Part shown: positions 1-58,342 of the stretch, in pieces | How the letters are laid out: the number at the start of each line of letters is the position of its first letter | Numbering within the stretch: position 1 is the first letter of the stretch | Assembly: GCA_964345385.1 (NCBI GenBank) | Contig: CAYFQM010000003.1 | Span: forward strand, 1-58,342 | Source: an uncultured Clostridium sp. | Lineage (GTDB): Bacteria; Bacillota_I; Bacilli_A; RF39; UBA660 | Length of the DNA: 58,342 nt | Reading direction: 5' to 3' | Translations under genes and position numbers: made by a program | Notes under the pieces: model-generated | Seen by the model: only the letters and a program-made list of their open reading frames with translations | Told to the model about the DNA's origin: nothing | Databases searched by the model: none

Positions 1-295
1 CTATATGTCCACCATATTTTAATAGATTTTCTGTTAATCTAATTCTTATATGTACAACTCCAATAAATTTATCATCATCAACTGCAAAATAATCATACGA
101 TGGCACATAATATGATGGTAATTTTGATTGATCTCTATTATTCATAAAACTTTGCACAATATCTTTCTCATCTGGATTCATAAACATCATGTCATGTTTT
201 TTTATATTACCTAATTCTATTTGCTTTAAAGATAAAAGATAAGCTTCTTTATATTGATTTAAATATTCGTCATTAGCATCTATTAATTTTAACAT
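1..295 (-). CDS. GNAT-type acetyltransferase-like protein, N-terminal part (runs off window start)
   Basis: Minus-strand ATG at 293-295 is preceded by a GGAAGTG SD. Translation MLKLIDANDEYLNQYKEAYL...FIGVVHIRIRLTENLLKYGGHI stays open to position 1. It resembles COG3981-type predicted acetyltransferases from memory only. Confidence 0.45.
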   Translation of the reverse strand, partial: MLKLIDANDEYLNQYKEAYLLSLKQIELGNIKKHDMMFMNPDEKDIVQSFMNNRDQSKLPSYYVPSYDYFAVDDDKFIGVVHIRIRLTENLLKYGGHI

Positions 296-400
296 TATTT
301 TCACTTCCTATAAACATAATTTTTGTTCTCTCAAATTTTAATTATACTATAAAAAGAAAAGATTATCAAGGTATCCAGATAATCTTTCAAATTTTCCGTA

Positions 401-422
401 AAAACGTATCTAAAACGTATCT
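401..422. repeat. Perfect 11-bp tandem direct repeat AAAACGTATCT x2 in the spacer upstream of the acetyltransferase-like gene
   Basis: Read directly: aaaacgtatct at 401-411 and again at 412-422. Confidence 0.8.
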
Positions 423-483
423 AATGGTATTTTTCTTCCACTTTTGGATTTAGAAAAAACCTCGCAAACCCTTTGTTTATGGG

Positions 484-2973
484 CTATTTCCCGCAACACT
501 GTTTATATTTGCGTCCCGATCCACAAGGACACGGATCATTTCTTCCTATCTTTTTGTCTACTCTTTTTGGTGTACTTTTCTCTTGTTCTTTTCCATCATT
601 TGTTTGAATGTTTTTATGTTCTTCTCTTTCTATATTTTGTCTTACTATTGCATTTAATAAATATGTAGTTATTTCTCCATGAATGTTATTCATCATATTA
701 TCAAATAACTCAAAACCTTCTTTTGCATAAACTTGAAGTGGATTACTTTGAGCATAACCTCTTAATCCTACTCCTTCTTTTAAATGTTCCATAGCATCTA
801 ATTGTTCCATCCAGTTTTTATCTATTACTTTTAATGATATTGCTTTTTCAAAATCATTTTTTATTTCTTCTGGAATATCTTTTAATTTATTATTATAGTC
901 TTCTACTACTATATTATATATTGTATTTACTATTTCATTTGCTTTTTTATCTTTAATATCATCTAATTTAATTTTCTTACTTTTTAATAAATTAGCATTA
1001 AAATGCTCTAATATATTATTATAATCATTTATATTTAATTCTCCTTTATATAAACGAGAATTTATAAACCCTTCAATATAACTTTTAAAAGTATCTAAAA
1101 CCCTACTATTGATATTATCTTGATCTAATATTTCATTTCTTCTTTCATATATTATTTCTCTTTGTTTAGAAATAACATTATCATAATCAAGTAATCCTTT
1201 TCTCATATCAAAGTTAAATCCTTCTACTTTCTTTTGAGCAGTTTCTATATTTTTAGATATAACACTATTTGATATTGCTTGATCAGGTGCAATTCCTAAT
1301 GATAACATTACACTTTTCATCTTTTCAGAACCAAACTTAATCATTAAGTCATCTTCCATTGATACAAAGAATCTTGACGTACCTGGGTCTCCTTGTCTTC
1401 CAGCTCTTCCTCGTAATTGATTATCTATTCTTCTAGCATCATGTCTTTCTGTACCTATTACAAATAATCCGCCTAATTCTTTTACACCTTTTCCTAGTTT
1501 AATATCAGTTCCACGACCAGCCATATTAGTTGCAATAGTAACAGCTCCTTGTTCGCCAGCATGAGCTATTATTTCAGCTTCTCTTGCATGATTCTTAGCA
1601 TTTAATAATTCATGTTTTATTCCTGCTTTAGTTAATAATTTATCTAAAAGCTCACTTGTTTCAACTGATGCAGCACCTACTAATACAGGTCTTTTTTGTT
1701 TATGTAGTTCTTTAACTGTTTTTACTACTGCATTAAATTTACCATCAAGACCACTATATATTAAATCTACTTGATCGTCTCTAATAACTGGTTCATTTGT
1801 AGGAATACATACAACCATAGTATTATAAATATCTCTAAACTCTTCTTCTTCTGTTTTAGCTGTTCCAGTCATACCAGATAATTTATTATACATTCTAAAT
1901 AAATTTTGAAATGTTATTGTAGCTAAAGTTTTTGTTTCTTCATTTATTTCAACGTTTTCTTTTGCCTCTAACGCTTGATGAAGTCCTTCACTAAACTGCC
2001 TTCCATGCATAAGTCTTCCAGTAAAAGTATCTACTATTATAACTTCTCCATTTTGAACAACATAATCAACATCTTTCTTAAATCCATAATTAGCACTTAA
2101 TGCTTTATCTAAATTATGTACTATTCCACTGTTTTGAATATCATATAAATTATCTAGTTTAAAAAGTTCTTCACATTTATGAACTCCTTTTTCAGTTAAA
2201 GTAACTTTCTTAGTTTTTTCATCTAATACATAATCTTCTAAAGAAAGAGATTTAGCTACTCTATCTGCTTCTTTATATACAGAAGAGCTTTTAGCTGTCC
2301 CTCCACTTATTATAAGAGGAGTTCTAGCTTCATCTATTAATACAGAGTCTACTTCATCTATAATTGCAAAATTAAGTTTTCTTTGTACTCTATTTTCTTT
2401 TCTAACAACCATATTATCTCTTAGATAATCAAAACCAACTTCATTATTAGTTGTATATGTAATATCACAGTTATATGCTTCTTCTTTTTCTTTTGGAGAT
2501 TTATCTCTTAAGTTTATCCCAACGCTTACTCCTAAATAATCATATATTGGACCCATCCATTCTGCATTACGAGTAGACAAATATTCATTAGTTGTTACAA
2601 CATGTACTCCTTTACCTTCTAATGCATTTAAATAAGCTGGTAAAACAGTAGTTAAAGTTTTACCTTCACCAGTTTTCATCTCAGCTATATTTCCTCTATG
2701 AATAGCTATAGCACCTATTAATTGCACTCTATATGGTTTTTCTTTAATCATTCTAAAACAAGCTTCTCTTGCTACCGCAAAAGCTTCTACTAATATATCA
2801 TCTAAAGATTCACCATTAACTAATCTTTTCTTAAATTCTTCTGTCTTAGCTTTTAATTCTACATCTTTCATTTTAGACATAGTTTCATCTAATTTCTCTA
2901 TTTCATCAACTAATTTATTTATCTTTTTTAATTCTTTAGTTTCATAATCAAATATACTTTTTAATAATTTCAT
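484..2973 (-). CDS. secA: Preprotein translocase ATPase SecA
   Basis: 829-aa ORF with the Walker A motif MKTGEGKT, DEVDS, TNMAGRGTDI, and a C-terminal zinc motif CPCGSGRKYKQCCG. Confidence 0.97.
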   Translation of the reverse strand: MKLLKSIFDYETKELKKINKLVDEIEKLDETMSKMKDVELKAKTEEFKKRLVNGESLDDILVEAFAVAREACFRMIKEKPYRVQLIGAIAIHRGNIAEMKTGEGKTLTTVLPAYLNALEGKGVHVVTTNEYLSTRNAEWMGPIYDYLGVSVGINLRDKSPKEKEEAYNCDITYTTNNEVGFDYLRDNMVVRKENRVQRKLNFAIIDEVDSVLIDEARTPLIISGGTAKSSSVYKEADRVAKSLSLEDYVLDEKTKKVTLTEKGVHKCEELFKLDNLYDIQNSGIVHNLDKALSANYGFKKDVDYVVQNGEVIIVDTFTGRLMHGRQFSEGLHQALEAKENVEINEETKTLATITFQNLFRMYNKLSGMTGTAKTEEEEFRDIYNTMVVCIPTNEPVIRDDQVDLIYSGLDGKFNAVVKTVKELHKQKRPVLVGAASVETSELLDKLLTKAGIKHELLNAKNHAREAEIIAHAGEQGAVTIATNMAGRGTDIKLGKGVKELGGLFVIGTERHDARRIDNQLRGRAGRQGDPGTSRFFVSMEDDLMIKFGSEKMKSVMLSLGIAPDQAISNSVISKNIETAQKKVEGFNFDMRKGLLDYDNVISKQREIIYERRNEILDQDNINSRVLDTFKSYIEGFINSRLYKGELNINDYNNILEHFNANLLKSKKIKLDDIKDKKANEIVNTIYNIVVEDYNNKLKDIPEEIKNDFEKAISLKVIDKNWMEQLDAMEHLKEGVGLRGYAQSNPLQVYAKEGFELFDNMMNNIHGEITTYLLNAIVRQNIEREEHKNIQTNDGKEQEKSTPKRVDKKIGRNDPCPCGSGRKYKQCCGK

Positions 2974-3010
2974 ATGCTTCTCCCATCAGTAAATATTATA
3001 TCAAATTAAA

Positions 3011-3039
3011 AAGAATAATTAAAGATACTCATTATTCTT
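3011..3039 (-). terminator. Hairpin terminator downstream of hpf
   Basis: aagaataat (3011-3019) pairs with attattctt (3031-3039), a 9-bp stem with A/T runs on both sides. Confidence 0.5.
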
Positions 3040-3059
3040 TTTATTTTATAATTATTATA

Positions 3060-3584
3060 TTAATTAGCCTCTATTATTCCATAATCTCCATCTTTTCTTT
3101 TATATACTACATTTATTTTATTATCTTCTACATTTTTAAATACAAAGAATGAGTGTCCCAATAATTCCATTTGAGTAATTGCTTCTTCTTCATCAATAGG
3201 TTTTAAATATATTTCTTTTCTTTTAACTATTTTTTCTTCTAATTCAATATCATCTTCATCTATTAATAATGGTTCAGATGAATCTTCTCTTCTTTTAGCG
3301 GTCAACTTATCTTTATATCTTCTAAATTGTTTTTCTAATTTATCTAAAACTAAGTCTATAGCTACATATAAATTTTCTTGTTCATCTTCTGCTCTTACAA
3401 AATAATGCCCATTCCATACAGTAACTTCAACTTTTTGTTTTAATCCTTTAACAGATACTATAACTTTCGCATCACTTTCTTTACTATTATCTAAATATTT
3501 TTCTATTCTTTGTAGTTTATTAACAATATAATCATGAATTGCTTCAGTTATCTCTATTTTATTTCCTCTAACATTTATTTTCAT
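3060..3584 (-). CDS. hpf: Ribosome hibernation promoting factor, long form
   Basis: 174 aa. N-terminal MKINVRGNKIEITEAIHDYIVNKL (sigma54-modulation/YfiA fold) plus a C-terminal dimerisation domain ...VFKNVEDNKINVVYKRKDGDYGIIE. GGAGGATG SD and a TGTTATAAT promoter lie upstream. Confidence 0.9.
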   Translation of the reverse strand: MKINVRGNKIEITEAIHDYIVNKLQRIEKYLDNSKESDAKVIVSVKGLKQKVEVTVWNGHYFVRAEDEQENLYVAIDLVLDKLEKQFRRYKDKLTAKRREDSSEPLLIDEDDIELEEKIVKRKEIYLKPIDEEEAITQMELLGHSFFVFKNVEDNKINVVYKRKDGDYGIIEAN

Positions 3585-3628
3585 ACATCATCCTCCTATT
3601 AAATTATAACATAATATATTATGTCATT

Positions 3629-4354
3629 TCAAATGTTTTTATCCTTAAAATAATCTATTAATTCTTTCTTATGACTTCGAGAAATAACATGTTCAAAACT
3701 TCCATCTTTAAACAATACAAAATTATCTTTCCAATTTATTTCTATAACATTTCTCATGTTTATATATACTCCTTTTGTACTGTGAATAAAACATGACGGT
3801 AATTTTTCTTTAATACTACATAAATTTTTATTTATATAATAAACATTATTTTCAGTTACTATACATATTTTTCTCCCTTCTTTTTTAATAAAATTAATTA
3901 AATTATATTCGATTGCATATTCTTTCTTCTTATAATAAAGAAACATTTTTTCACTACATTTTAACACATCTAAACAAAGATCTATGTCTTTAAATAATGC
4001 CTCTTTTAAATTGTAATCTTTAATTAAAAAATCAAATATTTGATATTTTTTAGTATATAACTCATAAATATGAGCAGAATAAGAGCTGCATATTAATATA
4101 GGACTTTTCCAATCATTAATATTTCTTCTTATATATTTAATTAATTCAATTCCATTTGTTTTAGGTAAATCAATATCTATTAAATATATAGTTTTTGTAT
4201 AATGGTTTTTAATGTATTTTATAAATTTATCACTTATATTAGTGCACGCAATAATATTAAATGTAATCTTTTTTATCTTAGAATAATAAATAACTACTCT
4301 TTTTATATAATCTAAAGTAAATAAATCATCTTCTACAATAACAAAATCATACAT
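3629..4354 (-). CDS. LytR/AgrA-family response regulator (receiver plus LytTR DNA-binding domain), with no histidine kinase nearby
   Basis: Receiver-like N-terminus (VEDD acidic pair, YLIDIDLP acceptor Asp, FLIKD Lys). The C-terminus looks like a LytTR domain (YYINKNLCSIKEKLPSCFIHSTKGVYINMRNV). Confidence 0.75.
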   Translation of the reverse strand: MYDFVIVEDDLFTLDYIKRVVIYYSKIKKITFNIIACTNISDKFIKYIKNHYTKTIYLIDIDLPKTNGIELIKYIRRNINDWKSPILICSSYSAHIYELYTKKYQIFDFLIKDYNLKEALFKDIDLCLDVLKCSEKMFLYYKKKEYAIEYNLINFIKKEGRKICIVTENNVYYINKNLCSIKEKLPSCFIHSTKGVYINMRNVIEINWKDNFVLFKDGSFEHVISRSHKKELIDYFKDKNI

Positions 4355-4365
4355 TATATATAAAC

Positions 4366-4494
4366 TTATAAATGAAGCGTTGTAGTAAACATATTTTTAA
4401 AAAAACAAATTGCTATATATATAATAATATTAATTTTACAATAAAAAATTAGATGTACTAATAAAACGAAATTTTTATTTAATTTTCTTTTCAT
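4366..4494 (-). CDS. Unannotated 42-codon ORF for a small hydrophobic peptide directly upstream of the LytTR regulator
   Basis: Hand translation gives GAGGAAAT SD, 2 nt, then ATG (4492-4494). Product is MKRKLNKNFVLLVHLIFYCKINIIIYIAICFFKNMFTTTLHL, with TAA at 4366-4368, 11 nt before the regulator ATG. It falls below the ORF-track length cutoff. Confidence 0.35.
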   Translation of the reverse strand: MKRKLNKNFVLLVHLIFYCKINIIIYIAICFFKNMFTTTLHL

Positions 4495-4650
4495 GATTTC
4501 CTCTATAATATATTATCACATTTATATTATATATGTAAAAGTTATATAACTATTTAATTTTAATAAATTCAATTGTATAATTATATTATACTGGCTAACT
4601 AATAAGACTTTACGTTTTTTTATATTTCACTACAAAAATTTCATTAAATG

Positions 4651-4659
4651 TGTTATAAT
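4651..4659 (+). promoter_or_regulatory. Extended -10 promoter element (TGTTATAAT) for the Abi/htrA transcription unit
   Basis: tgttataat at 4651-4659, about 24 nt upstream of the AGGAGA SD of the 4683 ORF. Confidence 0.4.
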
Positions 4660-4682
4660 TTCATATGTAATAGGAGAATAAA

Positions 4683-5615
4683 ATGAGGGCTAAAACATTT
4701 AAAACATTAGATGAACAAATAGAAATTCTTAAAAATAAAGGTTTAATAATTACTGATTATGATCATACAAAAGAAACATTACTAAGAGAAAATTATTTTT
4801 TTATAAATGGATATAGAAGTCCTTTTTTTCAACCAGGTACTAAAAAATTTATTGAAGGAACTACTTTTGAAGAGTTATATTCTTTATTTACGTTTGATAG
4901 ATATTTTAGGAATGTATTATTTAAAAATATTTTAATAGTTGAAAATAACTATAAATCAATTTTTAGCTATGTACTAAGTAAAAAATACGGTTATAAAGAA
5001 AAAGAATATTTAAATGTTAAAAATTTTGGTAATAAAAAAGAACAACATAGGCAAATAAACGATTTAATAAGAAAAATAAAAAGACAAATTAGAATAAATG
5101 GAACACAGCATGATGCTACTTCACACTATATAAACAATTATGGCTATATACCAATGTGGGTAGGAATAAAAGTTCTTAGTTTTGGTTTGGTAAGTGAATG
5201 TTTTTCTATATTAATAGAAGTAGATAGAGAAGAAATTTCTTCTTATTATAACAATATTAATACTGAAACACTGGAAGACTACTTAAATGTAGTTTCAAAT
5301 TATAGAAATATATGTGCTCATGAAGATATATTATTTAATCATAGAACTCAAAAAGACTTACCAGAAACAAAATATCATAATTTATTAAATATACCTAAAT
5401 TAGATGGAGAATATATATATGGGATGCATGATATATTTGCTTTAATAATAATATTAAAGCATCTATTAACACCTACTGATTTTAAAATGATGATGAATGA
5501 AGTAAATTATGAAATAGAATGGTTAAGTCAAAAACTAAAAAGTATAAATATTAGTAAAATTCTTTATAGAATGGGATTTCCAAGTAATTATAAAGATATT
5601 ACTCAAATGAATTAG
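4683..5615 (+). CDS. Abi_2 (AbiD/AbiF-like) abortive-infection family protein
   Basis: 310 aa with family hallmarks as I recall them: NYFFINGYR, FDRYFRNVLF, PMWVGIKVLSFGL and SNYRNICAHEDILFN (RNxxAH motif). Confidence 0.8.
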   Translation: MRAKTFKTLDEQIEILKNKGLIITDYDHTKETLLRENYFFINGYRSPFFQPGTKKFIEGTTFEELYSLFTFDRYFRNVLFKNILIVENNYKSIFSYVLSKKYGYKEKEYLNVKNFGNKKEQHRQINDLIRKIKRQIRINGTQHDATSHYINNYGYIPMWVGIKVLSFGLVSECFSILIEVDREEISSYYNNINTETLEDYLNVVSNYRNICAHEDILFNHRTQKDLPETKYHNLLNIPKLDGEYIYGMHDIFALIIILKHLLTPTDFKMMMNEVNYEIEWLSQKLKSINISKILYRMGFPSNYKDITQMN

Positions 5616-5623
5616 GAGGAAAT

Positions 5624-6688
5624 ATGAAAAAGAAATTAATTGGTATTATTGTATTAATCATTATTGGAGGTATATTAGGTTTTTTTGCTTGCTATATTAT
5701 TTATGATGGAAAGCAAATTAAGCAAACAATAAAAAAAGAAGTAACAGTTAATGAAAACGGTATAGCTGATGGTATTGAAGCTATATATAAAGCAGTAGTT
5801 ACTGTTGAAAATCATCAATTTTCTAAAATTTATAGTATCGGAAGTGGTTTTGTATATGATAAAAAAGGCTTAATTATAACTAATTATCATGTTGTTGATG
5901 GCGCAACTGAAATAAAAGTTATTTTAGCAAATGGAGATGCAATTACTGCTAAATATATTGGAGGAGACGCATATGCAGATATAGCAGTATTAGAAATAGA
6001 TGCAAAATACATATTAGATGTTGCTAAAATAGGAGATAATACTAAAACTAGAATTGGTGATACAGTTTTTGCAATCGGTTCACCAGTGAGCCTAGAATAT
6101 GCAGGAACAGTAACAAGAGGAGTATTAAGTGGAAAAAACAGGATGGTAAATGTATCAAGCGGTTTATTTGGTACAAATAATTGGATAATGAATGTAATGC
6201 AAACTGATGCAGCAATTAATCCAGGAAATAGTGGCGGTCCATTATGTAATGTTAATGGCGAAGTAATTGGTGTATGTAATATGAAAATAGTACAGAATTC
6301 AACCGAAAGTTTAGGTTTTGCAATTCCTATTGAAGATGCAATTAAATGGGCTAATAAAATTGTTAATAATGAAGAAATTAAAAGACCGTTTCTAGGAATA
6401 GAAATGCAAAACATAGCATCTTTATCTACTGACTATTTAAGAAAAGAAAAAATTAGCAATAATATCAAAAGTGGAGTTTTTGTTGCTAATGTTTTAGATG
6501 ACACACCAGCTAAAAAAGCAGGTATTAAAAATTCAGATGTAATCGTAAAATTTAATAATAATGAAATAGATAACGTTGCTCAATTAAGATATTACTTATA
6601 TCAACATGAACCTGGTGATATAATTAATTTAACAATAATTAGAAAAGAAACTGAAAAAACAATAAAAATTACATTAGGAGAACAATAA
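5624..6688 (+). CDS. htrA: HtrA/DegP-family serine protease with N-terminal membrane anchor and C-terminal PDZ domain
   Basis: Catalytic triad context TNYHVV, DIAVLEI, GNSGGPL. PDZ-like GVFVANVLDDTPAKKAGIKNSDVIV. AGGAGGAAAT SD lies 8 nt after the Abi stop codon. Confidence 0.9.
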   Translation: MKKKLIGIIVLIIIGGILGFFACYIIYDGKQIKQTIKKEVTVNENGIADGIEAIYKAVVTVENHQFSKIYSIGSGFVYDKKGLIITNYHVVDGATEIKVILANGDAITAKYIGGDAYADIAVLEIDAKYILDVAKIGDNTKTRIGDTVFAIGSPVSLEYAGTVTRGVLSGKNRMVNVSSGLFGTNNWIMNVMQTDAAINPGNSGGPLCNVNGEVIGVCNMKIVQNSTESLGFAIPIEDAIKWANKIVNNEEIKRPFLGIEMQNIASLSTDYLRKEKISNNIKSGVFVANVLDDTPAKKAGIKNSDVIVKFNNNEIDNVAQLRYYLYQHEPGDIINLTIIRKETEKTIKITLGEQ

Positions 6689-6733
6689 AATAAACTGTTT
6701 TTCTATACTAACAAAATATATGAAGGTGATAGA

Positions 6734-8155
6734 ATGAAAAAAAACATATTATTTTTAATTAATGGATTTGGAGTAGAACAAAAAGACTCAGTTAATATTT
6801 ATTCTAAAGAAGTTATGCCTAATTTAGATAATCTTACTACTGAGGGATTTTTCACGACTCTTGCAAGCAAAGAATTAGATTACAAAGATGGCTATAGAAA
6901 ATTTAGTATAGGTATAAATGAAAGTTTATCTTATAGCGTAGTAGATAACTGTATCTTTAATGAAACTTTTAATAATATCCCATTATTTAAAAAAATTGTA
7001 GAGGATAATAATTCTTTAAAATCTAAATTACATATCTTTTGTTTTTATGAAAGTTCAAGAACTATTGATCATCTATTTAATTATTTAAAATTATATATAT
7101 CACCTAACGTTAAAGTTTTTATACATGTTATATTATGTCAAAAATCAATAAGTGAATATAAACATATGAGTCCAGTACTTACTAAATTAAATTATGAGTT
7201 TCCTAATGTTAAAATAGGTTTTATAACCGGACTTTCAACTCTTTCGGATCAAGTAAAATTAAAAGAAGTGGAAAAATCACTTCTTACTGAATTAGGAGAA
7301 CAATGGAAGGATTTATCTAAAAAATTAGAAGTATTTTCAAACAATAACACTTATCCTTATGACGCTAGAACTTTTAATGTAACTCAAGGATTTAAACTTG
7401 AAAACAATGACCAAATACTATTATTTAATTATTCTTATGTAGATTTAACTTTTTTTGAAAATATATTTAAAGGAAGAAAATTTAATGAATTAGATTTTAA
7501 CACCATTAAAATGTATTCATTATTTCCTGTTAAAACAACTATGTCAATCCCATTTGTATTTAATTATGCTGTGTCTTCCACTCATGCTTTAAACTCATTA
7601 AAAACAATAAATGCTTCTTGTTTAATATTAGATGAGGCTTCAAAGTGTCAATATATTAATAACTATATGACGGGACTTAGAAATATAGCAGATCCAGCTA
7701 TAAAATATTTATCATTTACAGATGATATAAAATATAGTCCAGAAAAAATACTAGGTATTATTCTTAACTATAAACAAGATTTAATAATATTTAATTATGA
7801 AATAATAAGTTCTAAAAATGTAGAAGAAATTAAAGAAAGACTATCTAAAATTGATACAGTTATTGGACATGTAGTTAATTTAGTAAAACAAAACAATTAT
7901 GCATTAATAATTTCATCACTATATGGATATCAATCAGAACTATATAATAAAAAAATGGAAATATGCACTGTAAACTTTAGTACTAAAGTACCATTAATTT
8001 TATTAGATACATCATTAAATAAAAATAAATATAGGATTGAAGAAGGAAATATTTTTGATATGGCTAACACTATCTTTAAAAATATTAATCCTAATTTTAA
8101 AGGTTATAGTCTTATTAAAAGAAAAAGTAGATTACTTTCAATCTTTTATAAATAA
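6734..8155 (+). CDS. Cofactor-independent phosphoglycerate mutase (GpmI)-like protein with degenerate active-site motifs
   Basis: Colinear with GpmI as I remember it. LFLINGFG aligns to IILDGFG, LHIFCFYES...HLFNYLKL to LHLFGLLSDGGVHSH..HL, VFIHVIL to VYIHGFLDGRD, and ALIISSLYGY to AIITADHGNA. The catalytic Asp, Ser and His positions are substituted. Confidence 0.55.
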   Translation: MKKNILFLINGFGVEQKDSVNIYSKEVMPNLDNLTTEGFFTTLASKELDYKDGYRKFSIGINESLSYSVVDNCIFNETFNNIPLFKKIVEDNNSLKSKLHIFCFYESSRTIDHLFNYLKLYISPNVKVFIHVILCQKSISEYKHMSPVLTKLNYEFPNVKIGFITGLSTLSDQVKLKEVEKSLLTELGEQWKDLSKKLEVFSNNNTYPYDARTFNVTQGFKLENNDQILLFNYSYVDLTFFENIFKGRKFNELDFNTIKMYSLFPVKTTMSIPFVFNYAVSSTHALNSLKTINASCLILDEASKCQYINNYMTGLRNIADPAIKYLSFTDDIKYSPEKILGIILNYKQDLIIFNYEIISSKNVEEIKERLSKIDTVIGHVVNLVKQNNYALIISSLYGYQSELYNKKMEICTVNFSTKVPLILLDTSLNKNKYRIEEGNIFDMANTIFKNINPNFKGYSLIKRKSRLLSIFYK

Positions 8156-8176
8156 CAATTATATTATGGAGGATAT

Positions 8177-8605
8177 ATGAAATTTGGAATAGCAAACGAT
8201 CACTCTGGTGTAATACTTAAAAATAGAATAATACACTATTTAAAGCAAAAACAAATAGATGTAATCAATTATGGAACAGACGATATTAAAAGTGTTGATT
8301 ATGTAGATTATGCTGTTAAATTATGTGAAAAAGTAATAAAAAAAGAAGTTGATTATGGAATATTAATATGTAAAACTGGTAATGGAATGTGTATTGCTGC
8401 AAATAAAGTAAAAGGGATAAGATGTGCAAAAATTAATAATAAAGAAGAAGCAAGACTCGCTAAAAATCATAATATGGCTAATGTTGTTTCTTTTCCTGCT
8501 AGTATAAAAAATATTAAAGCTATACTCAATACATTTATTAATACAGAAAACTCTAAAGAAGAAAGACACATTAGAAGAGTAAATAAATTAATGAATATAA
8601 AATAA
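8177..8605 (+). CDS. rpiB: Ribose-5-phosphate isomerase B / LacAB-family sugar-phosphate isomerase
   Basis: 142 aa. MKFGIANDHSG..., ILICKTGNGMCIAANK (active-site Cys context), and ARLAKNHNMANVVSFPA. Confidence 0.85.
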   Translation: MKFGIANDHSGVILKNRIIHYLKQKQIDVINYGTDDIKSVDYVDYAVKLCEKVIKKEVDYGILICKTGNGMCIAANKVKGIRCAKINNKEEARLAKNHNMANVVSFPASIKNIKAILNTFINTENSKEERHIRRVNKLMNIK

Positions 8606-8610
8606 AAAAA

Positions 8611-8627
8611 ACACTTATTTAAGTGTT
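8611..8627. terminator. Bidirectional hairpin between the convergent rpiB and phosphoesterase genes
   Basis: acactta ttt aagtgt, flanked by an A8 run upstream and a T6 run downstream. It overlaps the stop codon of the minus-strand gene. Confidence 0.5.
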
Positions 8628-9419
8628 TTTTAATGTTGTTATTATTAATTCAGGTCTATTATTTATTCTAATAGGAAAAACATTACCTACACCTCTACTA
8701 ATTATTAAAGAAGTGTTTTCTTTCTCATGTAACCCTCTTGTTAACTTGGGTAAAATACCTTGATGGGGTGCATATAAACCATCTGTAAAAGGAAAAATCC
8801 ATTGTCCTCCATGTGCATGACCAGAAAAAACCAAATCTATACCATTTTCTACATAATAATTAAACAGTTCTGGTCTATGAGAAAGTAATATATTAAAAGT
8901 ATTCTGGTCTATATTTAATGATTTTATATAATCATCAAACTTTTTCATATTATCATCATAAAATTTTGGATCTTTCAATCCACTTATATATATTCTTTCG
9001 TTATTTTTTTCTATATAAGTTTTTTTATTATCTAAAATTACTACTTCTTTATTAATAGCATTTAAATACTCATCATAGTTTTCAATATCTGTTTCATGAT
9101 TACCAGATATATAATATACTTTTGTTATTTCAGGTAATTTATTAATAAATTCTAAACTTTTATCAAGTTTTAATCTACGATGTCCAATCATATCACCAGT
9201 TACAACTATTATATCAGGATGTTCTTCCTTTATTGTATTTATTAAATCATTGTTTAATCTCTTATTAGAAGCACTATGATAATCAGATATATGAACTATT
9301 TTAAATCCATCAAATTCAACTGGGATTTTTTCATTTATTATATTATATTTTGTTATTTGTAACAAATTGTTTTGACAATAAAAATAAATATACATCGCTA
9401 CTATAATTATTGCTATCAT
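8619..9419 (-). CDS. Membrane-anchored calcineurin-like metallophosphoesterase (YkuE-like)
   Basis: Motifs ISDYH, GDMIG, SGNHE, LLSHRP and SGHAHGGQ, after an N-terminal hydrophobic segment. Confidence 0.8.
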   Translation of the reverse strand: MIAIIIVAMYIYFYCQNNLLQITKYNIINEKIPVEFDGFKIVHISDYHSASNKRLNNDLINTIKEEHPDIIVVTGDMIGHRRLKLDKSLEFINKLPEITKVYYISGNHETDIENYDEYLNAINKEVVILDNKKTYIEKNNERIYISGLKDPKFYDDNMKKFDDYIKSLNIDQNTFNILLSHRPELFNYYVENGIDLVFSGHAHGGQWIFPFTDGLYAPHQGILPKLTRGLHEKENTSLIISRGVGNVFPIRINNRPELIITTLKNT

Positions 9420-9445
9420 TTAGCCCTCTTTTTTAATAACCTTTT

Positions 9446-9643
9446 TTATTTAAGCATATAGCTTTCATCTTTTTTTAAATTTATCCCTAATACATTATAT
9501 ATTCCTTCATGCATCCAAGGTCTATATCTTGCTAATAAAGGATTGTCTCTAGTTGGATGTACCCTATTAGATAATAGTGTTATTGCAATTTTATTACCTC
9601 TATCTATAGAAATGCTTGTTCCTGTAAACCCTCTAAAAAACAA
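9446..9643 (-). pseudogene. C-terminal remnant of a beta-lactamase-family serine hydrolase
   Basis: Only about 65 codons. ...GFTGTSISIDRGNKIAITLLSNRVHPTRDN matches the conserved C-terminal block of class-C beta-lactamase/PBP-like hydrolases. The frame opens right after the tandem TAA TAA that ends rpsI, with no SD and no ATG (TTG only). Confidence 0.55.
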
Positions 9644-9658
9644 AAAAGTATTGCTTTA

Positions 9659-10057
9659 TTATCTCTTACTAAATTGTGGAGCTTTACGAGCTTTTTTAAG
9701 ACCATATTTTTTTCTTTCTTTGTTTCTTGGATCTCTTGTTAAAAACCCTTGCTCTCTAAGTATTACTCTGTTTTCAGGATCAATTAAAGTTAAAGCTTTT
9801 GCTATTGCTAATCTTATAGCTCCAGTTTGGCCTTCCAAACCTCCACCTTTAACGCTTACTTTTATATCATATTTATCTCCATTACCAGTTAATATAAGTG
9901 GTTGTTTCAAATCTAATATTGATGTTTCATTTGATAAATATTTTTCTGCTTCTACTCCATTAATTGTAATTTTACCTGTTCCTTTTACTAATATTGCATT
10001 TGCTGTACTTGTTTTTCTTCTTCCAACAGCACTATATTCATTTATTTTATCTGTCAT
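9659..10057 (-). CDS. rpsI: 30S ribosomal protein S9
   Basis: 132 aa ending ...[18 protein letters not shown]. Confidence 0.97.
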
Positions 10058-10058
10058 A

Positions 10059-10490
10059 TTATTTTACCTCCAATTGTGTTGGTTTTTGAGCTTCATGCTT
10101 ATGATTAGAATCTTCATATACAAATAACTTTTTAAACATAGCTCTTCCTAATCTTCCTTTTGGAAGCATTCCTTTAACTGCTCTTTCAATCATTTCAACC
10201 GGATATTTTTCAATCATAGTTTTAGCAGTTCTTTTTCTTAGTCCACTTGGATATCCACTATGATTATAATAAATCTTGTCTTCTAATTTATTTCCAGTTA
10301 ATATTACTTTTTTTGCATTTACAATAATTACATTGTCTCCACAATCTACATGTGGAGTAAATGTTGGTTTATGTTTTCCACGAAGTATACTTGCAGCAAG
10401 TGTTGCCACTTTACCTAAAGTTTTATCTTCTGCATCAATAATAAACCAATCACGTTTAATATCTTCTTTTTTTAACATAAATGTTTTCAT
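10059..10490 (-). CDS. rplM: 50S ribosomal protein L13
   Basis: 143 aa. ...[38 protein letters not shown]... Confidence 0.97.
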
Positions 10491-10719
10491 TTCATTTTCC
10501 CTTCTTTGTGTTTACCAATATCTTTTTTCCCAAGAAAGACACTCTCAATCACAAATGTACCGCGTTTATTATATAAAAAGAAAAGGAAAAAGTCAAATAA
10601 AAATAGTAAATTTAACATATTATTTAGTACAATTTATATAAGTCAAGTAAAACATATATTCTTGACAAAATGTTCTTATAATTATAAAATTAATATAGCT
10701 ACTATAGGAGGAGTTATTT

Positions 10720-11931
10720 ATGAAGAATAAAGGGTTATTAATTATTGTTATTATATTATTAATTGGATGCATTGGTTGTGGTACATTTGGTTATATATTG
10801 CATAGAAAAAATGCTCAAAAGACAGGTAATAAAGAAAAAATAACATACATATATTATTTAGATAATGTATTAGTAGAAAAAAACTTATTAATAAGTGTTG
10901 AACAATATAAAGAAATATTAGTTCAAACAGAAAAAAATGAAAATGAAGATGTAAATTCTCAAAATGAAAATGAAGATGTAAATTCTCAAAATGAAAATGA
11001 ACGTGCAACAAATGAAACAACAACTCCTGATGAAAATACAGAAGGAAATGAAAATGTACCTACTTCAGAACAAGAAAGAGAAACAACTGAGCCAGAAAAA
11101 ATAGCAGCTATTTTTAATACATACTCATGCACAAATAATTTAACTGGTTCATGGGATGAAAAAAACTGGACTTTTATACCTACTGAAGAAAAAGCATCTA
11201 CTTGTAATTTATATTTTAATAAAGCTTATTACGATGTTACTTTAACTGTTACTGGAGCAGAAAAATTAGAATCACAAAAAATAGAAAGAGAAACAGATGG
11301 TGTATTTGAAATTACTCCTTTTGAAGGATATGTTTATGATGAAGAAGCTTTAAGATGTTCAAATAATAAAGAAGCTTTTTGGAATAATGAAACTTCTAAA
11401 TTTACTATACCTTCAATAAATAGCGATGTTACTTGTACAGTAGTATTTAGATTACAAAATTTATCTTTTGAACTAAAAATAGATAATAATGGGACCTTGC
11501 CAGATTCAAATCAATCAAAACAAACTGTTGAATTTGGAAAAGATATAAGTGCAATATTCACTGTTAAAGATAAATATCAATTCGATAAAATTTCTTGTAC
11601 TAATGACCAAGTTGCCACAGTTCAAAACAATACAGTAAAAATAGCTAAGTTAACTAATGATACAATTTGCACTATTACTACTAAATCAGCTCCTGTTGAA
11701 AAAGTAACAGTTACAGTCGCCGGTACAAACGATAATATAAAGTTAAGTAGTGGTGGTGGAACATATGATAAAGGAAGTACTGCAACATTGAATTTTGAAG
11801 TTACTTCGCCCGCTAAAATTCACGATATAACTTGTACTGGAGGTTATAAGCCTAAAAAAGATGGTGAAAACTATATATATAAAATTGATAATGTAAATGA
11901 TAATATAACTTGTACAGTAGAACCTGAATAA
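10720..11931 (+). CDS. Putative surface lipoprotein with an acidic repeat linker and repeated Cys-containing modules
   Basis: Signal peptide with lipobox LLIGC. Tandem NENEDVNSQ repeats. Recurring ...TCT/ITCTV modules. GGAGGAG SD. No family recognised. Confidence 0.7.
   Translation: MKNKGLLIIVIILLIGCIGCGTFGYILHRKNAQKTGNKEKITYIYYLDNVLVEKNLLISVEQYKEILVQTEKNENEDVNSQNENEDVNSQNENERATNETTTPDENTEGNENVPTSEQERETTEPEKIAAIFNTYSCTNNLTGSWDEKNWTFIPTEEKASTCNLYFNKAYYDVTLTVTGAEKLESQKIERETDGVFEITPFEGYVYDEEALRCSNNKEAFWNNETSKFTIPSINSDVTCTVVFRLQNLSFELKIDNNGTLPDSNQSKQTVEFGKDISAIFTVKDKYQFDKISCTNDQVATVQNNTVKIAKLTNDTICTITTKSAPVEKVTVTVAGTNDNIKLSSGGGTYDKGSTATLNFEVTSPAKIHDITCTGGYKPKKDGENYIYKIDNVNDNITCTVEPE
10936..11001 (+). 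repeat. 27-bp in-frame tandem repeat (2 perfect copies plus a partial third) inside the lipoprotein gene
   Basis: aatgaaaatgaagatgtaaattctcaa at 10936-10962 and at 10963-10989, then aatgaaaatgaa. Confidence 0.9.
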
Positions 11932-11934
11932 AAT

Positions 11935-11961
11935 AAAAAAGCAACAATAGTTGCTTTTTTT
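11935..11961 (+). terminator. Rho-independent terminator of the lipoprotein gene
   Basis: aaaaaagcaac aat agttgctttttt: GCAAC/GTTGC stem followed by a T7 run. Confidence 0.7.
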
Positions 11962-11985
11962 AAATAACAGTGATAAAGTTTTTTT

Positions 11986-12972
11986 ATGAAAGAATTATAT
12001 ATTGGAAATGTAAAACTTAAAAACAAAATTATTTGTGCTCCTATGGCAGGAATATCTGATGAAAGTTATAGAATTCTTGCACATAATATGGGTGCTGCTT
12101 TAACATACACAGAAATGGTTAGTTCAATGGGAATTATATATAATAGTAAAAAAACAGTAGACCTTATGAAGATAGATGATAAATATAGACCTATTAGTAT
12201 TCAAATATTCGGAAATAATATAGATAGTTTTGTAAAGGCCGCAAAATATATTGATGAAAACATAAAACCAGATATTATAGATATTAATATGGGGTGCCCT
12301 GTTCCTAAAGTTGCTATAAAATCTCAAGCTGGATCAGCATTATTAAAAAACCCAGATTATATAGGTAAAATAGTTTCCGCTATTGTAAATAATGTATCCG
12401 TACCAATAACAGTTAAAATAAGAAGTGGATGGGATAGTAATAGCATAAACTGTATAGAAGTAGCAAAAATATGTGAAAAAGCCGGAGCTTGCGCTATAAC
12501 TATTCATCCAAGAACAAGAAAACAAGGCTATTCTGGTAAAGCAGATTGGTCATTAATAAAAAAAGTTAAGCAGTCCGTTTCCATACCTGTCATTGGAAAT
12601 GGTGATATAACAACAATATATGATGCTAAAAAAATGTTAGATGAATGTAATTGTGATGCAATAATGATTGGTAGAGCAACAATTGGAAACCCTTGGTTTA
12701 TTAATGAATGCGTTGAATATATTGAAAATAACAACATTATTAAAAAGCCAACTGAAATAGAAAGGGTTCAAATGATAAAAACCCATTATGACTTAATTAA
12801 AGAAAATAAAAACGAAAAATTAGCTATTTTAAATATTAAAACTCACGCTCTTTACTATTTAAAATATATTAAAGGAATTAAACCCTTTAAAAATAAATTA
12901 GTTACTATTAAAAATGAAAAAGAATTGTTTGAAATATTAAAAGAGATAGAAAGATATATCATTAATAAATAA
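11986..12972 (+). CDS. dus: tRNA-dihydrouridine synthase
   Basis: 328 aa. APMAGISDESYR, DINMGCP, TIHPRT and GNGDI motifs. Confidence 0.9.
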   Translation: MKELYIGNVKLKNKIICAPMAGISDESYRILAHNMGAALTYTEMVSSMGIIYNSKKTVDLMKIDDKYRPISIQIFGNNIDSFVKAAKYIDENIKPDIIDINMGCPVPKVAIKSQAGSALLKNPDYIGKIVSAIVNNVSVPITVKIRSGWDSNSINCIEVAKICEKAGACAITIHPRTRKQGYSGKADWSLIKKVKQSVSIPVIGNGDITTIYDAKKMLDECNCDAIMIGRATIGNPWFINECVEYIENNNIIKKPTEIERVQMIKTHYDLIKENKNEKLAILNIKTHALYYLKYIKGIKPFKNKLVTIKNEKELFEILKEIERYIINK

Positions 12973-12987
12973 TTTTGTATTGAAAAT

Positions 12988-13023
12988 CTCCTCCTTTTTG
13001 TATATAATATTCTATAGGAGGAG
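12988..13023 (+). promoter_or_regulatory. SD-sequestering hairpin (anti-SD CTCCTCCT paired to AGGAGGAG) with a TTGAAA-17-TATAAT promoter nested inside it
   Basis: Perfect 8-bp complement 12988-12995 / 16-23 of 13016-13023. The 3-prime arm is the SD of the 13028 ATG. TTGAAA is at 12980-12985 and TATAAT at 13003-13008. Confidence 0.3.
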
Positions 13024-13027
13024 TAAA

Positions 13028-14431
13028 ATGAAAAACAAAACAGGAATATTTAAAATAATTTTATGTGTATTACTAGCTATTACACTTATTACTTGGATTA
13101 TTCCAGCTGGTTATTTTAATCAAAGCGAGTTTATTAGTGCAACTATGAATAGAATTGGCTTTTTTGATTTCTTTCAACTATTATTTGGAGCATATGAGTT
13201 TTCATATTTCATTCAAATGGCAATTTTATTAGTTTCTATCGGGGCTTTATATGAAGTACTTAATAAAACCGGAAAATACACAACTTTGGTTAAAAAAATA
13301 GCAAGTAAATTTAAAGGAAAGGAAAAAATATTTTTATTAGGTTCAGCATTTTTAATAGCAGTATTAACTTCAGCATTTGACTTTGGCTTATCAACATTTA
13401 TATTTATACCATTAATTATAAGTGTTATTCTTACAATGAAATATGACAAAATAACTGCTTTTATGACAACATTTGGTGCTTATTTAATTGGTATTATAGG
13501 AAGTACCGTTAATAATGGTATAGTTCAAACTATTAATGCTACTTTAGATGGTTTAACCTTAAAAAGTGCAATTTGGTTTAAATTACTTTTATTTGTTGCA
13601 TCTTTTGCAATATTAGCAATATATTTATTTAAAGCTAAAACTTTAACTAAAAAAGATGCTGATAAAATAGAAGACAAGTTTATTGGTGAAGAAACTAAAA
13701 CTAAAAGCTCATTAATACCTATAATCGCTATCTTTGGTATATTATTTGTAATATTAATTGTTGGTTGTATTAATTGGACTGGATTTAATATTACAATATT
13801 TGACACTTTAAAAGAAAACATTGAAAAATTTAAAGTGGTAATTGGCGGAGAAGATATATTTATTATACAAATAATATTTGGTAACATTGCTGCTTTTGGT
13901 AAATGGTTCTATGCTGAAATGGCAATGATTTGCATATTATCAGCACTTATCATTGGAGCTATTTATAAGCAAAAATGTGAAGTATTTACTAATATGTACG
14001 AAGGTGCTAAAAAAATGTTACCTAGTGCTCTATTAGTAATGGCGTGTTATACTGTTGTTTTCTTTGCTGGAAATACAATGATTTTTCCAACAATTGAAAA
14101 CTTTATATTAGGTGCAACAAGTAAATTTAACATTTTATTTGCATCAATTACAACACTACTTGGTTCTGCTATACATATTGATATGTTATATTTAACTACT
14201 TATGTTATAGGACAAATTGCTTCAATGACTAATAATTTAGAATTAGTAGCTATATTATTTCAATCATTATATGGCGTTACAATGTTTGCAGTACCAACTA
14301 GTGTAATGCTAGTATTAGGACTTTCATATCTAGATATTAATTATATTGAATGGATTAAAAAGTCATGGTTATTTATTGTTAAATTATTAGTTATTTCGCT
14401 TGTAGTTATATTATTAATAGCTGTTATTTAA
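13028..14431 (+). CDS. YfcC/DcuC-family multi-pass membrane transporter
   Basis: I chose the ATG at 13028 because of its AGGAGGAG SD; the track start at 12980 is TTG. The N-terminal ...LAITLITWIIPAGYF resembles the YfcC-family signature. There are many TM segments. Confidence 0.65.
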   Translation: MKNKTGIFKIILCVLLAITLITWIIPAGYFNQSEFISATMNRIGFFDFFQLLFGAYEFSYFIQMAILLVSIGALYEVLNKTGKYTTLVKKIASKFKGKEKIFLLGSAFLIAVLTSAFDFGLSTFIFIPLIISVILTMKYDKITAFMTTFGAYLIGIIGSTVNNGIVQTINATLDGLTLKSAIWFKLLLFVASFAILAIYLFKAKTLTKKDADKIEDKFIGEETKTKSSLIPIIAIFGILFVILIVGCINWTGFNITIFDTLKENIEKFKVVIGGEDIFIIQIIFGNIAAFGKWFYAEMAMICILSALIIGAIYKQKCEVFTNMYEGAKKMLPSALLVMACYTVVFFAGNTMIFPTIENFILGATSKFNILFASITTLLGSAIHIDMLYLTTYVIGQIASMTNNLELVAILFQSLYGVTMFAVPTSVMLVLGLSYLDINYIEWIKKSWLFIVKLLVISLVVILLIAVI

Positions 14432-14454
14432 CAAAAACATATTATATGCAATTT

Positions 14455-14482
14455 AAAACCCTAATTGAAATTAGGGTTTTTT
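14455..14482. terminator. Bidirectional terminator between the transporter gene and rpsR
   Basis: aaaaccctaat tgaa attagggtttttt. Confidence 0.75.
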
Positions 14483-14489
14483 ATATTAG

Positions 14490-14702
14490 TTATTTTACAT
14501 ATGGTAATAAAGCCATATATCTTGCAATTTTAATTTGTTTAGCAATTTCTCTTTGATGTTTAGCACATGCTCCAGTCATCCTTCTAGGTAATATTTTACC
14601 TTTTTCATTTATAAACTTTAGCATAACTGCTACATCGCTATATTTAACTGTCTTACCAGCACATTGTTGACAAATTTTTTTCTTTCTATAATATTCTGCC
14701 AT
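14490..14702 (-). CDS. rpsR: 30S ribosomal protein S18
   Basis: 70 aa. ...ILPRRMTGACAKHQREIAKQIKIARYMALLPY. Confidence 0.95.
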   Translation of the reverse strand: MAEYYRKKKICQQCAGKTVKYSDVAVMLKFINEKGKILPRRMTGACAKHQREIAKQIKIARYMALLPYVK

Positions 14703-14714
14703 GTTATCCTCCTT

Positions 14715-15170
14715 TTAAAATGGTAAATCATCATCACTTAAGATTACATCACTATCGTTATCTTCAAAAGGGTCAGAATTAGATACATCCACTTCATTAA
14801 TTTCTTCATCTATTATATCAGGGTAATAATCATTAGTTTTATCACTTGAATCATTTTTTCCACCCACAAATTCTACATTTTGTACTATAACTTCAGTAAC
14901 ATATCTTTTACTTCCATCTTGAGCATCATAATTTCTTACTTGAACTCTTCCTTCTAAGCAAATTAAACTTCCTTTTTTAAAATATTTGTTAATAAATTCT
15001 GCTGTATTTCTATAAGCAACACAAGGTAAAAAATCAGCATCATAATTTCCTTCTTTATTTTTAAAATTTCTATTTACAGCTACTGTAAAGTTTGTTACTC
15101 CTGCTCCAGATGGCATTGTTTTATATTCTGGATCCTTAGTTAATCTACCTAATAAAATAATTTTATTCAT
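14715..15170 (-). CDS. ssb: Single-stranded DNA-binding protein
   Basis: OB-fold N-terminus MNKIILLGRLTKDPE and an acidic tail ending DDDLPF. Confidence 0.95.
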   Translation of the reverse strand: MNKIILLGRLTKDPEYKTMPSGAGVTNFTVAVNRNFKNKEGNYDADFLPCVAYRNTAEFINKYFKKGSLICLEGRVQVRNYDAQDGSKRYVTEVIVQNVEFVGGKNDSSDKTNDYYPDIIDEEINEVDVSNSDPFEDNDSDVILSDDDLPF

Positions 15171-15173
15171 AAA

Positions 15174-15461
15174 TTACTCCTTTTCTTTAATAATAATATG
15201 TCTTAAGATATTATTATCTATTCTTGCTTTTCTATCAAATTCTTTAACAGCATCAGGACTAGCAATTACATTTAATACGTAATAAAATCCGCGAATTTGT
15301 TCTTTAATAGGATAAGCTAATTTTCTTTGTCCCATATCTTTTGTATCAACTATTTTAGATTTCATATCTGTTAATACTTTTTCAAAAGCTTTTTTTGTAT
15401 CTAATATAGTTTTTTCTTCAATATCAGCTCTAATAATAAACATTATTTCATATTTATTCAT
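15174..15461 (-). CDS. rpsF: 30S ribosomal protein S6
   Basis: 95 aa. MNKYEIMFIIRADIEE...LAYPI...GFYYV. Confidence 0.95.
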   Translation of the reverse strand: MNKYEIMFIIRADIEEKTILDTKKAFEKVLTDMKSKIVDTKDMGQRKLAYPIKEQIRGFYYVLNVIASPDAVKEFDRKARIDNNILRHIIIKEKE

Positions 15462-15486
15462 ACTCTTCCCTCCTTTTGGTCTATTG

Positions 15487-15503
15487 GCTTCTTATATAGA
15501 AGC
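15487..15503 (-). promoter_or_regulatory. Hairpin in the rpsF 5-prime leader (possible S6:S18 autoregulatory element), downstream of a TGTTATAAT promoter at 15528-15536
   Basis: GCTTCT tatat AGAAGC stem between the promoter and the GGAGGGAAG SD. Identity with the known rpsF leader motif was not verified. Confidence 0.3.
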
Positions 15504-15566
15504 AAGGAACTTAATAAGTTCGATAGTATTATAACATAACTTTTTACAAGAAACAATATACTTTCT

Positions 15567-17291
15567 TTACATTTTTTCAGGTATTTCAATAGCAAGTATA
15601 TCTAATAATTTTGAATTTATATTATATATTAAATTTAATAATGCAACATAATTTTCTTTTTTGCTTATATTTTTTTCATTTAATACATTACTTTCACTAT
15701 AAAATCTATTAAATAAACTACATATATCAAATAAATACTCACATATATAACTAAGTGTCTTTTCATTATAAGATTTATTTATTACTCTAGATATTTCTGC
15801 TATTTTAATATATATTTCTTTTTCAATAGGACTATAAATTCCATTTATTTTATAGTTTTTTATATTTACTTTATTTAATATTGACTTTATTCTTACCATA
15901 GAATATAAAATATATGGTCCAGTTTTACCCTCAAATGAACTGAATTTTTCAATGTCAAATATATAGTCAGTGGTTCTGTATGGAAGTAAATCTGCAAACT
16001 TAATAGTAGCTACTGTTAATATATCAACGATTTTTTCTTTTTCTTCTTTATTGGAATAATTATTTGTTTTTTTATAAAGTTCTTCTTTTATTTGCTTAAT
16101 AAATTCTTTAAGCGGCATTACTTTTCCATCTCTTGTTTTATATGGTTTACCATCTAAACCATTAATTGTCCCATTATAATAATGAGCAAGTAGAACATCT
16201 TCCCTTACTAGGTTAGTTTTATATGACGCTCTAAATATTTGTTCAAAATATAATGATTGTCTTACATCTACTATATACCAAATTTCGTCTGGATCATATT
16301 TTTTAACTCTTGAATATATTGTTGCTAAATCTCTTGTTGCGTAAATTGTAGAACCATCATTTTTAACAACAATAAGAGGCGGAACTTCATATTTATCTTC
16401 TTCTTTTTTAACGTCAATTACTTTTGCTTCATTTGATTCATACATATATGGCTTTAATATTTCAAGTGTAGGTTCTATATACTTTAAAGAGCTTAGCTCC
16501 CCTTCCCATAATTCAAAACTACAATTTAAATAATCATATGCCTCTTTTATAATTTTTATTGAAACTTCAACTATATCTTTCCACATACTAAAATATGGTT
16601 CTTTTCCTTCATCTACCCACGCTGTTACTTGCCTTACCTCTTCCATTCTTTTAGGATTTTCTTCTGCATCTTTACTTGCTTGTGGATAATATACCTCTAA
16701 TTCTTCAGAGGTAATTTCTAACTTAGGATATTTACCTTTATAATTTGGATCAAAAAAAATTAAATTTGGCTTTCTTTTCTTTATTTCTGTTATTAACATT
16801 CCAGATTGTCTACCAATATCCCCTAGATGAACATCTCCTATTGTTTTATGACCAACTAATTTTGCTAATCTTTTTAATGATTCTCCAATATTTGCTGTTC
16901 TCATATGCCCAACATGAAGCGCTTTAGCAGCATTTGCTCCACCATAATCTATTATAATAGTTTTTTCTTTTTGTTTATCTATTAAATATTCAAAATTATT
17001 AATAGCTTTATTCATTTTTTCAATTACATATTTATCTGATAAATTAAAATTAATAAAACCTGGTCCTGCTACATTTATATTTTCAAATTTGTCATCAAAT
17101 TCGTTAATTATTTCTTCTGCTATTTTCCTAGGATTTTTAGAATATTCTTTTGCAAGACTCATACATACATTTATTTGAAATTCTCCTAAATCAGGTCTAG
17201 AAGAAACCTCTAACATACAATTATCTATTATATAGCCACATTTATTAAATATACTAATAATATATTTTTCAAGTTCTTTTATAATGCTCAT
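15567..17291 (-). CDS. argS: Arginine--tRNA ligase
   Basis: 574 aa with a class I HVGH motif (ALHVGHMRTANIG) and an ArgRS-like N-terminal and anticodon-binding layout. Confidence 0.93.
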   Translation of the reverse strand: MSIIKELEKYIISIFNKCGYIIDNCMLEVSSRPDLGEFQINVCMSLAKEYSKNPRKIAEEIINEFDDKFENINVAGPGFINFNLSDKYVIEKMNKAINNFEYLIDKQKEKTIIIDYGGANAAKALHVGHMRTANIGESLKRLAKLVGHKTIGDVHLGDIGRQSGMLITEIKKRKPNLIFFDPNYKGKYPKLEITSEELEVYYPQASKDAEENPKRMEEVRQVTAWVDEGKEPYFSMWKDIVEVSIKIIKEAYDYLNCSFELWEGELSSLKYIEPTLEILKPYMYESNEAKVIDVKKEEDKYEVPPLIVVKNDGSTIYATRDLATIYSRVKKYDPDEIWYIVDVRQSLYFEQIFRASYKTNLVREDVLLAHYYNGTINGLDGKPYKTRDGKVMPLKEFIKQIKEELYKKTNNYSNKEEKEKIVDILTVATIKFADLLPYRTTDYIFDIEKFSSFEGKTGPYILYSMVRIKSILNKVNIKNYKINGIYSPIEKEIYIKIAEISRVINKSYNEKTLSYICEYLFDICSLFNRFYSESNVLNEKNISKKENYVALLNLIYNINSKLLDILAIEIPEKM

Positions 17292-17335
17292 AATAATCCT
17301 CTTTTCTTGATATAGTATAACATAATAAATTCAAT

Positions 17336-17360
17336 ATAAAAAGCAGAATAACTTCTGCTT
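17336..17360 (-). terminator. Terminator of the DUF975 gene
   Basis: Minus strand reads aagcagaa gtta ttctgctt followed by tttat. Confidence 0.6.
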
Positions 17361-17364
17361 AATA

Positions 17365-17988
17365 TTATTTTTGTAACTTTTTCAATTCTTGATAATATAA
17401 AGTTAAACAAGCATTAAAATATGGTAATGTCCAAATAAACAGAATTCCTAGGGTTAAACATGAAAGCAAATACCATCCTAAGAATGACAACATTAATAGG
17501 AAATATTCTGTTTTATGACCATCCATCATTTTTTTACTAGCTTTTATAGCATTTATTCCCTCATAAATATTATCTTCTGGATCATCAGCAAATATAAATG
17601 CAATTTGCGAATACATACATGATAATATAATACCAGGAACTATTAAAAAAGATCCTAATGAAATAAGTAGTCTTGCTACTAATAATTGAAGAATTAAATT
17701 TAATGGTTTCTTAGTATATTGTTCTTTAAATGCTTCAATAATATCAATTTCTCTTCCATTAACTAGATTCAAATAATACTTTTGTACTCCAATACTTGCT
17801 GGTATTATAGCAAAACTTGTTAAATACCGTAATACTGAGCCAATAAATGGTGAAAAAACAAAAATTAACGATATTACAATACTAATAATTAAATAAAACA
17901 GTGTTAACCATAATACTGGCTTCCAAAAATTTAATTTGTTTTTACTAGATATTTCTCTTGCTTTTAACTTTAACTCTTTTATATTCAT
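17365..17988 (-). CDS. DUF975-family integral membrane protein
   Basis: Start moved to the ATG at 17986-17988, behind an AAAGGAG SD. MNIKELKLKAREISSKNKLNFWKPVLW... followed by 4-5 TM segments, typical of DUF975 as I recall it. Confidence 0.7.
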   Translation of the reverse strand: MNIKELKLKAREISSKNKLNFWKPVLWLTLFYLIISIVISLIFVFSPFIGSVLRYLTSFAIIPASIGVQKYYLNLVNGREIDIIEAFKEQYTKKPLNLILQLLVARLLISLGSFLIVPGIILSCMYSQIAFIFADDPEDNIYEGINAIKASKKMMDGHKTEYFLLMLSFLGWYLLSCLTLGILFIWTLPYFNACLTLYYQELKKLQK

Positions 17989-18074
17989 AAATGTTGCTCC
18001 TTTCACAATCATTATATCATAGAATATATTAAATTAAATACATTTTTTCCGTTCTTTTTTATAACTATATTTTC

Positions 18075-18103
18075 TTTACAAAAAAACACTATTATGATAT
18101 AAT
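18075..18103 (+). promoter_or_regulatory. Near-consensus sigma-70 promoter: TTTACA, 17 nt, TATAAT, with a TGn extension
   Basis: tttaca at 18075-18080, a 17-nt spacer ending ..atga, and tataat at 18098-18103. Confidence 0.6.
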
Positions 18104-18109
18104 AATTTT

Positions 18110-18588
18110 GTGTGGAGCATTATTCTAGTCAGAGAAATTATCCGAAGATGGGGCTAAAAATCCATTAATTGTGTTATAAGATACTTTATATATTTTGCTT
18201 CTTTCGCCCAGATTGGGGCATTTATATAATTTAAGATTTAAGGATGTTGTATAACGGCATATACATTAATTCCTTCTATCACATCATTTATATAAAAAAA
18301 CATATGTCGTGAGTGATCTATTGGGATATTTTATTGAAAAATAGATTGCAAAAGCGAATAACGATAGGTTTCGATGTTTGGGAAAACCTCTAGACTGTCT
18401 ATATTATAAGGATTGAAGTGCGGACTAAGTGGTGATCGAGTGATCAATGTGGCAACACTTGATTTATATTATTAAAGAGAAATCGCCTAAAGGTAACTAA
18501 AGGTTAAATATAAGAGAAAGTCAACTCGACCAAAGCCGTAAAATTAATTTATAATATTCCATACGAAAATCCCGTTGAAAGGATTATT
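18110..18588 (+). ncRNA. Unclassified structured RNA candidate or long 5-prime leader of the 18589 gene
   Basis: No ORF of 60 codons or more on either strand. My hand count is 134 G+C in 420 nt (18121-18540, about 32 percent), against 33 in 180 (about 18 percent) for the spacer 21241-21420. Local hairpins are at 18313-18349, 18366-18389 and 18442-18464; the last has a GCAA tetraloop on the plus strand only. Confidence 0.4.
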
Positions 18589-19101
18589 ATGAAAAAAGAT
18601 AATTGGATATTAAAGGCATTTTTAATGACTTTTTTTATAGCTTTATTTTTTAACGGAGCATCAAATTTAATAATTGAAAAATGTTCTTATATAGCTCTTA
18701 TTATATTATTAATATCATTTGTATTTATTGGAGTTTTTTTTGATATTATTGGAACAGCGGTACTAACTGCAAAAGAAGCTACTTTTCACGCAAAGAACTC
18801 AAAAAAAATTAAAGGGGCTGTTGAAAGTATTAAATTAATAAAATCTCAAAATCAAATTGCATCTATATGTAATGATATCATAGGAGATATATGCGGAATA
18901 ATTAGTGGATCTATTACAGCGATGTTATCAATATATATTTCTAATCACCTTAATATATCTATTATCTTAATTACGTTGATTTTATGTTCTCTTGTAAGTT
19001 CTATCACTGTTGGATGCAAAGCAATTGGAAAAAAATATGCTATTAATAATAGTGATAAAATAATAGAACAAGTTGGTAAATTTATTTCATTAATAAAATA
19101 G
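18589..19101 (+). CDS. Small membrane protein resembling a stand-alone CNNM/DUF21 transmembrane domain
   Basis: 170 aa, 4 TM. FFDIIGTAVLTAKEATFHAKNSKKIKGAVESIKLIKSQNQIASICNDIIGDICG follows the DUF21 pattern as remembered. No CBS or CorC domains follow. Confidence 0.45.
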   Translation: MKKDNWILKAFLMTFFIALFFNGASNLIIEKCSYIALIILLISFVFIGVFFDIIGTAVLTAKEATFHAKNSKKIKGAVESIKLIKSQNQIASICNDIIGDICGIISGSITAMLSIYISNHLNISIILITLILCSLVSSITVGCKAIGKKYAINNSDKIIEQVGKFISLIK

Positions 19102-19126
19102 ACTTAATTAAATAAGTCTATTTTTT
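19098..19126. terminator. Bidirectional terminator between the DUF21-like gene and the Fic gene
   Basis: atagactta attaaa taagtctat followed by ttttt. Confidence 0.7.
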
Positions 19127-19139
19127 AATTTGTTTGATT

Positions 19140-20216
19140 CTAACTAATTAATATGTCATGCATACTAATATATTTAAATGTTACTCGGTTTGTTCCTTTC
19201 CTTTTTTCTTTATATAAATAGCCTGATTCTACTAATTTATTTAAAACCTTATTTACAGAATTAATATGTAATTTAGTATCATTAACAATATCTGCTGTAG
19301 AAAAAACTATTCTTCTTATTATTGAAGGATAAACTTTATATATTGTTGTACCACCTATATCTTTTTTAAATTTTTTAATATCTCTTTCATATATTTTATT
19401 TATTTTTTTAATTTTTTTAATATTTATATTACATTGATCTATTATACATTCTAAAAAGAATTTAATAAATCTTTCAGTTTCTTTTTCATCAACTGTACTT
19501 AGTGAAGTAAAATAAGTGTTTTTTAAATTATACATACTTTCAGAAATAAACAATATTGGTGGTTCCTTTTTATATTTAGATAGTTGTAACACTAATAATA
19601 ATCTTCCTAATTTTCCATTTCCTGTTATATAAGGATGCAACCTTTCAAATTGCATATGTGAAAAAGCAACTGATATAAATGGATCATCCTCTGTTTCGTT
19701 AAAATATTCACAATAATTTTTAATATATTTATTTAGTTCATTATGAATAACAGGTATAAACGAAATACTAGATCCGGCAATGCCAGGCTTTAATAAATAT
19801 GTTTGTTTTTTTCTTAAATGACCGCTTCCTTTTATTATATTTGTCTTCTTACATCCAATAAACATCATTTTATGCATTTGATTAAGTGACAATATTGATA
19901 TATCATTTTTTATTATATTTGTAATTCCATACATAAAAGAAGATATCATATTTTTAAATTGTGTTACTTCATTATTTTTCATCATATATTGAATATAAAA
20001 CATATCTTCTTTTTCATATTTAGAATTATCTATTTTAAACGAATAAAACATTTCATTTATTAACATAGATTCTAACATTAATTTATAATCAAACGACATT
20101 GATTTTAAAAAACCTTTATACTCTCCATATACTTCATAAGCATCCATAAGTAATTTTAATGTGTTTTTATCTAAAACATATTCATATGGTAATTTTTTAG
20201 GTACATAAGCTTCCAT
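19140..20216 (-). CDS. Fic/DOC-family protein with a C-terminal winged-helix-like domain
   Basis: Fic motif region FERLHPYITGNGKLGRLLL, compared with canonical HPFx[DE]GNGRxxR. The C-terminus ...NKLVESGYLYKEKRKGTNRVTFKY looks like a wHTH. Confidence 0.85.
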   Translation of the reverse strand: MEAYVPKKLPYEYVLDKNTLKLLMDAYEVYGEYKGFLKSMSFDYKLMLESMLINEMFYSFKIDNSKYEKEDMFYIQYMMKNNEVTQFKNMISSFMYGITNIIKNDISILSLNQMHKMMFIGCKKTNIIKGSGHLRKKQTYLLKPGIAGSSISFIPVIHNELNKYIKNYCEYFNETEDDPFISVAFSHMQFERLHPYITGNGKLGRLLLVLQLSKYKKEPPILFISESMYNLKNTYFTSLSTVDEKETERFIKFFLECIIDQCNINIKKIKKINKIYERDIKKFKKDIGGTTIYKVYPSIIRRIVFSTADIVNDTKLHINSVNKVLNKLVESGYLYKEKRKGTNRVTFKYISMHDILIS

Positions 20217-20285
20217 ATTACCTCCTTATATAATAATATCACATATTAGCAAAAAATACACATATTTAATTTAAAATATGTGTAT

Positions 20286-20756
20286 TTATTTCTTTTTTTG
20301 ATTTTTCTTTACATTTTGTTTAATTGACACTTTTGTTTGAGTTGGTTTTATTTTAGTTTTAGTTGTTTTAGATTTTTTAGCTATTTTGTTTTTAAACTTT
20401 AATTTTTTTTCGACTTTATCTATTATATTTTTTGTTTTTAAAATTGATTCTTTTAATATTAAATTCTTTTTATTGTCTTCTAAATTTTCTTTTTTTAGTA
20501 GATAAACACAAGCATTTATACATCCTACTAAAAAACCTAACAATATAAAAGTTGGAATAAGTATTAACCATGGTTTATACCAATAATCTAAATTAATTAA
20601 AAGTTCATTATAATATTTATTTATTTGATATATTGTATTAGGGTTTAACAAAATAAATATAATTAATAAAACTATTATAGCTTGTGCTACTGTTGTTAAA
20701 ATAACATTCAAAATCGTGCTTTCTATAACTATCTTTTCTTTTAATTTTTCTTTCAT
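20286..20756 (-). CDS. Hypothetical membrane protein with a Lys-rich C-terminal tail
   Basis: 156 aa with hydrophobic segments and a KKSKTTKTKIKPTQTKVSIKQNVKKNQKKK tail. No family recognised. Confidence 0.45.
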   Translation of the reverse strand: MKEKLKEKIVIESTILNVILTTVAQAIIVLLIIFILLNPNTIYQINKYYNELLINLDYWYKPWLILIPTFILLGFLVGCINACVYLLKKENLEDNKKNLILKESILKTKNIIDKVEKKLKFKNKIAKKSKTTKTKIKPTQTKVSIKQNVKKNQKKK

Positions 20757-20803
20757 TATTTCCTCTTATTTTATAATATCAAATTTACATTTTTTTTACA
20801 ACT

Positions 20804-21163
20804 TTAATAAGGATTTGGATATTCAAATAACCCAAAACCTTCCCCTGATAACCAATATATTTTATTTCCTCTTATTTTCAACTTATATATTATTTTATAT
20901 TTAACTTCTTTTTCATTTGAAAAAATATAAACTATTGTTGTTTCGCCATTTTTCCTCGGTTTAAATACCCACTTATCCTCTTCTTTTGATTCTAAAGTTA
21001 ATATATTATTAGAAATAAAATAATTCCACTTGTAACCTTCCTCTTTAAAATTATATTTTATTGTAAAAGTGTCTTTATATATTTTTAAATATCTTGGTTT
21101 ATATAAAAAAATACCTATGCAAATTATAAAAGTTACAATAAACATAAAATATATTTTTTTCAT
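20804..21163 (-). CDS. Hypothetical small secreted or anchored protein
   Basis: Start moved to the ATG at 21161-21163, behind a GGAGAAAT SD. MKKIYFMFIVTFIICIGIF signal anchor followed by a beta-rich domain. No family recognised. Confidence 0.45.
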   Translation of the reverse strand: MKKIYFMFIVTFIICIGIFLYKPRYLKIYKDTFTIKYNFKEEGYKWNYFISNNILTLESKEEDKWVFKPRKNGETTIVYIFSNEKEVKYKIIYKLKIRGNKIYWLSGEGFGLFEYPNPY

Positions 21164-21645
21164 ATTTCTCCTTAAACAAAAAGTAACCAATTCTGATAAA
21201 ATTTAGTTACTTCGAGTTTTACCAAATAATTAAATCATTAATACTAAATGCTTAAATTTAATATTAATTTTACTATATATTATCAGTATATAGTATAATT
21301 ACTAATCATTTTGAGTTTTCTTTCTCAATGAAATTCCATACGACCATAGTAGATTAGATTTCTAGCTTAATTTAATAAGCGTATAATTTATTCTATATCT
21401 TTATAATAAATTTAGTATTACTAGTAAATTCAAATTAATGAAAATGTTCGTAACCTATTAGATATTACATATTAACATAAAACAAATTAATTTAGAAATT
21501 TTTTGACTAATAAACAATATGTTACTTAAATATATAAAGAGATTATCTAAATATAAAAAAGCACTTATATTTGTTTATCTTTAGGTCTAATTATATTTTA
21601 AAGTATTATTTTCAATTTGTCAACATATTTTTTAAATATTTTACA

Positions 21646-23154
21646 TTATGTTTTTTTATCCTTTAATAATTTATTTTTATTAATATATGTTGAATGCAAC
21701 AATTCTTGCGCTTTTTCACTATATGAAGAATCTAAATACTCTTTAAATAGTTTCTTTACACTCTCATTTTCATGTGAACTTTTATGTTTTTGGTTTTTAT
21801 CTAATGCATATAATTTGTTTTTTCTAGAAGTAATAATTTCTTCTCTATTTGATATTGGATGTATTTTTTGTCCTCCACCAGAAACACATCCATTTTCACA
21901 ATACATTATCTCTAAAAGATGATATTTTTTATATTCATTATTTTCAATGAAATTTTTTAAATTATGTATTCCATTTATTACCGCTACTTTTATTTTTGTT
22001 TTATCTAGTTCTATAGTGGCAGTTTTAATACCTTTATTTTCTCTTAAAGGACTTAATGTCAAAGAAGAATCTGAAGCTTTTTTTCCAACAATTACTTTAT
22101 GTAATGTTCTTAGCATCCCCTCTGTAAAGCCTCCTGATATATTATATAAGTAACTAGAACCCGTATGCTCAGATAATTCACTATCATATGAAGATTCTGC
22201 TTGTGATAATAAACTTATTCCTTCTTCTTTCATAAGTGCTTCTAATTCTTTAACTGTCATTACATAATCTACTTCATCAATATATTCTTTTATTTGCATT
22301 TTTTCTGATAAACATGTTGTAATAGAAACTATTAATATTCTTGATGAATCTATCCCTTTTTTTTCAGCAAAATAAGTTTTTATTAATTTACTTTCTATTG
22401 CTGGTGGATTTTTACAAGTGGATAAATTTTTTAATAAAAATGGATAATATATTTCTAAGTACTTTATAGTTGCGGGGCAATTACTATTTATAAATGGTAG
22501 TGTTCCTTCTTTTGTTTTATTACCAAATTCATTTACACTCTCTATTATAGATAAATCACAAGCAAAAGAAGTATCTAATACATAATCAAATCCTAACTTC
22601 CTTAATGCTGATACTATTTTTTTATCAATATTGTCTATTTCTTCATTATATAATTCACTTAATATGACTTTTACAATTGGATTAGTAATTGCTATAACAA
22701 TCTTCTCATTTCTATCTATTATATCTTTTACTTCTCTATAAGTTGTTTTTTGAATTAATGCTGAAGCCGGACAATTTTGAACACATTTTCCGCAAGAAGT
22801 ACATATAGGTTCATTAACTTCTTTTAAATTATAGTTTATACAAGCTTCTTCTTCACATGTTGTTTTACATTTTCCACACTCTATACATTTTTCTCTTATT
22901 CTTTCTATACTTTGATTAATATCACTTATTATTATCTTATTTTCGTTATCTAAATTGATTATTTTATTTGTTTTATTTTCGTCCACTTCATCAACAACCG
23001 AATCAATAATCGCCTCAAGATCATCATCAATGATGTTTTCTTCACATCTAACAAACATTTCTTTAGAAGAAAAACACATAGGACATTTATAATTTTCTCC
23101 TAATTCACTGCTTTTTACTATATAATTACAATTATTACATCTATATTTATTCAT
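21646..23154 (-). CDS. [FeFe]-hydrogenase-like protein: N-terminal rubredoxin-like Cys4, 2x[4Fe-4S] ferredoxin, H-domain with variant motifs
   Basis: YRCNNCNY...CPMC; CIECGKCKTTC and CTSCGKCVQNCP; INSNCPAT (versus TSCCPxW); ITTCLSEK (versus MPCxxK); EIMYCENGCVSGGGQ (versus ExMxCxxGCxxGGGQ). Start set at the ATG at 23152-23154, which has an AAGGA SD. Confidence 0.8.
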   Translation of the reverse strand: MNKYRCNNCNYIVKSSELGENYKCPMCFSSKEMFVRCEENIIDDDLEAIIDSVVDEVDENKTNKIINLDNENKIIISDINQSIERIREKCIECGKCKTTCEEEACINYNLKEVNEPICTSCGKCVQNCPASALIQKTTYREVKDIIDRNEKIVIAITNPIVKVILSELYNEEIDNIDKKIVSALRKLGFDYVLDTSFACDLSIIESVNEFGNKTKEGTLPFINSNCPATIKYLEIYYPFLLKNLSTCKNPPAIESKLIKTYFAEKKGIDSSRILIVSITTCLSEKMQIKEYIDEVDYVMTVKELEALMKEEGISLLSQAESSYDSELSEHTGSSYLYNISGGFTEGMLRTLHKVIVGKKASDSSLTLSPLRENKGIKTATIELDKTKIKVAVINGIHNLKNFIENNEYKKYHLLEIMYCENGCVSGGGQKIHPISNREEIITSRKNKLYALDKNQKHKSSHENESVKKLFKEYLDSSYSEKAQELLHSTYINKNKLLKDKKT

Positions 23155-23203
23155 GTTTTTTTCCTTTTTCAAAATGTATTATAACATATTAACATTAAAG
23201 TTA

Positions 23204-23983
23204 TTAATTATTTTTTATTTTTTCATAATACTTACTATAATTAAACCCTTCACTTTCAAATTTTATATAAGTCACCTTTTTATCGTTAACAATCAAAATG
23301 GTTGGTTTTTCAGATATATATATTTCTTTTTTTAATGGAAAATTATTATTAATATTATGAAGTTTTTCAATAGTGTTTTTTTCAATGTCAGTTGTATCTA
23401 TATAATATATATTTTTAAAATTAACAAATAATTTTTCTACCAAATCATATAATATAACACATTCAACATTATTACAATTATCACTTTTCATAATATATAT
23501 TTGTTTTTCTTTTTTATCATAGTTTTCTAATATTTTATTTATAGGAACTTCTATAACTTCTAATAATTGTTTTTTAGAATTTATATATTCAGTAACACTA
23601 TAATTATAATGCTCCTTAAACTCTATATTTAAAGCCTCTTCCGGAGATAAATAAAATCTTTTTTCTTTATTATTAATATTTAATATTATATTTCTTTCTC
23701 TTATTCTTTTTATTTTTTTTTTTTATTTACAATTTGAATTTATTTTTTTTTTTTTGCTATTATAGTTATATCTTGTACAACCGTTAATAATATTATTACT
23801 TTGATATTTAATATAATTATCTATATAAAACACATCAAAAAATCCTGTTTTTATATCATAAGAATACCAATGTTTATTTTTAATTTTAGAATTTAAAGGA
23901 ATATTTAAAAATAGATATATACCTAATATTAATGATATACCTATAAAAAGCGAAATTATTCGTATTATTTTATCATCATTCAT
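23204..23983 (-). pseudogene. Membrane-anchored protein frame interrupted by a single in-frame TAA (23723-23725); the C-terminal part may be thioredoxin-fold-like
   Basis: The track ORFs 23723-23983 and 23204-23491 share a frame. I hand-translated 23492-23722 and found 77 codons with no stop and no ATG/GTG/TTG. T12 (23713-23724) and T13 (23743-23755) runs flank the stop. Confidence 0.45.
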
Positions 23984-23996
23984 ATCTATATACTAA

Positions 23997-24030
23997 CAAA
24001 AAAGAAGAAACTATTCAATTCCTTCTTTTT
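23997..24030 (-). terminator. rpmE terminator
   Basis: Minus strand reads aagaagga attgaatag tttcttctt followed by tttttt. Confidence 0.6.
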
Positions 24031-24069
24031 GTTTTGATTTTTCTTATCTATTAAAAACAAATATAACTA

Positions 24070-24270
24070 TTACTCTGTGATACCATATTTATCTCTGAAT
24101 TTTTGTACATTCCCTGTCTTTGTAGTTTTAAATTTTCCCGTATAAAAAGAATGACATTTAGGACAACTCTCCACATGAAACTCTTCTTTATTAGACATTA
24201 TTTCAAATTCATTTCCACATGCACATTTAACATGACATTTTTTTTGAGTTGGATGTACTCCTTTTTTCAT
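24070..24270 (-). CDS. rpmE: 50S ribosomal protein L31
   Basis: Start at the ATG at 24268-24270, behind a GGAGGAAAAA SD. MKKGVHP...CACGNEF...CPKCHSFYTGK. Confidence 0.9.
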   Translation of the reverse strand: MKKGVHPTQKKCHVKCACGNEFEIMSNKEEFHVESCPKCHSFYTGKFKTTKTGNVQKFRDKYGITE

Positions 24271-24369
24271 TTTTTCCTCCTTTGCTGTAACTAACAATTT
24301 AAATTATAGTAAATTACTTCAAATGGTATTATATATTTTTTAAAAGATAAATGCAAGCTTTTTTTAAAT

Positions 24370-25623
24370 TTATTCTATTATTTCTATTTTTGCACCTAAT
24401 TTTTTTAATTTTTCTTTTAATTTTCCATATCCCCTTAAAATATGTTCACAATTATTAATTGTTGTTTTTCCCTTAGCAATTAATCCCGCAATCATTAAAG
24501 ATGCTCCTCCTCTTAAATCATTTACTTCTACTTCTTTACCAATCAATTCGGAAGGGCCAATTATTTCTAACTTTTGATTAGTAATTATTCTTGTGGTTGC
24601 ACCCATTTCATTAAGATATGTAGTGTTTTTAAATCTATTTTCATAAATAGTTTCTTCTATTAAACTTCTACCTATACTTTGAGTTAACAATGTTGTTATA
24701 GGTTGTTGTAAATCAGTTGGAAAACCAGGATATGCTTGTGTTTTTATTTTAACGTTTTTTAAATTTTCGCACTTACTAATTGTTATAGTATCTTTATTGC
24801 ACTTATATTCAACCCCTATTTCTTTTAGTTTGCTTAATAAGGACTCTACATGATTTTTAATGATTCCCACAATTTTCATATTATCCCCTAGTAATGCCCC
24901 TATTATTAAATAAGTTCCAGCCTCAATTCTATCTGGAAATACATCAATCGCACCATTAGACAACGCTATATTTCCCTCTATTTCTATTTTTGACGTACCC
25001 GCTCCTCTTATTTTAGCCCCCATACTTATCAAAAATGAAGCCACATTAACTATTTCTGGTTCTCTAGCAGCATTTTCTATTATTGTTAGTCCTTCTGCTC
25101 CTGTTGCTGCCATCATAATATTTATAGTTGCTCCCACACTAGGAAAATCAAAATATATTTTAGCACCTTTTAACTTTTTCGTTGTAATAATATATCTGTT
25201 TTTTACTTGTTCAACTTTTGCACCTAATGCTTCAAATCCTTTTATATGTATATCAATAGGTCTTGCTCCTATATTACATCCTCCAGGAAAAGATATTTCC
25301 ACTTTCTTTTTCTTAGCTAATAGCGCTCCCATAAAATAATATGATGCTCTCATTTGCATACTTAATTCTTCTGGAATAGGTGCGTTTTTTACATTAGATG
25401 AATCTATATATAAAGTATCATCCTTATGCTCTATTTTACAATTTAATAATTCCATAATTTGAATTAAATATTCTATGTCTGATAATTCAGGAACATTATA
25501 TATTACACATTTCCCTGTTGATAATAATGAAGCTGGTATTAAAGCAACAGCACTATTTTTAGCGCCACTTATCTTTACAGTCCCACTAAGTGTTCTTCCA
25601 CCTTCAATAATCATTTTTGTCAT
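24370..25623 (-). CDS. murA: UDP-N-acetylglucosamine 1-carboxyvinyltransferase
   Basis: 417 aa. ISGAKNSAVALIPASLL, PGGCNIGARPID (active-site Cys), and LRGGASL. Confidence 0.95.
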   Translation of the reverse strand: MTKMIIEGGRTLSGTVKISGAKNSAVALIPASLLSTGKCVIYNVPELSDIEYLIQIMELLNCKIEHKDDTLYIDSSNVKNAPIPEELSMQMRASYYFMGALLAKKKKVEISFPGGCNIGARPIDIHIKGFEALGAKVEQVKNRYIITTKKLKGAKIYFDFPSVGATINIMMAATGAEGLTIIENAAREPEIVNVASFLISMGAKIRGAGTSKIEIEGNIALSNGAIDVFPDRIEAGTYLIIGALLGDNMKIVGIIKNHVESLLSKLKEIGVEYKCNKDTITISKCENLKNVKIKTQAYPGFPTDLQQPITTLLTQSIGRSLIEETIYENRFKNTTYLNEMGATTRIITNQKLEIIGPSELIGKEVEVNDLRGGASLMIAGLIAKGKTTINNCEHILRGYGKLKEKLKKLGAKIEIIE

Positions 25624-25682
25624 AAAGTTCCTCCTACTAATAATATACTATTTTTTTAATTATTAATCAATGAATGAACCAT

Positions 25683-26456
25683 TTATTTTTTGTTTTCAAT
25701 AAAAACAAATCTTTCTTTACCACTATAATCTTTTTCAATTGATATATTACAATTATAGATATTATCTTTTATTATTTTTATAATTTGTTGATGTTGATTT
25801 TCTCCTATTTCTAAACAAACCAAATATTTTTCTTTTAAATATTTACTAATATTTTTAATTATTTTTTCATAAAAATATAGTCCGTCATTTGAGGCATAAA
25901 GAGCAAGGGAAGGTTCATATTTTTTAACTGATTCTTGTACTATATCTTTTTCTTTATCTATATATGGAGGATTTGAAATTATTACATCAAATTTTTGTTT
26001 AATGTTTGAAAATAAATCACTTTCTATATAATTTATTTTTACATTATTAATTTTTTTATTTTTTTTTGCTATTAACAAAGCTTTTTTTGATATATCTGAA
26101 GCATACATATTACAATTCATATTTTTTTTAAGTGCTACTGCAATACATCCGCTTCCTGTGCATAAGTCTAATATATCAATTTTTTTATTATATTTTTCTG
26201 TTATTTTTTTTATTGTTTTCTCTACCAACTGTTCTGTTTCAAATCGTGGTATTAAAACATTTCTATTTACATATATTTTATAACCATAAAAATCTACATT
26301 TCCAATCAAATATTGTATAGGATATTTTTCAAGTAATAATTCATAATCTTTTTCTATATTTTTTGATACATCTATTAATTTTTTTGCTTCTGCTTTTGAA
26401 TAATTCAACTGTATAATTTTATCTAGCATTTTCTTCTTCCATTTTAATACGCTCAT
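25683..26456 (-). CDS. prmC: Release-factor glutamine N5-methyltransferase
   Basis: DLCTGSGCIA SAM motif and ISNPPYI. The start is uncertain: ATG at 26456, or ATG at 26429 overlapping the prfA stop. Confidence 0.85.
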   Translation of the reverse strand: MSVLKWKKKMLDKIIQLNYSKAEAKKLIDVSKNIEKDYELLLEKYPIQYLIGNVDFYGYKIYVNRNVLIPRFETEQLVEKTIKKITEKYNKKIDILDLCTGSGCIAVALKKNMNCNMYASDISKKALLIAKKNKKINNVKINYIESDLFSNIKQKFDVIISNPPYIDKEKDIVQESVKKYEPSLALYASNDGLYFYEKIIKNISKYLKEKYLVCLEIGENQHQQIIKIIKDNIYNCNISIEKDYSGKERFVFIENKK

Positions 26457-27489
26457 CTTCTAAAATTAATGAATTTATTAAATCGTCTAAATCGCCGTCC
26501 ATAATTCTATCTAAATTTTTAACTGTATAATTTATTCTATGATCTGTTAATCTATTTTGAGGGTAATTATATGTTCTTATTTTTTCAGCTCTATCTCCTG
26601 TACCTATTTTTTTTCTTCTTTCTTTTCCTATTTTTTCTTCTTGCTCCATTTGTTTTAAGTCATATAATCTTGATACTAAAATTTGCATAGCTGTTTCTTT
26701 GTTTTTAATTTGACTTCTTCCTGATTGACAATATACTACTATTCCTGTAGGAATATGAGTTAATCTAACAGCTGAATCTGTTGTATTAACATGTTGACCT
26801 CCCGCTCCACTACTTCTAGTTATATCTACTCTAATTTCTTTTTCTTTAATTTCAAAATCAATAGGTTGTATTTCCGGCATCACTAAAACTGTTGCTGTAC
26901 TTGTATGTACTCTTCCTTGTGCTTCAGTTTCAGGAACTCTTTGTACTCTATGAACCCCGCTTTCATACTTTAATTTAGAATATACGTTTTCTCCGCCTAA
27001 CATAAATTCAATTCTTGAATATCCTCCACTTTCTCCATGTATTTCATAAGTTATTTCACTTTTCCATCCTTGTTTTTCTGCATATTTACTATACATTCTA
27101 AATAAATCTCCTGCAAAAATATTTCCTTCATCACCACCTGCTGCTCCTCTTATTTCTATGATTACATTTTTATTATCATGTGGATCTTTTGGCAACAATA
27201 AAACTCTTAACTTTTCTTCAGTTTCTTCCTTTTCTTTATTTAATACTTCCATTTCTTCAATAGCAAAATCTTTTGTATCAATATTTTGTATTAATTCTTT
27301 TGCTATTTCAATATCATTTTCTATCCTTAATAAATTTTTATATTCTATTACAATATCTTCTAACGATTGTTTTTCTATAGATATTTCTTTCATTATATTA
27401 TAATTGCCGTATACTTCTGGATCTAACAACTTTTTTGATAAATTATTATATTTTTCTACAATAAATTCTAATTTTTCTTTCATATTCAA
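26419..27489 (-). CDS. prfA: Peptide chain release factor 1
   Basis: 356 aa with the GGQ motif (SGAGGQHVN) and the PxT-type tripeptide region RVPETEAQGRVHTS. Confidence 0.97.
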   Translation of the reverse strand: MNMKEKLEFIVEKYNNLSKKLLDPEVYGNYNIMKEISIEKQSLEDIVIEYKNLLRIENDIEIAKELIQNIDTKDFAIEEMEVLNKEKEETEEKLRVLLLPKDPHDNKNVIIEIRGAAGGDEGNIFAGDLFRMYSKYAEKQGWKSEITYEIHGESGGYSRIEFMLGGENVYSKLKYESGVHRVQRVPETEAQGRVHTSTATVLVMPEIQPIDFEIKEKEIRVDITRSSGAGGQHVNTTDSAVRLTHIPTGIVVYCQSGRSQIKNKETAMQILVSRLYDLKQMEQEEKIGKERRKKIGTGDRAEKIRTYNYPQNRLTDHRINYTVKNLDRIMDGDLDDLINSLILEDERIKMEEENAR

Positions 27490-27552
27490 CCATAAAACAA
27501 TTAATAAATCATTAATTATTCCTTTCTTATTTAATTAAATTAGAAATAGTAG

Positions 27553-27996
27553 CTATAATCCATCTTCTTCTTCATAAGTTTCATCTACTATCACAAGGTC
27601 TTTTAAATCATCTTCACCTTTATCATCTTCAGCATCATCTACTTCATCATAATAAGTATTATCTTTTTCTTCTTGTAATTCTTCAATGTGAACCTCTATA
27701 TCTTCTTCATCATAATCTTCATCTAATTCTTTTATTGTTATTTCTAATGTATGGTTTTCTCTTAAATCCCAAAAACCATTACTTAATTGGATAAATCTTT
27801 TTTCGGTAGATAGCAAAGAAAAAAAATCACCAATTTTTTCTTCATATATTTTTTCATCTAAATTTTGCAAATCACATATAATTTTAAAAATTTCAGAAAT
27901 TTTCATTTTCTTGCCTTTTTCTTTCAAAATATGGTAAGCTAAATCATCATATGCCATGTTTTCTATTTCTTCTTTTGATATATTTTTTAAATTCAT
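27553..27996 (-). CDS. rpoE: RNA polymerase delta subunit
   Basis: HARE-HTH-like N-terminus (MAYDDLAYHILKEKGKKMKISEIF...FFSLLSTEKRFIQLSNGFWDLRE) plus a long acidic tail. Confidence 0.8.
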   Translation of the reverse strand: MNLKNISKEEIENMAYDDLAYHILKEKGKKMKISEIFKIICDLQNLDEKIYEEKIGDFFSLLSTEKRFIQLSNGFWDLRENHTLEITIKELDEDYDEEDIEVHIEELQEEKDNTYYDEVDDAEDDKGEDDLKDLVIVDETYEEEDGL

Positions 27997-28085
27997 GTTT
28001 TCTCCTTTTATAGCCTTTTCTTCTTACATTAAAATTATACATATATTTTTTAGAAAATCAATACCTTTTAAAAATAAAAGTAGTT

Positions 28086-28793
28086 TTAAAAATTTACTAC
28101 TTCTATATCATCGGTTTTTTTTGAAATTAAATTTACCACTTCTAGTTCTTTTTCTTTTTTTGGAATCAAATTTACTACTTCTAGTTCTTTTTCTTTTTCC
28201 TCAAAAAGTTCTGGAATTATACTTGAATATCCTTCTCTTACAGTTCCATCTAGTATTTCATATTTAAAGTCCTCTTCATTTAAAAAATGTTCTATAGTAT
28301 CTGTATAATCAGTTATAAAAGGAGTTATAGGTAAATCTCCATATTGTATACTCATTTCTTCTAAATTTTCGTAAGGAAGTTTTATATTTCCTTTTTTTGT
28401 TTCATCATGGACAAAAACTCCAGAATCTATAGGAACTTCAACGGTTGAAGATGTTTTCAAATCTTCTGTTTCATAATTTTTTTCTACATTTATTTCTTCT
28501 TCTATATTTTCTTTTTCTAATTTTTCTTTATATTCTTTTATATATTTTTCATCTACAATTAAAACTGGAATGGCTCTTAATCCTGCTAATATTGAAGCGG
28601 TATATCTCTTATTTCCATCTACTATATCATATTTATCGTTGTTTTTTGTCACCAAAATAGGGTTTGTTATTCCTTTTTCAATAATACTAGTTGTCATCTC
28701 ATTTAATTCATTACCTATAAAATCCGGATTTTCATCTGGCTTATTTATTTCGTTTATAGCAATATATTGTATATCTTTAAAGTTATCGTTCAT
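28086..28793 (-). CDS. ParB/Srx N-terminal-domain protein lacking an evident HTH or dimerisation domain, with a repeat-containing C-terminus
   Basis: ...EMTTSIIEKGITNPILVTKNNDKYDIVDGNKRYTASILAGLRAIPVLIVD is colinear with ParB boxes I-II, but GERRxRA is replaced by GNKRYTA. The C-terminus reads EKELEVVNLIPKK / EKELEVVNLISKK / TDDIEVVNF. Confidence 0.65.
   Translation of the reverse strand: MNDNFKDIQYIAINEINKPDENPDFIGNELNEMTTSIIEKGITNPILVTKNNDKYDIVDGNKRYTASILAGLRAIPVLIVDEKYIKEYKEKLEKENIEEEINVEKNYETEDLKTSSTVEVPIDSGVFVHDETKKGNIKLPYENLEEMSIQYGDLPITPFITDYTDTIEHFLNEEDFKYEILDGTVREGYSSIIPELFEEKEKELEVVNLIPKKEKELEVVNLISKKTDDIEVVNF
28090..28206. repeat. 39-bp tandem repeat x3 (third copy diverged) encoding the ParB-like C-terminus
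   Basis: aaatttac(t/c)acttcta... starts at 28090, 28129 and 28168, giving a 39-nt period. Confidence 0.85.
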
Positions 28794-28861
28794 ATTATTC
28801 TTTTCCCTATTCTATTAATAATTTTAAAATAAAACTAATTAATAATCAAGTGTTTACTTTT

Positions 28862-30727
28862 TTAAATTTTATCGTTTTTATATTCTTTTTTTAAATATAC
28901 TAGTAACATAGTTATATCAGAAGGATTAACTCCACTTATTCTAGATGCTTGTCCTATAGTATTAGGATTTACTTGAATTAGTTTTTGTTTTGCTTCTGTA
29001 GCTATATTAGAAACTTTATTATAATCAATATCATTTGGAATTTGTTTTTCTTCTAATTTCAGCATTTTTTCTACTTCTTTTTGTGTTTTTTTAATATATC
29101 CTTCATACTTTATATCTATTTCTAATGCACTTAAAATATCATCATCTATTCTTATTTTTAAATGCTTTAATAAATCTTTTAAGTTTACTTCTGGCCTTTT
29201 TATTAATTCAATTAATTTTATTTTTCTATTAAAAGAAGAATTAATTTTTTTCATATATTCTTTATTTCTTTTATTTACCAAAAAATATTCTTCTTTGAAA
29301 TAATCCTTCGATATTTGCAATTCTACTTTTTTATGTCTATAATATTTATATTTATCATCATCTAATAAACCTACTTTTTTTCCATATTCAGATAATCTAA
29401 ACATTGCATTATCATGTCTTAATAATAATCTAAATTCCGCTCTTGAAGTTAATAACCTATATGGTTCTGTTATCCCTTTATTTATTAAATCATCAATTAA
29501 AACTCCAATATACGCTTCATTTCTTTTTAAAATAAATGGTTCTTTTTTGTTAAGTTTTAATACAGCATTTATGCCCGCAATTAACCCTTGAGCTGCTGCT
29601 TCCTCATATCCACTTGTTCCATTAATTTGTCCTGCTGTAAATAAATTTTCTATAATTTTACTTTCTAAAGTTAGTTTTAAATCAACTGGATTAAAAGCAT
29701 CATATTCAATTGCATATCCATATTTAGTTATTATTGCTTTTTCTAGTCCTTTTATAGTGTGAATCATATCTTCTTGTATTTCATGTGGCATAGTTGTGGA
29801 AAAGCCGCTTACATAATATTCTATGTCTTCTTCCCTTTCGGGTTCTAGAAAAATTTGGTGTTTATCTTTGTCTTTAAATTTGACTATTTTATCTTCAAGA
29901 GAAGGACAATATCTTGGTCCTATTCCATCAATCATTCCACTATATAAAGAACATTTATCTAAATTATCTAATATTATTTTATGTGTTTTTTCATTTGTGT
30001 ATGTCAAATAACAAGATTTTTGTTTTTTTATTTCATATGTTGGCTTGTAAAAATTACTAAAAGATAATAATATATCATCTCCTTTTTCTTCTTTCATCAC
30101 ATCAAAATTTATAGAAGTTTTCAATACTCTTGGAGGAGTACCTGTTTTTAGTCTTATAGAGCGAAGTCCATGTTTTTTTAAAGATTCACTTAATTTAGAA
30201 CTTGTTTTTTCTCCGTGTGGTCCTGATTTAATTTTATTGTGCCCACACAATATATCTGAATTTAAATATGTTCCTGTAGCTATAATTAATATTCTACACT
30301 TTAATATTTCTTTTTCGTGAGTTATTACCCCTTTTATTGTGTTTTTTTCTACTATTATTTCATCTACAAAAGCCTCTTTTAATTCTAAATTTTTAGTGTT
30401 TTTTAATGTTTGTATCATTTCTTCAGGATATTTGTCTTTACATCCTTGCGCTCTTAAAGATCTAACACCTGGACCTTTTTTTATATTTAACATTTTTATT
30501 TGTAAATGAGTTTTATCTATGTTATAACCCATTTCTCCACCTAAAGCGTCTATTTCTCTAACTACTATTCCTTTTGCAGAACCACCTATAGATGGATTAC
30601 ATGGCATGTCAGCTATATTTTTTATATTTCCGGTTATTAACAAAGTTTTTTTATTCATACGTGCTGTTGCTAATGCCGCTTCACATCCTGCATGCCCTGC
30701 TCCTACTACAATAACGTCATATTTCAT
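28862..30727 (-). CDS. mnmG: tRNA uridine 5-carboxymethylaminomethyl modification enzyme MnmG (GidA)
   Basis: YDVIVVGAGHAGCEAA FAD motif and a full-length GidA layout. I prefer the ATG at 30725-30727 over the upstream TTG. Confidence 0.95.
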   Translation of the reverse strand: MKYDVIVVGAGHAGCEAALATARMNKKTLLITGNIKNIADMPCNPSIGGSAKGIVVREIDALGGEMGYNIDKTHLQIKMLNIKKGPGVRSLRAQGCKDKYPEEMIQTLKNTKNLELKEAFVDEIIVEKNTIKGVITHEKEILKCRILIIATGTYLNSDILCGHNKIKSGPHGEKTSSKLSESLKKHGLRSIRLKTGTPPRVLKTSINFDVMKEEKGDDILLSFSNFYKPTYEIKKQKSCYLTYTNEKTHKIILDNLDKCSLYSGMIDGIGPRYCPSLEDKIVKFKDKDKHQIFLEPEREEDIEYYVSGFSTTMPHEIQEDMIHTIKGLEKAIITKYGYAIEYDAFNPVDLKLTLESKIIENLFTAGQINGTSGYEEAAAQGLIAGINAVLKLNKKEPFILKRNEAYIGVLIDDLINKGITEPYRLLTSRAEFRLLLRHDNAMFRLSEYGKKVGLLDDDKYKYYRHKKVELQISKDYFKEEYFLVNKRNKEYMKKINSSFNRKIKLIELIKRPEVNLKDLLKHLKIRIDDDILSALEIDIKYEGYIKKTQKEVEKMLKLEEKQIPNDIDYNKVSNIATEAKQKLIQVNPNTIGQASRISGVNPSDITMLLVYLKKEYKNDKI

Positions 30728-30732
30728 GTTTC

Positions 30733-32076
30733 CTACTTTCCTAAGCAAAACTTACTAAATATTTCATCTAGTATTTCTTCATTATATGTTTCTCCTAATA
30801 ATTCATTTAATATATTCCACATTTCTTTTACATCTATTTCTATTATATCTATTGGCATATTACTATTGATTGCTTTTTCAATGTTTTGGCCTGTTTTTTT
30901 ACATTTTTTTAATAATGCTATTTGTCTTGCATTAGATAAATATATTTCATCATAATCTATTTCATTAAGTTTTAAAATGTTTACAATCATATTTTTTAAT
31001 TCTTCTATATTTTTTTTATTTAAAGCTGACACAAAAATAGAATCAAATTCTTCTAGTTCTTTTTTTATTTTATTGTTAATGTCAGATTTATTATAAACCA
31101 CTAACACATTTTTGTTTTTTATTTTTTTTAATATTTCAAAATCTTCTTTATTAAACTCTGTTTCATCTAATACAAATAATATTAAATTTGCTTCTTCTAT
31201 AGCATTTATACTCTTTTCTACTCCTATTTTTTCTACTTTGTCTTTTGTCTCTCTAATACCCGCTGTATCTAACAATTTAACCTTAATTCCTTGAATTAAT
31301 AAAGTTCCTTCTACAATATCTCTAGTAGTTCCCTTTATTTCTGTTACAATTGCTTTTTCTTCATTTAATAATGCATTTAATAAACTGCTTTTACCAACAT
31401 TGGGTTTTCCAATTATAGCTATTTTTATTCCATTTTTTATAATTAAACCTTTTTCGCTAGTATTTATCAATTTTTCTATTTCTTTTTGTATTTTTTTTAT
31501 TATTTTATGTATTTTTTCTTTTGTTATTATCTCTGCATCTTCATATTCAGGATAATCTATGTTTACTTCTATATTTCCTATTAAAAAAGTTAGTTCGTTT
31601 TTTATTTTTTTTATAATTTTAGTTATTTTATTATTTAATCCATTAATTGCTTGTTTTCTTTCTATTTCAGTAGATGCATTAATTAAATCATTTACAGCTT
31701 CTGCTTCTGTTAAATTTATTCTTCCATTTAAAAACGCTCTTTTTGTAAATTCTCCTTTTTTAGCTATTCTACAATTATTTAATATTAATAATTCCATTAT
31801 TTTATTTACACATGCTTCTCCTCCATGTGAATTTATTTCAACTATATTTTCTTTAGTATACGTTTTTGGAGCACGAAAAATAGATACTAATACTTCATCA
31901 ATTATTTCTTTTTTATCAACTATATGTCCATAAGTAATAGTATGTGTTTCTTTGTCTAATATATCTTTATCAAAAATATTGTTAACTATATCTATTGCTT
32001 CTTTTCCACTAATTCTTATAACATTAATAGAACTATTTCCAACACAAGTAGATATTGCACATATTGTATCTTCCAT
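30733..32076 (-). CDS. mnmE: tRNA modification GTPase MnmE (TrmE)
   Basis: GKPNVGKSSLLN, DTAGIR and NKSD G-motifs, with C-terminal CLGK. Confidence 0.95.
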   Translation of the reverse strand: MEDTICAISTCVGNSSINVIRISGKEAIDIVNNIFDKDILDKETHTITYGHIVDKKEIIDEVLVSIFRAPKTYTKENIVEINSHGGEACVNKIMELLILNNCRIAKKGEFTKRAFLNGRINLTEAEAVNDLINASTEIERKQAINGLNNKITKIIKKIKNELTFLIGNIEVNIDYPEYEDAEIITKEKIHKIIKKIQKEIEKLINTSEKGLIIKNGIKIAIIGKPNVGKSSLLNALLNEEKAIVTEIKGTTRDIVEGTLLIQGIKVKLLDTAGIRETKDKVEKIGVEKSINAIEEANLILFVLDETEFNKEDFEILKKIKNKNVLVVYNKSDINNKIKKELEEFDSIFVSALNKKNIEELKNMIVNILKLNEIDYDEIYLSNARQIALLKKCKKTGQNIEKAINSNMPIDIIEIDVKEMWNILNELLGETYNEEILDEIFSKFCLGK

Positions 32077-32139
32077 TATACTCCTTTTCTTTCTACAAGA
32101 TTATAGCATATTCACTTAAAATAGTAAATAAAAAGAAGA

Positions 32140-32757
32140 CTAATCTTCTTTGTTTTCTGTATATTTAATAATTACATATCTATTTGGTTCTTCTCCTTCA
32201 CTAACTGATTTAACATATTTAAAATTTTGTAAAGCAGAATGAACTATTTTTCTTTCATAACTATTCATTGGATCTAACTTTATTTCTCCTTTAGATAATG
32301 TTACTTCTCTTGCTAATTTTTTTATTTTTTTCTCTAAAAAATAATTTTGTTTTTGTTTATAACCTTGAATGTCTATTTGTATATTAATATAAAAATCTGA
32401 AGCAGTATATATAGCTTGCCTAATATATGTTTGTATAGAATCTAATATATGCCCTCTTTTTCCAATTAATCCAACACTATCTTTTGTGATTATTTCATAT
32501 TTTATTACTTTATCTCTTATTTTAACTTCTATATTTGTTCTTTTACCCATATAATTAAATAATTCTAATAATAAATTTTTTCCATATTCAGCCATATCTT
32601 TTAATTTAACAACCTCTAAACTATGTTTTTTTCCAAATAATCCGTTTTTTTCTTCATATGATTTTGTTAAAATTTCATCTTCTGTTACATTTAATTCTTC
32701 TAAAACTTTTTCTATAGATATCTCCTTGTTTTTAGATTGAAATGAATATTTTTGCAT
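32140..32757 (-). CDS. khpB: Jag/KhpB RNA-binding protein (Jag_N, KH and R3H domains)
   Basis: 205 aa. GLIGKRGHILDSIQ (KH) and MNSYERKIVHSAL (R3H). It occupies the canonical position after yidC. Confidence 0.85.
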   Translation of the reverse strand: MQKYSFQSKNKEISIEKVLEELNVTEDEILTKSYEEKNGLFGKKHSLEVVKLKDMAEYGKNLLLELFNYMGKRTNIEVKIRDKVIKYEIITKDSVGLIGKRGHILDSIQTYIRQAIYTASDFYINIQIDIQGYKQKQNYFLEKKIKKLAREVTLSKGEIKLDPMNSYERKIVHSALQNFKYVKSVSEGEEPNRYVIIKYTENKED

Positions 32758-32758
32758 A

Positions 32759-33679
32759 TTATACCCTTCCTTTCTTTAAAATTATATTTTGTAATATAGT
32801 AAAACCGTTCGATACTATCCAATACAAAGCAATAGCTGTTGGTAAACTAAATGATGTAAATACAATAAACACCATCATAAATTTTGTCATCATTTGTTGC
32901 TGTTTCTCTTGTTGACTATCTATACTTATTGATGTATTCATATTTTTAAAAGAAAAATATGTAGCTACAGCTATCAATACTATTAATATAGCATAATAAT
33001 AATTTCCCATTTTAAATCCTTCAATTGGTGTTGTTCCTAAATTAAATTTCCAAAACTGTTCTTCAAAAAAGGCAGGAATTCTATATATTGCTTCTAAAAA
33101 AGCAAAAAAGATAGGCATTTGTAAAAAAGCAACTAAACATCCAGAAAAAGGACTAATATTATGTTTTTTGTATATTAACATCATTTCTTGACTTTTCATT
33201 ATCATAGAATCTTTGTCTTCTTTTCCTTTATATTTTTTTTCTAAAGTATCTAAATCTTTTTGAGCTTTTTGTAAATTAGTAGACATATTTAATGATTTTT
33301 TAGATAAAGGAAACATAACAGCTCTTAAAATAAATCCTAAAATCATTATTGATAATCCATAATTTTTTACTAATAAACCTAATTTTATTATTAACCATGA
33401 TAATGGTTTAACAAAAAAACTCGTCCATAATCCTTCATATTTTCCAGAATTAATTTTGAAATTTTCACAATTAGGTAATTCTTCAATATTTATTAATAAT
33501 TTTTCTTCATTTTCTTCATATATTTTTTTTAATTTTTCACTTGTTGGCTTACACATTATATTAGATACATATGTTTTAGTAGAATTATCACTTTCTTTAA
33601 CTGTAAAACGTTTAGTACACCCAGTTACTAACATTATTAATATTATTAATACAATTATTTTTTTATTCATTTTCTTCAC
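32759..33679 (-). CDS. yidC: Membrane protein insertase YidC/SpoIIIJ (lipoprotein type)
   Basis: Lipobox LVTGC. Conserved ...MLIYKKHNISPFSGCLVAFLQMPIFFAF... core. Confidence 0.9.
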   Translation of the reverse strand: MKKMNKKIIVLIILIMLVTGCTKRFTVKESDNSTKTYVSNIMCKPTSEKLKKIYEENEEKLLINIEELPNCENFKINSGKYEGLWTSFFVKPLSWLIIKLGLLVKNYGLSIMILGFILRAVMFPLSKKSLNMSTNLQKAQKDLDTLEKKYKGKEDKDSMIMKSQEMMLIYKKHNISPFSGCLVAFLQMPIFFAFLEAIYRIPAFFEEQFWKFNLGTTPIEGFKMGNYYYAILIVLIAVATYFSFKNMNTSISIDSQQEKQQQMMTKFMMVFIVFTSFSLPTAIALYWIVSNGFTILQNIILKKGRV

Positions 33680-33989
33680 CTTCTAATATTTTTTTTATTT
33701 CACTACTTATTTCATTATATGATTTTTCTTTAATGCCACTTCTTAGTATTATAACATAATCTGTAGAGTTATTAAATTTATTTTTCATCAAAATATCTTT
33801 TACTCTTCTTTTGTATAAATTTCTGACATTTGCTTTTCCAATTTTTTTATTAACACTTACACAATATCTGTTATAATTTAAATTGTTTTTTGTATAATAT
33901 ATTATAAATATTTCATTTATACTTTTTTTATTATTATTTATTATTTTTTTTATTTCTTCATTTTTTTTAATAATAAATTTTTTATTCAT
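33663..33989 (-). CDS. rnpA: Ribonuclease P protein component
   Basis: Start at the ATG at 33987-33989, behind a GGAGATAT SD. A basic 108-aa protein ...VSVNKKIGKANVRNLYKRRVKDI. It overlaps the yidC start, as is usual. Confidence 0.8.
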   Translation of the reverse strand: MNKKFIIKKNEEIKKIINNNKKSINEIFIIYYTKNNLNYNRYCVSVNKKIGKANVRNLYKRRVKDILMKNKFNNSTDYVIILRSGIKEKSYNEISSEIKKILEGEENE

Positions 33990-34025
33990 AATATCTCCGT
34001 TCTTTAAAATTATAACACGAATCAC

Positions 34026-34255
34026 TTAAAATATAAATTATTATTAACATTTTATAAACAACAAATTACGTGTTAATAATAAAAATGTTAATATGTTTAT
34101 AACTTGTTTTATTTATTTTATTTGTTTCAAAAAAATGTTTACAATTTGTTAATATGTTGTTATTATAAATGTTAATAATTTTTTTACCTTTATTTAATAA
34201 CAAAAATATTTTATAATTTTAGTATAAATGGTGAAAAATATTTTAACAAAAGGAT
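34026..34255. promoter_or_regulatory. oriC left part: cluster of degenerate DnaA-box-like 9-mers (TGTTAATAA/TGTTTATAA family) plus the dnaA promoter region
   Basis: 9-mers at 34041 (ttattaaca), 34052 (ttataaaca), 34071 (tgttaataa), 34086 (tgttaatat), 34094 (tgtttataa), 34136 (tgtttacaa), 34147 (tgttaatat) and 34170 (tgttaataa). TTATTAACA matches TTATCCACA at 7 of 9 positions. Confidence 0.6.
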
Positions 34256-34264
34256 GTGAATATA

Positions 34265-35668
34265 ATGGATGTAAATTGTATTTGGAATGATTTTTTAAAT
34301 ATTATTAAAAATCAAATTTCTCCTATTTCATTAAACCTTTGGTTTAAATATAGTAAACTATATAAATTAGAAAATAATCAAGCTACTATTTTAATTACAT
34401 CAGATAATATTAACAAAGAAAGATTTGTACAAAGTTTAATTAAAAATTATTCTACTATTATTAAAGAAATTTTAGATTCTTTAACTGAATCTGATAATGA
34501 ATTAATTTTTATTACTGAAGAACCTATAGATGAAAAAAATAATACTATTGAATTTGAAGAAAATAAAAATAATATTACAAATGAAGAAACTTTAGATAAT
34601 TTTGATAATTATAAATATTATAATTATTTTAATCCTAAATATACTTTTGATACTTTTGTTGTTGGTGATTCAAATAAATTAGCATATAATTCCGCTCTTA
34701 CTGTTGCAAAAAAACCAGGAAAATTATACAATCCGTTTTTTATATATGGTAAAAGTGGTTTAGGGAAAACCCATTTAATGCATGCTATAGGAAATTATAT
34801 TACTAATAATAGCAATTTAAAAGTGTTATATATAACATCAGAACAATTTTTAAATGATTATGTTTCAATGAACAAAGACAAAAAGAAAAATAATGCTTCT
34901 TATTATGAAGCTTTTAGAAAAAAATATAGAAATGTTGATGTTTTAATGATAGATGATATACAATTTTTAAAATCTGCACCTGGAACTCAAATCGAATTTA
35001 CTAATACTTTTAATTCTTTATATGATAATGATAAGCAAATAATTATTAGCTCTGATACATCTGTAAAAGATTTAGAATATTTAGAAGATAGACTTAAAAC
35101 AAGATTTTTAGGAGGGCTTACTGAATGTATATATCCCCCTGATTATCACTTAAAAAAAGAAATAATAACTAATAAAATTAAATTATATAATTATCCAATT
35201 GAAATAAATGATGAAATTATTGATTATATGGCTAACAATTGTGGAAATGATGTTAGAAATTTAGAAGGTGCTCTTACAAGATTAATAGCTTATTCTGCTA
35301 CTTTTAGCAAAAAAGATTTAACTTTAAAAGAAGCAAAAGATGCTTTAATAGAATATACTAGTAATCCTTCACAATATAGAGAACTCTCAAATGTAAAAAA
35401 AATAATAAGTGAAGTTGCTAAATATTATAATTTAGATGAAGATTTAATTATTGGAAAACTTAGAAAGAAAAATATTGTTTTAGCTAGATCTGTTGCCATG
35501 TACTTATCTAGAATTCATACTTTTGAAACAGTAGAAAGAATAGGTGCTCTTTTTGGAGGTAAAAATCATTCAACAGTAATACATGGAGCCAATAAAATTA
35601 TGGAAGAAATTAAAACTAATAAAAAATTAGAAAATGATATAAAAATATTAACAGAAAGAATTTTTTAA
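34265..35668 (+). CDS. dnaA: Chromosomal replication initiator protein DnaA
   Basis: GKSGLGKTHLMHAIGN Walker A, MIDDIQF, a domain IV ...GGKNHSTVIHGANKI. I chose the ATG at 34265 (AAAGGA SD) over the GTG at 34256. Confidence 0.97.
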   Translation: MDVNCIWNDFLNIIKNQISPISLNLWFKYSKLYKLENNQATILITSDNINKERFVQSLIKNYSTIIKEILDSLTESDNELIFITEEPIDEKNNTIEFEENKNNITNEETLDNFDNYKYYNYFNPKYTFDTFVVGDSNKLAYNSALTVAKKPGKLYNPFFIYGKSGLGKTHLMHAIGNYITNNSNLKVLYITSEQFLNDYVSMNKDKKKNNASYYEAFRKKYRNVDVLMIDDIQFLKSAPGTQIEFTNTFNSLYDNDKQIIISSDTSVKDLEYLEDRLKTRFLGGLTECIYPPDYHLKKEIITNKIKLYNYPIEINDEIIDYMANNCGNDVRNLEGALTRLIAYSATFSKKDLTLKEAKDALIEYTSNPSQYRELSNVKKIISEVAKYYNLDEDLIIGKLRKKNIVLARSVAMYLSRIHTFETVERIGALFGGKNHSTVIHGANKIMEEIKTNKKLENDIKILTERIF

Positions 35669-35802
35669 CATATTTAACAAAATTATAAACATTTAAATAA
35701 TACAATTTTTATTTAAAAATAATATAATATTTAACTTATTAACATAAAAACAATGTATAATAATAATATTAATTAATATAAAATATAAAAAAAGGAGGAA
35801 TT
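35669..35802. promoter_or_regulatory. oriC right part: dnaA-dnaN spacer with DnaA-box-like 9-mers and an extremely AT-rich candidate unwinding region
   Basis: ttataaaca at 35683-35691 and ttattaaca at 35736-35744. Almost pure A/T between and after them. Confidence 0.5.
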
Positions 35803-36927
35803 ATGAAATTAATAATTGATAAAAATATTTTAGTTAATAATTTAGAAAATGTAAGCAAAGCTTTATCTACCAGAAATATTATTCCAGTATTAAATGGTAT
35901 AAAGTTTGAAGTAAAAAAGAAAGGAATTTATTTAACAGCAAGTGACAATGATATATCAATAGAAATATTAATTGATAAAAAAGAAATAAAAAAAATAGAA
36001 GAAGAAGGCTGTGTAATTATATCAGGTGGAATCAAATTACTTGAATTATTTAAAAAATTACCTAATTGTGATATATTAATTGAAAGTTATGAAGAAAATA
36101 TGATTAATTTTAAAACGAGTTTTTTTGAATATAAATCAAATTGTTTTCCTATAGAAGATTTTCCAAATATTTCTTTTAAAGAATCAGAAAATAAAATATC
36201 AATTGATGCACAAAAATTAAAAGAAATGATAACCAAAACATCTTTTGCTTGTTCTTTACAAGAAAGTAGGCCATTATTAACAGGAATTAATATAAAATTA
36301 ACAGGAAATATATTTGAATGTGTAGCTACTGATTCTTATAGATTATCAAAAATTCAATCTGTTGTTAATAATAAAGAAAATGATAATTTTAATATTGTAA
36401 TACCTGCAAGAAATATAAATGAATTTAATAAAATAATTAATGATGATGGAAATATAATAATGAATATATTTGAAAATAAAATATTATTTGTTTTTGGAAA
36501 TATAAAATTTCAATCTTCTTTAATTAGTGGAGGATCTTATCCAAATACTGATAACTCTATTCCAAAAAAATTTTCAAATAAATATAAAATTAATTATAAA
36601 CAATTTTTAGATATAATAGATAGGGCATCATTAGTGACTCAATCAAAAGATAAAAATATTATAGATATGGAAATAGAAAATGATAAATTAATTATTAAAG
36701 CATCAAGTATAGATATAGGAAAAATAGAAGAAAAAATAGAAATAATTAATGAAACAAAAACAAATATAAAAATTTCATATAGTTCAAAATTTATGATAGA
36801 TGCTTTAAAAGTACTAGATGATGAATATATATATATAATGATTAATGGTGAAATAAGTCCTATAATATTAAAAGAAGAAAAAAATGATGAATTAATTCAA
36901 TTAATTTCTCCAATGAAGACTTTTTAA
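35803..36927 (+). CDS. dnaN: DNA polymerase III beta sliding clamp
   Basis: 374 aa. ...PVLNGIKFEV..., ATDSYRLS, and a three-domain length. AAGGAGG SD. Confidence 0.95.
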   Translation: MKLIIDKNILVNNLENVSKALSTRNIIPVLNGIKFEVKKKGIYLTASDNDISIEILIDKKEIKKIEEEGCVIISGGIKLLELFKKLPNCDILIESYEENMINFKTSFFEYKSNCFPIEDFPNISFKESENKISIDAQKLKEMITKTSFACSLQESRPLLTGINIKLTGNIFECVATDSYRLSKIQSVVNNKENDNFNIVIPARNINEFNKIINDDGNIIMNIFENKILFVFGNIKFQSSLISGGSYPNTDNSIPKKFSNKYKINYKQFLDIIDRASLVTQSKDKNIIDMEIENDKLIIKASSIDIGKIEEKIEIINETKTNIKISYSSKFMIDALKVLDDEYIYIMINGEISPIILKEEKNDELIQLISPMKTF

Positions 36928-36956
36928 TATATTTTTTTATAAAAAAAATACACTTC

Positions 36957-36988
36957 GTGCACGTTTTGATACATTTCGTGCACTTTTT
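36957..36988 (+). terminator. dnaN terminator
   Basis: GTGCACG (36957-36963) pairs with CGTGCAC (36977-36983), followed by TTTTT. Confidence 0.7.
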
Positions 36989-37046
36989 ATTTATTTAATT
37001 TTAAATAAATGATAGTCTAGTAAACAAATTTTGAAAGGAGGAAAAT

Positions 37047-37511
37047 ATGAAATATGAAATTAATATGAATACAGAATCTATTATTCCAATAAATGGTGAA
37101 AAAACAAAAATATATGAAAATGGCTTAGAAAAAATAGTAAATATTAATTCATTAAAAATAATAGAAAGAAGCTGTGAATTTTTTGGAAGTTCTTTAGATG
37201 GAAGAAAAATTGGTACTAAATCATTATTAGGAATAACACATAAAGCACCAATTATAATTGAAGAAACAAGAAAAATAATATTTTTTCCAACAACATCTCC
37301 AAATAGAGAAGATTGTATATGGATAAATTTAGATCAAATACAACAATATTGTGAAAATCCATTAAATACTTCTTCTATAATATTTAAAAAAGGAAATATT
37401 TTAGATTTGGATATGTCAATAGGTTCATTAACTAATCAAATATTAAGAGCATCAAGATTAAAATGTATTTTAGAAGAAAGAATTAATAATAAAAAAGATA
37501 TATTTATATAA
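37047..37511 (+). CDS. comK: ComK-family protein
   Basis: IIERSCEFFGSSLDGRKIGTKSLLGITHKAPIIIEETRKIIFFPTTSPNREDCIWI is colinear with B. subtilis ComK IVDRSCRFFGSSYAGRKAGT...ISHKPPIMV...IFLFPTLSS...CGWI (recalled). AAGGAGG SD. Confidence 0.75.
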   Translation: MKYEINMNTESIIPINGEKTKIYENGLEKIVNINSLKIIERSCEFFGSSLDGRKIGTKSLLGITHKAPIIIEETRKIIFFPTTSPNREDCIWINLDQIQQYCENPLNTSSIIFKKGNILDLDMSIGSLTNQILRASRLKCILEERINNKKDIFI

Positions 37512-37613
37512 ATATCTTTTTTTAAATGGTTTTTTATGTTATACTTATAATGTTGTAGGAGTATACCTAAAATTTTAAAAAAAGTTAAATTAGGGGGTGT
37601 AAATGACTTCAAA

Positions 37614-38700
37614 ATGAATATTAGGAAAATAGAATTATATAATTTTAGATGTTATAAATATTTAAAAATTGATAAATTTTCTAATTTAAATATAATTATA
37701 GGATCAAATGGTATTGGAAAGACTTCAATATTAGAATCTATATATTTAGGAAGTTTAACAAAAACGTTTAAATCAAATGATGATTTAAGTGTTATAAAAA
37801 GTGGAGAAGATTTTACTAAAATAAAAATAAAAGTATTTAATGATTTTATTAATAATAATTTGGAATTTATAATGACTTCTAAAGGAAAAAATACAAAAAT
37901 TAATGATTTTGTACAAAAAAAATTAAGTAATTATATATGTTATTATAACGTGATGCTATTTTCTCCAGATGAAGTAAAGATTATAAAATCTGCTCCTAGT
38001 ATTAGAAGAAATTATTTTAACGTAGAAATATCTCAAATAGATAAAGAATATATTAAGTTATTAAATAATTATAATAAAGTTGTAAAAAATAAAAACGAAT
38101 TTTTAAAAAAAATAATGTTAAATAATAATTTAGATTATAACTATTTAGATATTAGATGAAAAATTGGTAGAAATAGGATTAAAAATTTATAATTGTAGAA
38201 AAAAATATATAAATAATATTAATATGTTAATTACAAAAAAATTTAATAATTTTAGAAAAAAAGATACTTTAATTATTGATTATGTTTCAGATTTTAATTT
38301 AAATAATAAAGAAAAAATATTAAAACTAATAAGAAAAAATAGAAATAAAGAAATTAACATAGGAATGAGTAATATAGGAATACACAGAGATGATTTTGTT
38401 TTTATTCATAATAATATGAATGCTAAAGATTTTAGTTCACAAGGAACTTTAAAATTAATAATATTATCAATGAAATTATCAGAAGTAGAAATTTTTAATA
38501 AAATATATAATAAAAAGCCAATTCTTTTATTAGATGATTTGTTTAGTGAATTAGACAAAGAAAATAAAAATAAAATATTTAAATTATTAAATAAGGAATC
38601 TCAAATATTTATTACTTCAACAGATATAAATAATATAGATAAAAAAATAATAAATAAAGCAAAAATTTTTGATTTAAGTGAAAGGAAAAAATATGAATAA
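37614..38700 (+). pseudogene. recF: recF split by a frameshift at 38146-38160
   Basis: The N-terminal ORF (Walker A GSNGIGKTSILE) ends at TGA 38157-38159. The C-terminal part (LLLDDLFSELD Walker B) continues in the +1 frame from 38149 (..ILDEKLVEIGLK). Removing 38151-38157 (attagat), or removing a single nt, restores one ORF of about 360 codons. Confidence 0.85.
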
Positions 38701-40612
38701 CGAATATAAAGAAAGTGATATACAAGTACTAGAAGGATTAGAAGCAATAAGAAAAAGACCTGGAATGTATATAGGTACAACTGATTTAAAAGGTTTACAT
38801 CATTTAGTGTGGGAAATAGTAGATAATTCAATAGATGAAGCATTAGCGGGTTATTGTAATAATATAGAAATAGTTATAAACAAAGATAATTCTATAACAG
38901 TTAAAGATAATGGAAGAGGAATACCTGTGGGAAAACATCCAAAAACTGGAATATCAACAGTAGAAACTGTATATACAATTTTACATGCTGGGGGAAAGTT
39001 TGGTGGTGGTGGATATAAAGTATCAGGTGGTCTTCATGGAGTAGGAGCAGCTGTCGTAAATGCTTTATCAAAATGGTTGATTGTAACTGTATATAAATCT
39101 GGAAAAATATATCAAGCAAAATTTGAAAATGGCGGAAAAATAATTCAAAATTTGCAAGAAATAGGAGAGTGTGAATTAAATAGAACAGGAACAATTGTTT
39201 CTTTTAAACCAGATTCGGATATATTTGATAGTGATGTTTATGATTATAATATTTTAAAAATTCGTACTAGAGAATTAGCTTTTCTTAATAAAGGATTAAA
39301 AATTACTTTGAGAGATGATCGTGATGATGAAGATACTCAAGGTGAAGTATTTATGTATGAAGGTGGAATAAGTGAATATGTAAATTTTATTAATAAAGAA
39401 AAAAAAGTTTTAAATAATGAAGTCATACACTTATCTGGTGAAAGAAAAGATGTTATTTTTGAAGTAGCTTTTCAATATAATACAGGATATAATGAGAGTA
39501 TTTATTCTTTTGTAAATAATATTAATACTCATGATGGAGGTACCCATGAAGATGGAGTAAGAAGGGCTTTAGTTAGAGTTATAAATAATTATTCAAGAAA
39601 AACAAATTTATTAAAAGAAAAAGATGAAAATTTAAGAGAAGATGATGTAAAAGAAGGATTAACAATGATTATTTCTTGTAAACATCCAAATCCACAATTT
39701 GAAGGACAAACAAAAGGAAGATTAGGAAATTCTGAAGTTAGAGTAATAGCAGATAATATTTTTGCCGAAGGATTAGAACAATATTTGTTAGAAAATCCTG
39801 ATGAAGCAAAAATAATAATAAATAAAGCAATTTTAGCAAGAAATGCAAGAATGGCAGCAAAGAAAGCAAGAGAAGCAACAAGAAACAGTGATCTAGCTAT
39901 GACCAATTTTTTTGGTAAGTTAACAGATTGTAAAAGTAAAGATCCATCTATCTCTGAATTATTTATAGTTGAGGGAGATAGTGCGGGCGGATCAGCAAAA
40001 AAAGGAAGAAACTCATTTACACAAGCAATACTTCCTCTAAGAGGAAAAATTTTAAATGTTGAAAAAGCAAGAGAAGACAAAGCTTTAGGAAATGAAGAAA
40101 TAAAAACAATAATAACCGCTTTAGGAACAGGAATAAGAGAATATTTTGATTTATCTAAATTAAGATATGACAAAATAATAATTATGACTGATGCAGATGT
40201 AGATGGATCACATATTAGAGTATTATTATTAACATTGTTTTATAGATTTTTTAGACCAATAGTAGAAGCAGGCCATATATATGCTGCACAACCTCCATTA
40301 TTTAGAATAATGCATGGGAAAATGAGAAAATATGTTTTAAATGAAAAAGAATTGGAAACATATATGAAATCTTTACCAGAAAATATTAGAGAAAAGGCAG
40401 AAATAGCTAGAATGAAAGGTCTTGGAGAAATGGATGCTGAAGAATTAAATGAAACAACAATGGATATTAATAAAAGAACATTAAGAAAAATTACTGTTCA
40501 AGATTGTATTGATGCAGATTTAACATTTCAAAAATTAATGGGCGATGAAGTAGAGCCAAGACGTAATTTTATTGAAGAAAACGCTGGATATGTACAAAAT
40601 CTTGATATATAA
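38693..40612 (+). CDS. gyrB: DNA gyrase subunit B
   Basis: [23 protein letters not shown] and [12 protein letters not shown]. The ATG at 38693 has an AAAGGAAAAA SD and overlaps the recF stop. Confidence 0.97.
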
Positions 40613-40623
40613 GGAGGTTTATA

Positions 40624-43095
40624 ATGGAAGAAAATAATATAAAAAAAGAAGAAAAAATTAATTCAAATGTAATAGTAGAAGAAAAAGACAAAATAATTAA
40701 CAATGATATCGTTAAAGAGGTAGAAAAATCATTTCTTGAATATTCTATGAGTGTTATAGCTTCAAGAGCATTACCAGATTTAAGAGATGGATTAAAGCCA
40801 GTTCATAGGAGGATATTATGGTCAATGTTTGAATCAGGATATACTCCTGATAAACCTCATAAAAAAAGTGCAAAAACAGTTGGTGAAGTAATGGGAAATT
40901 ATCATCCTCATGGAGATGCATCAATATATGATGCTATGGTGAGGTTAGCTCAAGAATATAATCAGAGATATATGTTAGTGGATGGGCATGGTAATTTTGG
41001 TAACATTGAAGGAGATAGGGCCGCAGCAATGCGATATACAGAATCTAGATTATCTAAAATATCATTAGAATTATTAAGAGATATTAATAAAAATACAGTT
41101 GATATGGAAAATAATTTTGATGAAACTAGAAAAGAACCAACAGTTTTACCTTCAAGATTTCCTAATGTTTTAGTGAATGGATCTATGGGTATTGCGGTAG
41201 GTATGGCAACAAATATTCCTCCACATAATTTAGGTGAAGTAATAGATGGGTGTGTGGCATATATAGATAATCCAGCTATTGATATATATGGTTTAATGAA
41301 ACACATTAAAGGTCCAGACTTTCCTACTGGTGGAATTATTTTGGGGAATTCTGGTATAAAAAAAGCATATGAAACAGGTAGAGGATCTATAACAATAAGA
41401 GGTAAAGCTATTATTGAAGAATATAAAAATAATAGTGCTATTATTTTTACAGAAGTTCCATATGGAGTAAATACTATGGAATTAAAAAATAAAGTCGCAG
41501 AATTAGTAAATAATAAAACAATTGAAGGAATTTCAGATTATCATACTGATTTAAAAGATGGAATTAAAATAACAATAACATTAAAAAAAGATGCGAATGC
41601 TCAAGTGGTTTTAAATAATTTATATAAATATACATCATTTCAAATAAATTATGGAATAATATTATTAATGTTGGACGGATTAACTCCAAGAACTTTATCG
41701 TTAAAAGACATAATAGTTAAATATGTAGATTATCAAAAAGAAATAATTATTAGAAGAACTAAATTTGAATTAGCAAAAAACGAAAAAAAAGTACACGTTT
41801 TAGAAGGTTATAAAATAGCTTTGCAAAATATTGATGAAGTTATTAAGATAATTAAAAATGCAAAAAATGATGAAGAGGCAAAAACTAAATTAATTGATAG
41901 ATTTGGTTTAGATTTAATTCAATCAGAAGCAATATTAGAATTAAAATTAAGAAGATTAACAGGGTTAGAAAGAGAAAAAATAGAATTAGAACTAGAAGAT
42001 TTATTAAAAGAAATTAAAAAATTAAAATCAATTTTAGAATCAGAACAAAAAGTTTTAAATATAATTAAAGAGGAAATGTTGGAAATTAAAACAAAATATG
42101 GTGATGAAAGAAAAACAACAATTGATATGACAGCTGTTGATTATATTGAAGATGAAGCTTTAATACCAGAAGAAAACATTTTGTTAACAATAACACAAAA
42201 AGGATATATAAAAAGACTTACAAGCGATACTTACAGAACTCAAAATAGAGGTGGAGTTGGAGTTAGAGGTATGTCTGTTGTTGAAGATGATATTGTAGAC
42301 CAAATTATTAATTTAAGTACACATGATTATGTATTATTTTTCACAAACAAAGGAAAAGTATATAGAATAAAAGGATATGAAATACCAGAATATTCAAGAA
42401 ATGCAAAAGGATTACCAATTATTAATTTATTACCAATAGATAAAGATGAAAAAGTAAATGCAATAATAAAAATGGAAGCAGAAAATGAAAATAAGTATTT
42501 TGTATTTGTAACTAAAAAAGGTTTAATAAAAAGAACGCTGGTGTCTGAGTTTGATAATATTAGAAGTAACGGAAAAATTGCAATTACGTTAAAAGAAGAT
42601 GATGAATTAATTTCTGTTAAAAAAACAAATGGTGACAATAAAATATTAATGTGTTCTTCAAACGGAAGAATGGTTAGATTTGAAGAGCAAGAAGTTAGAG
42701 TAATGGGAAGAACAGCATCGGGAGTAAGAGGAATCAATTTATCAAATGATGTATGTGTGAGTGCAGATATTTCAGATGATTCTGACTTGGTTTTAATTGT
42801 TACTGAAAAAGGATATGGAAAGAAAACTAAAGTAACAGAATATAGGCAAACAAAAAGAGGTAGTAAAGGAGTAAAAACTTTAAATATTACTGAAAAAAAT
42901 GGAAAAGTTGTAGGATTTAAAATTGTTAAAAAAGATAATGATTTAGTAATTATTACAGATGAGGGAACAGTAATTAGAATTAATTTAGAAGCAATATCTA
43001 CGATGGGAAGAGTAACGCAAGGAGTAAAATTAATTAACTTAAAAAATTCTAATAATGTAGTATCTATGTCGTTAGTTGAAAAGGAAGAAGAATAA
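40624..43095 (+). CDS. gyrA: DNA gyrase subunit A
   Basis: RALPDLRDGLKPVHRR, the AAMRYTE active-site Tyr context, and C-terminal beta-pinwheel repeats. Confidence 0.97.
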   Translation: MEENNIKKEEKINSNVIVEEKDKIINNDIVKEVEKSFLEYSMSVIASRALPDLRDGLKPVHRRILWSMFESGYTPDKPHKKSAKTVGEVMGNYHPHGDASIYDAMVRLAQEYNQRYMLVDGHGNFGNIEGDRAAAMRYTESRLSKISLELLRDINKNTVDMENNFDETRKEPTVLPSRFPNVLVNGSMGIAVGMATNIPPHNLGEVIDGCVAYIDNPAIDIYGLMKHIKGPDFPTGGIILGNSGIKKAYETGRGSITIRGKAIIEEYKNNSAIIFTEVPYGVNTMELKNKVAELVNNKTIEGISDYHTDLKDGIKITITLKKDANAQVVLNNLYKYTSFQINYGIILLMLDGLTPRTLSLKDIIVKYVDYQKEIIIRRTKFELAKNEKKVHVLEGYKIALQNIDEVIKIIKNAKNDEEAKTKLIDRFGLDLIQSEAILELKLRRLTGLEREKIELELEDLLKEIKKLKSILESEQKVLNIIKEEMLEIKTKYGDERKTTIDMTAVDYIEDEALIPEENILLTITQKGYIKRLTSDTYRTQNRGGVGVRGMSVVEDDIVDQIINLSTHDYVLFFTNKGKVYRIKGYEIPEYSRNAKGLPIINLLPIDKDEKVNAIIKMEAENENKYFVFVTKKGLIKRTLVSEFDNIRSNGKIAITLKEDDELISVKKTNGDNKILMCSSNGRMVRFEEQEVRVMGRTASGVRGINLSNDVCVSADISDDSDLVLIVTEKGYGKKTKVTEYRQTKRGSKGVKTLNITEKNGKVVGFKIVKKDNDLVIITDEGTVIRINLEAISTMGRVTQGVKLINLKNSNNVVSMSLVEKEEE

Positions 43096-43099
43096 TTAA

Positions 43100-43132
43100 A
43101 ATTAATGTTTCACGTGGAACATTAATTTTTTT
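43100..43132 (+). terminator. gyrA terminator (palindrome copy 1)
   Basis: aattaatgtttcacgtggaacattaatt followed by ttttt. Confidence 0.75.
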
Positions 43133-43180
43133 ATATATTTAATTACAATTTTTGTTATCAAAAAAAATAAAAGTTATTCA

Positions 43181-43200
43181 TATGTTTCACGTGAAACATA
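43181..43200. repeat. Perfect 20-bp palindrome TATGTTTCACGTGAAACATA (copy 2 of the TGTTTCACGTGRAACA core)
   Basis: Read directly. It shares a 16-nt core with the gyrA terminator 80 bp upstream (one G/A difference), has no T-run, and sits just upstream of the SRP RNA promoter. Confidence 0.8.
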
Positions 43201-43209
43201 TAAAATTAA

Positions 43210-43238
43210 TTGTATATTTTTAAAAAGTATGATATATT
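43210..43238 (+). promoter_or_regulatory. Promoter of the SRP RNA gene (TTGTAT, 17 nt, TATATT)
   Basis: ttgtat at 43210-43215 and tatatt at 43233-43238. The helix of the RNA begins 7 nt downstream. Confidence 0.5.
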
Positions 43239-43244
43239 TAATTC

Positions 43245-43315
43245 GATGCAATGTGTAGTTTTGAAAGGGTCAGGATTGGAAAATAGCAGCCATAAAAAAC
43301 AAAACATGTGCATCA
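43245..43315 (+). ncRNA. ffs: Small (4.5S-like) signal recognition particle RNA
   Basis: GGGTCAGGATTGGAAAATAGCAGCC matches the domain IV consensus GGUCAGGUCCGGAAGGAAGCAGCC, including the GGAA tetraloop. The closing helix is GATGCAATGT / ACATGTGCATC, followed by T6. The position next to tadA-dnaX is typical for Firmicutes. Confidence 0.75.
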
Positions 43316-43334
43316 CTTTTTTATGAGGAAAGAT

Positions 43335-43739
43335 ATGGAAAAAATTATAAAAACGTTAGATAAAGAAATGAAAAAAGCCGCTAATAAAAAAGAGGTGCCT
43401 ATAGCTGCATTGATAATGAAAAACAATGTAGTGTTATGTTCGGCACATAATTCTAAAATAAGTAAAAATGATCCTACAGCTCACGCAGAAGTAATATGTA
43501 TAAAAAAAGCTTCTAGAATATTAAATACAAGCAACTTAGGCGACTGTGAATTATATGTTACTATAAAACCATGCAAAATGTGTGAATATATAATTAATGA
43601 AGCAAGAATAAAAAAAGTATATTATTTTTATGAAAATAATAAAAAAATAAATATAACGACAAAATATGAAAAAATAATATTAGACAAAACAGAATTTATG
43701 TCGAAAAAACTAAGTGGCTTTTTTAAAACAATAAGATAG
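43335..43739 (+). CDS. tadA: tRNA-specific adenosine deaminase
   Basis: HAEVICI (HAE) and PCKMCEYII (PCxxC) zinc motifs. I prefer the ATG at 43335, with a GAGGAAAG SD, over the track start at 43308, which lies inside the SRP RNA. Confidence 0.85.
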   Translation: MEKIIKTLDKEMKKAANKKEVPIAALIMKNNVVLCSAHNSKISKNDPTAHAEVICIKKASRILNTSNLGDCELYVTIKPCKMCEYIINEARIKKVYYFYENNKKINITTKYEKIILDKTEFMSKKLSGFFKTIR

Positions 43740-43781
43740 ATATTATAATTAAATTTTGTTATAATTATTAGGGAGGTAAAT

Positions 43782-45398
43782 ATGTCCTATATAGCTTTAT
43801 ATAGAAAATATAGACCACAAAATTTTAGTGAGGTTGTTGGTCAAGAAATTATTGTAAATATTTTAAAAAACTCTTTAATTGCAAAAAAAATAAATCATGC
43901 ATATATTTTTAGTGGACCAAAAGGTACTGGAAAAACAAGTATTGCTAAAATATATGGGAAAGCAGTAAATTGTTTAGCTCCAGTTGAAGGGGATTTGTGT
44001 GGAAAATGTAGTATATGTAAAAGTTTTAATGAAGAAAATATAGATATAATAGAAATAGATGCAGCCAGTAATAATGGTGTAGATGAGATAAGAGAAATAA
44101 GAAATAACGTTAGTATTATGCCTGTTTATTCAAAATATAAAGTATATATAATAGATGAGGTACATATGTTATCATCAAGTGCATTTAATGCTTTATTAAA
44201 AACGCTGGAAGAACCTCCAGAGCATGTGATTTTTATTTTAGCAACAACAGAGCTAAATAAAATACCATCAACTGTTTTATCAAGATGTCAAAAATTGGAT
44301 TTTAAAAAAATATCTCCAAATAAGATAGAAAAACAAATAAATTATATATTAAAAAAAGAAAAAAGAATTCTTTCTAACAAAGTAATTACTTTGATTTCAG
44401 AGTTAAGTGATGGTTCATTTAGGGATGCAATTAATTTGCTAGATCAATTGTTAACATATAATAAAAAAAATATAACAATAGAGGATGTGTATAATTTAAT
44501 AGGAAGTCCATCAGAAGAAATAATAGATGAACTAATAGAAAGTATTTGCAATAATAATGTTAAAAAAGGTTTAACCATAATTAATAAAATATATAATGAA
44601 GGAAAAAACTTTGGTACAGTGTGTAATCAACTGCAAAAAAAAATAACAGACATTATTATTAATAATAATACACACGAATATTTTGATTTGTGTGTTGAAA
44701 AAAAACTTTTAAAGTATTCTGATTTAGATAATATAAAATTATTAAATTTATCTGATATTATGTTTGAATTAAACAATTCAATTAAAAAGACAGTAAATCA
44801 AAAAAACTTATTAGAAACATATTTTATTAAAATGTGTTTATTATTTAAAAAAGATAAAGAACAAACAAAAGAAATGGAAGAAAATATAGAACAAAATAAT
44901 ATTGAAATTGAAGAAAATGAAAAGAAAAAAGAAAATAGTAAACATTTATATGACAAGGAACTAAGAATTAATAATACTTTTGCTTTGGCAGATAAAGAAA
45001 TTAAAAAAGATTTTTTAAAAAAATTTAAAAAAATAAAAGATTATGTATCTGATTCTGAATATTCATCAGTAGTTAATTTGCTTTTAAAATCAACTCCCGA
45101 AGTTGTTTCAGAAAAAAATATACTATTTGTTTTTAAAAAAACATTTGAAGTGATTTTATTTGATAAAAATATAGAATTAATTCAAAAACTATTTAAAGAA
45201 ATATATAAAATCAAATTTGATCTTGTTTCAATTGAAATAAGTGAATGGGAGAAAGAACGAGAAAAATATATATTAAATATAAAAGAAGGAAAAAAATATA
45301 TATATATGGAGGAAACAAAAAAAAATAATAAAAAAGGAACTCTTTTAGAGAGTGAAGCAGAAAATATTTTTGGCGAAAATATTTTGACTGTAGAATGA
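43782..45398 (+). CDS. dnaX: DNA polymerase III subunit gamma/tau
   Basis: GPKGTGKTSIAK, a zinc module CGKCSICKS, IIDEVHMLS, and SRCQKLDF. Confidence 0.95.
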   Translation: MSYIALYRKYRPQNFSEVVGQEIIVNILKNSLIAKKINHAYIFSGPKGTGKTSIAKIYGKAVNCLAPVEGDLCGKCSICKSFNEENIDIIEIDAASNNGVDEIREIRNNVSIMPVYSKYKVYIIDEVHMLSSSAFNALLKTLEEPPEHVIFILATTELNKIPSTVLSRCQKLDFKKISPNKIEKQINYILKKEKRILSNKVITLISELSDGSFRDAINLLDQLLTYNKKNITIEDVYNLIGSPSEEIIDELIESICNNNVKKGLTIINKIYNEGKNFGTVCNQLQKKITDIIINNNTHEYFDLCVEKKLLKYSDLDNIKLLNLSDIMFELNNSIKKTVNQKNLLETYFIKMCLLFKKDKEQTKEMEENIEQNNIEIEENEKKKENSKHLYDKELRINNTFALADKEIKKDFLKKFKKIKDYVSDSEYSSVVNLLLKSTPEVVSEKNILFVFKKTFEVILFDKNIELIQKLFKEIYKIKFDLVSIEISEWEKEREKYILNIKEGKKYIYMEETKKNNKKGTLLESEAENIFGENILTVE

Positions 45399-45411
45399 AA
45401 GGAAATATAAA

Positions 45412-45705
45412 ATGAATATGCAAGCATTAATGGCACAAGCCAAAAAAATTCAAAAAGAATTAGAAAAAAGCACAAAAGAACTTGAAGAAAAGGAATTTAC
45501 TTTTGAAAACGAAAATATAATAATAGTAGCTACTGGAAATAATAAAATTAAAAATATATCAATAAAAAATAAAAATTTATATGAAGATATTGATTTATTA
45601 GAAGAAATAATTATTGTTGGTATAAATAGTACATTAGAAAAAATTCAAAAAGAGAAAGAAAACAAAATTGGAAAATATACTAATGGATTAGGAGGTTTTT
45701 TCTAA
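45412..45705 (+). CDS. ybaB: YbaB/EbfC nucleoid-associated protein
   Basis: 97 aa. MNMQALMAQAKKIQKELEK... It occupies the canonical dnaX-ybaB-recR position. Confidence 0.9.
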   Translation: MNMQALMAQAKKIQKELEKSTKELEEKEFTFENENIIIVATGNNKIKNISIKNKNLYEDIDLLEEIIIVGINSTLEKIQKEKENKIGKYTNGLGGFF

Positions 45706-46295
45706 TGCTTTTACCAAAAAGTTTTGAAAACTTGGTGAAAAGTCTTGAAATTTTACCTGGAGTAGGAGAAAAAACTGCTGAGAGATATGTTTATGCTATT
45801 GAAAAAGAAGAAGCAGAAAATATAAAAAAATTAGTTAATGCAATAGATGATTTTAAAAAAAATATAAAAAAATGTTCTGTTTGCAATGTTTTATCTGATG
45901 AGGAAAAATGTCCTATTTGTAGTGATAAAACAAGAAACAACAAAACAGTTTGTATTGTTGAAAATTCTAAAACGGCTTTTTCAATTGATAAAACAAATAA
46001 ATATAAAGGTCATTATTTTGTTTTAAATGGTTTGATTTCTCCTGTAGATGGAATTAATCCAGAACATTTATATTTAGATAAATTATTAAATAGATTAAAT
46101 GACATTGAAGAGATAATTATAGCATTGAATCCTTCTATAGAAGGAGAAATAACTTCATTATATATTCAAAAAAAATTAGAAAACAAAAAAATTAAGGTTT
46201 CTAGATTATCTTATGGAATACCTGCCGGCTCTGAAATAGATTATTTAGATCCTATTATGATTTCGAAAGCATTAGAAGATAGAAAGTATTTATAA
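45705..46295 (+). CDS. recR: Recombination protein RecR
   Basis: LPGVGEKTAERY HhH, a C4 zinc finger CSVCNV...CPICSD, and a Toprim VCIVENSKT. Confidence 0.95.
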   Translation: MLLPKSFENLVKSLEILPGVGEKTAERYVYAIEKEEAENIKKLVNAIDDFKKNIKKCSVCNVLSDEEKCPICSDKTRNNKTVCIVENSKTAFSIDKTNKYKGHYFVLNGLISPVDGINPEHLYLDKLLNRLNDIEEIIIALNPSIEGEITSLYIQKKLENKKIKVSRLSYGIPAGSEIDYLDPIMISKALEDRKYL

Positions 46296-46340
46296 AAAAA
46301 TTATGTAGTTAATATTAAATTATAAACAAGGAGAATTATT

Positions 46341-47147
46341 GTGAAAAGTATAAGCGATTTTTTTAAAATTATGTTTGAAGAAAATAAATTGTCACATTCA
46401 TTTCTAATTGGAAATACTTCATTGAATAATATTTATGAAGAATTAGAAAAAATAATTTCTTTATATGTTTTTAGTGAAAAAACAACCTTAAAAAACAATC
46501 CTGATATTCATATTATAAAAACAGAAGAAGAGAATGTAAGCAAATACAAAATTAAACTTCTAATAAATAAATTAAGAACTACTTCACAATTATATAATAA
46601 AAAAGTATATATTATTTCTGGCGTAGAAAATTTAAATGATCATGTGTATAATACTATGTTGAAAACTCTTGAAGAACCAGGAAATAATATATATGCATTT
46701 TTAATTTCTTCTAATATTGATATGGTACCAGAAACAATTAAAAGCAGATGCCAAATTATATTTGTTTCTACAGAAAATGAATATACTACAAATCAAGAAA
46801 TATATAAACTTGCTTACGAATTTATTAATAAAATTGAAACAACAGGTTACAAATCAAGCTCGTATTATAATGAAATTTATAAAAAAATAGAAAATAGGGA
46901 TATGTTTAAAAATGTTCTTCAAGAAATGTATTTAATATATTTTAATTTAATGTATAATAAAATTGGAATTTTAGGTAAAGAAAAAGATAATAAATTATTA
47001 AGTTTGTCAACAGACTCTTTATGTAAAAAAATATTAACAATAAATTCTTATATAGAAAAAAACAAAATTAATTTTAATAAAGATTTATTAATTGATAAAT
47101 TAATACTAGATTTATGGAGGTGTAATGATGAAATTAGTGTGGGTTGA
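46341..47147 (+). CDS. holB: DNA polymerase III delta-prime subunit (divergent)
   Basis: 268 aa. ...HSFLIGN..., NTMLKTLEEP and IKSRCQIIF. The position after recR is conserved. Confidence 0.65.
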   Translation: MKSISDFFKIMFEENKLSHSFLIGNTSLNNIYEELEKIISLYVFSEKTTLKNNPDIHIIKTEEENVSKYKIKLLINKLRTTSQLYNKKVYIISGVENLNDHVYNTMLKTLEEPGNNIYAFLISSNIDMVPETIKSRCQIIFVSTENEYTTNQEIYKLAYEFINKIETTGYKSSSYYNEIYKKIENRDMFKNVLQEMYLIYFNLMYNKIGILGKEKDNKLLSLSTDSLCKKILTINSYIEKNKINFNKDLLIDKLILDLWRCNDEISVG

Positions 47148-47934
47148 ATTTAAAGAAAAAGAAAAACAATATTTGTTTAATTGTAACAATTTTGATATAA
47201 ACCCTGGAGATTATTTAATAGTTGAAACAAAAAGAGGATTACAACTTGGTAAAGCAATAAATATAGTTGAAAATGATAAAAAGGAACACTCAAATGTTTT
47301 AAAAAAAGCCACTAATAAGGATGTTATACATCATAAAGAAAATTTAAAAGAAGCAAAAGAAGCCATAAAAGTAGCTCAAGATATTGCTGATGAAATGAAT
47401 TTAGAAATGAAATTTATTGATGCATATTATACTTTTGATAGAAAACAATTAATTTTTAGTTTTTTGGCTGATTCAAGAATAGATTTTAGAGAGTTAGCTA
47501 AGTCTTTGGCAGGAATATATAAAACAAGAATTGAATTAAGACAGATTGGAGTAAGAGATAAAGCAAAAGAAGTTTCGGGTATAGGTTGTTGTGGTAGAAA
47601 AATATGTTGTTCATCATTTTTAAATGATTTGGATTCTGTAAGTATTTCCATGGTTAAAAATCAAAATTTGTCATTAAATCCAACTAAAATTAATGGATTA
47701 TGTGGAAGATTATTATGCTGTTTAAAATTTGAAGATGAATTATATACTGAATATAGAAAAAAAATACCTTCAATTGGAGAAAAAGTAAAAGAAAAAGATG
47801 GTTTTGAGGGAACTGTTACATCAATAGACATTTTAAACAAAAAATATATTGTAGTAAATAATAATAATGAATTTAGAGAATATTTTATAAAAGATAGATG
47901 TGATAAATGTGAAAAAACAGGTAAAAATAAATAA
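47125..47934 (+). CDS. ricT: PSP1-domain protein RicT (YaaT)
   Basis: ...YTFDRKQLIFSFLADSRIDFRELAKSLAGIYKTRIELRQIGVRD..GIGCCGRKICCSSFL (PSP1 C-terminal domain with Cys cluster). Confidence 0.85.
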   Translation: MMKLVWVEFKEKEKQYLFNCNNFDINPGDYLIVETKRGLQLGKAINIVENDKKEHSNVLKKATNKDVIHHKENLKEAKEAIKVAQDIADEMNLEMKFIDAYYTFDRKQLIFSFLADSRIDFRELAKSLAGIYKTRIELRQIGVRDKAKEVSGIGCCGRKICCSSFLNDLDSVSISMVKNQNLSLNPTKINGLCGRLLCCLKFEDELYTEYRKKIPSIGEKVKEKDGFEGTVTSIDILNKKYIVVNNNNEFREYFIKDRCDKCEKTGKNK

Positions 47935-48649
47935 TTTAGTTAATTTTAAAAATATTAAAATTTTCCAACATGATGATTATTTTAAGGTGAGTTTAGATTC
48001 TATATTATTAGCAAATTTTGTTAATATTAATAGTGGCAAATTAAAAATTATTGATTTATGTACAGGAAATGCACCTATACCTTTAATATTATCTACTAAA
48101 ACAAAATCATTAATATATGGTGTTGAATTACAAAAAGAAATATATAATTTAGCTGTGGAAACTGTAAAATATAATAAATTAGAAAAACAAATAAAATTAA
48201 TTAATAATGATATAAAAAAAATATATAAAGAGATTGAAACAGATTGTTTTGATATTATTACGTGTAATCCACCTTACTTTAAAAAAAACAATAAAAGTAA
48301 TTTAAATAATAATAAAGTAAAAGCTATTGCAAAGCATGAAATAAATATTAGTTTAAATGATATTATTTTAATATCAAAAAAATTACTTAAAAATAAAGGG
48401 GATATATATTTAATTCATAAAACAGAAAGATTAATTGATATTTTAGAATTGATGAAAAATAATACTTTAGAACCCAAAATAATTAGATTTATATATCCAA
48501 AACAAGAAAAAGAATCTAATTTAGTATTAATTTCCGGAAAGAAAAATGGAAAAAGAGGAATTAAATTATTAAAACCTTTGTTTATCCATAATGATGATGG
48601 ATCATATACTGAAGAGGTTTTAAAAATGTTTTCTATGGAGGAATTATGA
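47900..48649 (+). CDS. SAM-dependent N6-adenine methyltransferase (YabB/TrmN6-like)
   Basis: SLDSILLANF, DLCTGNAPIPL, and the catalytic motif CNPPYF. The start is uncertain: GTG at 47900 or 47909 overlaps the ricT end. Confidence 0.75.
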   Translation: MINVKKQVKINNLVNFKNIKIFQHDDYFKVSLDSILLANFVNINSGKLKIIDLCTGNAPIPLILSTKTKSLIYGVELQKEIYNLAVETVKYNKLEKQIKLINNDIKKIYKEIETDCFDIITCNPPYFKKNNKSNLNNNKVKAIAKHEINISLNDIILISKKLLKNKGDIYLIHKTERLIDILELMKNNTLEPKIIRFIYPKQEKESNLVLISGKKNGKRGIKLLKPLFIHNDDGSYTEEVLKMFSMEEL

Positions 48650-49485
48650 TTCAAAAGAGTTATAAAAAAAATAACTTAGGAAATCTATATTTAGTTCCAA
48701 CACCAATTGGAAATTTAAGTGATATAACAAATAGAGCAATAGAAGTGTTATCAAAAGTAGATAAAATATATGCAGAAGATACTAGAGAATCTAAAAAACT
48801 TTTAAATTCTTTAAAAATAAGCAATAAAATAGAATCTTGTCATAAATATTCAGAAACAAAAAGAAAAGAAAAAATAGTTAATGAGTTAAAAACAGGAAAA
48901 AATTTAGCATATATTAGTGATAGAGGAACCCCATTGATAAGTGATCCTGGTCAAATAATTGCAGACTATGTCATAAAAAAAAGTTTAAATGTTATAGCTC
49001 TTCCTGGACCAAGTGCGTTCTTACCTGCGCTAAATATGAGTGGTTTATCAAATGATAAATTTTTGTTTTATGGATTTTTAAGTAGTAAACAAAAAGAAAG
49101 AATAGAAGAATTAAAAAAACTATACACTTTTCCACATACTATAATTTTTTATGAGGCGCCTCATAGAATAAATTTAACACTAATTGATATGAAAAATATA
49201 TTTGGTAATAGAAAAGTTTCAGTTTCTCGTGAAATAAGTAAACTTCATGAAGAAATATTTAGAGGAACTCTTTTGCAGGCAATAGAATATTCTGAAAATA
49301 TTAAAGGAGAAATAGTTATAGTTGTAGAAGGATTAAAAGTTAATATAAGTAACATTGACTATGTTTTAGAGGTAAAAAAACTAATAAAAAAAGGTTATAA
49401 ACCATCTAATGCTATTAGAGAAATAGCAACAATATATGGAATATCAAAAAACAAATTATATAATGAATGTGAGGATATATTATGA
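48646..49485 (+). CDS. rsmI: 16S rRNA (cytidine1402-2'-O)-methyltransferase
   Basis: LYLVPTPIGNLSDIT, SDRGTPLISDPG, and ALPGPSA. It ends with TGA overlapping the pth ATG. Confidence 0.9.
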   Translation: MIQKSYKKNNLGNLYLVPTPIGNLSDITNRAIEVLSKVDKIYAEDTRESKKLLNSLKISNKIESCHKYSETKRKEKIVNELKTGKNLAYISDRGTPLISDPGQIIADYVIKKSLNVIALPGPSAFLPALNMSGLSNDKFLFYGFLSSKQKERIEELKKLYTFPHTIIFYEAPHRINLTLIDMKNIFGNRKVSVSREISKLHEEIFRGTLLQAIEYSENIKGEIVIVVEGLKVNISNIDYVLEVKKLIKKGYKPSNAIREIATIYGISKNKLYNECEDIL

Positions 49486-50060
49486 AATTAATTGTAGGGT
49501 TGGGAAATCCAGGAATAAAATATAAAAAGACAAGACATAATATTGGTTTTATGATAATAGATTATTATTCTAAGAAAAACAAATTAAATTTTAAAGAAAA
49601 ATTCAGTGGGTTATATTGCGAAACAAAAATAAATGAAGAAAAAGTTATATTATTAAAGCCCAAAAGTTATATGAATAATTCTGGCGATGTAGTAAAAAAA
49701 TATGTTGATTATTATAACATAGAAATAAAAAATATATTGGTTTTTTATGATGATATAACATTTGAGGCAGGTACATTTAGAATAAAAAAAGATGGATCAT
49801 CAGCTGGTCACAATGGGATTAGTGATATAATTTTAAAATTAGCCACAAAAGATATTCAAAGAGTCAGAATAGGAACTGGAAAAAACAATATAAATTTAGT
49901 TAATTATGTACTAGGCAAAATTCCTCAAAAAGATATGTGTAAAATAAACGATATTATCCCAATATTATCTCAAATAATAGATGATTTTATGGTATTAAAC
50001 ATCGAACAATTAATGCAAAAGTACAATAAGAAAGAAATAAATGAAAACTCAAATATATAA
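49482..50060 (+). CDS. pth: Peptidyl-tRNA hydrolase
   Basis: MKLIVGLGNPG..Y..TRHNIGF, SYMNNSG, and GHNG. Confidence 0.95.
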   Translation: MKLIVGLGNPGIKYKKTRHNIGFMIIDYYSKKNKLNFKEKFSGLYCETKINEEKVILLKPKSYMNNSGDVVKKYVDYYNIEIKNILVFYDDITFEAGTFRIKKDGSSAGHNGISDIILKLATKDIQRVRIGTGKNNINLVNYVLGKIPQKDMCKINDIIPILSQIIDDFMVLNIEQLMQKYNKKEINENSNI

Positions 50061-53000
50061 TAAAATATTTGACTTTGATATAACTAAAACTAAAAATATA
50101 TATATATCAAAAAATGAAATTTATAATCAACTATTATTATATATATATTTTAATACTGATCAAAATTTATTGTTGGTTTTTTCAACTTTAAATGAAGCAA
50201 CAGAAGTATATAGAGCACTTAAAAATTATATAGATGAAGTGTATATTTTTCCTGAAGATGATTTCATTACAAAAACGGCAGTTGCGACCTCACCAGAACT
50301 GTTATTTTTAAGATTAAATTTATTATATAATATTAAAAAAAATACTAAAAAAATAGTAATTGTTCATTATAATAGTTTTATAAAAAAATTACCTAATAAA
50401 AATGAATATAATAATCAAAAATTAGAGTTATCAATTGGAAAAGAGATTAAAAGAGAAAAATTAATAAATAATCTGTTAGATTTAGGTTATAAAAAAGAAA
50501 GCCTAGTAACTAATACTTCAGAATTTTCGGTAAGAGGGTATGTTATAGATGTTTTTCCTATTCATGAAGAAAAACCATTTAGAATAGAATTTTTTGATGA
50601 TGAAATAACTAAAATAATTAATTTTGATACATTAACACAGTTATCAAGTAAATATAAAGAAACAAAAAATCTTGCTATTTATTCGGTAAAAGAAAGCTTT
50701 GGAGAAGAAAACAGCAACATAATTGAATATTTGAATAATCCTATAATAATATATACGAATTATAATGAAATATTAAAAGTGGAAAAAGCATTAATTCCTC
50801 AAATCAATTATTTAAATATTAAAAACAAATTATTTGATTTAAAAAAACTTAAAACTAAAAACGATATATATATTAATACAGTTGATAATGAAGGCAAGTA
50901 TGATTTGAAAATAGAAGCAATAACGATTGAAAATCATTTGGATAATAAAAAAACATTTTATGATAGTGTTATGAAAAACAATGGAATTGTGTTTTCTTTG
51001 AATGATAAAGTAATTAATGAGTGTAGTAAAAACAATATAACAGTTTATAAACAATATTTACATAGTAGTTTTAAATACAAGAATGTTTCGTATTATTCTT
51101 CAAACGAAATTGTTAATTTAAATAAGCAAAACAAACAAACTTCATTATATAAATACGGAAGCAAAATAAATGAGTTAGATAAAATAAAAAAAGGAGATTA
51201 TGTAGTTCATAAAAAGTCTGGGATTGGTATATATGGCGGTATAAAAACCATTTTAAAAAACGGATTAAAAAAAGATTATGTGTTAATTTTATATAAAGGA
51301 AAAGATAAATTATATGTTCCGGTAGAAGATATAAGCAAATTATATAAATATTCTGGAAAAGAGGGAGCAAAACCTACAATACATAGATTAAATAGTGTTG
51401 AGTGGGTTAAGACAAAACTTAAAATTAAAAAAAGAATAAGAGATATAACAAACGAATTAATAAAAATATATAAAGAAAGAAGTAAAGCTAAAATTAAACC
51501 TTTTTCAAAAGATGATGCAAGTCAACTTTTGTTTGAACATGAATTTGAATATGAAGAAACTCTAGATCAATTAAAAGCAACAATTGAAATAAAAAAGGAT
51601 TTAGAAAAAAATATACCAATGGAAAGACTTTTATGTGGGGATGTTGGTTATGGAAAGACAGAGGTAATTTTTCGGGCAATATATAAAACAGTAATGAATA
51701 ATTACCAAGTAGCGTATTTGTGTCCAACTACAATTTTATCTTTTCAACAATATAATAATGCAATAGAAAGATTTAAAAATTATGGTGTTAATATAGATAT
51801 AATAAATCGTCATTTTACAGAAAAACAAGTAAAAGAAAAAATTGAAAATTTGAAAGAAGGAAAAACAGATGTTATTTTTGGTACTCATAGATTACTAAGC
51901 AAAGATATAATTTTTAATAGGTTAGGTTTGTTAATTATTGATGAAGAACATAGATTTGGGGTAGAACAAAAAGAAAAAATTAAATCTTTAAAATCTAATG
52001 TTCATGTTCTTTCTGTATCTGCAACTCCAATACCTAGATCATTACAAATGTCTTTGGTAGGAATAAGAGATATGTCTTTATTGGATACAGCTCCTAAAAA
52101 TAGATATCCTGTTCAAACTTATGTTATAGAATATAATGAAATGTTAGTTAGAGAGGCAATACTTAAAGAAATGTCAAGAAAAGGACAAACCTTTATTTTA
52201 TATAATAGAATAATTAATATGGAATTTACATTTGAAAAAATAAAAAAGTTAGTACCAGAAGCTAGAATATGTTATGCGCATGGACAAATGAATAAAGAAA
52301 AACTACAAGACGTAATAATTGATTTTAATAATTATGTATATGATGTATTAGTAAGTACTACAATAATAGAAAATGGTATTGATATACCAAACGCTAACAC
52401 AATAATAATTATGGATTCTGATCAGTTGGGTTTAGCTCAATTGTATCAACTTCGTGGTAGAGTTGGAAGAAGTGATAAAATTGCATATGCATATTTAACT
52501 TATAAAAAACAAAAAATATTAACAACCACTGCAAAGCAAAGATTAGATGCAATTAAAGAATTTACAGAATTAGGAAGCGGTTATAGAATTTCTATGAGAG
52601 ATTTAGCAATAAGAGGTGCAGGAGATATTTTAGGAAGTGAACAAGCGGGTTTTATTGATTCTGTTGGTGTAGACATGTATATGGATTTAATTAATGAAGA
52701 AATAAATGGTATAGAAGATAATATAGAAGAAGAAATATTGCCTATAGATGTTCAAACTCATATTGATGAAAGTTATACAAATGATAACTCCATTATTATA
52801 GAACTGCATAAAAAAATAAATAATATTAAAAAGAAAAAAGATTTTGAAGAAGTATATAATGAGATAAAAGATAGATTTGGAAAAGTTGATGAAAATTTAA
52901 AAATATATATGTATGAAAAATATTATGAACAATTAATTCAATTATTGAAAATTCAATTATTTGAGAATGATGATTTAAAAATAACTTTTAAATTAAAAAA

Positions 53001-53202
53001 AGAGTTTTTCAAAAACATAAATATAGATTATTTATTTTTTGAAACACAAAAAATAAGTGAAAAGTTTAATTTTAAGTGTAAAAATAATATAATATATATA
53101 ACGTTATTAAAAGGCACTCTTGATAAACATTATATATATTATTGTGTATTGTTACTTGAATTAATAATGAAAATAAAAAATAAAGGAGATAAAAATGTTT
53201 GA
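50041..53202 (+). CDS. mfd: Transcription-repair coupling factor
   Basis: 1053 aa. CarD-like GDYVVHKKSGIGIY, helicase motifs GDVGYGKTEV, IIDEEHRFG, SATPIPRS, and QLRGRVGRS. Confidence 0.95.
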   Translation: MKTQIYNKIFDFDITKTKNIYISKNEIYNQLLLYIYFNTDQNLLLVFSTLNEATEVYRALKNYIDEVYIFPEDDFITKTAVATSPELLFLRLNLLYNIKKNTKKIVIVHYNSFIKKLPNKNEYNNQKLELSIGKEIKREKLINNLLDLGYKKESLVTNTSEFSVRGYVIDVFPIHEEKPFRIEFFDDEITKIINFDTLTQLSSKYKETKNLAIYSVKESFGEENSNIIEYLNNPIIIYTNYNEILKVEKALIPQINYLNIKNKLFDLKKLKTKNDIYINTVDNEGKYDLKIEAITIENHLDNKKTFYDSVMKNNGIVFSLNDKVINECSKNNITVYKQYLHSSFKYKNVSYYSSNEIVNLNKQNKQTSLYKYGSKINELDKIKKGDYVVHKKSGIGIYGGIKTILKNGLKKDYVLILYKGKDKLYVPVEDISKLYKYSGKEGAKPTIHRLNSVEWVKTKLKIKKRIRDITNELIKIYKERSKAKIKPFSKDDASQLLFEHEFEYEETLDQLKATIEIKKDLEKNIPMERLLCGDVGYGKTEVIFRAIYKTVMNNYQVAYLCPTTILSFQQYNNAIERFKNYGVNIDIINRHFTEKQVKEKIENLKEGKTDVIFGTHRLLSKDIIFNRLGLLIIDEEHRFGVEQKEKIKSLKSNVHVLSVSATPIPRSLQMSLVGIRDMSLLDTAPKNRYPVQTYVIEYNEMLVREAILKEMSRKGQTFILYNRIINMEFTFEKIKKLVPEARICYAHGQMNKEKLQDVIIDFNNYVYDVLVSTTIIENGIDIPNANTIIIMDSDQLGLAQLYQLRGRVGRSDKIAYAYLTYKKQKILTTTAKQRLDAIKEFTELGSGYRISMRDLAIRGAGDILGSEQAGFIDSVGVDMYMDLINEEINGIEDNIEEEILPIDVQTHIDESYTNDNSIIIELHKKINNIKKKKDFEEVYNEIKDRFGKVDENLKIYMYEKYYEQLIQLLKIQLFENDDLKITFKLKKEFFKNINIDYLFFETQKISEKFNFKCKNNIIYITLLKGTLDKHYIYYCVLLLELIMKIKNKGDKNV

Positions 53203-53971
53203 TACACATGTTCATTTATTTAAAGAGTTTTATGATTTACCAATAAGAAAAATATTGGAATTTAACAAAATGAAAGGAATAATTGGAGTGGTTAGTTGTG
53301 CTGACTCAATTAGAACATGTAAAGAAACTGTTTTATATGTTAAAAAATATTGGAATCATGTTTATGGTGCTGTTGGTATACATCCACAGAATGTAGATGA
53401 ATTGTCTAATGAAAACCTTGAAATTATCGAAGAATTAGCTAAAACAAAAGGAATTGTTGCAATTGGAGAAATTGGGTTAGACTATTATTATAAACCTACT
53501 GAAGAAGAAAAACTAAAGCAAAAAGAATTATTTGAAAAACAAGTACAATTAGCAGTAAAACTTAATTTACCAATTATTGTTCATACAAGAAATGCGATAG
53601 AAGATACTTTTAATATAATAAGTAAATACAATGTGAAAGGAGTTATACATTGTTACAGCGGAAGTGTAGAAATGGCAAAAAAATTTATTAATAGAGGTTT
53701 TTTGTTAGGTATAGGTGGAATTGTAACTTTCAAAAATTCAAAATTATATAAAGTTGTTCAAGAAATAGACATTGAAAATATATTGTTGGAAACAGATAGT
53801 CCTTTTTTATCACCAGAACCTGTTCGAGGAACAATAAATACTTCAAAAAATGTTATACATATTGCTGTTAAAATAGCAGAAATAAAAAACATGAAGTTAG
53901 AAGAGGTAGTAACACAAACAACATATAATGCTGATAGAATTTTTGACTTAGGAATAAGATTAGTAGTATAA
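53195..53971 (+). CDS. tatD: TatD-family metal-dependent hydrolase
   Basis: MFDTHVHL, GEIGLDYY, IVHTR, IHCYSG, and ETDSPFL. Confidence 0.9.
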   Translation: MFDTHVHLFKEFYDLPIRKILEFNKMKGIIGVVSCADSIRTCKETVLYVKKYWNHVYGAVGIHPQNVDELSNENLEIIEELAKTKGIVAIGEIGLDYYYKPTEEEKLKQKELFEKQVQLAVKLNLPIIVHTRNAIEDTFNIISKYNVKGVIHCYSGSVEMAKKFINRGFLLGIGGIVTFKNSKLYKVVQEIDIENILLETDSPFLSPEPVRGTINTSKNVIHIAVKIAEIKNMKLEEVVTQTTYNADRIFDLGIRLVV

Positions 53972-53987
53972 TACATAAGTAAGAGAC

Positions 53988-54545
53988 ATGAAAAAATATA
54001 GAGAAAGAAAAATTATTTCAATTTTCCAAATAATAACGATGTTCTTTATTATGTTTTTTTTATTAAATGAAAATTTAGATAGAACAAATACATCTACCTC
54101 TATAAATGAAAATTTATATAATTATCTTGATTCAAGTATAATTACTAAAAGTCAAGGAGAATTATATAAGATAGGGTTATATAATGCTAAATATTCTTTT
54201 GTTGGAGATTTAACTGCATATGCAGGAGATTGCCCGCTATGTTCAGGAGTGGTAGCGTGTCCTCCAAGAATTAATGTGCTTAAAGAAGGAATCTATTTTG
54301 AAGATAAAGTATATGGAACAGTAAGAATTGTTGCAAGTAGTAGAAAGCATTCTTGTGGAACAATAATTAGGTTCACAGTTAATAAAATATCTAATGAACC
54401 AATAATAGCTATAATATTAGATAGAGGTGTAGGTAACAATGATATAGATCTTTTAGTTGAAAATGAAGAATATGCATCAAAAAAAGTAGGAAGAGTGATA
54501 AACCAAACGTTTGAAGTTTTAAGAGAAGGTTGGAATAATGAATAA
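53988..54545 (+). CDS. Membrane-anchored 3D (RlpA/MltA-like double-psi barrel) domain protein
   Basis: N-terminal TM, then FVGDLTAYAGDCPLCSG...GTVRIVASS...IAIILDRGVGNNDIDLL. It occupies a YabE-like position. Confidence 0.6.
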   Translation: MKKYRERKIISIFQIITMFFIMFFLLNENLDRTNTSTSINENLYNYLDSSIITKSQGELYKIGLYNAKYSFVGDLTAYAGDCPLCSGVVACPPRINVLKEGIYFEDKVYGTVRIVASSRKHSCGTIIRFTVNKISNEPIIAIILDRGVGNNDIDLLVENEEYASKKVGRVINQTFEVLREGWNNE

Positions 54546-55323
54546 AAAATTCAAATTTAAAAAATCACTAGGTCAAAACTTTTTAGTAAATGAAGATATA
54601 ATTAATTCAATAGTTGAAACAATAATAGTGAAAAAAAACACATTAATTATTGAAATAGGTTCTGGCGAAGGAGCTTTAACAAAGAAATTAAAAAAATTGA
54701 ATTGTGAGCTGTATTCATTTGAAATAGATAAACGATTAGAAAAAAAACTAAACTATTTAAGTGATAATAAAACATATATAATATATGAAAACTTTTTAGA
54801 AGTAGATTTAAAAAGATTCTTAGAAGATAAAAAGTATGATAATTTGGTTTTCGTTGGTAATTTACCATATTATATAACTACACCTATAATAAAAAAAATC
54901 ACAGAAGAAACAAAAGCAGATCAATTAATAGTAATGGTTCAAAAAGAATTAGGACTTAGATATATGGCAAGGCCATCAACTTCTTTATATGGCTCAATAT
55001 CTGTTTATTTGCAATACCACTATGACATTAATAAAGTAATAGATGTTGATAGAAGCAATTTTTATCCTATACCAAAAGTTGATAGTGTGGTTTTAAATAT
55101 GTTATCAAAAAAAAATAAAGAAATTAATGGAGAAAAATTTAATGATTTAGTAAAAGACTCTTTTAAATATAAAAGAAAAACATTAAAAAACAATTTAAAA
55201 AATTATGATTTGGAAAAAATAAACACTGTTCTTAAACAAAAAAAATTATCATTATCAAATAGAGCAGAAAATGTAAGCGTAGAAGTGTTTATTGATATAT
55301 ATAAAGAAATAATTAAAAAATAA
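54538..55323 (+). CDS. rsmA: 16S rRNA (adenine1518/1519-N6)-dimethyltransferase
   Basis: KKSLGQNFLVNEDI, EIGSGEGALT, and VGNLPYYITTPI. Confidence 0.95.
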   Translation: MNKKFKFKKSLGQNFLVNEDIINSIVETIIVKKNTLIIEIGSGEGALTKKLKKLNCELYSFEIDKRLEKKLNYLSDNKTYIIYENFLEVDLKRFLEDKKYDNLVFVGNLPYYITTPIIKKITEETKADQLIVMVQKELGLRYMARPSTSLYGSISVYLQYHYDINKVIDVDRSNFYPIPKVDSVVLNMLSKKNKEINGEKFNDLVKDSFKYKRKTLKNNLKNYDLEKINTVLKQKKLSLSNRAENVSVEVFIDIYKEIIKK

Positions 55324-55398
55324 AACAAATATTTAAAAAACTTGATATTGATAAAAATATGTTGTAAAATAATTATAGCTATATGTAAGGAGGTACCT

Positions 55399-55677
55399 AT
55401 GGAAATTACATCAGTTCAAATTCGTAGACCTAAAGAGGTTAGAGAAAACACTAGAGTAAGAGCTTATGCAACAGTGGTTGTTGATGATTCGATTGCTATC
55501 CATGATATTAGAGTTATAGAAGGTGATTCTAATTTATTCATAGCTATGCCAAGTCGTAAAACACCAATGGGTGAACACAAAGATATTGTGCATCCAATAA
55601 ATCAAGAAGTCAGAACTCTATTTGAAAAAGCTATTCTTGATGCTTATGAAAACACAGAAGAAGAACCTACTGAATAG
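55399..55677 (+). CDS. spoVG: SpoVG family protein
   Basis: The ATG at 55399 has an AAGGAGG SD. MEITSVQIRR...RAYATVVVDDSIAIHDIRVIEG..LFIAMPSRK. Confidence 0.92.
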   Translation: MEITSVQIRRPKEVRENTRVRAYATVVVDDSIAIHDIRVIEGDSNLFIAMPSRKTPMGEHKDIVHPINQEVRTLFEKAILDAYENTEEEPTE

Positions 55678-55684
55678 ATAATTA

Positions 55685-55711
55685 AAGAAATTATAATAAT
55701 TTCTTTTTTTG
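55685..55711 (+). terminator. spoVG terminator
   Basis: aaagaaatta taa taatttcttt (10-bp stem) followed by tttt. Confidence 0.7.
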
Positions 55712-55795
55712 TTTACAAAAACAATGTAAATAAAGTTATTAATAATTGTTTTAAGTATAACTTTACTTTATAATATAATAAAGTAGGTAATTGAT

Positions 55796-56086
55796 GTGAA
55801 AAAGTATACTATTAAAACTAGAATTAGATTAATGTTGTTTAGTGTGGGGGCTATTTTATCTTTTGGTTTTTTTGTGTATACATTTTTTAATTCATTTATG
55901 AAAGTTTATAATAATAAAAAAGAGGTTACATATTTAACTAAAGTGTTGAATGAGAAAAGAGAAGAAGAAGAACAATTAAAATTAGATATTGGAAAATTAA
56001 AGGATAGTGAATATCTCGCAAGGTATACAAGAGAAAGATATTTATATTCTGGTGATAATGAAATTATAATTAAACTTGATGAATAA
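55796..56086 (+). CDS. divIC: Septum formation initiator (DivIC/FtsB family)
   Basis: 96 aa with one TM and a coiled coil (EKREEEEQLKLDIGKLKD), then SEYLARYTRERYLYSGDNE. GTG start. Confidence 0.75.
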   Translation: MKKYTIKTRIRLMLFSVGAILSFGFFVYTFFNSFMKVYNNKKEVTYLTKVLNEKREEEEQLKLDIGKLKDSEYLARYTRERYLYSGDNEIIIKLDE

Positions 56087-57422
56087 TGAGGCATTAATGA
56101 AAGACGTTTATAATTATATAAAAAATGATATTGGTTTAAATAAAAATGATAGAATTGTAATTGGAGTATCAGGAGGGCCTGATTCAATGGCTCTTCTTTA
56201 TCTTTTGAATATTTTAAAAATAGAAATGAATTTAGTTTTAATATGTGCTCATGTTAATCATAATATTAGAAAAGAAAGTGAAATTGAACAAATTACTATA
56301 AATAAATATTGTAAAGAAAACAACATAATTTTTGAATCTATTAAAATTAAAAAGTGGGGAGAAGATAATTTTCAAAATGAAGCTAGAACCACAAGATATA
56401 ATTTTTTTGATGAAATAGCAAATAATTATGAAGCAAAGTTTTTAATGACTGCTCACCATGCAGACGATTTAATGGAAACTATATTAATGAGAATAGTTAG
56501 AGGATCTACTTTAAAAGGGTATGGAGGTTTTGCAAAAGTAGTAGAAAAAGATAATTATAAAATAATTAGACCTTTAATTACAAAAACAAAAATAGAAATA
56601 TTGGATTATATTAAACAAAACAATATAACATATTTTAATGATAGTAGTAATGACGAAGACCACTATACAAGAAATAGGTATAGACATGTTGTAACACCAT
56701 TTTTGAAAAGTGAAGATATTAATGTTCATTCTAAATTTTTAAAATATAGTAAAGCCTTACTTGAAGCAAGTGATTATATAGATGCAGAAGCTAAAAAAGT
56801 TTTTAATAAAGTTGTGCAAAAAGGAATAATCAATATAGGACCTTTTCGTGAATTAGAAAAAATAATTCAAGAAAAAATAATATATAATATATTAGAAAAG
56901 ATATATAGTGATGATTTATTAATAGTTTCGGATGTACATGTTTCATTAATTATTAATTTAATTAATTCAAAGAAAGCAAATAGCATAGTTCATTTACCAA
57001 ACAATGTAGTGGTTATTAAGTCATATAATGAAGTATCTTTTGATTATGATGATTTTTTTGATGATGTATTTGAAATAGAAATAATAGATAGAATAAATTT
57101 ACCAAATGGAAAAAACATAGATAAAATAAATTGTTGTGAAGAAGTAAGTAATAATATTATAAGATTGGATAGTAAAGAAATTTGTTTACCGTTATATACT
57201 AGAAATAGAAAAGATGGAGATAAAATGAAAGTTAAAGGTCTTAATGGAACAAAAAAAATATCGGATATATTTATTGATAATAAGATTAAAAAAAATGAAC
57301 GCAATATTTGGCCAGTTGTTTTAGATGCTAAAAATAATATTGTTTGGGTACCTGGTTTAAAAAAATCAATATTTGACAAAGAAATAGATGAAGAGTATGA
57401 TATAATATTAAAGTATTATTAA
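56076..57422 (+). CDS. tilS: tRNA(Ile)-lysidine synthase
   Basis: PP-loop GVSGGPDSMALL, AHHADD, and a C-terminal TilS domain (RNRKDGDKM...GTKKISD). Confidence 0.93.
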   Translation: MMNNEALMKDVYNYIKNDIGLNKNDRIVIGVSGGPDSMALLYLLNILKIEMNLVLICAHVNHNIRKESEIEQITINKYCKENNIIFESIKIKKWGEDNFQNEARTTRYNFFDEIANNYEAKFLMTAHHADDLMETILMRIVRGSTLKGYGGFAKVVEKDNYKIIRPLITKTKIEILDYIKQNNITYFNDSSNDEDHYTRNRYRHVVTPFLKSEDINVHSKFLKYSKALLEASDYIDAEAKKVFNKVVQKGIINIGPFRELEKIIQEKIIYNILEKIYSDDLLIVSDVHVSLIINLINSKKANSIVHLPNNVVVIKSYNEVSFDYDDFFDDVFEIEIIDRINLPNGKNIDKINCCEEVSNNIIRLDSKEICLPLYTRNRKDGDKMKVKGLNGTKKISDIFIDNKIKKNERNIWPVVLDAKNNIVWVPGLKKSIFDKEIDEEYDIILKYY

Positions 57423-57435
57423 AGAAAGGAAAGAA

Positions 57436-57489
57436 ACATGAATATAAAAAAAAGTAATAAAAACATGAATATTAAAAAAAGTAATAAAA
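57436..57489 (+). repeat. 27-bp tandem duplication spanning the ftsH start codon
   Basis: acatgaatataaaaaaaagtaataaaa (57436-57462) and acatgaatattaaaaaaagtaataaaa (57463-57489) differ at 1 nt, giving MNIKKSNKN twice. Confidence 0.9.
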
Positions 57490-58342
57490 ACATAAATACA
57501 TTTCCGTATTTAATATTAGTAGCCATAATAAGTTTTTCGTATGTATATTATATTAATTTTAATAAGAAAGAAATTGAATTGAGTTTTAACCAATTAATTA
57601 CGGAAATAAACAATAGAAACGTAGAGGTCATAGAAGTGACACCTAGAAGTGATGCAGGAATATATGTAATAAATGGAAAATTAAAGTCATATAAAACAAA
57701 CGAAACATATAAAACAACAATTCCATATACTGATACAGTAATATCTAAGTTGTATGAAGTTGCAGATAATAATGATTTATCTGTTAAAACAAATACAAAT
57801 CCTGAAAAAAATACAATATTATATATTGTTATAAATATTTTACCGCTGTTATTGTTTGGAGTTTTAGCATACATGTTACTTACAAAATTAGGCAACAATG
57901 GTAAAGGAACTTTTGATTTTGGAAAAAGTAAAGCTAAATTAGCAGAAGATACTAATAGAAAAACATTTAAAGATGTAGCCGGTTTAATTGAAGAAAAAGA
58001 AGAAGTACAAGAATTAATAGATTTTTTAAAAAATCCAAAAAAATTCACAAAAATGGGGGCAAGAATACCAAAAGGAGTACTATTAGTTGGACCTCCTGGT
58101 ACAGGAAAAACCTTGTTAGCAAAAGCAATTGCTGGAGAAGCTAAAGTTCCATTTTATTTTATAAGTGGGTCTGATTTTGTTGAATTATTTGTTGGAGTAG
58201 GAGCCTCTCGTGTAAGAGATATGTTTAAACAAGCAAAAACTAACGCTCCATGCTTAATTTTTATAGATGAGATAGATGCAGTAGGAAGGCAAAGAGGAAC
58301 AGGAGTAGGTGGAGGCCATGATGAAAGAGAACAAACATTAAA
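57438..58342 (+). CDS. ftsH: ATP-dependent zinc metalloprotease FtsH, N-terminal part (runs off window end)
   Basis: Hand translation: [18 protein letters not shown]...TM...[65 protein letters not shown]. It is missing from the ORF track because the frame is still open at the window edge. Confidence 0.95.

What the first reader, a model, noticed from the sequence alone, without database searches (positions are those of the whole stretch)
18075..18588. GC-enriched transcript of about 480 nt behind a near-consensus promoter that fits no RNA class I can recognise
- **No coding signal:** the 576-bp gap between the DUF975 gene and the DUF21-like membrane gene has no ORF of 60 codons or more on either strand.
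- **Elevated G+C:** it is visibly GC-richer than other spacers. I hand-counted about 32 percent across 18121-18540, against about 18 percent for 21241-21420. In AT-rich genomes this is typical of structured RNA.
- **Promoter:** it starts right after a TTTACA, 17 nt, TGnTATAAT promoter.
- **Hairpins:** 18313-18322 pairs with 18340-18349, 18366-18371 with 18384-18389, and 18442-18464 forms a stem capped by a GNRA (GCAA) loop on the plus strand only.
- **Recurring words:** G[GA]GCAU at 18114 and 18214, with a partial GGCAU match at 18255; CCGAAGAUGGGGC/CCCAGAUUGGGGC; GAGUGAUC at 18310 and 18437.
- **3-prime end:** a short AAUCC/GGAUU hairpin overlaps the SD of the downstream gene.
- **Interpretation:** the length is far beyond a normal riboswitch. 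It could be a large ornate RNA, tandem regulatory elements, or a new leader for a CNNM/DUF21-type (possibly Mg-related) membrane protein.
Basis: partly seen in the sequence, partly recalled or inferred. Interest (0 to 1): 0.72.

Follow-up and report, generated by a model that had tools for sequence, protein, structure and literature searches.

The report
Compact OLE RNA with oapA gene
The "unclassifiable" 480-nt transcript is a copy of OLE RNA, a known large membrane-associated bacterial noncoding RNA, in its published shortened form and next to its usual partner gene oapA, so it is real but already known.

Summary
The 576-bp gap is non-coding and richer in G+C (31% against 24% for the window). 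It starts at a near-consensus promoter and is highly structured.

It does fit a known class. Rfam's OLE model (RF01071) matches 18096-18578 (+) end to end at 213.9 bits (gathering score 50, E 8e-59). The 170-aa gene directly downstream is oapA, the defining membrane-protein partner. 49 of 50 loci fetched through oapA homologues carry OLE directly upstream on the same strand.

The RNA is 483 nt rather than about 600. It lacks hairpins P7 and P8, the distal part of P9, and P11. That fits the "variant 2" OLE RNAs described by Fernando and Breaker (mSphere 2024) for reduced-genome gut Bacilli of the RF39 clade.

In 27 compact homologues, 62 of 114 base pairs show compensatory changes, and the promoter is conserved in position. 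The hairpin over the ribosome-binding site is neither significant nor conserved, so the riboswitch or leader reading is not supported.

Verdict: already known; low interest. The only small additions concern the minimal core: the P9 dimer contact is lost, and the OapB-type P13 hairpin is kept.

The parts
18075..18103 (+). Sigma-70-type promoter, TTTACA-17 nt-TG-n-TATAAT. The predicted start is near 18109-18111, at the first base of P1.
   Evidence: 11 of 12 matches, extended -10; the same promoter lies 8-12 nt upstream of the conserved core in 27/27 compact OLE loci.
18096..18578 (+). OLE RNA (Rfam RF01071), compact 'variant 2' form. The structured core, from P1 5' strand to P1 3' strand, is 18110-18564.
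   Evidence: 213.9 bits, E 7.6e-59, model 1-616 untruncated. (114 pairs, 98.3% paired, 62 with compensatory changes, 0 of 500 shuffles as high). (helix coordinates).
18121..18128 (+). P2 5' strand (UAUUCUAG) with an invariant CUAG palindrome. It pairs with 18390-18397 (CUAGACUG). This is the region reported as one OapA-binding site.
   Evidence: Binding-site assignment is from PMC12265935 (citing Block et al. 2011).
18147..18166 (+). P4 hairpin with the invariant A-rich loop GCUAAAAA. This loop is a dimerisation centre in cryo-EM models of full-length OLE.
   Evidence: invariant columns. PMC12265935, section 4.
18186..18229 (+). P5/P5.1 hairpin with a GCCCA loop, the kissing-loop partner of P6.1.
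   Evidence: (10 of 16 pairs with compensatory changes).
18240..18275 (+). P6/P6.1 hairpin with an ACGGCA(U) loop.
18276..18306 (+). A/U-rich 31-nt joiner that replaces hairpins P7 and P8 (about 80 model positions).
   Evidence: local ends at model 198-241 (44 positions replaced by 14 nt) and 242-277 (36 replaced by 7 nt). One search shows P7 and P8 in a full-length OLE; the joiner is 29-47 nt in all 27 compact copies.
18307..18357 (+). Truncated P9: 14 base pairs closed by the 17-nt loop GGGAUAUUUUAUUGAAA. The long distal helix and its palindromic kissing loop are absent.
   Evidence: 48 model positions replaced by 3 nt. (full-length comparison)..
18401..18557 (+). Domain 2: P12 (18401-18410/18548-18557), P12.1, P12.2 (18436-18441/18524-18529), P13, P14 and P14.1. 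The P11 hairpin is absent, with a 3-nt joiner at 18398-18400.
18443..18463 (+). P13 hairpin, AUCAA-U(bulge)-GUG GCAA CAC UUGAU. It keeps the GNRA tetraloop and single-nucleotide bulge that form the OapB-binding site in H. halodurans.
   Evidence: fold, z -3.1.. Site definition from PMC7936274.
18589..19101 (+). oapA, a 170-aa membrane protein with four hydrophobic segments and a DUF21/CNNM-type transmembrane domain only. The loop at residues 61-86 is lysine-rich.
   Evidence: >1000 homologues, some with PF01595. (own CNNM hit below threshold, E 0.003). (aligns with OapA of full-length-OLE species; invariant D52, D96, D100, K144, K148). (hydropathy). (OLE upstream in 49/50 loci).
19095..19126 (.). 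AT-rich terminator hairpin with a 12-bp stem and flanking A and U runs. It lies between the convergent oapA and fic genes and is the likely end of the OLE-oapA transcript.
   Evidence: sequence. (-11 kcal/mol, z -5.3, 0 of 200 shuffles as stable).

Best explanation
This is an ole gene encoding OLE (ornate, large, extremophilic) RNA in its compact 'variant 2' form. It is transcribed together with oapA from one sigma-70-type promoter and ends at a terminator just beyond oapA.

**Shown here**
- The RNA adopts the conserved OLE fold: P1-P6, a short P9, P10, and P12-P14.1.
- It keeps the sequence elements that make dimer contacts in full-length OLE: the A-rich P4 loop and the complementary P5.1 (GCCCA) and P6.1 (GGC) loops.
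- It keeps the CUAG palindrome regions assigned to OapA binding.
- It sits next to a bona fide OapA gene.

**Inferred from work on Halalkalibacterium halodurans and Clostridium OLE RNAs**
- OapA, a four-helix membrane protein related to CorB/CNNM/MpfA Mg2+ transporters, binds the RNA and anchors it at or in the membrane.
- The RNA forms a homodimer.
- The particle helps the cell cope with stresses such as cold, short-chain alcohols, excess Mg2+ and poor carbon sources. It most plausibly does this by modulating OapA-linked ion handling.

In this reduced-genome lineage the RNA has lost P7, P8, distal P9 and P11. It probably works with OapA as the only dedicated partner. The biochemical activity of OLE RNA is not established for any species.
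For: - **Model match:** one search gives a full-length, untruncated match to RF01071 at 213.9 bits (gathering score 50), E 7.6e-59. One search finds no other Rfam family at E <= 1 on the plus strand of 18000-19200; the only other row is a chance-level minus-strand hit (E 0.99) under the terminator.
- **Structure:** in 27 compact homologues RNAalifold recovers the OLE architecture, including long-range P1, P2 and P3. Of all cells, 98.3% are paired. 62 of 114 pairs carry compensatory changes, against 40 +/- 2.8 in shuffles (0 of 500 as high) and 14-21 in slid controls.
- **Partner gene:** 49 of 50 loci found through homologues of the downstream protein carry OLE directly upstream on the same strand. 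The one exception is a 29%-identical proteobacterial DUF21 protein. The protein aligns with OapA from species with full-length OLE (Thermoanaerobacterium, Caloramator, Aliibacillus), has four hydrophobic segments and a lysine-rich loop.
- **Variant:** P7, P8, distal P9 and P11 are missing here and present in a full-length copy. PMC11332333 defines variant 2 as lacking P7 and P8 and as common in RF39.
- **Transcription unit:** the promoter is conserved in position, and there is no terminator before oapA in this window. A terminator follows oapA.
Against: - The bit score is less than half that of full-length OLE RNAs (400-529 bits).
- The GA dinucleotide of the OapC k-turn in J4a/5 is not present in register.
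- The distal P9 kissing loop, one of four reported dimer contacts, is absent. Assembly may therefore differ from the cryo-EM models.
- OapA's own Pfam CNNM hit is below threshold (17.7 against 28.4 bits).
- No expression, localisation or phenotype data exist for this organism.
- The function of OLE RNA is unresolved in every species.
Confidence: 0.96

Rival explanations
1. A cis-acting leader or riboswitch, possibly Mg2+-responsive or made of tandem elements, that controls expression of the downstream DUF21/CNNM membrane gene.
For: - The RNA lies directly upstream of the gene and is co-transcribed with it, 24 nt from the start codon with no intervening terminator.
- The gene family is related to Mg2+ transporters (source names).
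- A small hairpin can cover the ribosome-binding site.
Against: - No riboswitch or leader family matches at E <= 1.
- The hairpin over the ribosome-binding site is no better than shuffles (z -0.69) and is not conserved in relatives.
- In eight relatives a terminator and a second promoter separate OLE from oapA, so the RNA is made independently of the mRNA.
- The published biology is a trans-acting ribonucleoprotein (PMC12265935, PMC9723947).
Confidence: 0.02
2. A decaying, non-functional remnant of OLE RNA in a reduced genome. On this reading the deletions of P7, P8, distal P9 and P11 are steps towards loss.
For: The low bit score and several missing substructures. The clade reportedly lacks OapB and OapC (PMC11332333).
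Against: - 29 independent compact copies share the same architecture, with 71% mean identity among the 27 aligned.
- There are many invariant blocks and 62 base pairs with compensatory changes.
- The promoter is conserved.
- oapA is intact and conserved.

This pattern indicates purifying selection.
Confidence: 0.02
3. A degraded protein-coding gene, or a spacer with chance structure.
For: None beyond its length. The longest ORF is 38 aa.
Against: Every frame is interrupted. The covariance-model match has E 8e-59. Substitutions preserve base pairs rather than codons.
Confidence: 0.003

Closest known systems
OLE RNA 'variant 2' (Fernando and Breaker, mSphere 2024, PMC11332333)
   Same: - Lacks P7 and P8 entirely.
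- Falls in the lowest-scoring cluster of OLE hits.
- Found in low-GC, reduced-genome, uncultured gut or rumen Bacilli whose records are labelled Mollicutes, Tenericutes or Bacilli.
- oapA is adjacent.
- No oapB or oapC gene is seen in the 58 kb available.
   Different: No demonstrable difference. The text of that paper mentions only the P7/P8 loss for variant 2. Here, and in most compact relatives, distal P9 (23 of 27) and P11 (25 of 27) are also missing. I could not see their Figure 1 to tell whether this is already shown. Their score cut-offs (235-310 bits) come from their own model and cannot be compared with Rfam scores.
Full-length OLE RNA (Rfam RF01071; H. halodurans, Clostridium and Thermoanaerobacterium copies of about 600 nt)
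   Same: - All hallmark conserved blocks and loops: GUGG(A/U)GCAUUAU-CUAGUC, the CUAAAAAU loop, the GCCCA loop, the AAUGGCAU loop, GGAAAACCUCUAG, GGACUAAGUGGU and GACCnAAGCCGUAAAAUU.
- Helices P1-P6, P9 (base), P10 and P12-P14.1.
- P13 with its GNRA loop and bulge.
- Synteny with oapA.
   Different: - About 120 nt shorter.
- No P7, P8, distal P9 (so no P9-P9 kissing loop) or P11.
- The k-turn GA in J4a/5 is not in register.
- 31% G+C against about 46%.
- It has a dedicated promoter abutting P1, rather than lying inside a long multigene operon as reported for H. halodurans.
OLE RNA 'variant 1' (TANB77 clade)
   Same: A shortened OLE in reduced-genome gut Bacillota, with a short P9.
   Different: Variant 1 keeps short P7 and P8 stems and often lacks the OapB-binding end of P13. 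This RNA has no P7 or P8 and keeps P13 with its GNRA loop and bulge.
Other large ornate bacterial RNAs (ROOL, GOLLD, raiA) and Mg2+ riboswitches (M-box)
   Same: They are large, GC-enriched, highly structured non-coding RNAs. For the M-box there is also a link to Mg2+-related genes.
   Different: None of these families matches at Rfam gathering score in the window, or at E <= 1 in 18000-19200.

Membership tests
OLE RNA (RF01071) | Covariance-model score at or above Rfam's gathering score over the whole model | tested here: met
   213.9 bits against 50, E 7.6e-59, model 1-616, not truncated.
OLE RNA (RF01071) | Conserved multi-helix architecture supported by covariation | tested here: met
   114 pairs in 20 helices, 98.3% paired. 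62 pairs have compensatory changes, against 40 +/- 2.8 in shuffles (0 of 500) and 14-21 in slid controls.
OLE RNA (RF01071) | Hallmark conserved loops and joiners: the P4 A-rich loop, the P5.1 GCCCA loop, the P6.1 AAUGGCAU loop and the domain 2 blocks | tested here: met
   these positions are invariant across the 27 compact copies and match the Rfam consensus.
OLE RNA (RF01071) | oapA gene immediately downstream on the same strand | tested here: met
   OLE lies upstream in 49 of 50 oapA-homologue loci.
OLE RNA (RF01071) | Host in Bacillota, typically an anaerobe or extremophile | tested here: inconclusive
Relatives' record titles read Bacilli, Mollicutes, Tenericutes, Erysipelotrichaceae or Clostridium MAGs from gut or rumen. 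Gene content (SpoVG, ComK, DivIC, an Fe-only hydrogenase, and the rnpA-dnaA-dnaN-recF-gyrBA order) fits an anaerobic Bacillota genome.
OLE RNA (RF01071) | Length of about 600 nt, with P7, P8 and a long P9 | tested here: not met
   483 nt, with P7 and P8 absent and distal P9 absent. This is the published variant form, not grounds for exclusion from the class.
OLE RNA (RF01071) | Binds OapA and localises to the membrane; forms a homodimer | not testable with these tools
   Needs biochemistry or imaging. Only the sequence elements involved (CUAG palindromes and the P4, P5.1 and P6.1 loops) could be shown to be kept.
OLE variant 2 (PMC11332333) | Complete absence of P7 and P8 | tested here: met
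   (local ends over model 198-277). (a 31-nt joiner at 18276-18306). for comparison with a full-length copy.
OLE variant 2 (PMC11332333) | Falls in the lowest of three bit-score clusters (235-310 bits with the authors' model) | tested here: inconclusive
   With the Rfam model my hits are bimodal: 203-262 bits for the compact copies and 400-529 bits for the full-length ones, with nothing between. The authors' model was not available, so their cut-offs cannot be applied.
OLE variant 2 (PMC11332333) | Host in the RF39 clade (GTDB), largely lacking oapB and oapC | not testable with these tools
   No GTDB taxonomy or whole genome was available. No KOW (OapB) or L7Ae (OapC) family protein was found among the window's ORFs, but 58 kb is too little sequence to conclude absence, and three large ORFs (38678-40612, 40624-43095, 50041-53202) were prepared but left out of the scan.
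OapA | Small protein (about 170-180 aa) with four transmembrane helices, a DUF21/CNNM transmembrane domain without CBS or CorC domains, and a basic cytoplasmic loop | tested here: met
   (four hydrophobic segments; 8 basic residues in 61-86). (alignment with OapA of full-length-OLE species; 13 invariant residues, including D52, D96 and D100). (homologues carry PF01595). Its own Pfam hit is below threshold (17.7 against 28.4 bits).
Riboswitch / cis-regulatory leader | An aptamer of a known class plus an expression platform (terminator/antiterminator or sequestration of the ribosome-binding site) that is conserved | tested here: not met
   (no riboswitch or leader family at E <= 1). (no terminator between the RNA and the gene). 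(the hairpin over the ribosome-binding site has z -0.69). (that hairpin is not conserved, and some relatives place a terminator plus promoter in between).

The most novel reading that the evidence does not exclude
The compact copies may define a natural minimal OLE core of about 450 nt. This core dispenses with P7, P8 and P11, and also with the distal P9 arch and its kissing loop, one of the four dimer contacts in full-length OLE. The OapC k-turn may be gone too. Yet the P13 GNRA loop and single-nucleotide bulge are strictly kept, and these form the OapB site in H. halodurans, in a clade reported to lack OapB. If so, the P13 features would serve an RNA-intrinsic role (the tetraloop docking into P12.2) or bind a different protein. 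OapA alone would then be enough for the essential function.
Probability: 0.35. Interest if true: 0.3.

Novelty: already known. Interest (0 to 1): 0.12.

Why it matters
For genome annotation it matters only that this spacer should be labelled ole (OLE RNA) and the downstream gene oapA.

For OLE specialists, the compact copies are a natural deletion series. They show which parts of this still-mysterious membrane RNA can be lost and which cannot.
- **Dispensable:** P7, P8, the distal P9 arch and P11.
- **Kept:** P1-P6, the base of P9, P10, P12-P14.1, and the P4, P5.1 and P6.1 loops.

That could guide the design of minimal constructs for structural and functional work. None of this changes what is known about the class.

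Tried and rejected
- **Protein family scans of the downstream gene:** Pfam and NCBIfam gave nothing above threshold. Identity as OapA rests instead on homologues, synteny and alignment.
- **Organism identity:** The look-up of encoding contigs returned only a 2-kb Logan contig, with no information on the organism. The listing of cluster members gave no name for the window's own protein. Placement in RF39 is therefore inferred from relatives' titles and the literature, not tested.
- **OapC k-turn:** by eye, the GA of J4a/5 is not in register in the window, and the compact consensus reads AAUGAUAC against CGAUGAAG in the Rfam consensus. I could neither establish nor exclude an alternative register, so this is left as inconclusive.
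- **Hairpin over the ribosome-binding site as a regulatory element:** rejected (z -0.69; not conserved).
- **oapB and oapC in the window:** I scanned the window's ORFs against Pfam and found neither. Three large ORFs, the presumed gyrB, gyrA and mfd, were left out of the call and their names rest on size and position only.
- **Odd ORFs at 9543-10641:** my greedy ORF picker chose antisense ORFs there. These turned out to lie opposite rpsI and rplM, so they are not a feature.
- **Alternative genetic code (table 4):** this did not improve ORFs in that region, and TGA is used as a stop codon.
- **PGK motif:** a literature search returned nothing specific.

Full report
**1. Observation**

- The gap between the DUF975 gene (17365-18012, minus strand; Pfam DUF975, E 7e-27) and the next gene (18589-19101, plus strand) is 576 bp. 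Its longest ORF is 38 aa.
- G+C is 31.9% over 18121-18540 and 18.3% over 21241-21420. The window mean is 23.8%, and only 3% of 483-nt windows reach the level of this stretch (profile).
- The promoter TTTACA-17-TGaTATAAT at 18075-18103 is the best match in the region (11 of 12, with an extended -10).
- The recurring words are present within 1-2 nt of the stated positions.
- Two of the three main hairpins belong to the conserved fold. The third, 18366-18371/18384-18389, is complementary in this sequence, but its 3' arm overlaps P10 of the consensus fold, so it is probably incidental.
- The one detail that fails is the AAUCC/GGAUU hairpin over the ribosome-binding site. It folds no better than shuffled sequence (z -0.69; 47 of 200 shuffles as good), and relatives lack it.

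**2. Identity**

A scan of the whole window against Rfam 15 at gathering thresholds gives a full-length, untruncated match to OLE RNA (RF01071) at 18096-18578 (+). The score is 213.9 bits against a gathering score of 50, with E 7.6e-59.

A permissive scan of 18000-19200 finds no other family at E <= 1 on the RNA's strand. The only other row is a chance-level hit (E 0.99) to a microRNA model on the minus strand, under the terminator beyond oapA.

**3. The partner gene**

OLE RNA is defined in part by the gene that follows it, oapA.
- The downstream 170-aa protein has more than 1000 homologues of about 170-180 aa. Some carry the CNNM/DUF21 transmembrane domain PF01595, and some sources name them CorB-like. 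Its own Pfam hit is below threshold (E 0.003).
- It has four hydrophobic segments and a lysine-rich loop at residues 61-86. This matches the published description of OapA: four transmembrane helices and a basic cytoplasmic face (PMC12265935).
- It aligns along its length with the protein encoded next to full-length OLE RNAs in Thermoanaerobacterium, Caloramator, Aliibacillus and Schnuerera. There are 13 invariant residues, including D52, D96 and D100.
- I fetched 50 loci from species-representative genomes through this protein and scanned them with Rfam. 49 carry OLE directly upstream on the same strand; one of these is cut by a contig end.
- The only locus without OLE encodes a 29%-identical DUF21 protein from a proteobacterium, which serves as a negative control.

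**4. Why the RNA is short**

The hits fall into two separate groups.
- Full-length OLE RNAs are 572-645 nt and score 400-529 bits.
- Compact ones are 475-514 nt and score 203-262 bits. The window belongs to this group.

In the window's alignment to the model, two subtrees are skipped: model 198-241 and 242-277, with 44 and 36 positions replaced by 14 and 7 nt. The tip of the next long helix (48 positions) is replaced by 3 nt, and a 12-nt hairpin at model 424-435 is missing.

The same model aligned to a Thermoanaerobacterium OLE shows that these elements are hairpins P7 and P8, the distal part of P9, and P11.

In window coordinates:
- a 31-nt A/U-rich joiner (18276-18306) replaces P7 and P8;
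- P9 (18307-18357) is closed by a 17-nt loop, GGGAU...UGAAA;
- a 3-nt joiner replaces P11.

All 27 aligned compact copies have a 29-47-nt joiner. 23 have a 13-18-nt P9 loop, and 25 have the 3-nt joiner.

**5. Already published**

- Variant 2 RNAs "entirely lack P7 and P8" and are common in the RF39 clade. These are uncultured gut Bacilli with reduced genomes that largely lack OapB and OapC.
- The window has 23.8% G+C. Its closest relatives are gut and rumen MAGs labelled Bacilli, Mollicutes, Tenericutes or "uncultured Clostridium".
- The window's gene content is that of a Bacillota replication-origin region: rnpA, yidC, jag, mnmE, mnmG, dnaA, dnaN, recF, SRP RNA, dnaX, recR, spoVG, tilS and ftsH. 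gyrB, gyrA and mfd are inferred from ORF size and position only, because those three ORFs (38678-40612, 40624-43095, 50041-53202) were left out of the Pfam call.

This fits RF39, but I could not test GTDB placement.

**6. Structure and selection**

A MAFFT alignment of the window's RNA with 26 compact homologues has 71% mean identity and long invariant blocks.

RNAalifold, run without reference to the Rfam structure, recovers the OLE architecture. That includes the long-range helices P1 (18110-18116 with 18558-18564), P2 (18121-18128 with 18390-18397) and P3 (coordinates).

Counting that structure on the alignment gives:

| Measure | Observed | Shuffle control | Slid control |
|---|---|---|---|
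| Cells forming a standard pair | 98.3% | 85.1% | 35-44% |
| Pairs with compensatory changes (of 114) | 62 | 40 +/- 2.8 (0 of 500 as high) | 14-21 |

This excludes a decaying remnant or a chance fold.

**7. What is kept**

- **Dimer contacts:** the elements reported in cryo-EM models of full-length OLE (PMC12265935) are invariant here. These are the A-rich P4 loop (18153-18160) and the complementary P5.1 (GCCCA, 18206-18210) and P6.1 (ACGGCA, 18254-18259) loops.
- **OapA sites:** the CUAG palindromes in and opposite P2, a region assigned to OapA binding, are invariant.
- **P13:** P13 (18443-18463) keeps its GNRA tetraloop (GCAA) and single bulged U. These form the OapB site in H. halodurans (PMC7936274; fold).
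- **What is lost:** the fourth dimer contact, the kissing loop at the tip of P9, has no counterpart.
- **k-turn:** the GA dinucleotide of the OapC k-turn in J4a/5 (PMC9723947) is not in register. The window reads AAGAU--AC against CGAUGAAG in the consensus. I could not settle whether another register forms a k-turn.

**8. Transcription unit**

- The -10 box ends 6 nt before the first base of P1, so transcription should start at about 18109-18111.
- A TTGACA-17-TGnTATAAT promoter occupies the same position in all 27 compact loci. It scores 10/12 or better in 24 and has the extended TG in 25.
- In the window and its closest relatives, only 7-19 nt separate the end of the Rfam match from the oapA start codon. 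No terminator is found there, so the two genes are co-transcribed.
- A 12-bp AT-rich hairpin with flanking A and U runs (19095-19126) follows oapA. The GC-based terminator scan missed it.
- In eight more distant relatives an intrinsic terminator and a second promoter lie between OLE and oapA. The RNA is therefore a gene in its own right, not a leader.

**9. Mechanism**

*Shown here:* a conserved, promoter-driven, highly structured OLE RNA lies next to oapA.

*Inferred from published work in H. halodurans and Clostridium* (PMC12265935, PMC9723947, PMC10898510, PMC12054373):
- OapA binds the RNA and holds it at the membrane.
- The RNA dimerises.
- The particle is needed to tolerate cold, short-chain alcohols, excess Mg2+ and poor carbon sources.

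The biochemical activity is unknown in any species. My best guess is that it modulates OapA-linked divalent-ion handling, with OapA the only dedicated protein partner in this lineage.

**10. Verdict**

This is a correct detection of a remarkable RNA, but one that is in Rfam, and whose shortened form has been described. Novelty: already known. Interest: low.

The modest residue concerns the minimal core: distal P9 and P11 are also lost, and the OapB-type P13 features are kept in a clade said to lack OapB.

Noticed in passing
An AT-rich spacer can therefore also hold a catalogued structured RNA. The next gene on that strand is a 128-aa hypothetical protein (20804-21190), not a phosphoglycerate kinase.
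   Followed up: partly
window 43235-43329 (+): A bacterial small SRP RNA (RF00169; 50.8 bits) lies between the presumed gyrA ORF and tadA. The longest tadA ORF (43308-43739) overlaps it, so the real tadA start is probably further downstream.
   Followed up: no
window 37614-38700 (+): recF (Pfam SMC_N) is split into two ORFs in different reading frames (37614-38159 and 38164-38700). This is a frameshift, so it is either a pseudogene or an assembly error.
   Followed up: partly
window 37047-37511 (+): A ComK-family gene (Pfam ComK, E 2e-40) sits between dnaN and recF in the replication-origin region of a reduced genome.
   Followed up: no
window 19095-19126: An AT-rich terminator hairpin with flanking A and U runs lies between the convergent oapA and fic genes (-11 kcal/mol, z -5.3). 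The G+C-based terminator scan missed it.
   Followed up: yes
L014, L015, L019, L021, L023, L024, L026, L027 (between the OLE 3' end and the oapA start): In these relatives OLE is followed by an intrinsic terminator (for example ACUUUAAUU-ACGGGGAAAGACG-AAUUAAAGUUUUUUU) and a second TGnTATAAT promoter before oapA. In the window and its closest relatives the two genes are fused into one unit.
   Followed up: partly
window 18307-18357 and 18398-18400; A1 columns 253-301 and 362-374: Besides P7 and P8, the compact OLE RNAs lack the distal P9 helix and its kissing loop (23 of 27 copies) and the P11 hairpin (25 of 27). L020, L015 and L019 keep longer P9 insertions, and L022 keeps a P11-sized insert.
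   Followed up: yes
window 19140-20216 (-) and 4683-5615 (+): A Fic/DOC-family gene lies convergent with oapA, and an Abi_2 (abortive-infection-like) gene lies next to a LytTR response regulator. These may be toxin or defence genes in an otherwise housekeeping region.
   Followed up: no
L032 416-487 (-); L017 1175-1205 (+): The Rfam scans of related loci also found a Gut-1 RNA (RF01706) near a full-length OLE locus, and an L31 ribosomal-protein leader just downstream of oapA in L017.
   Followed up: no
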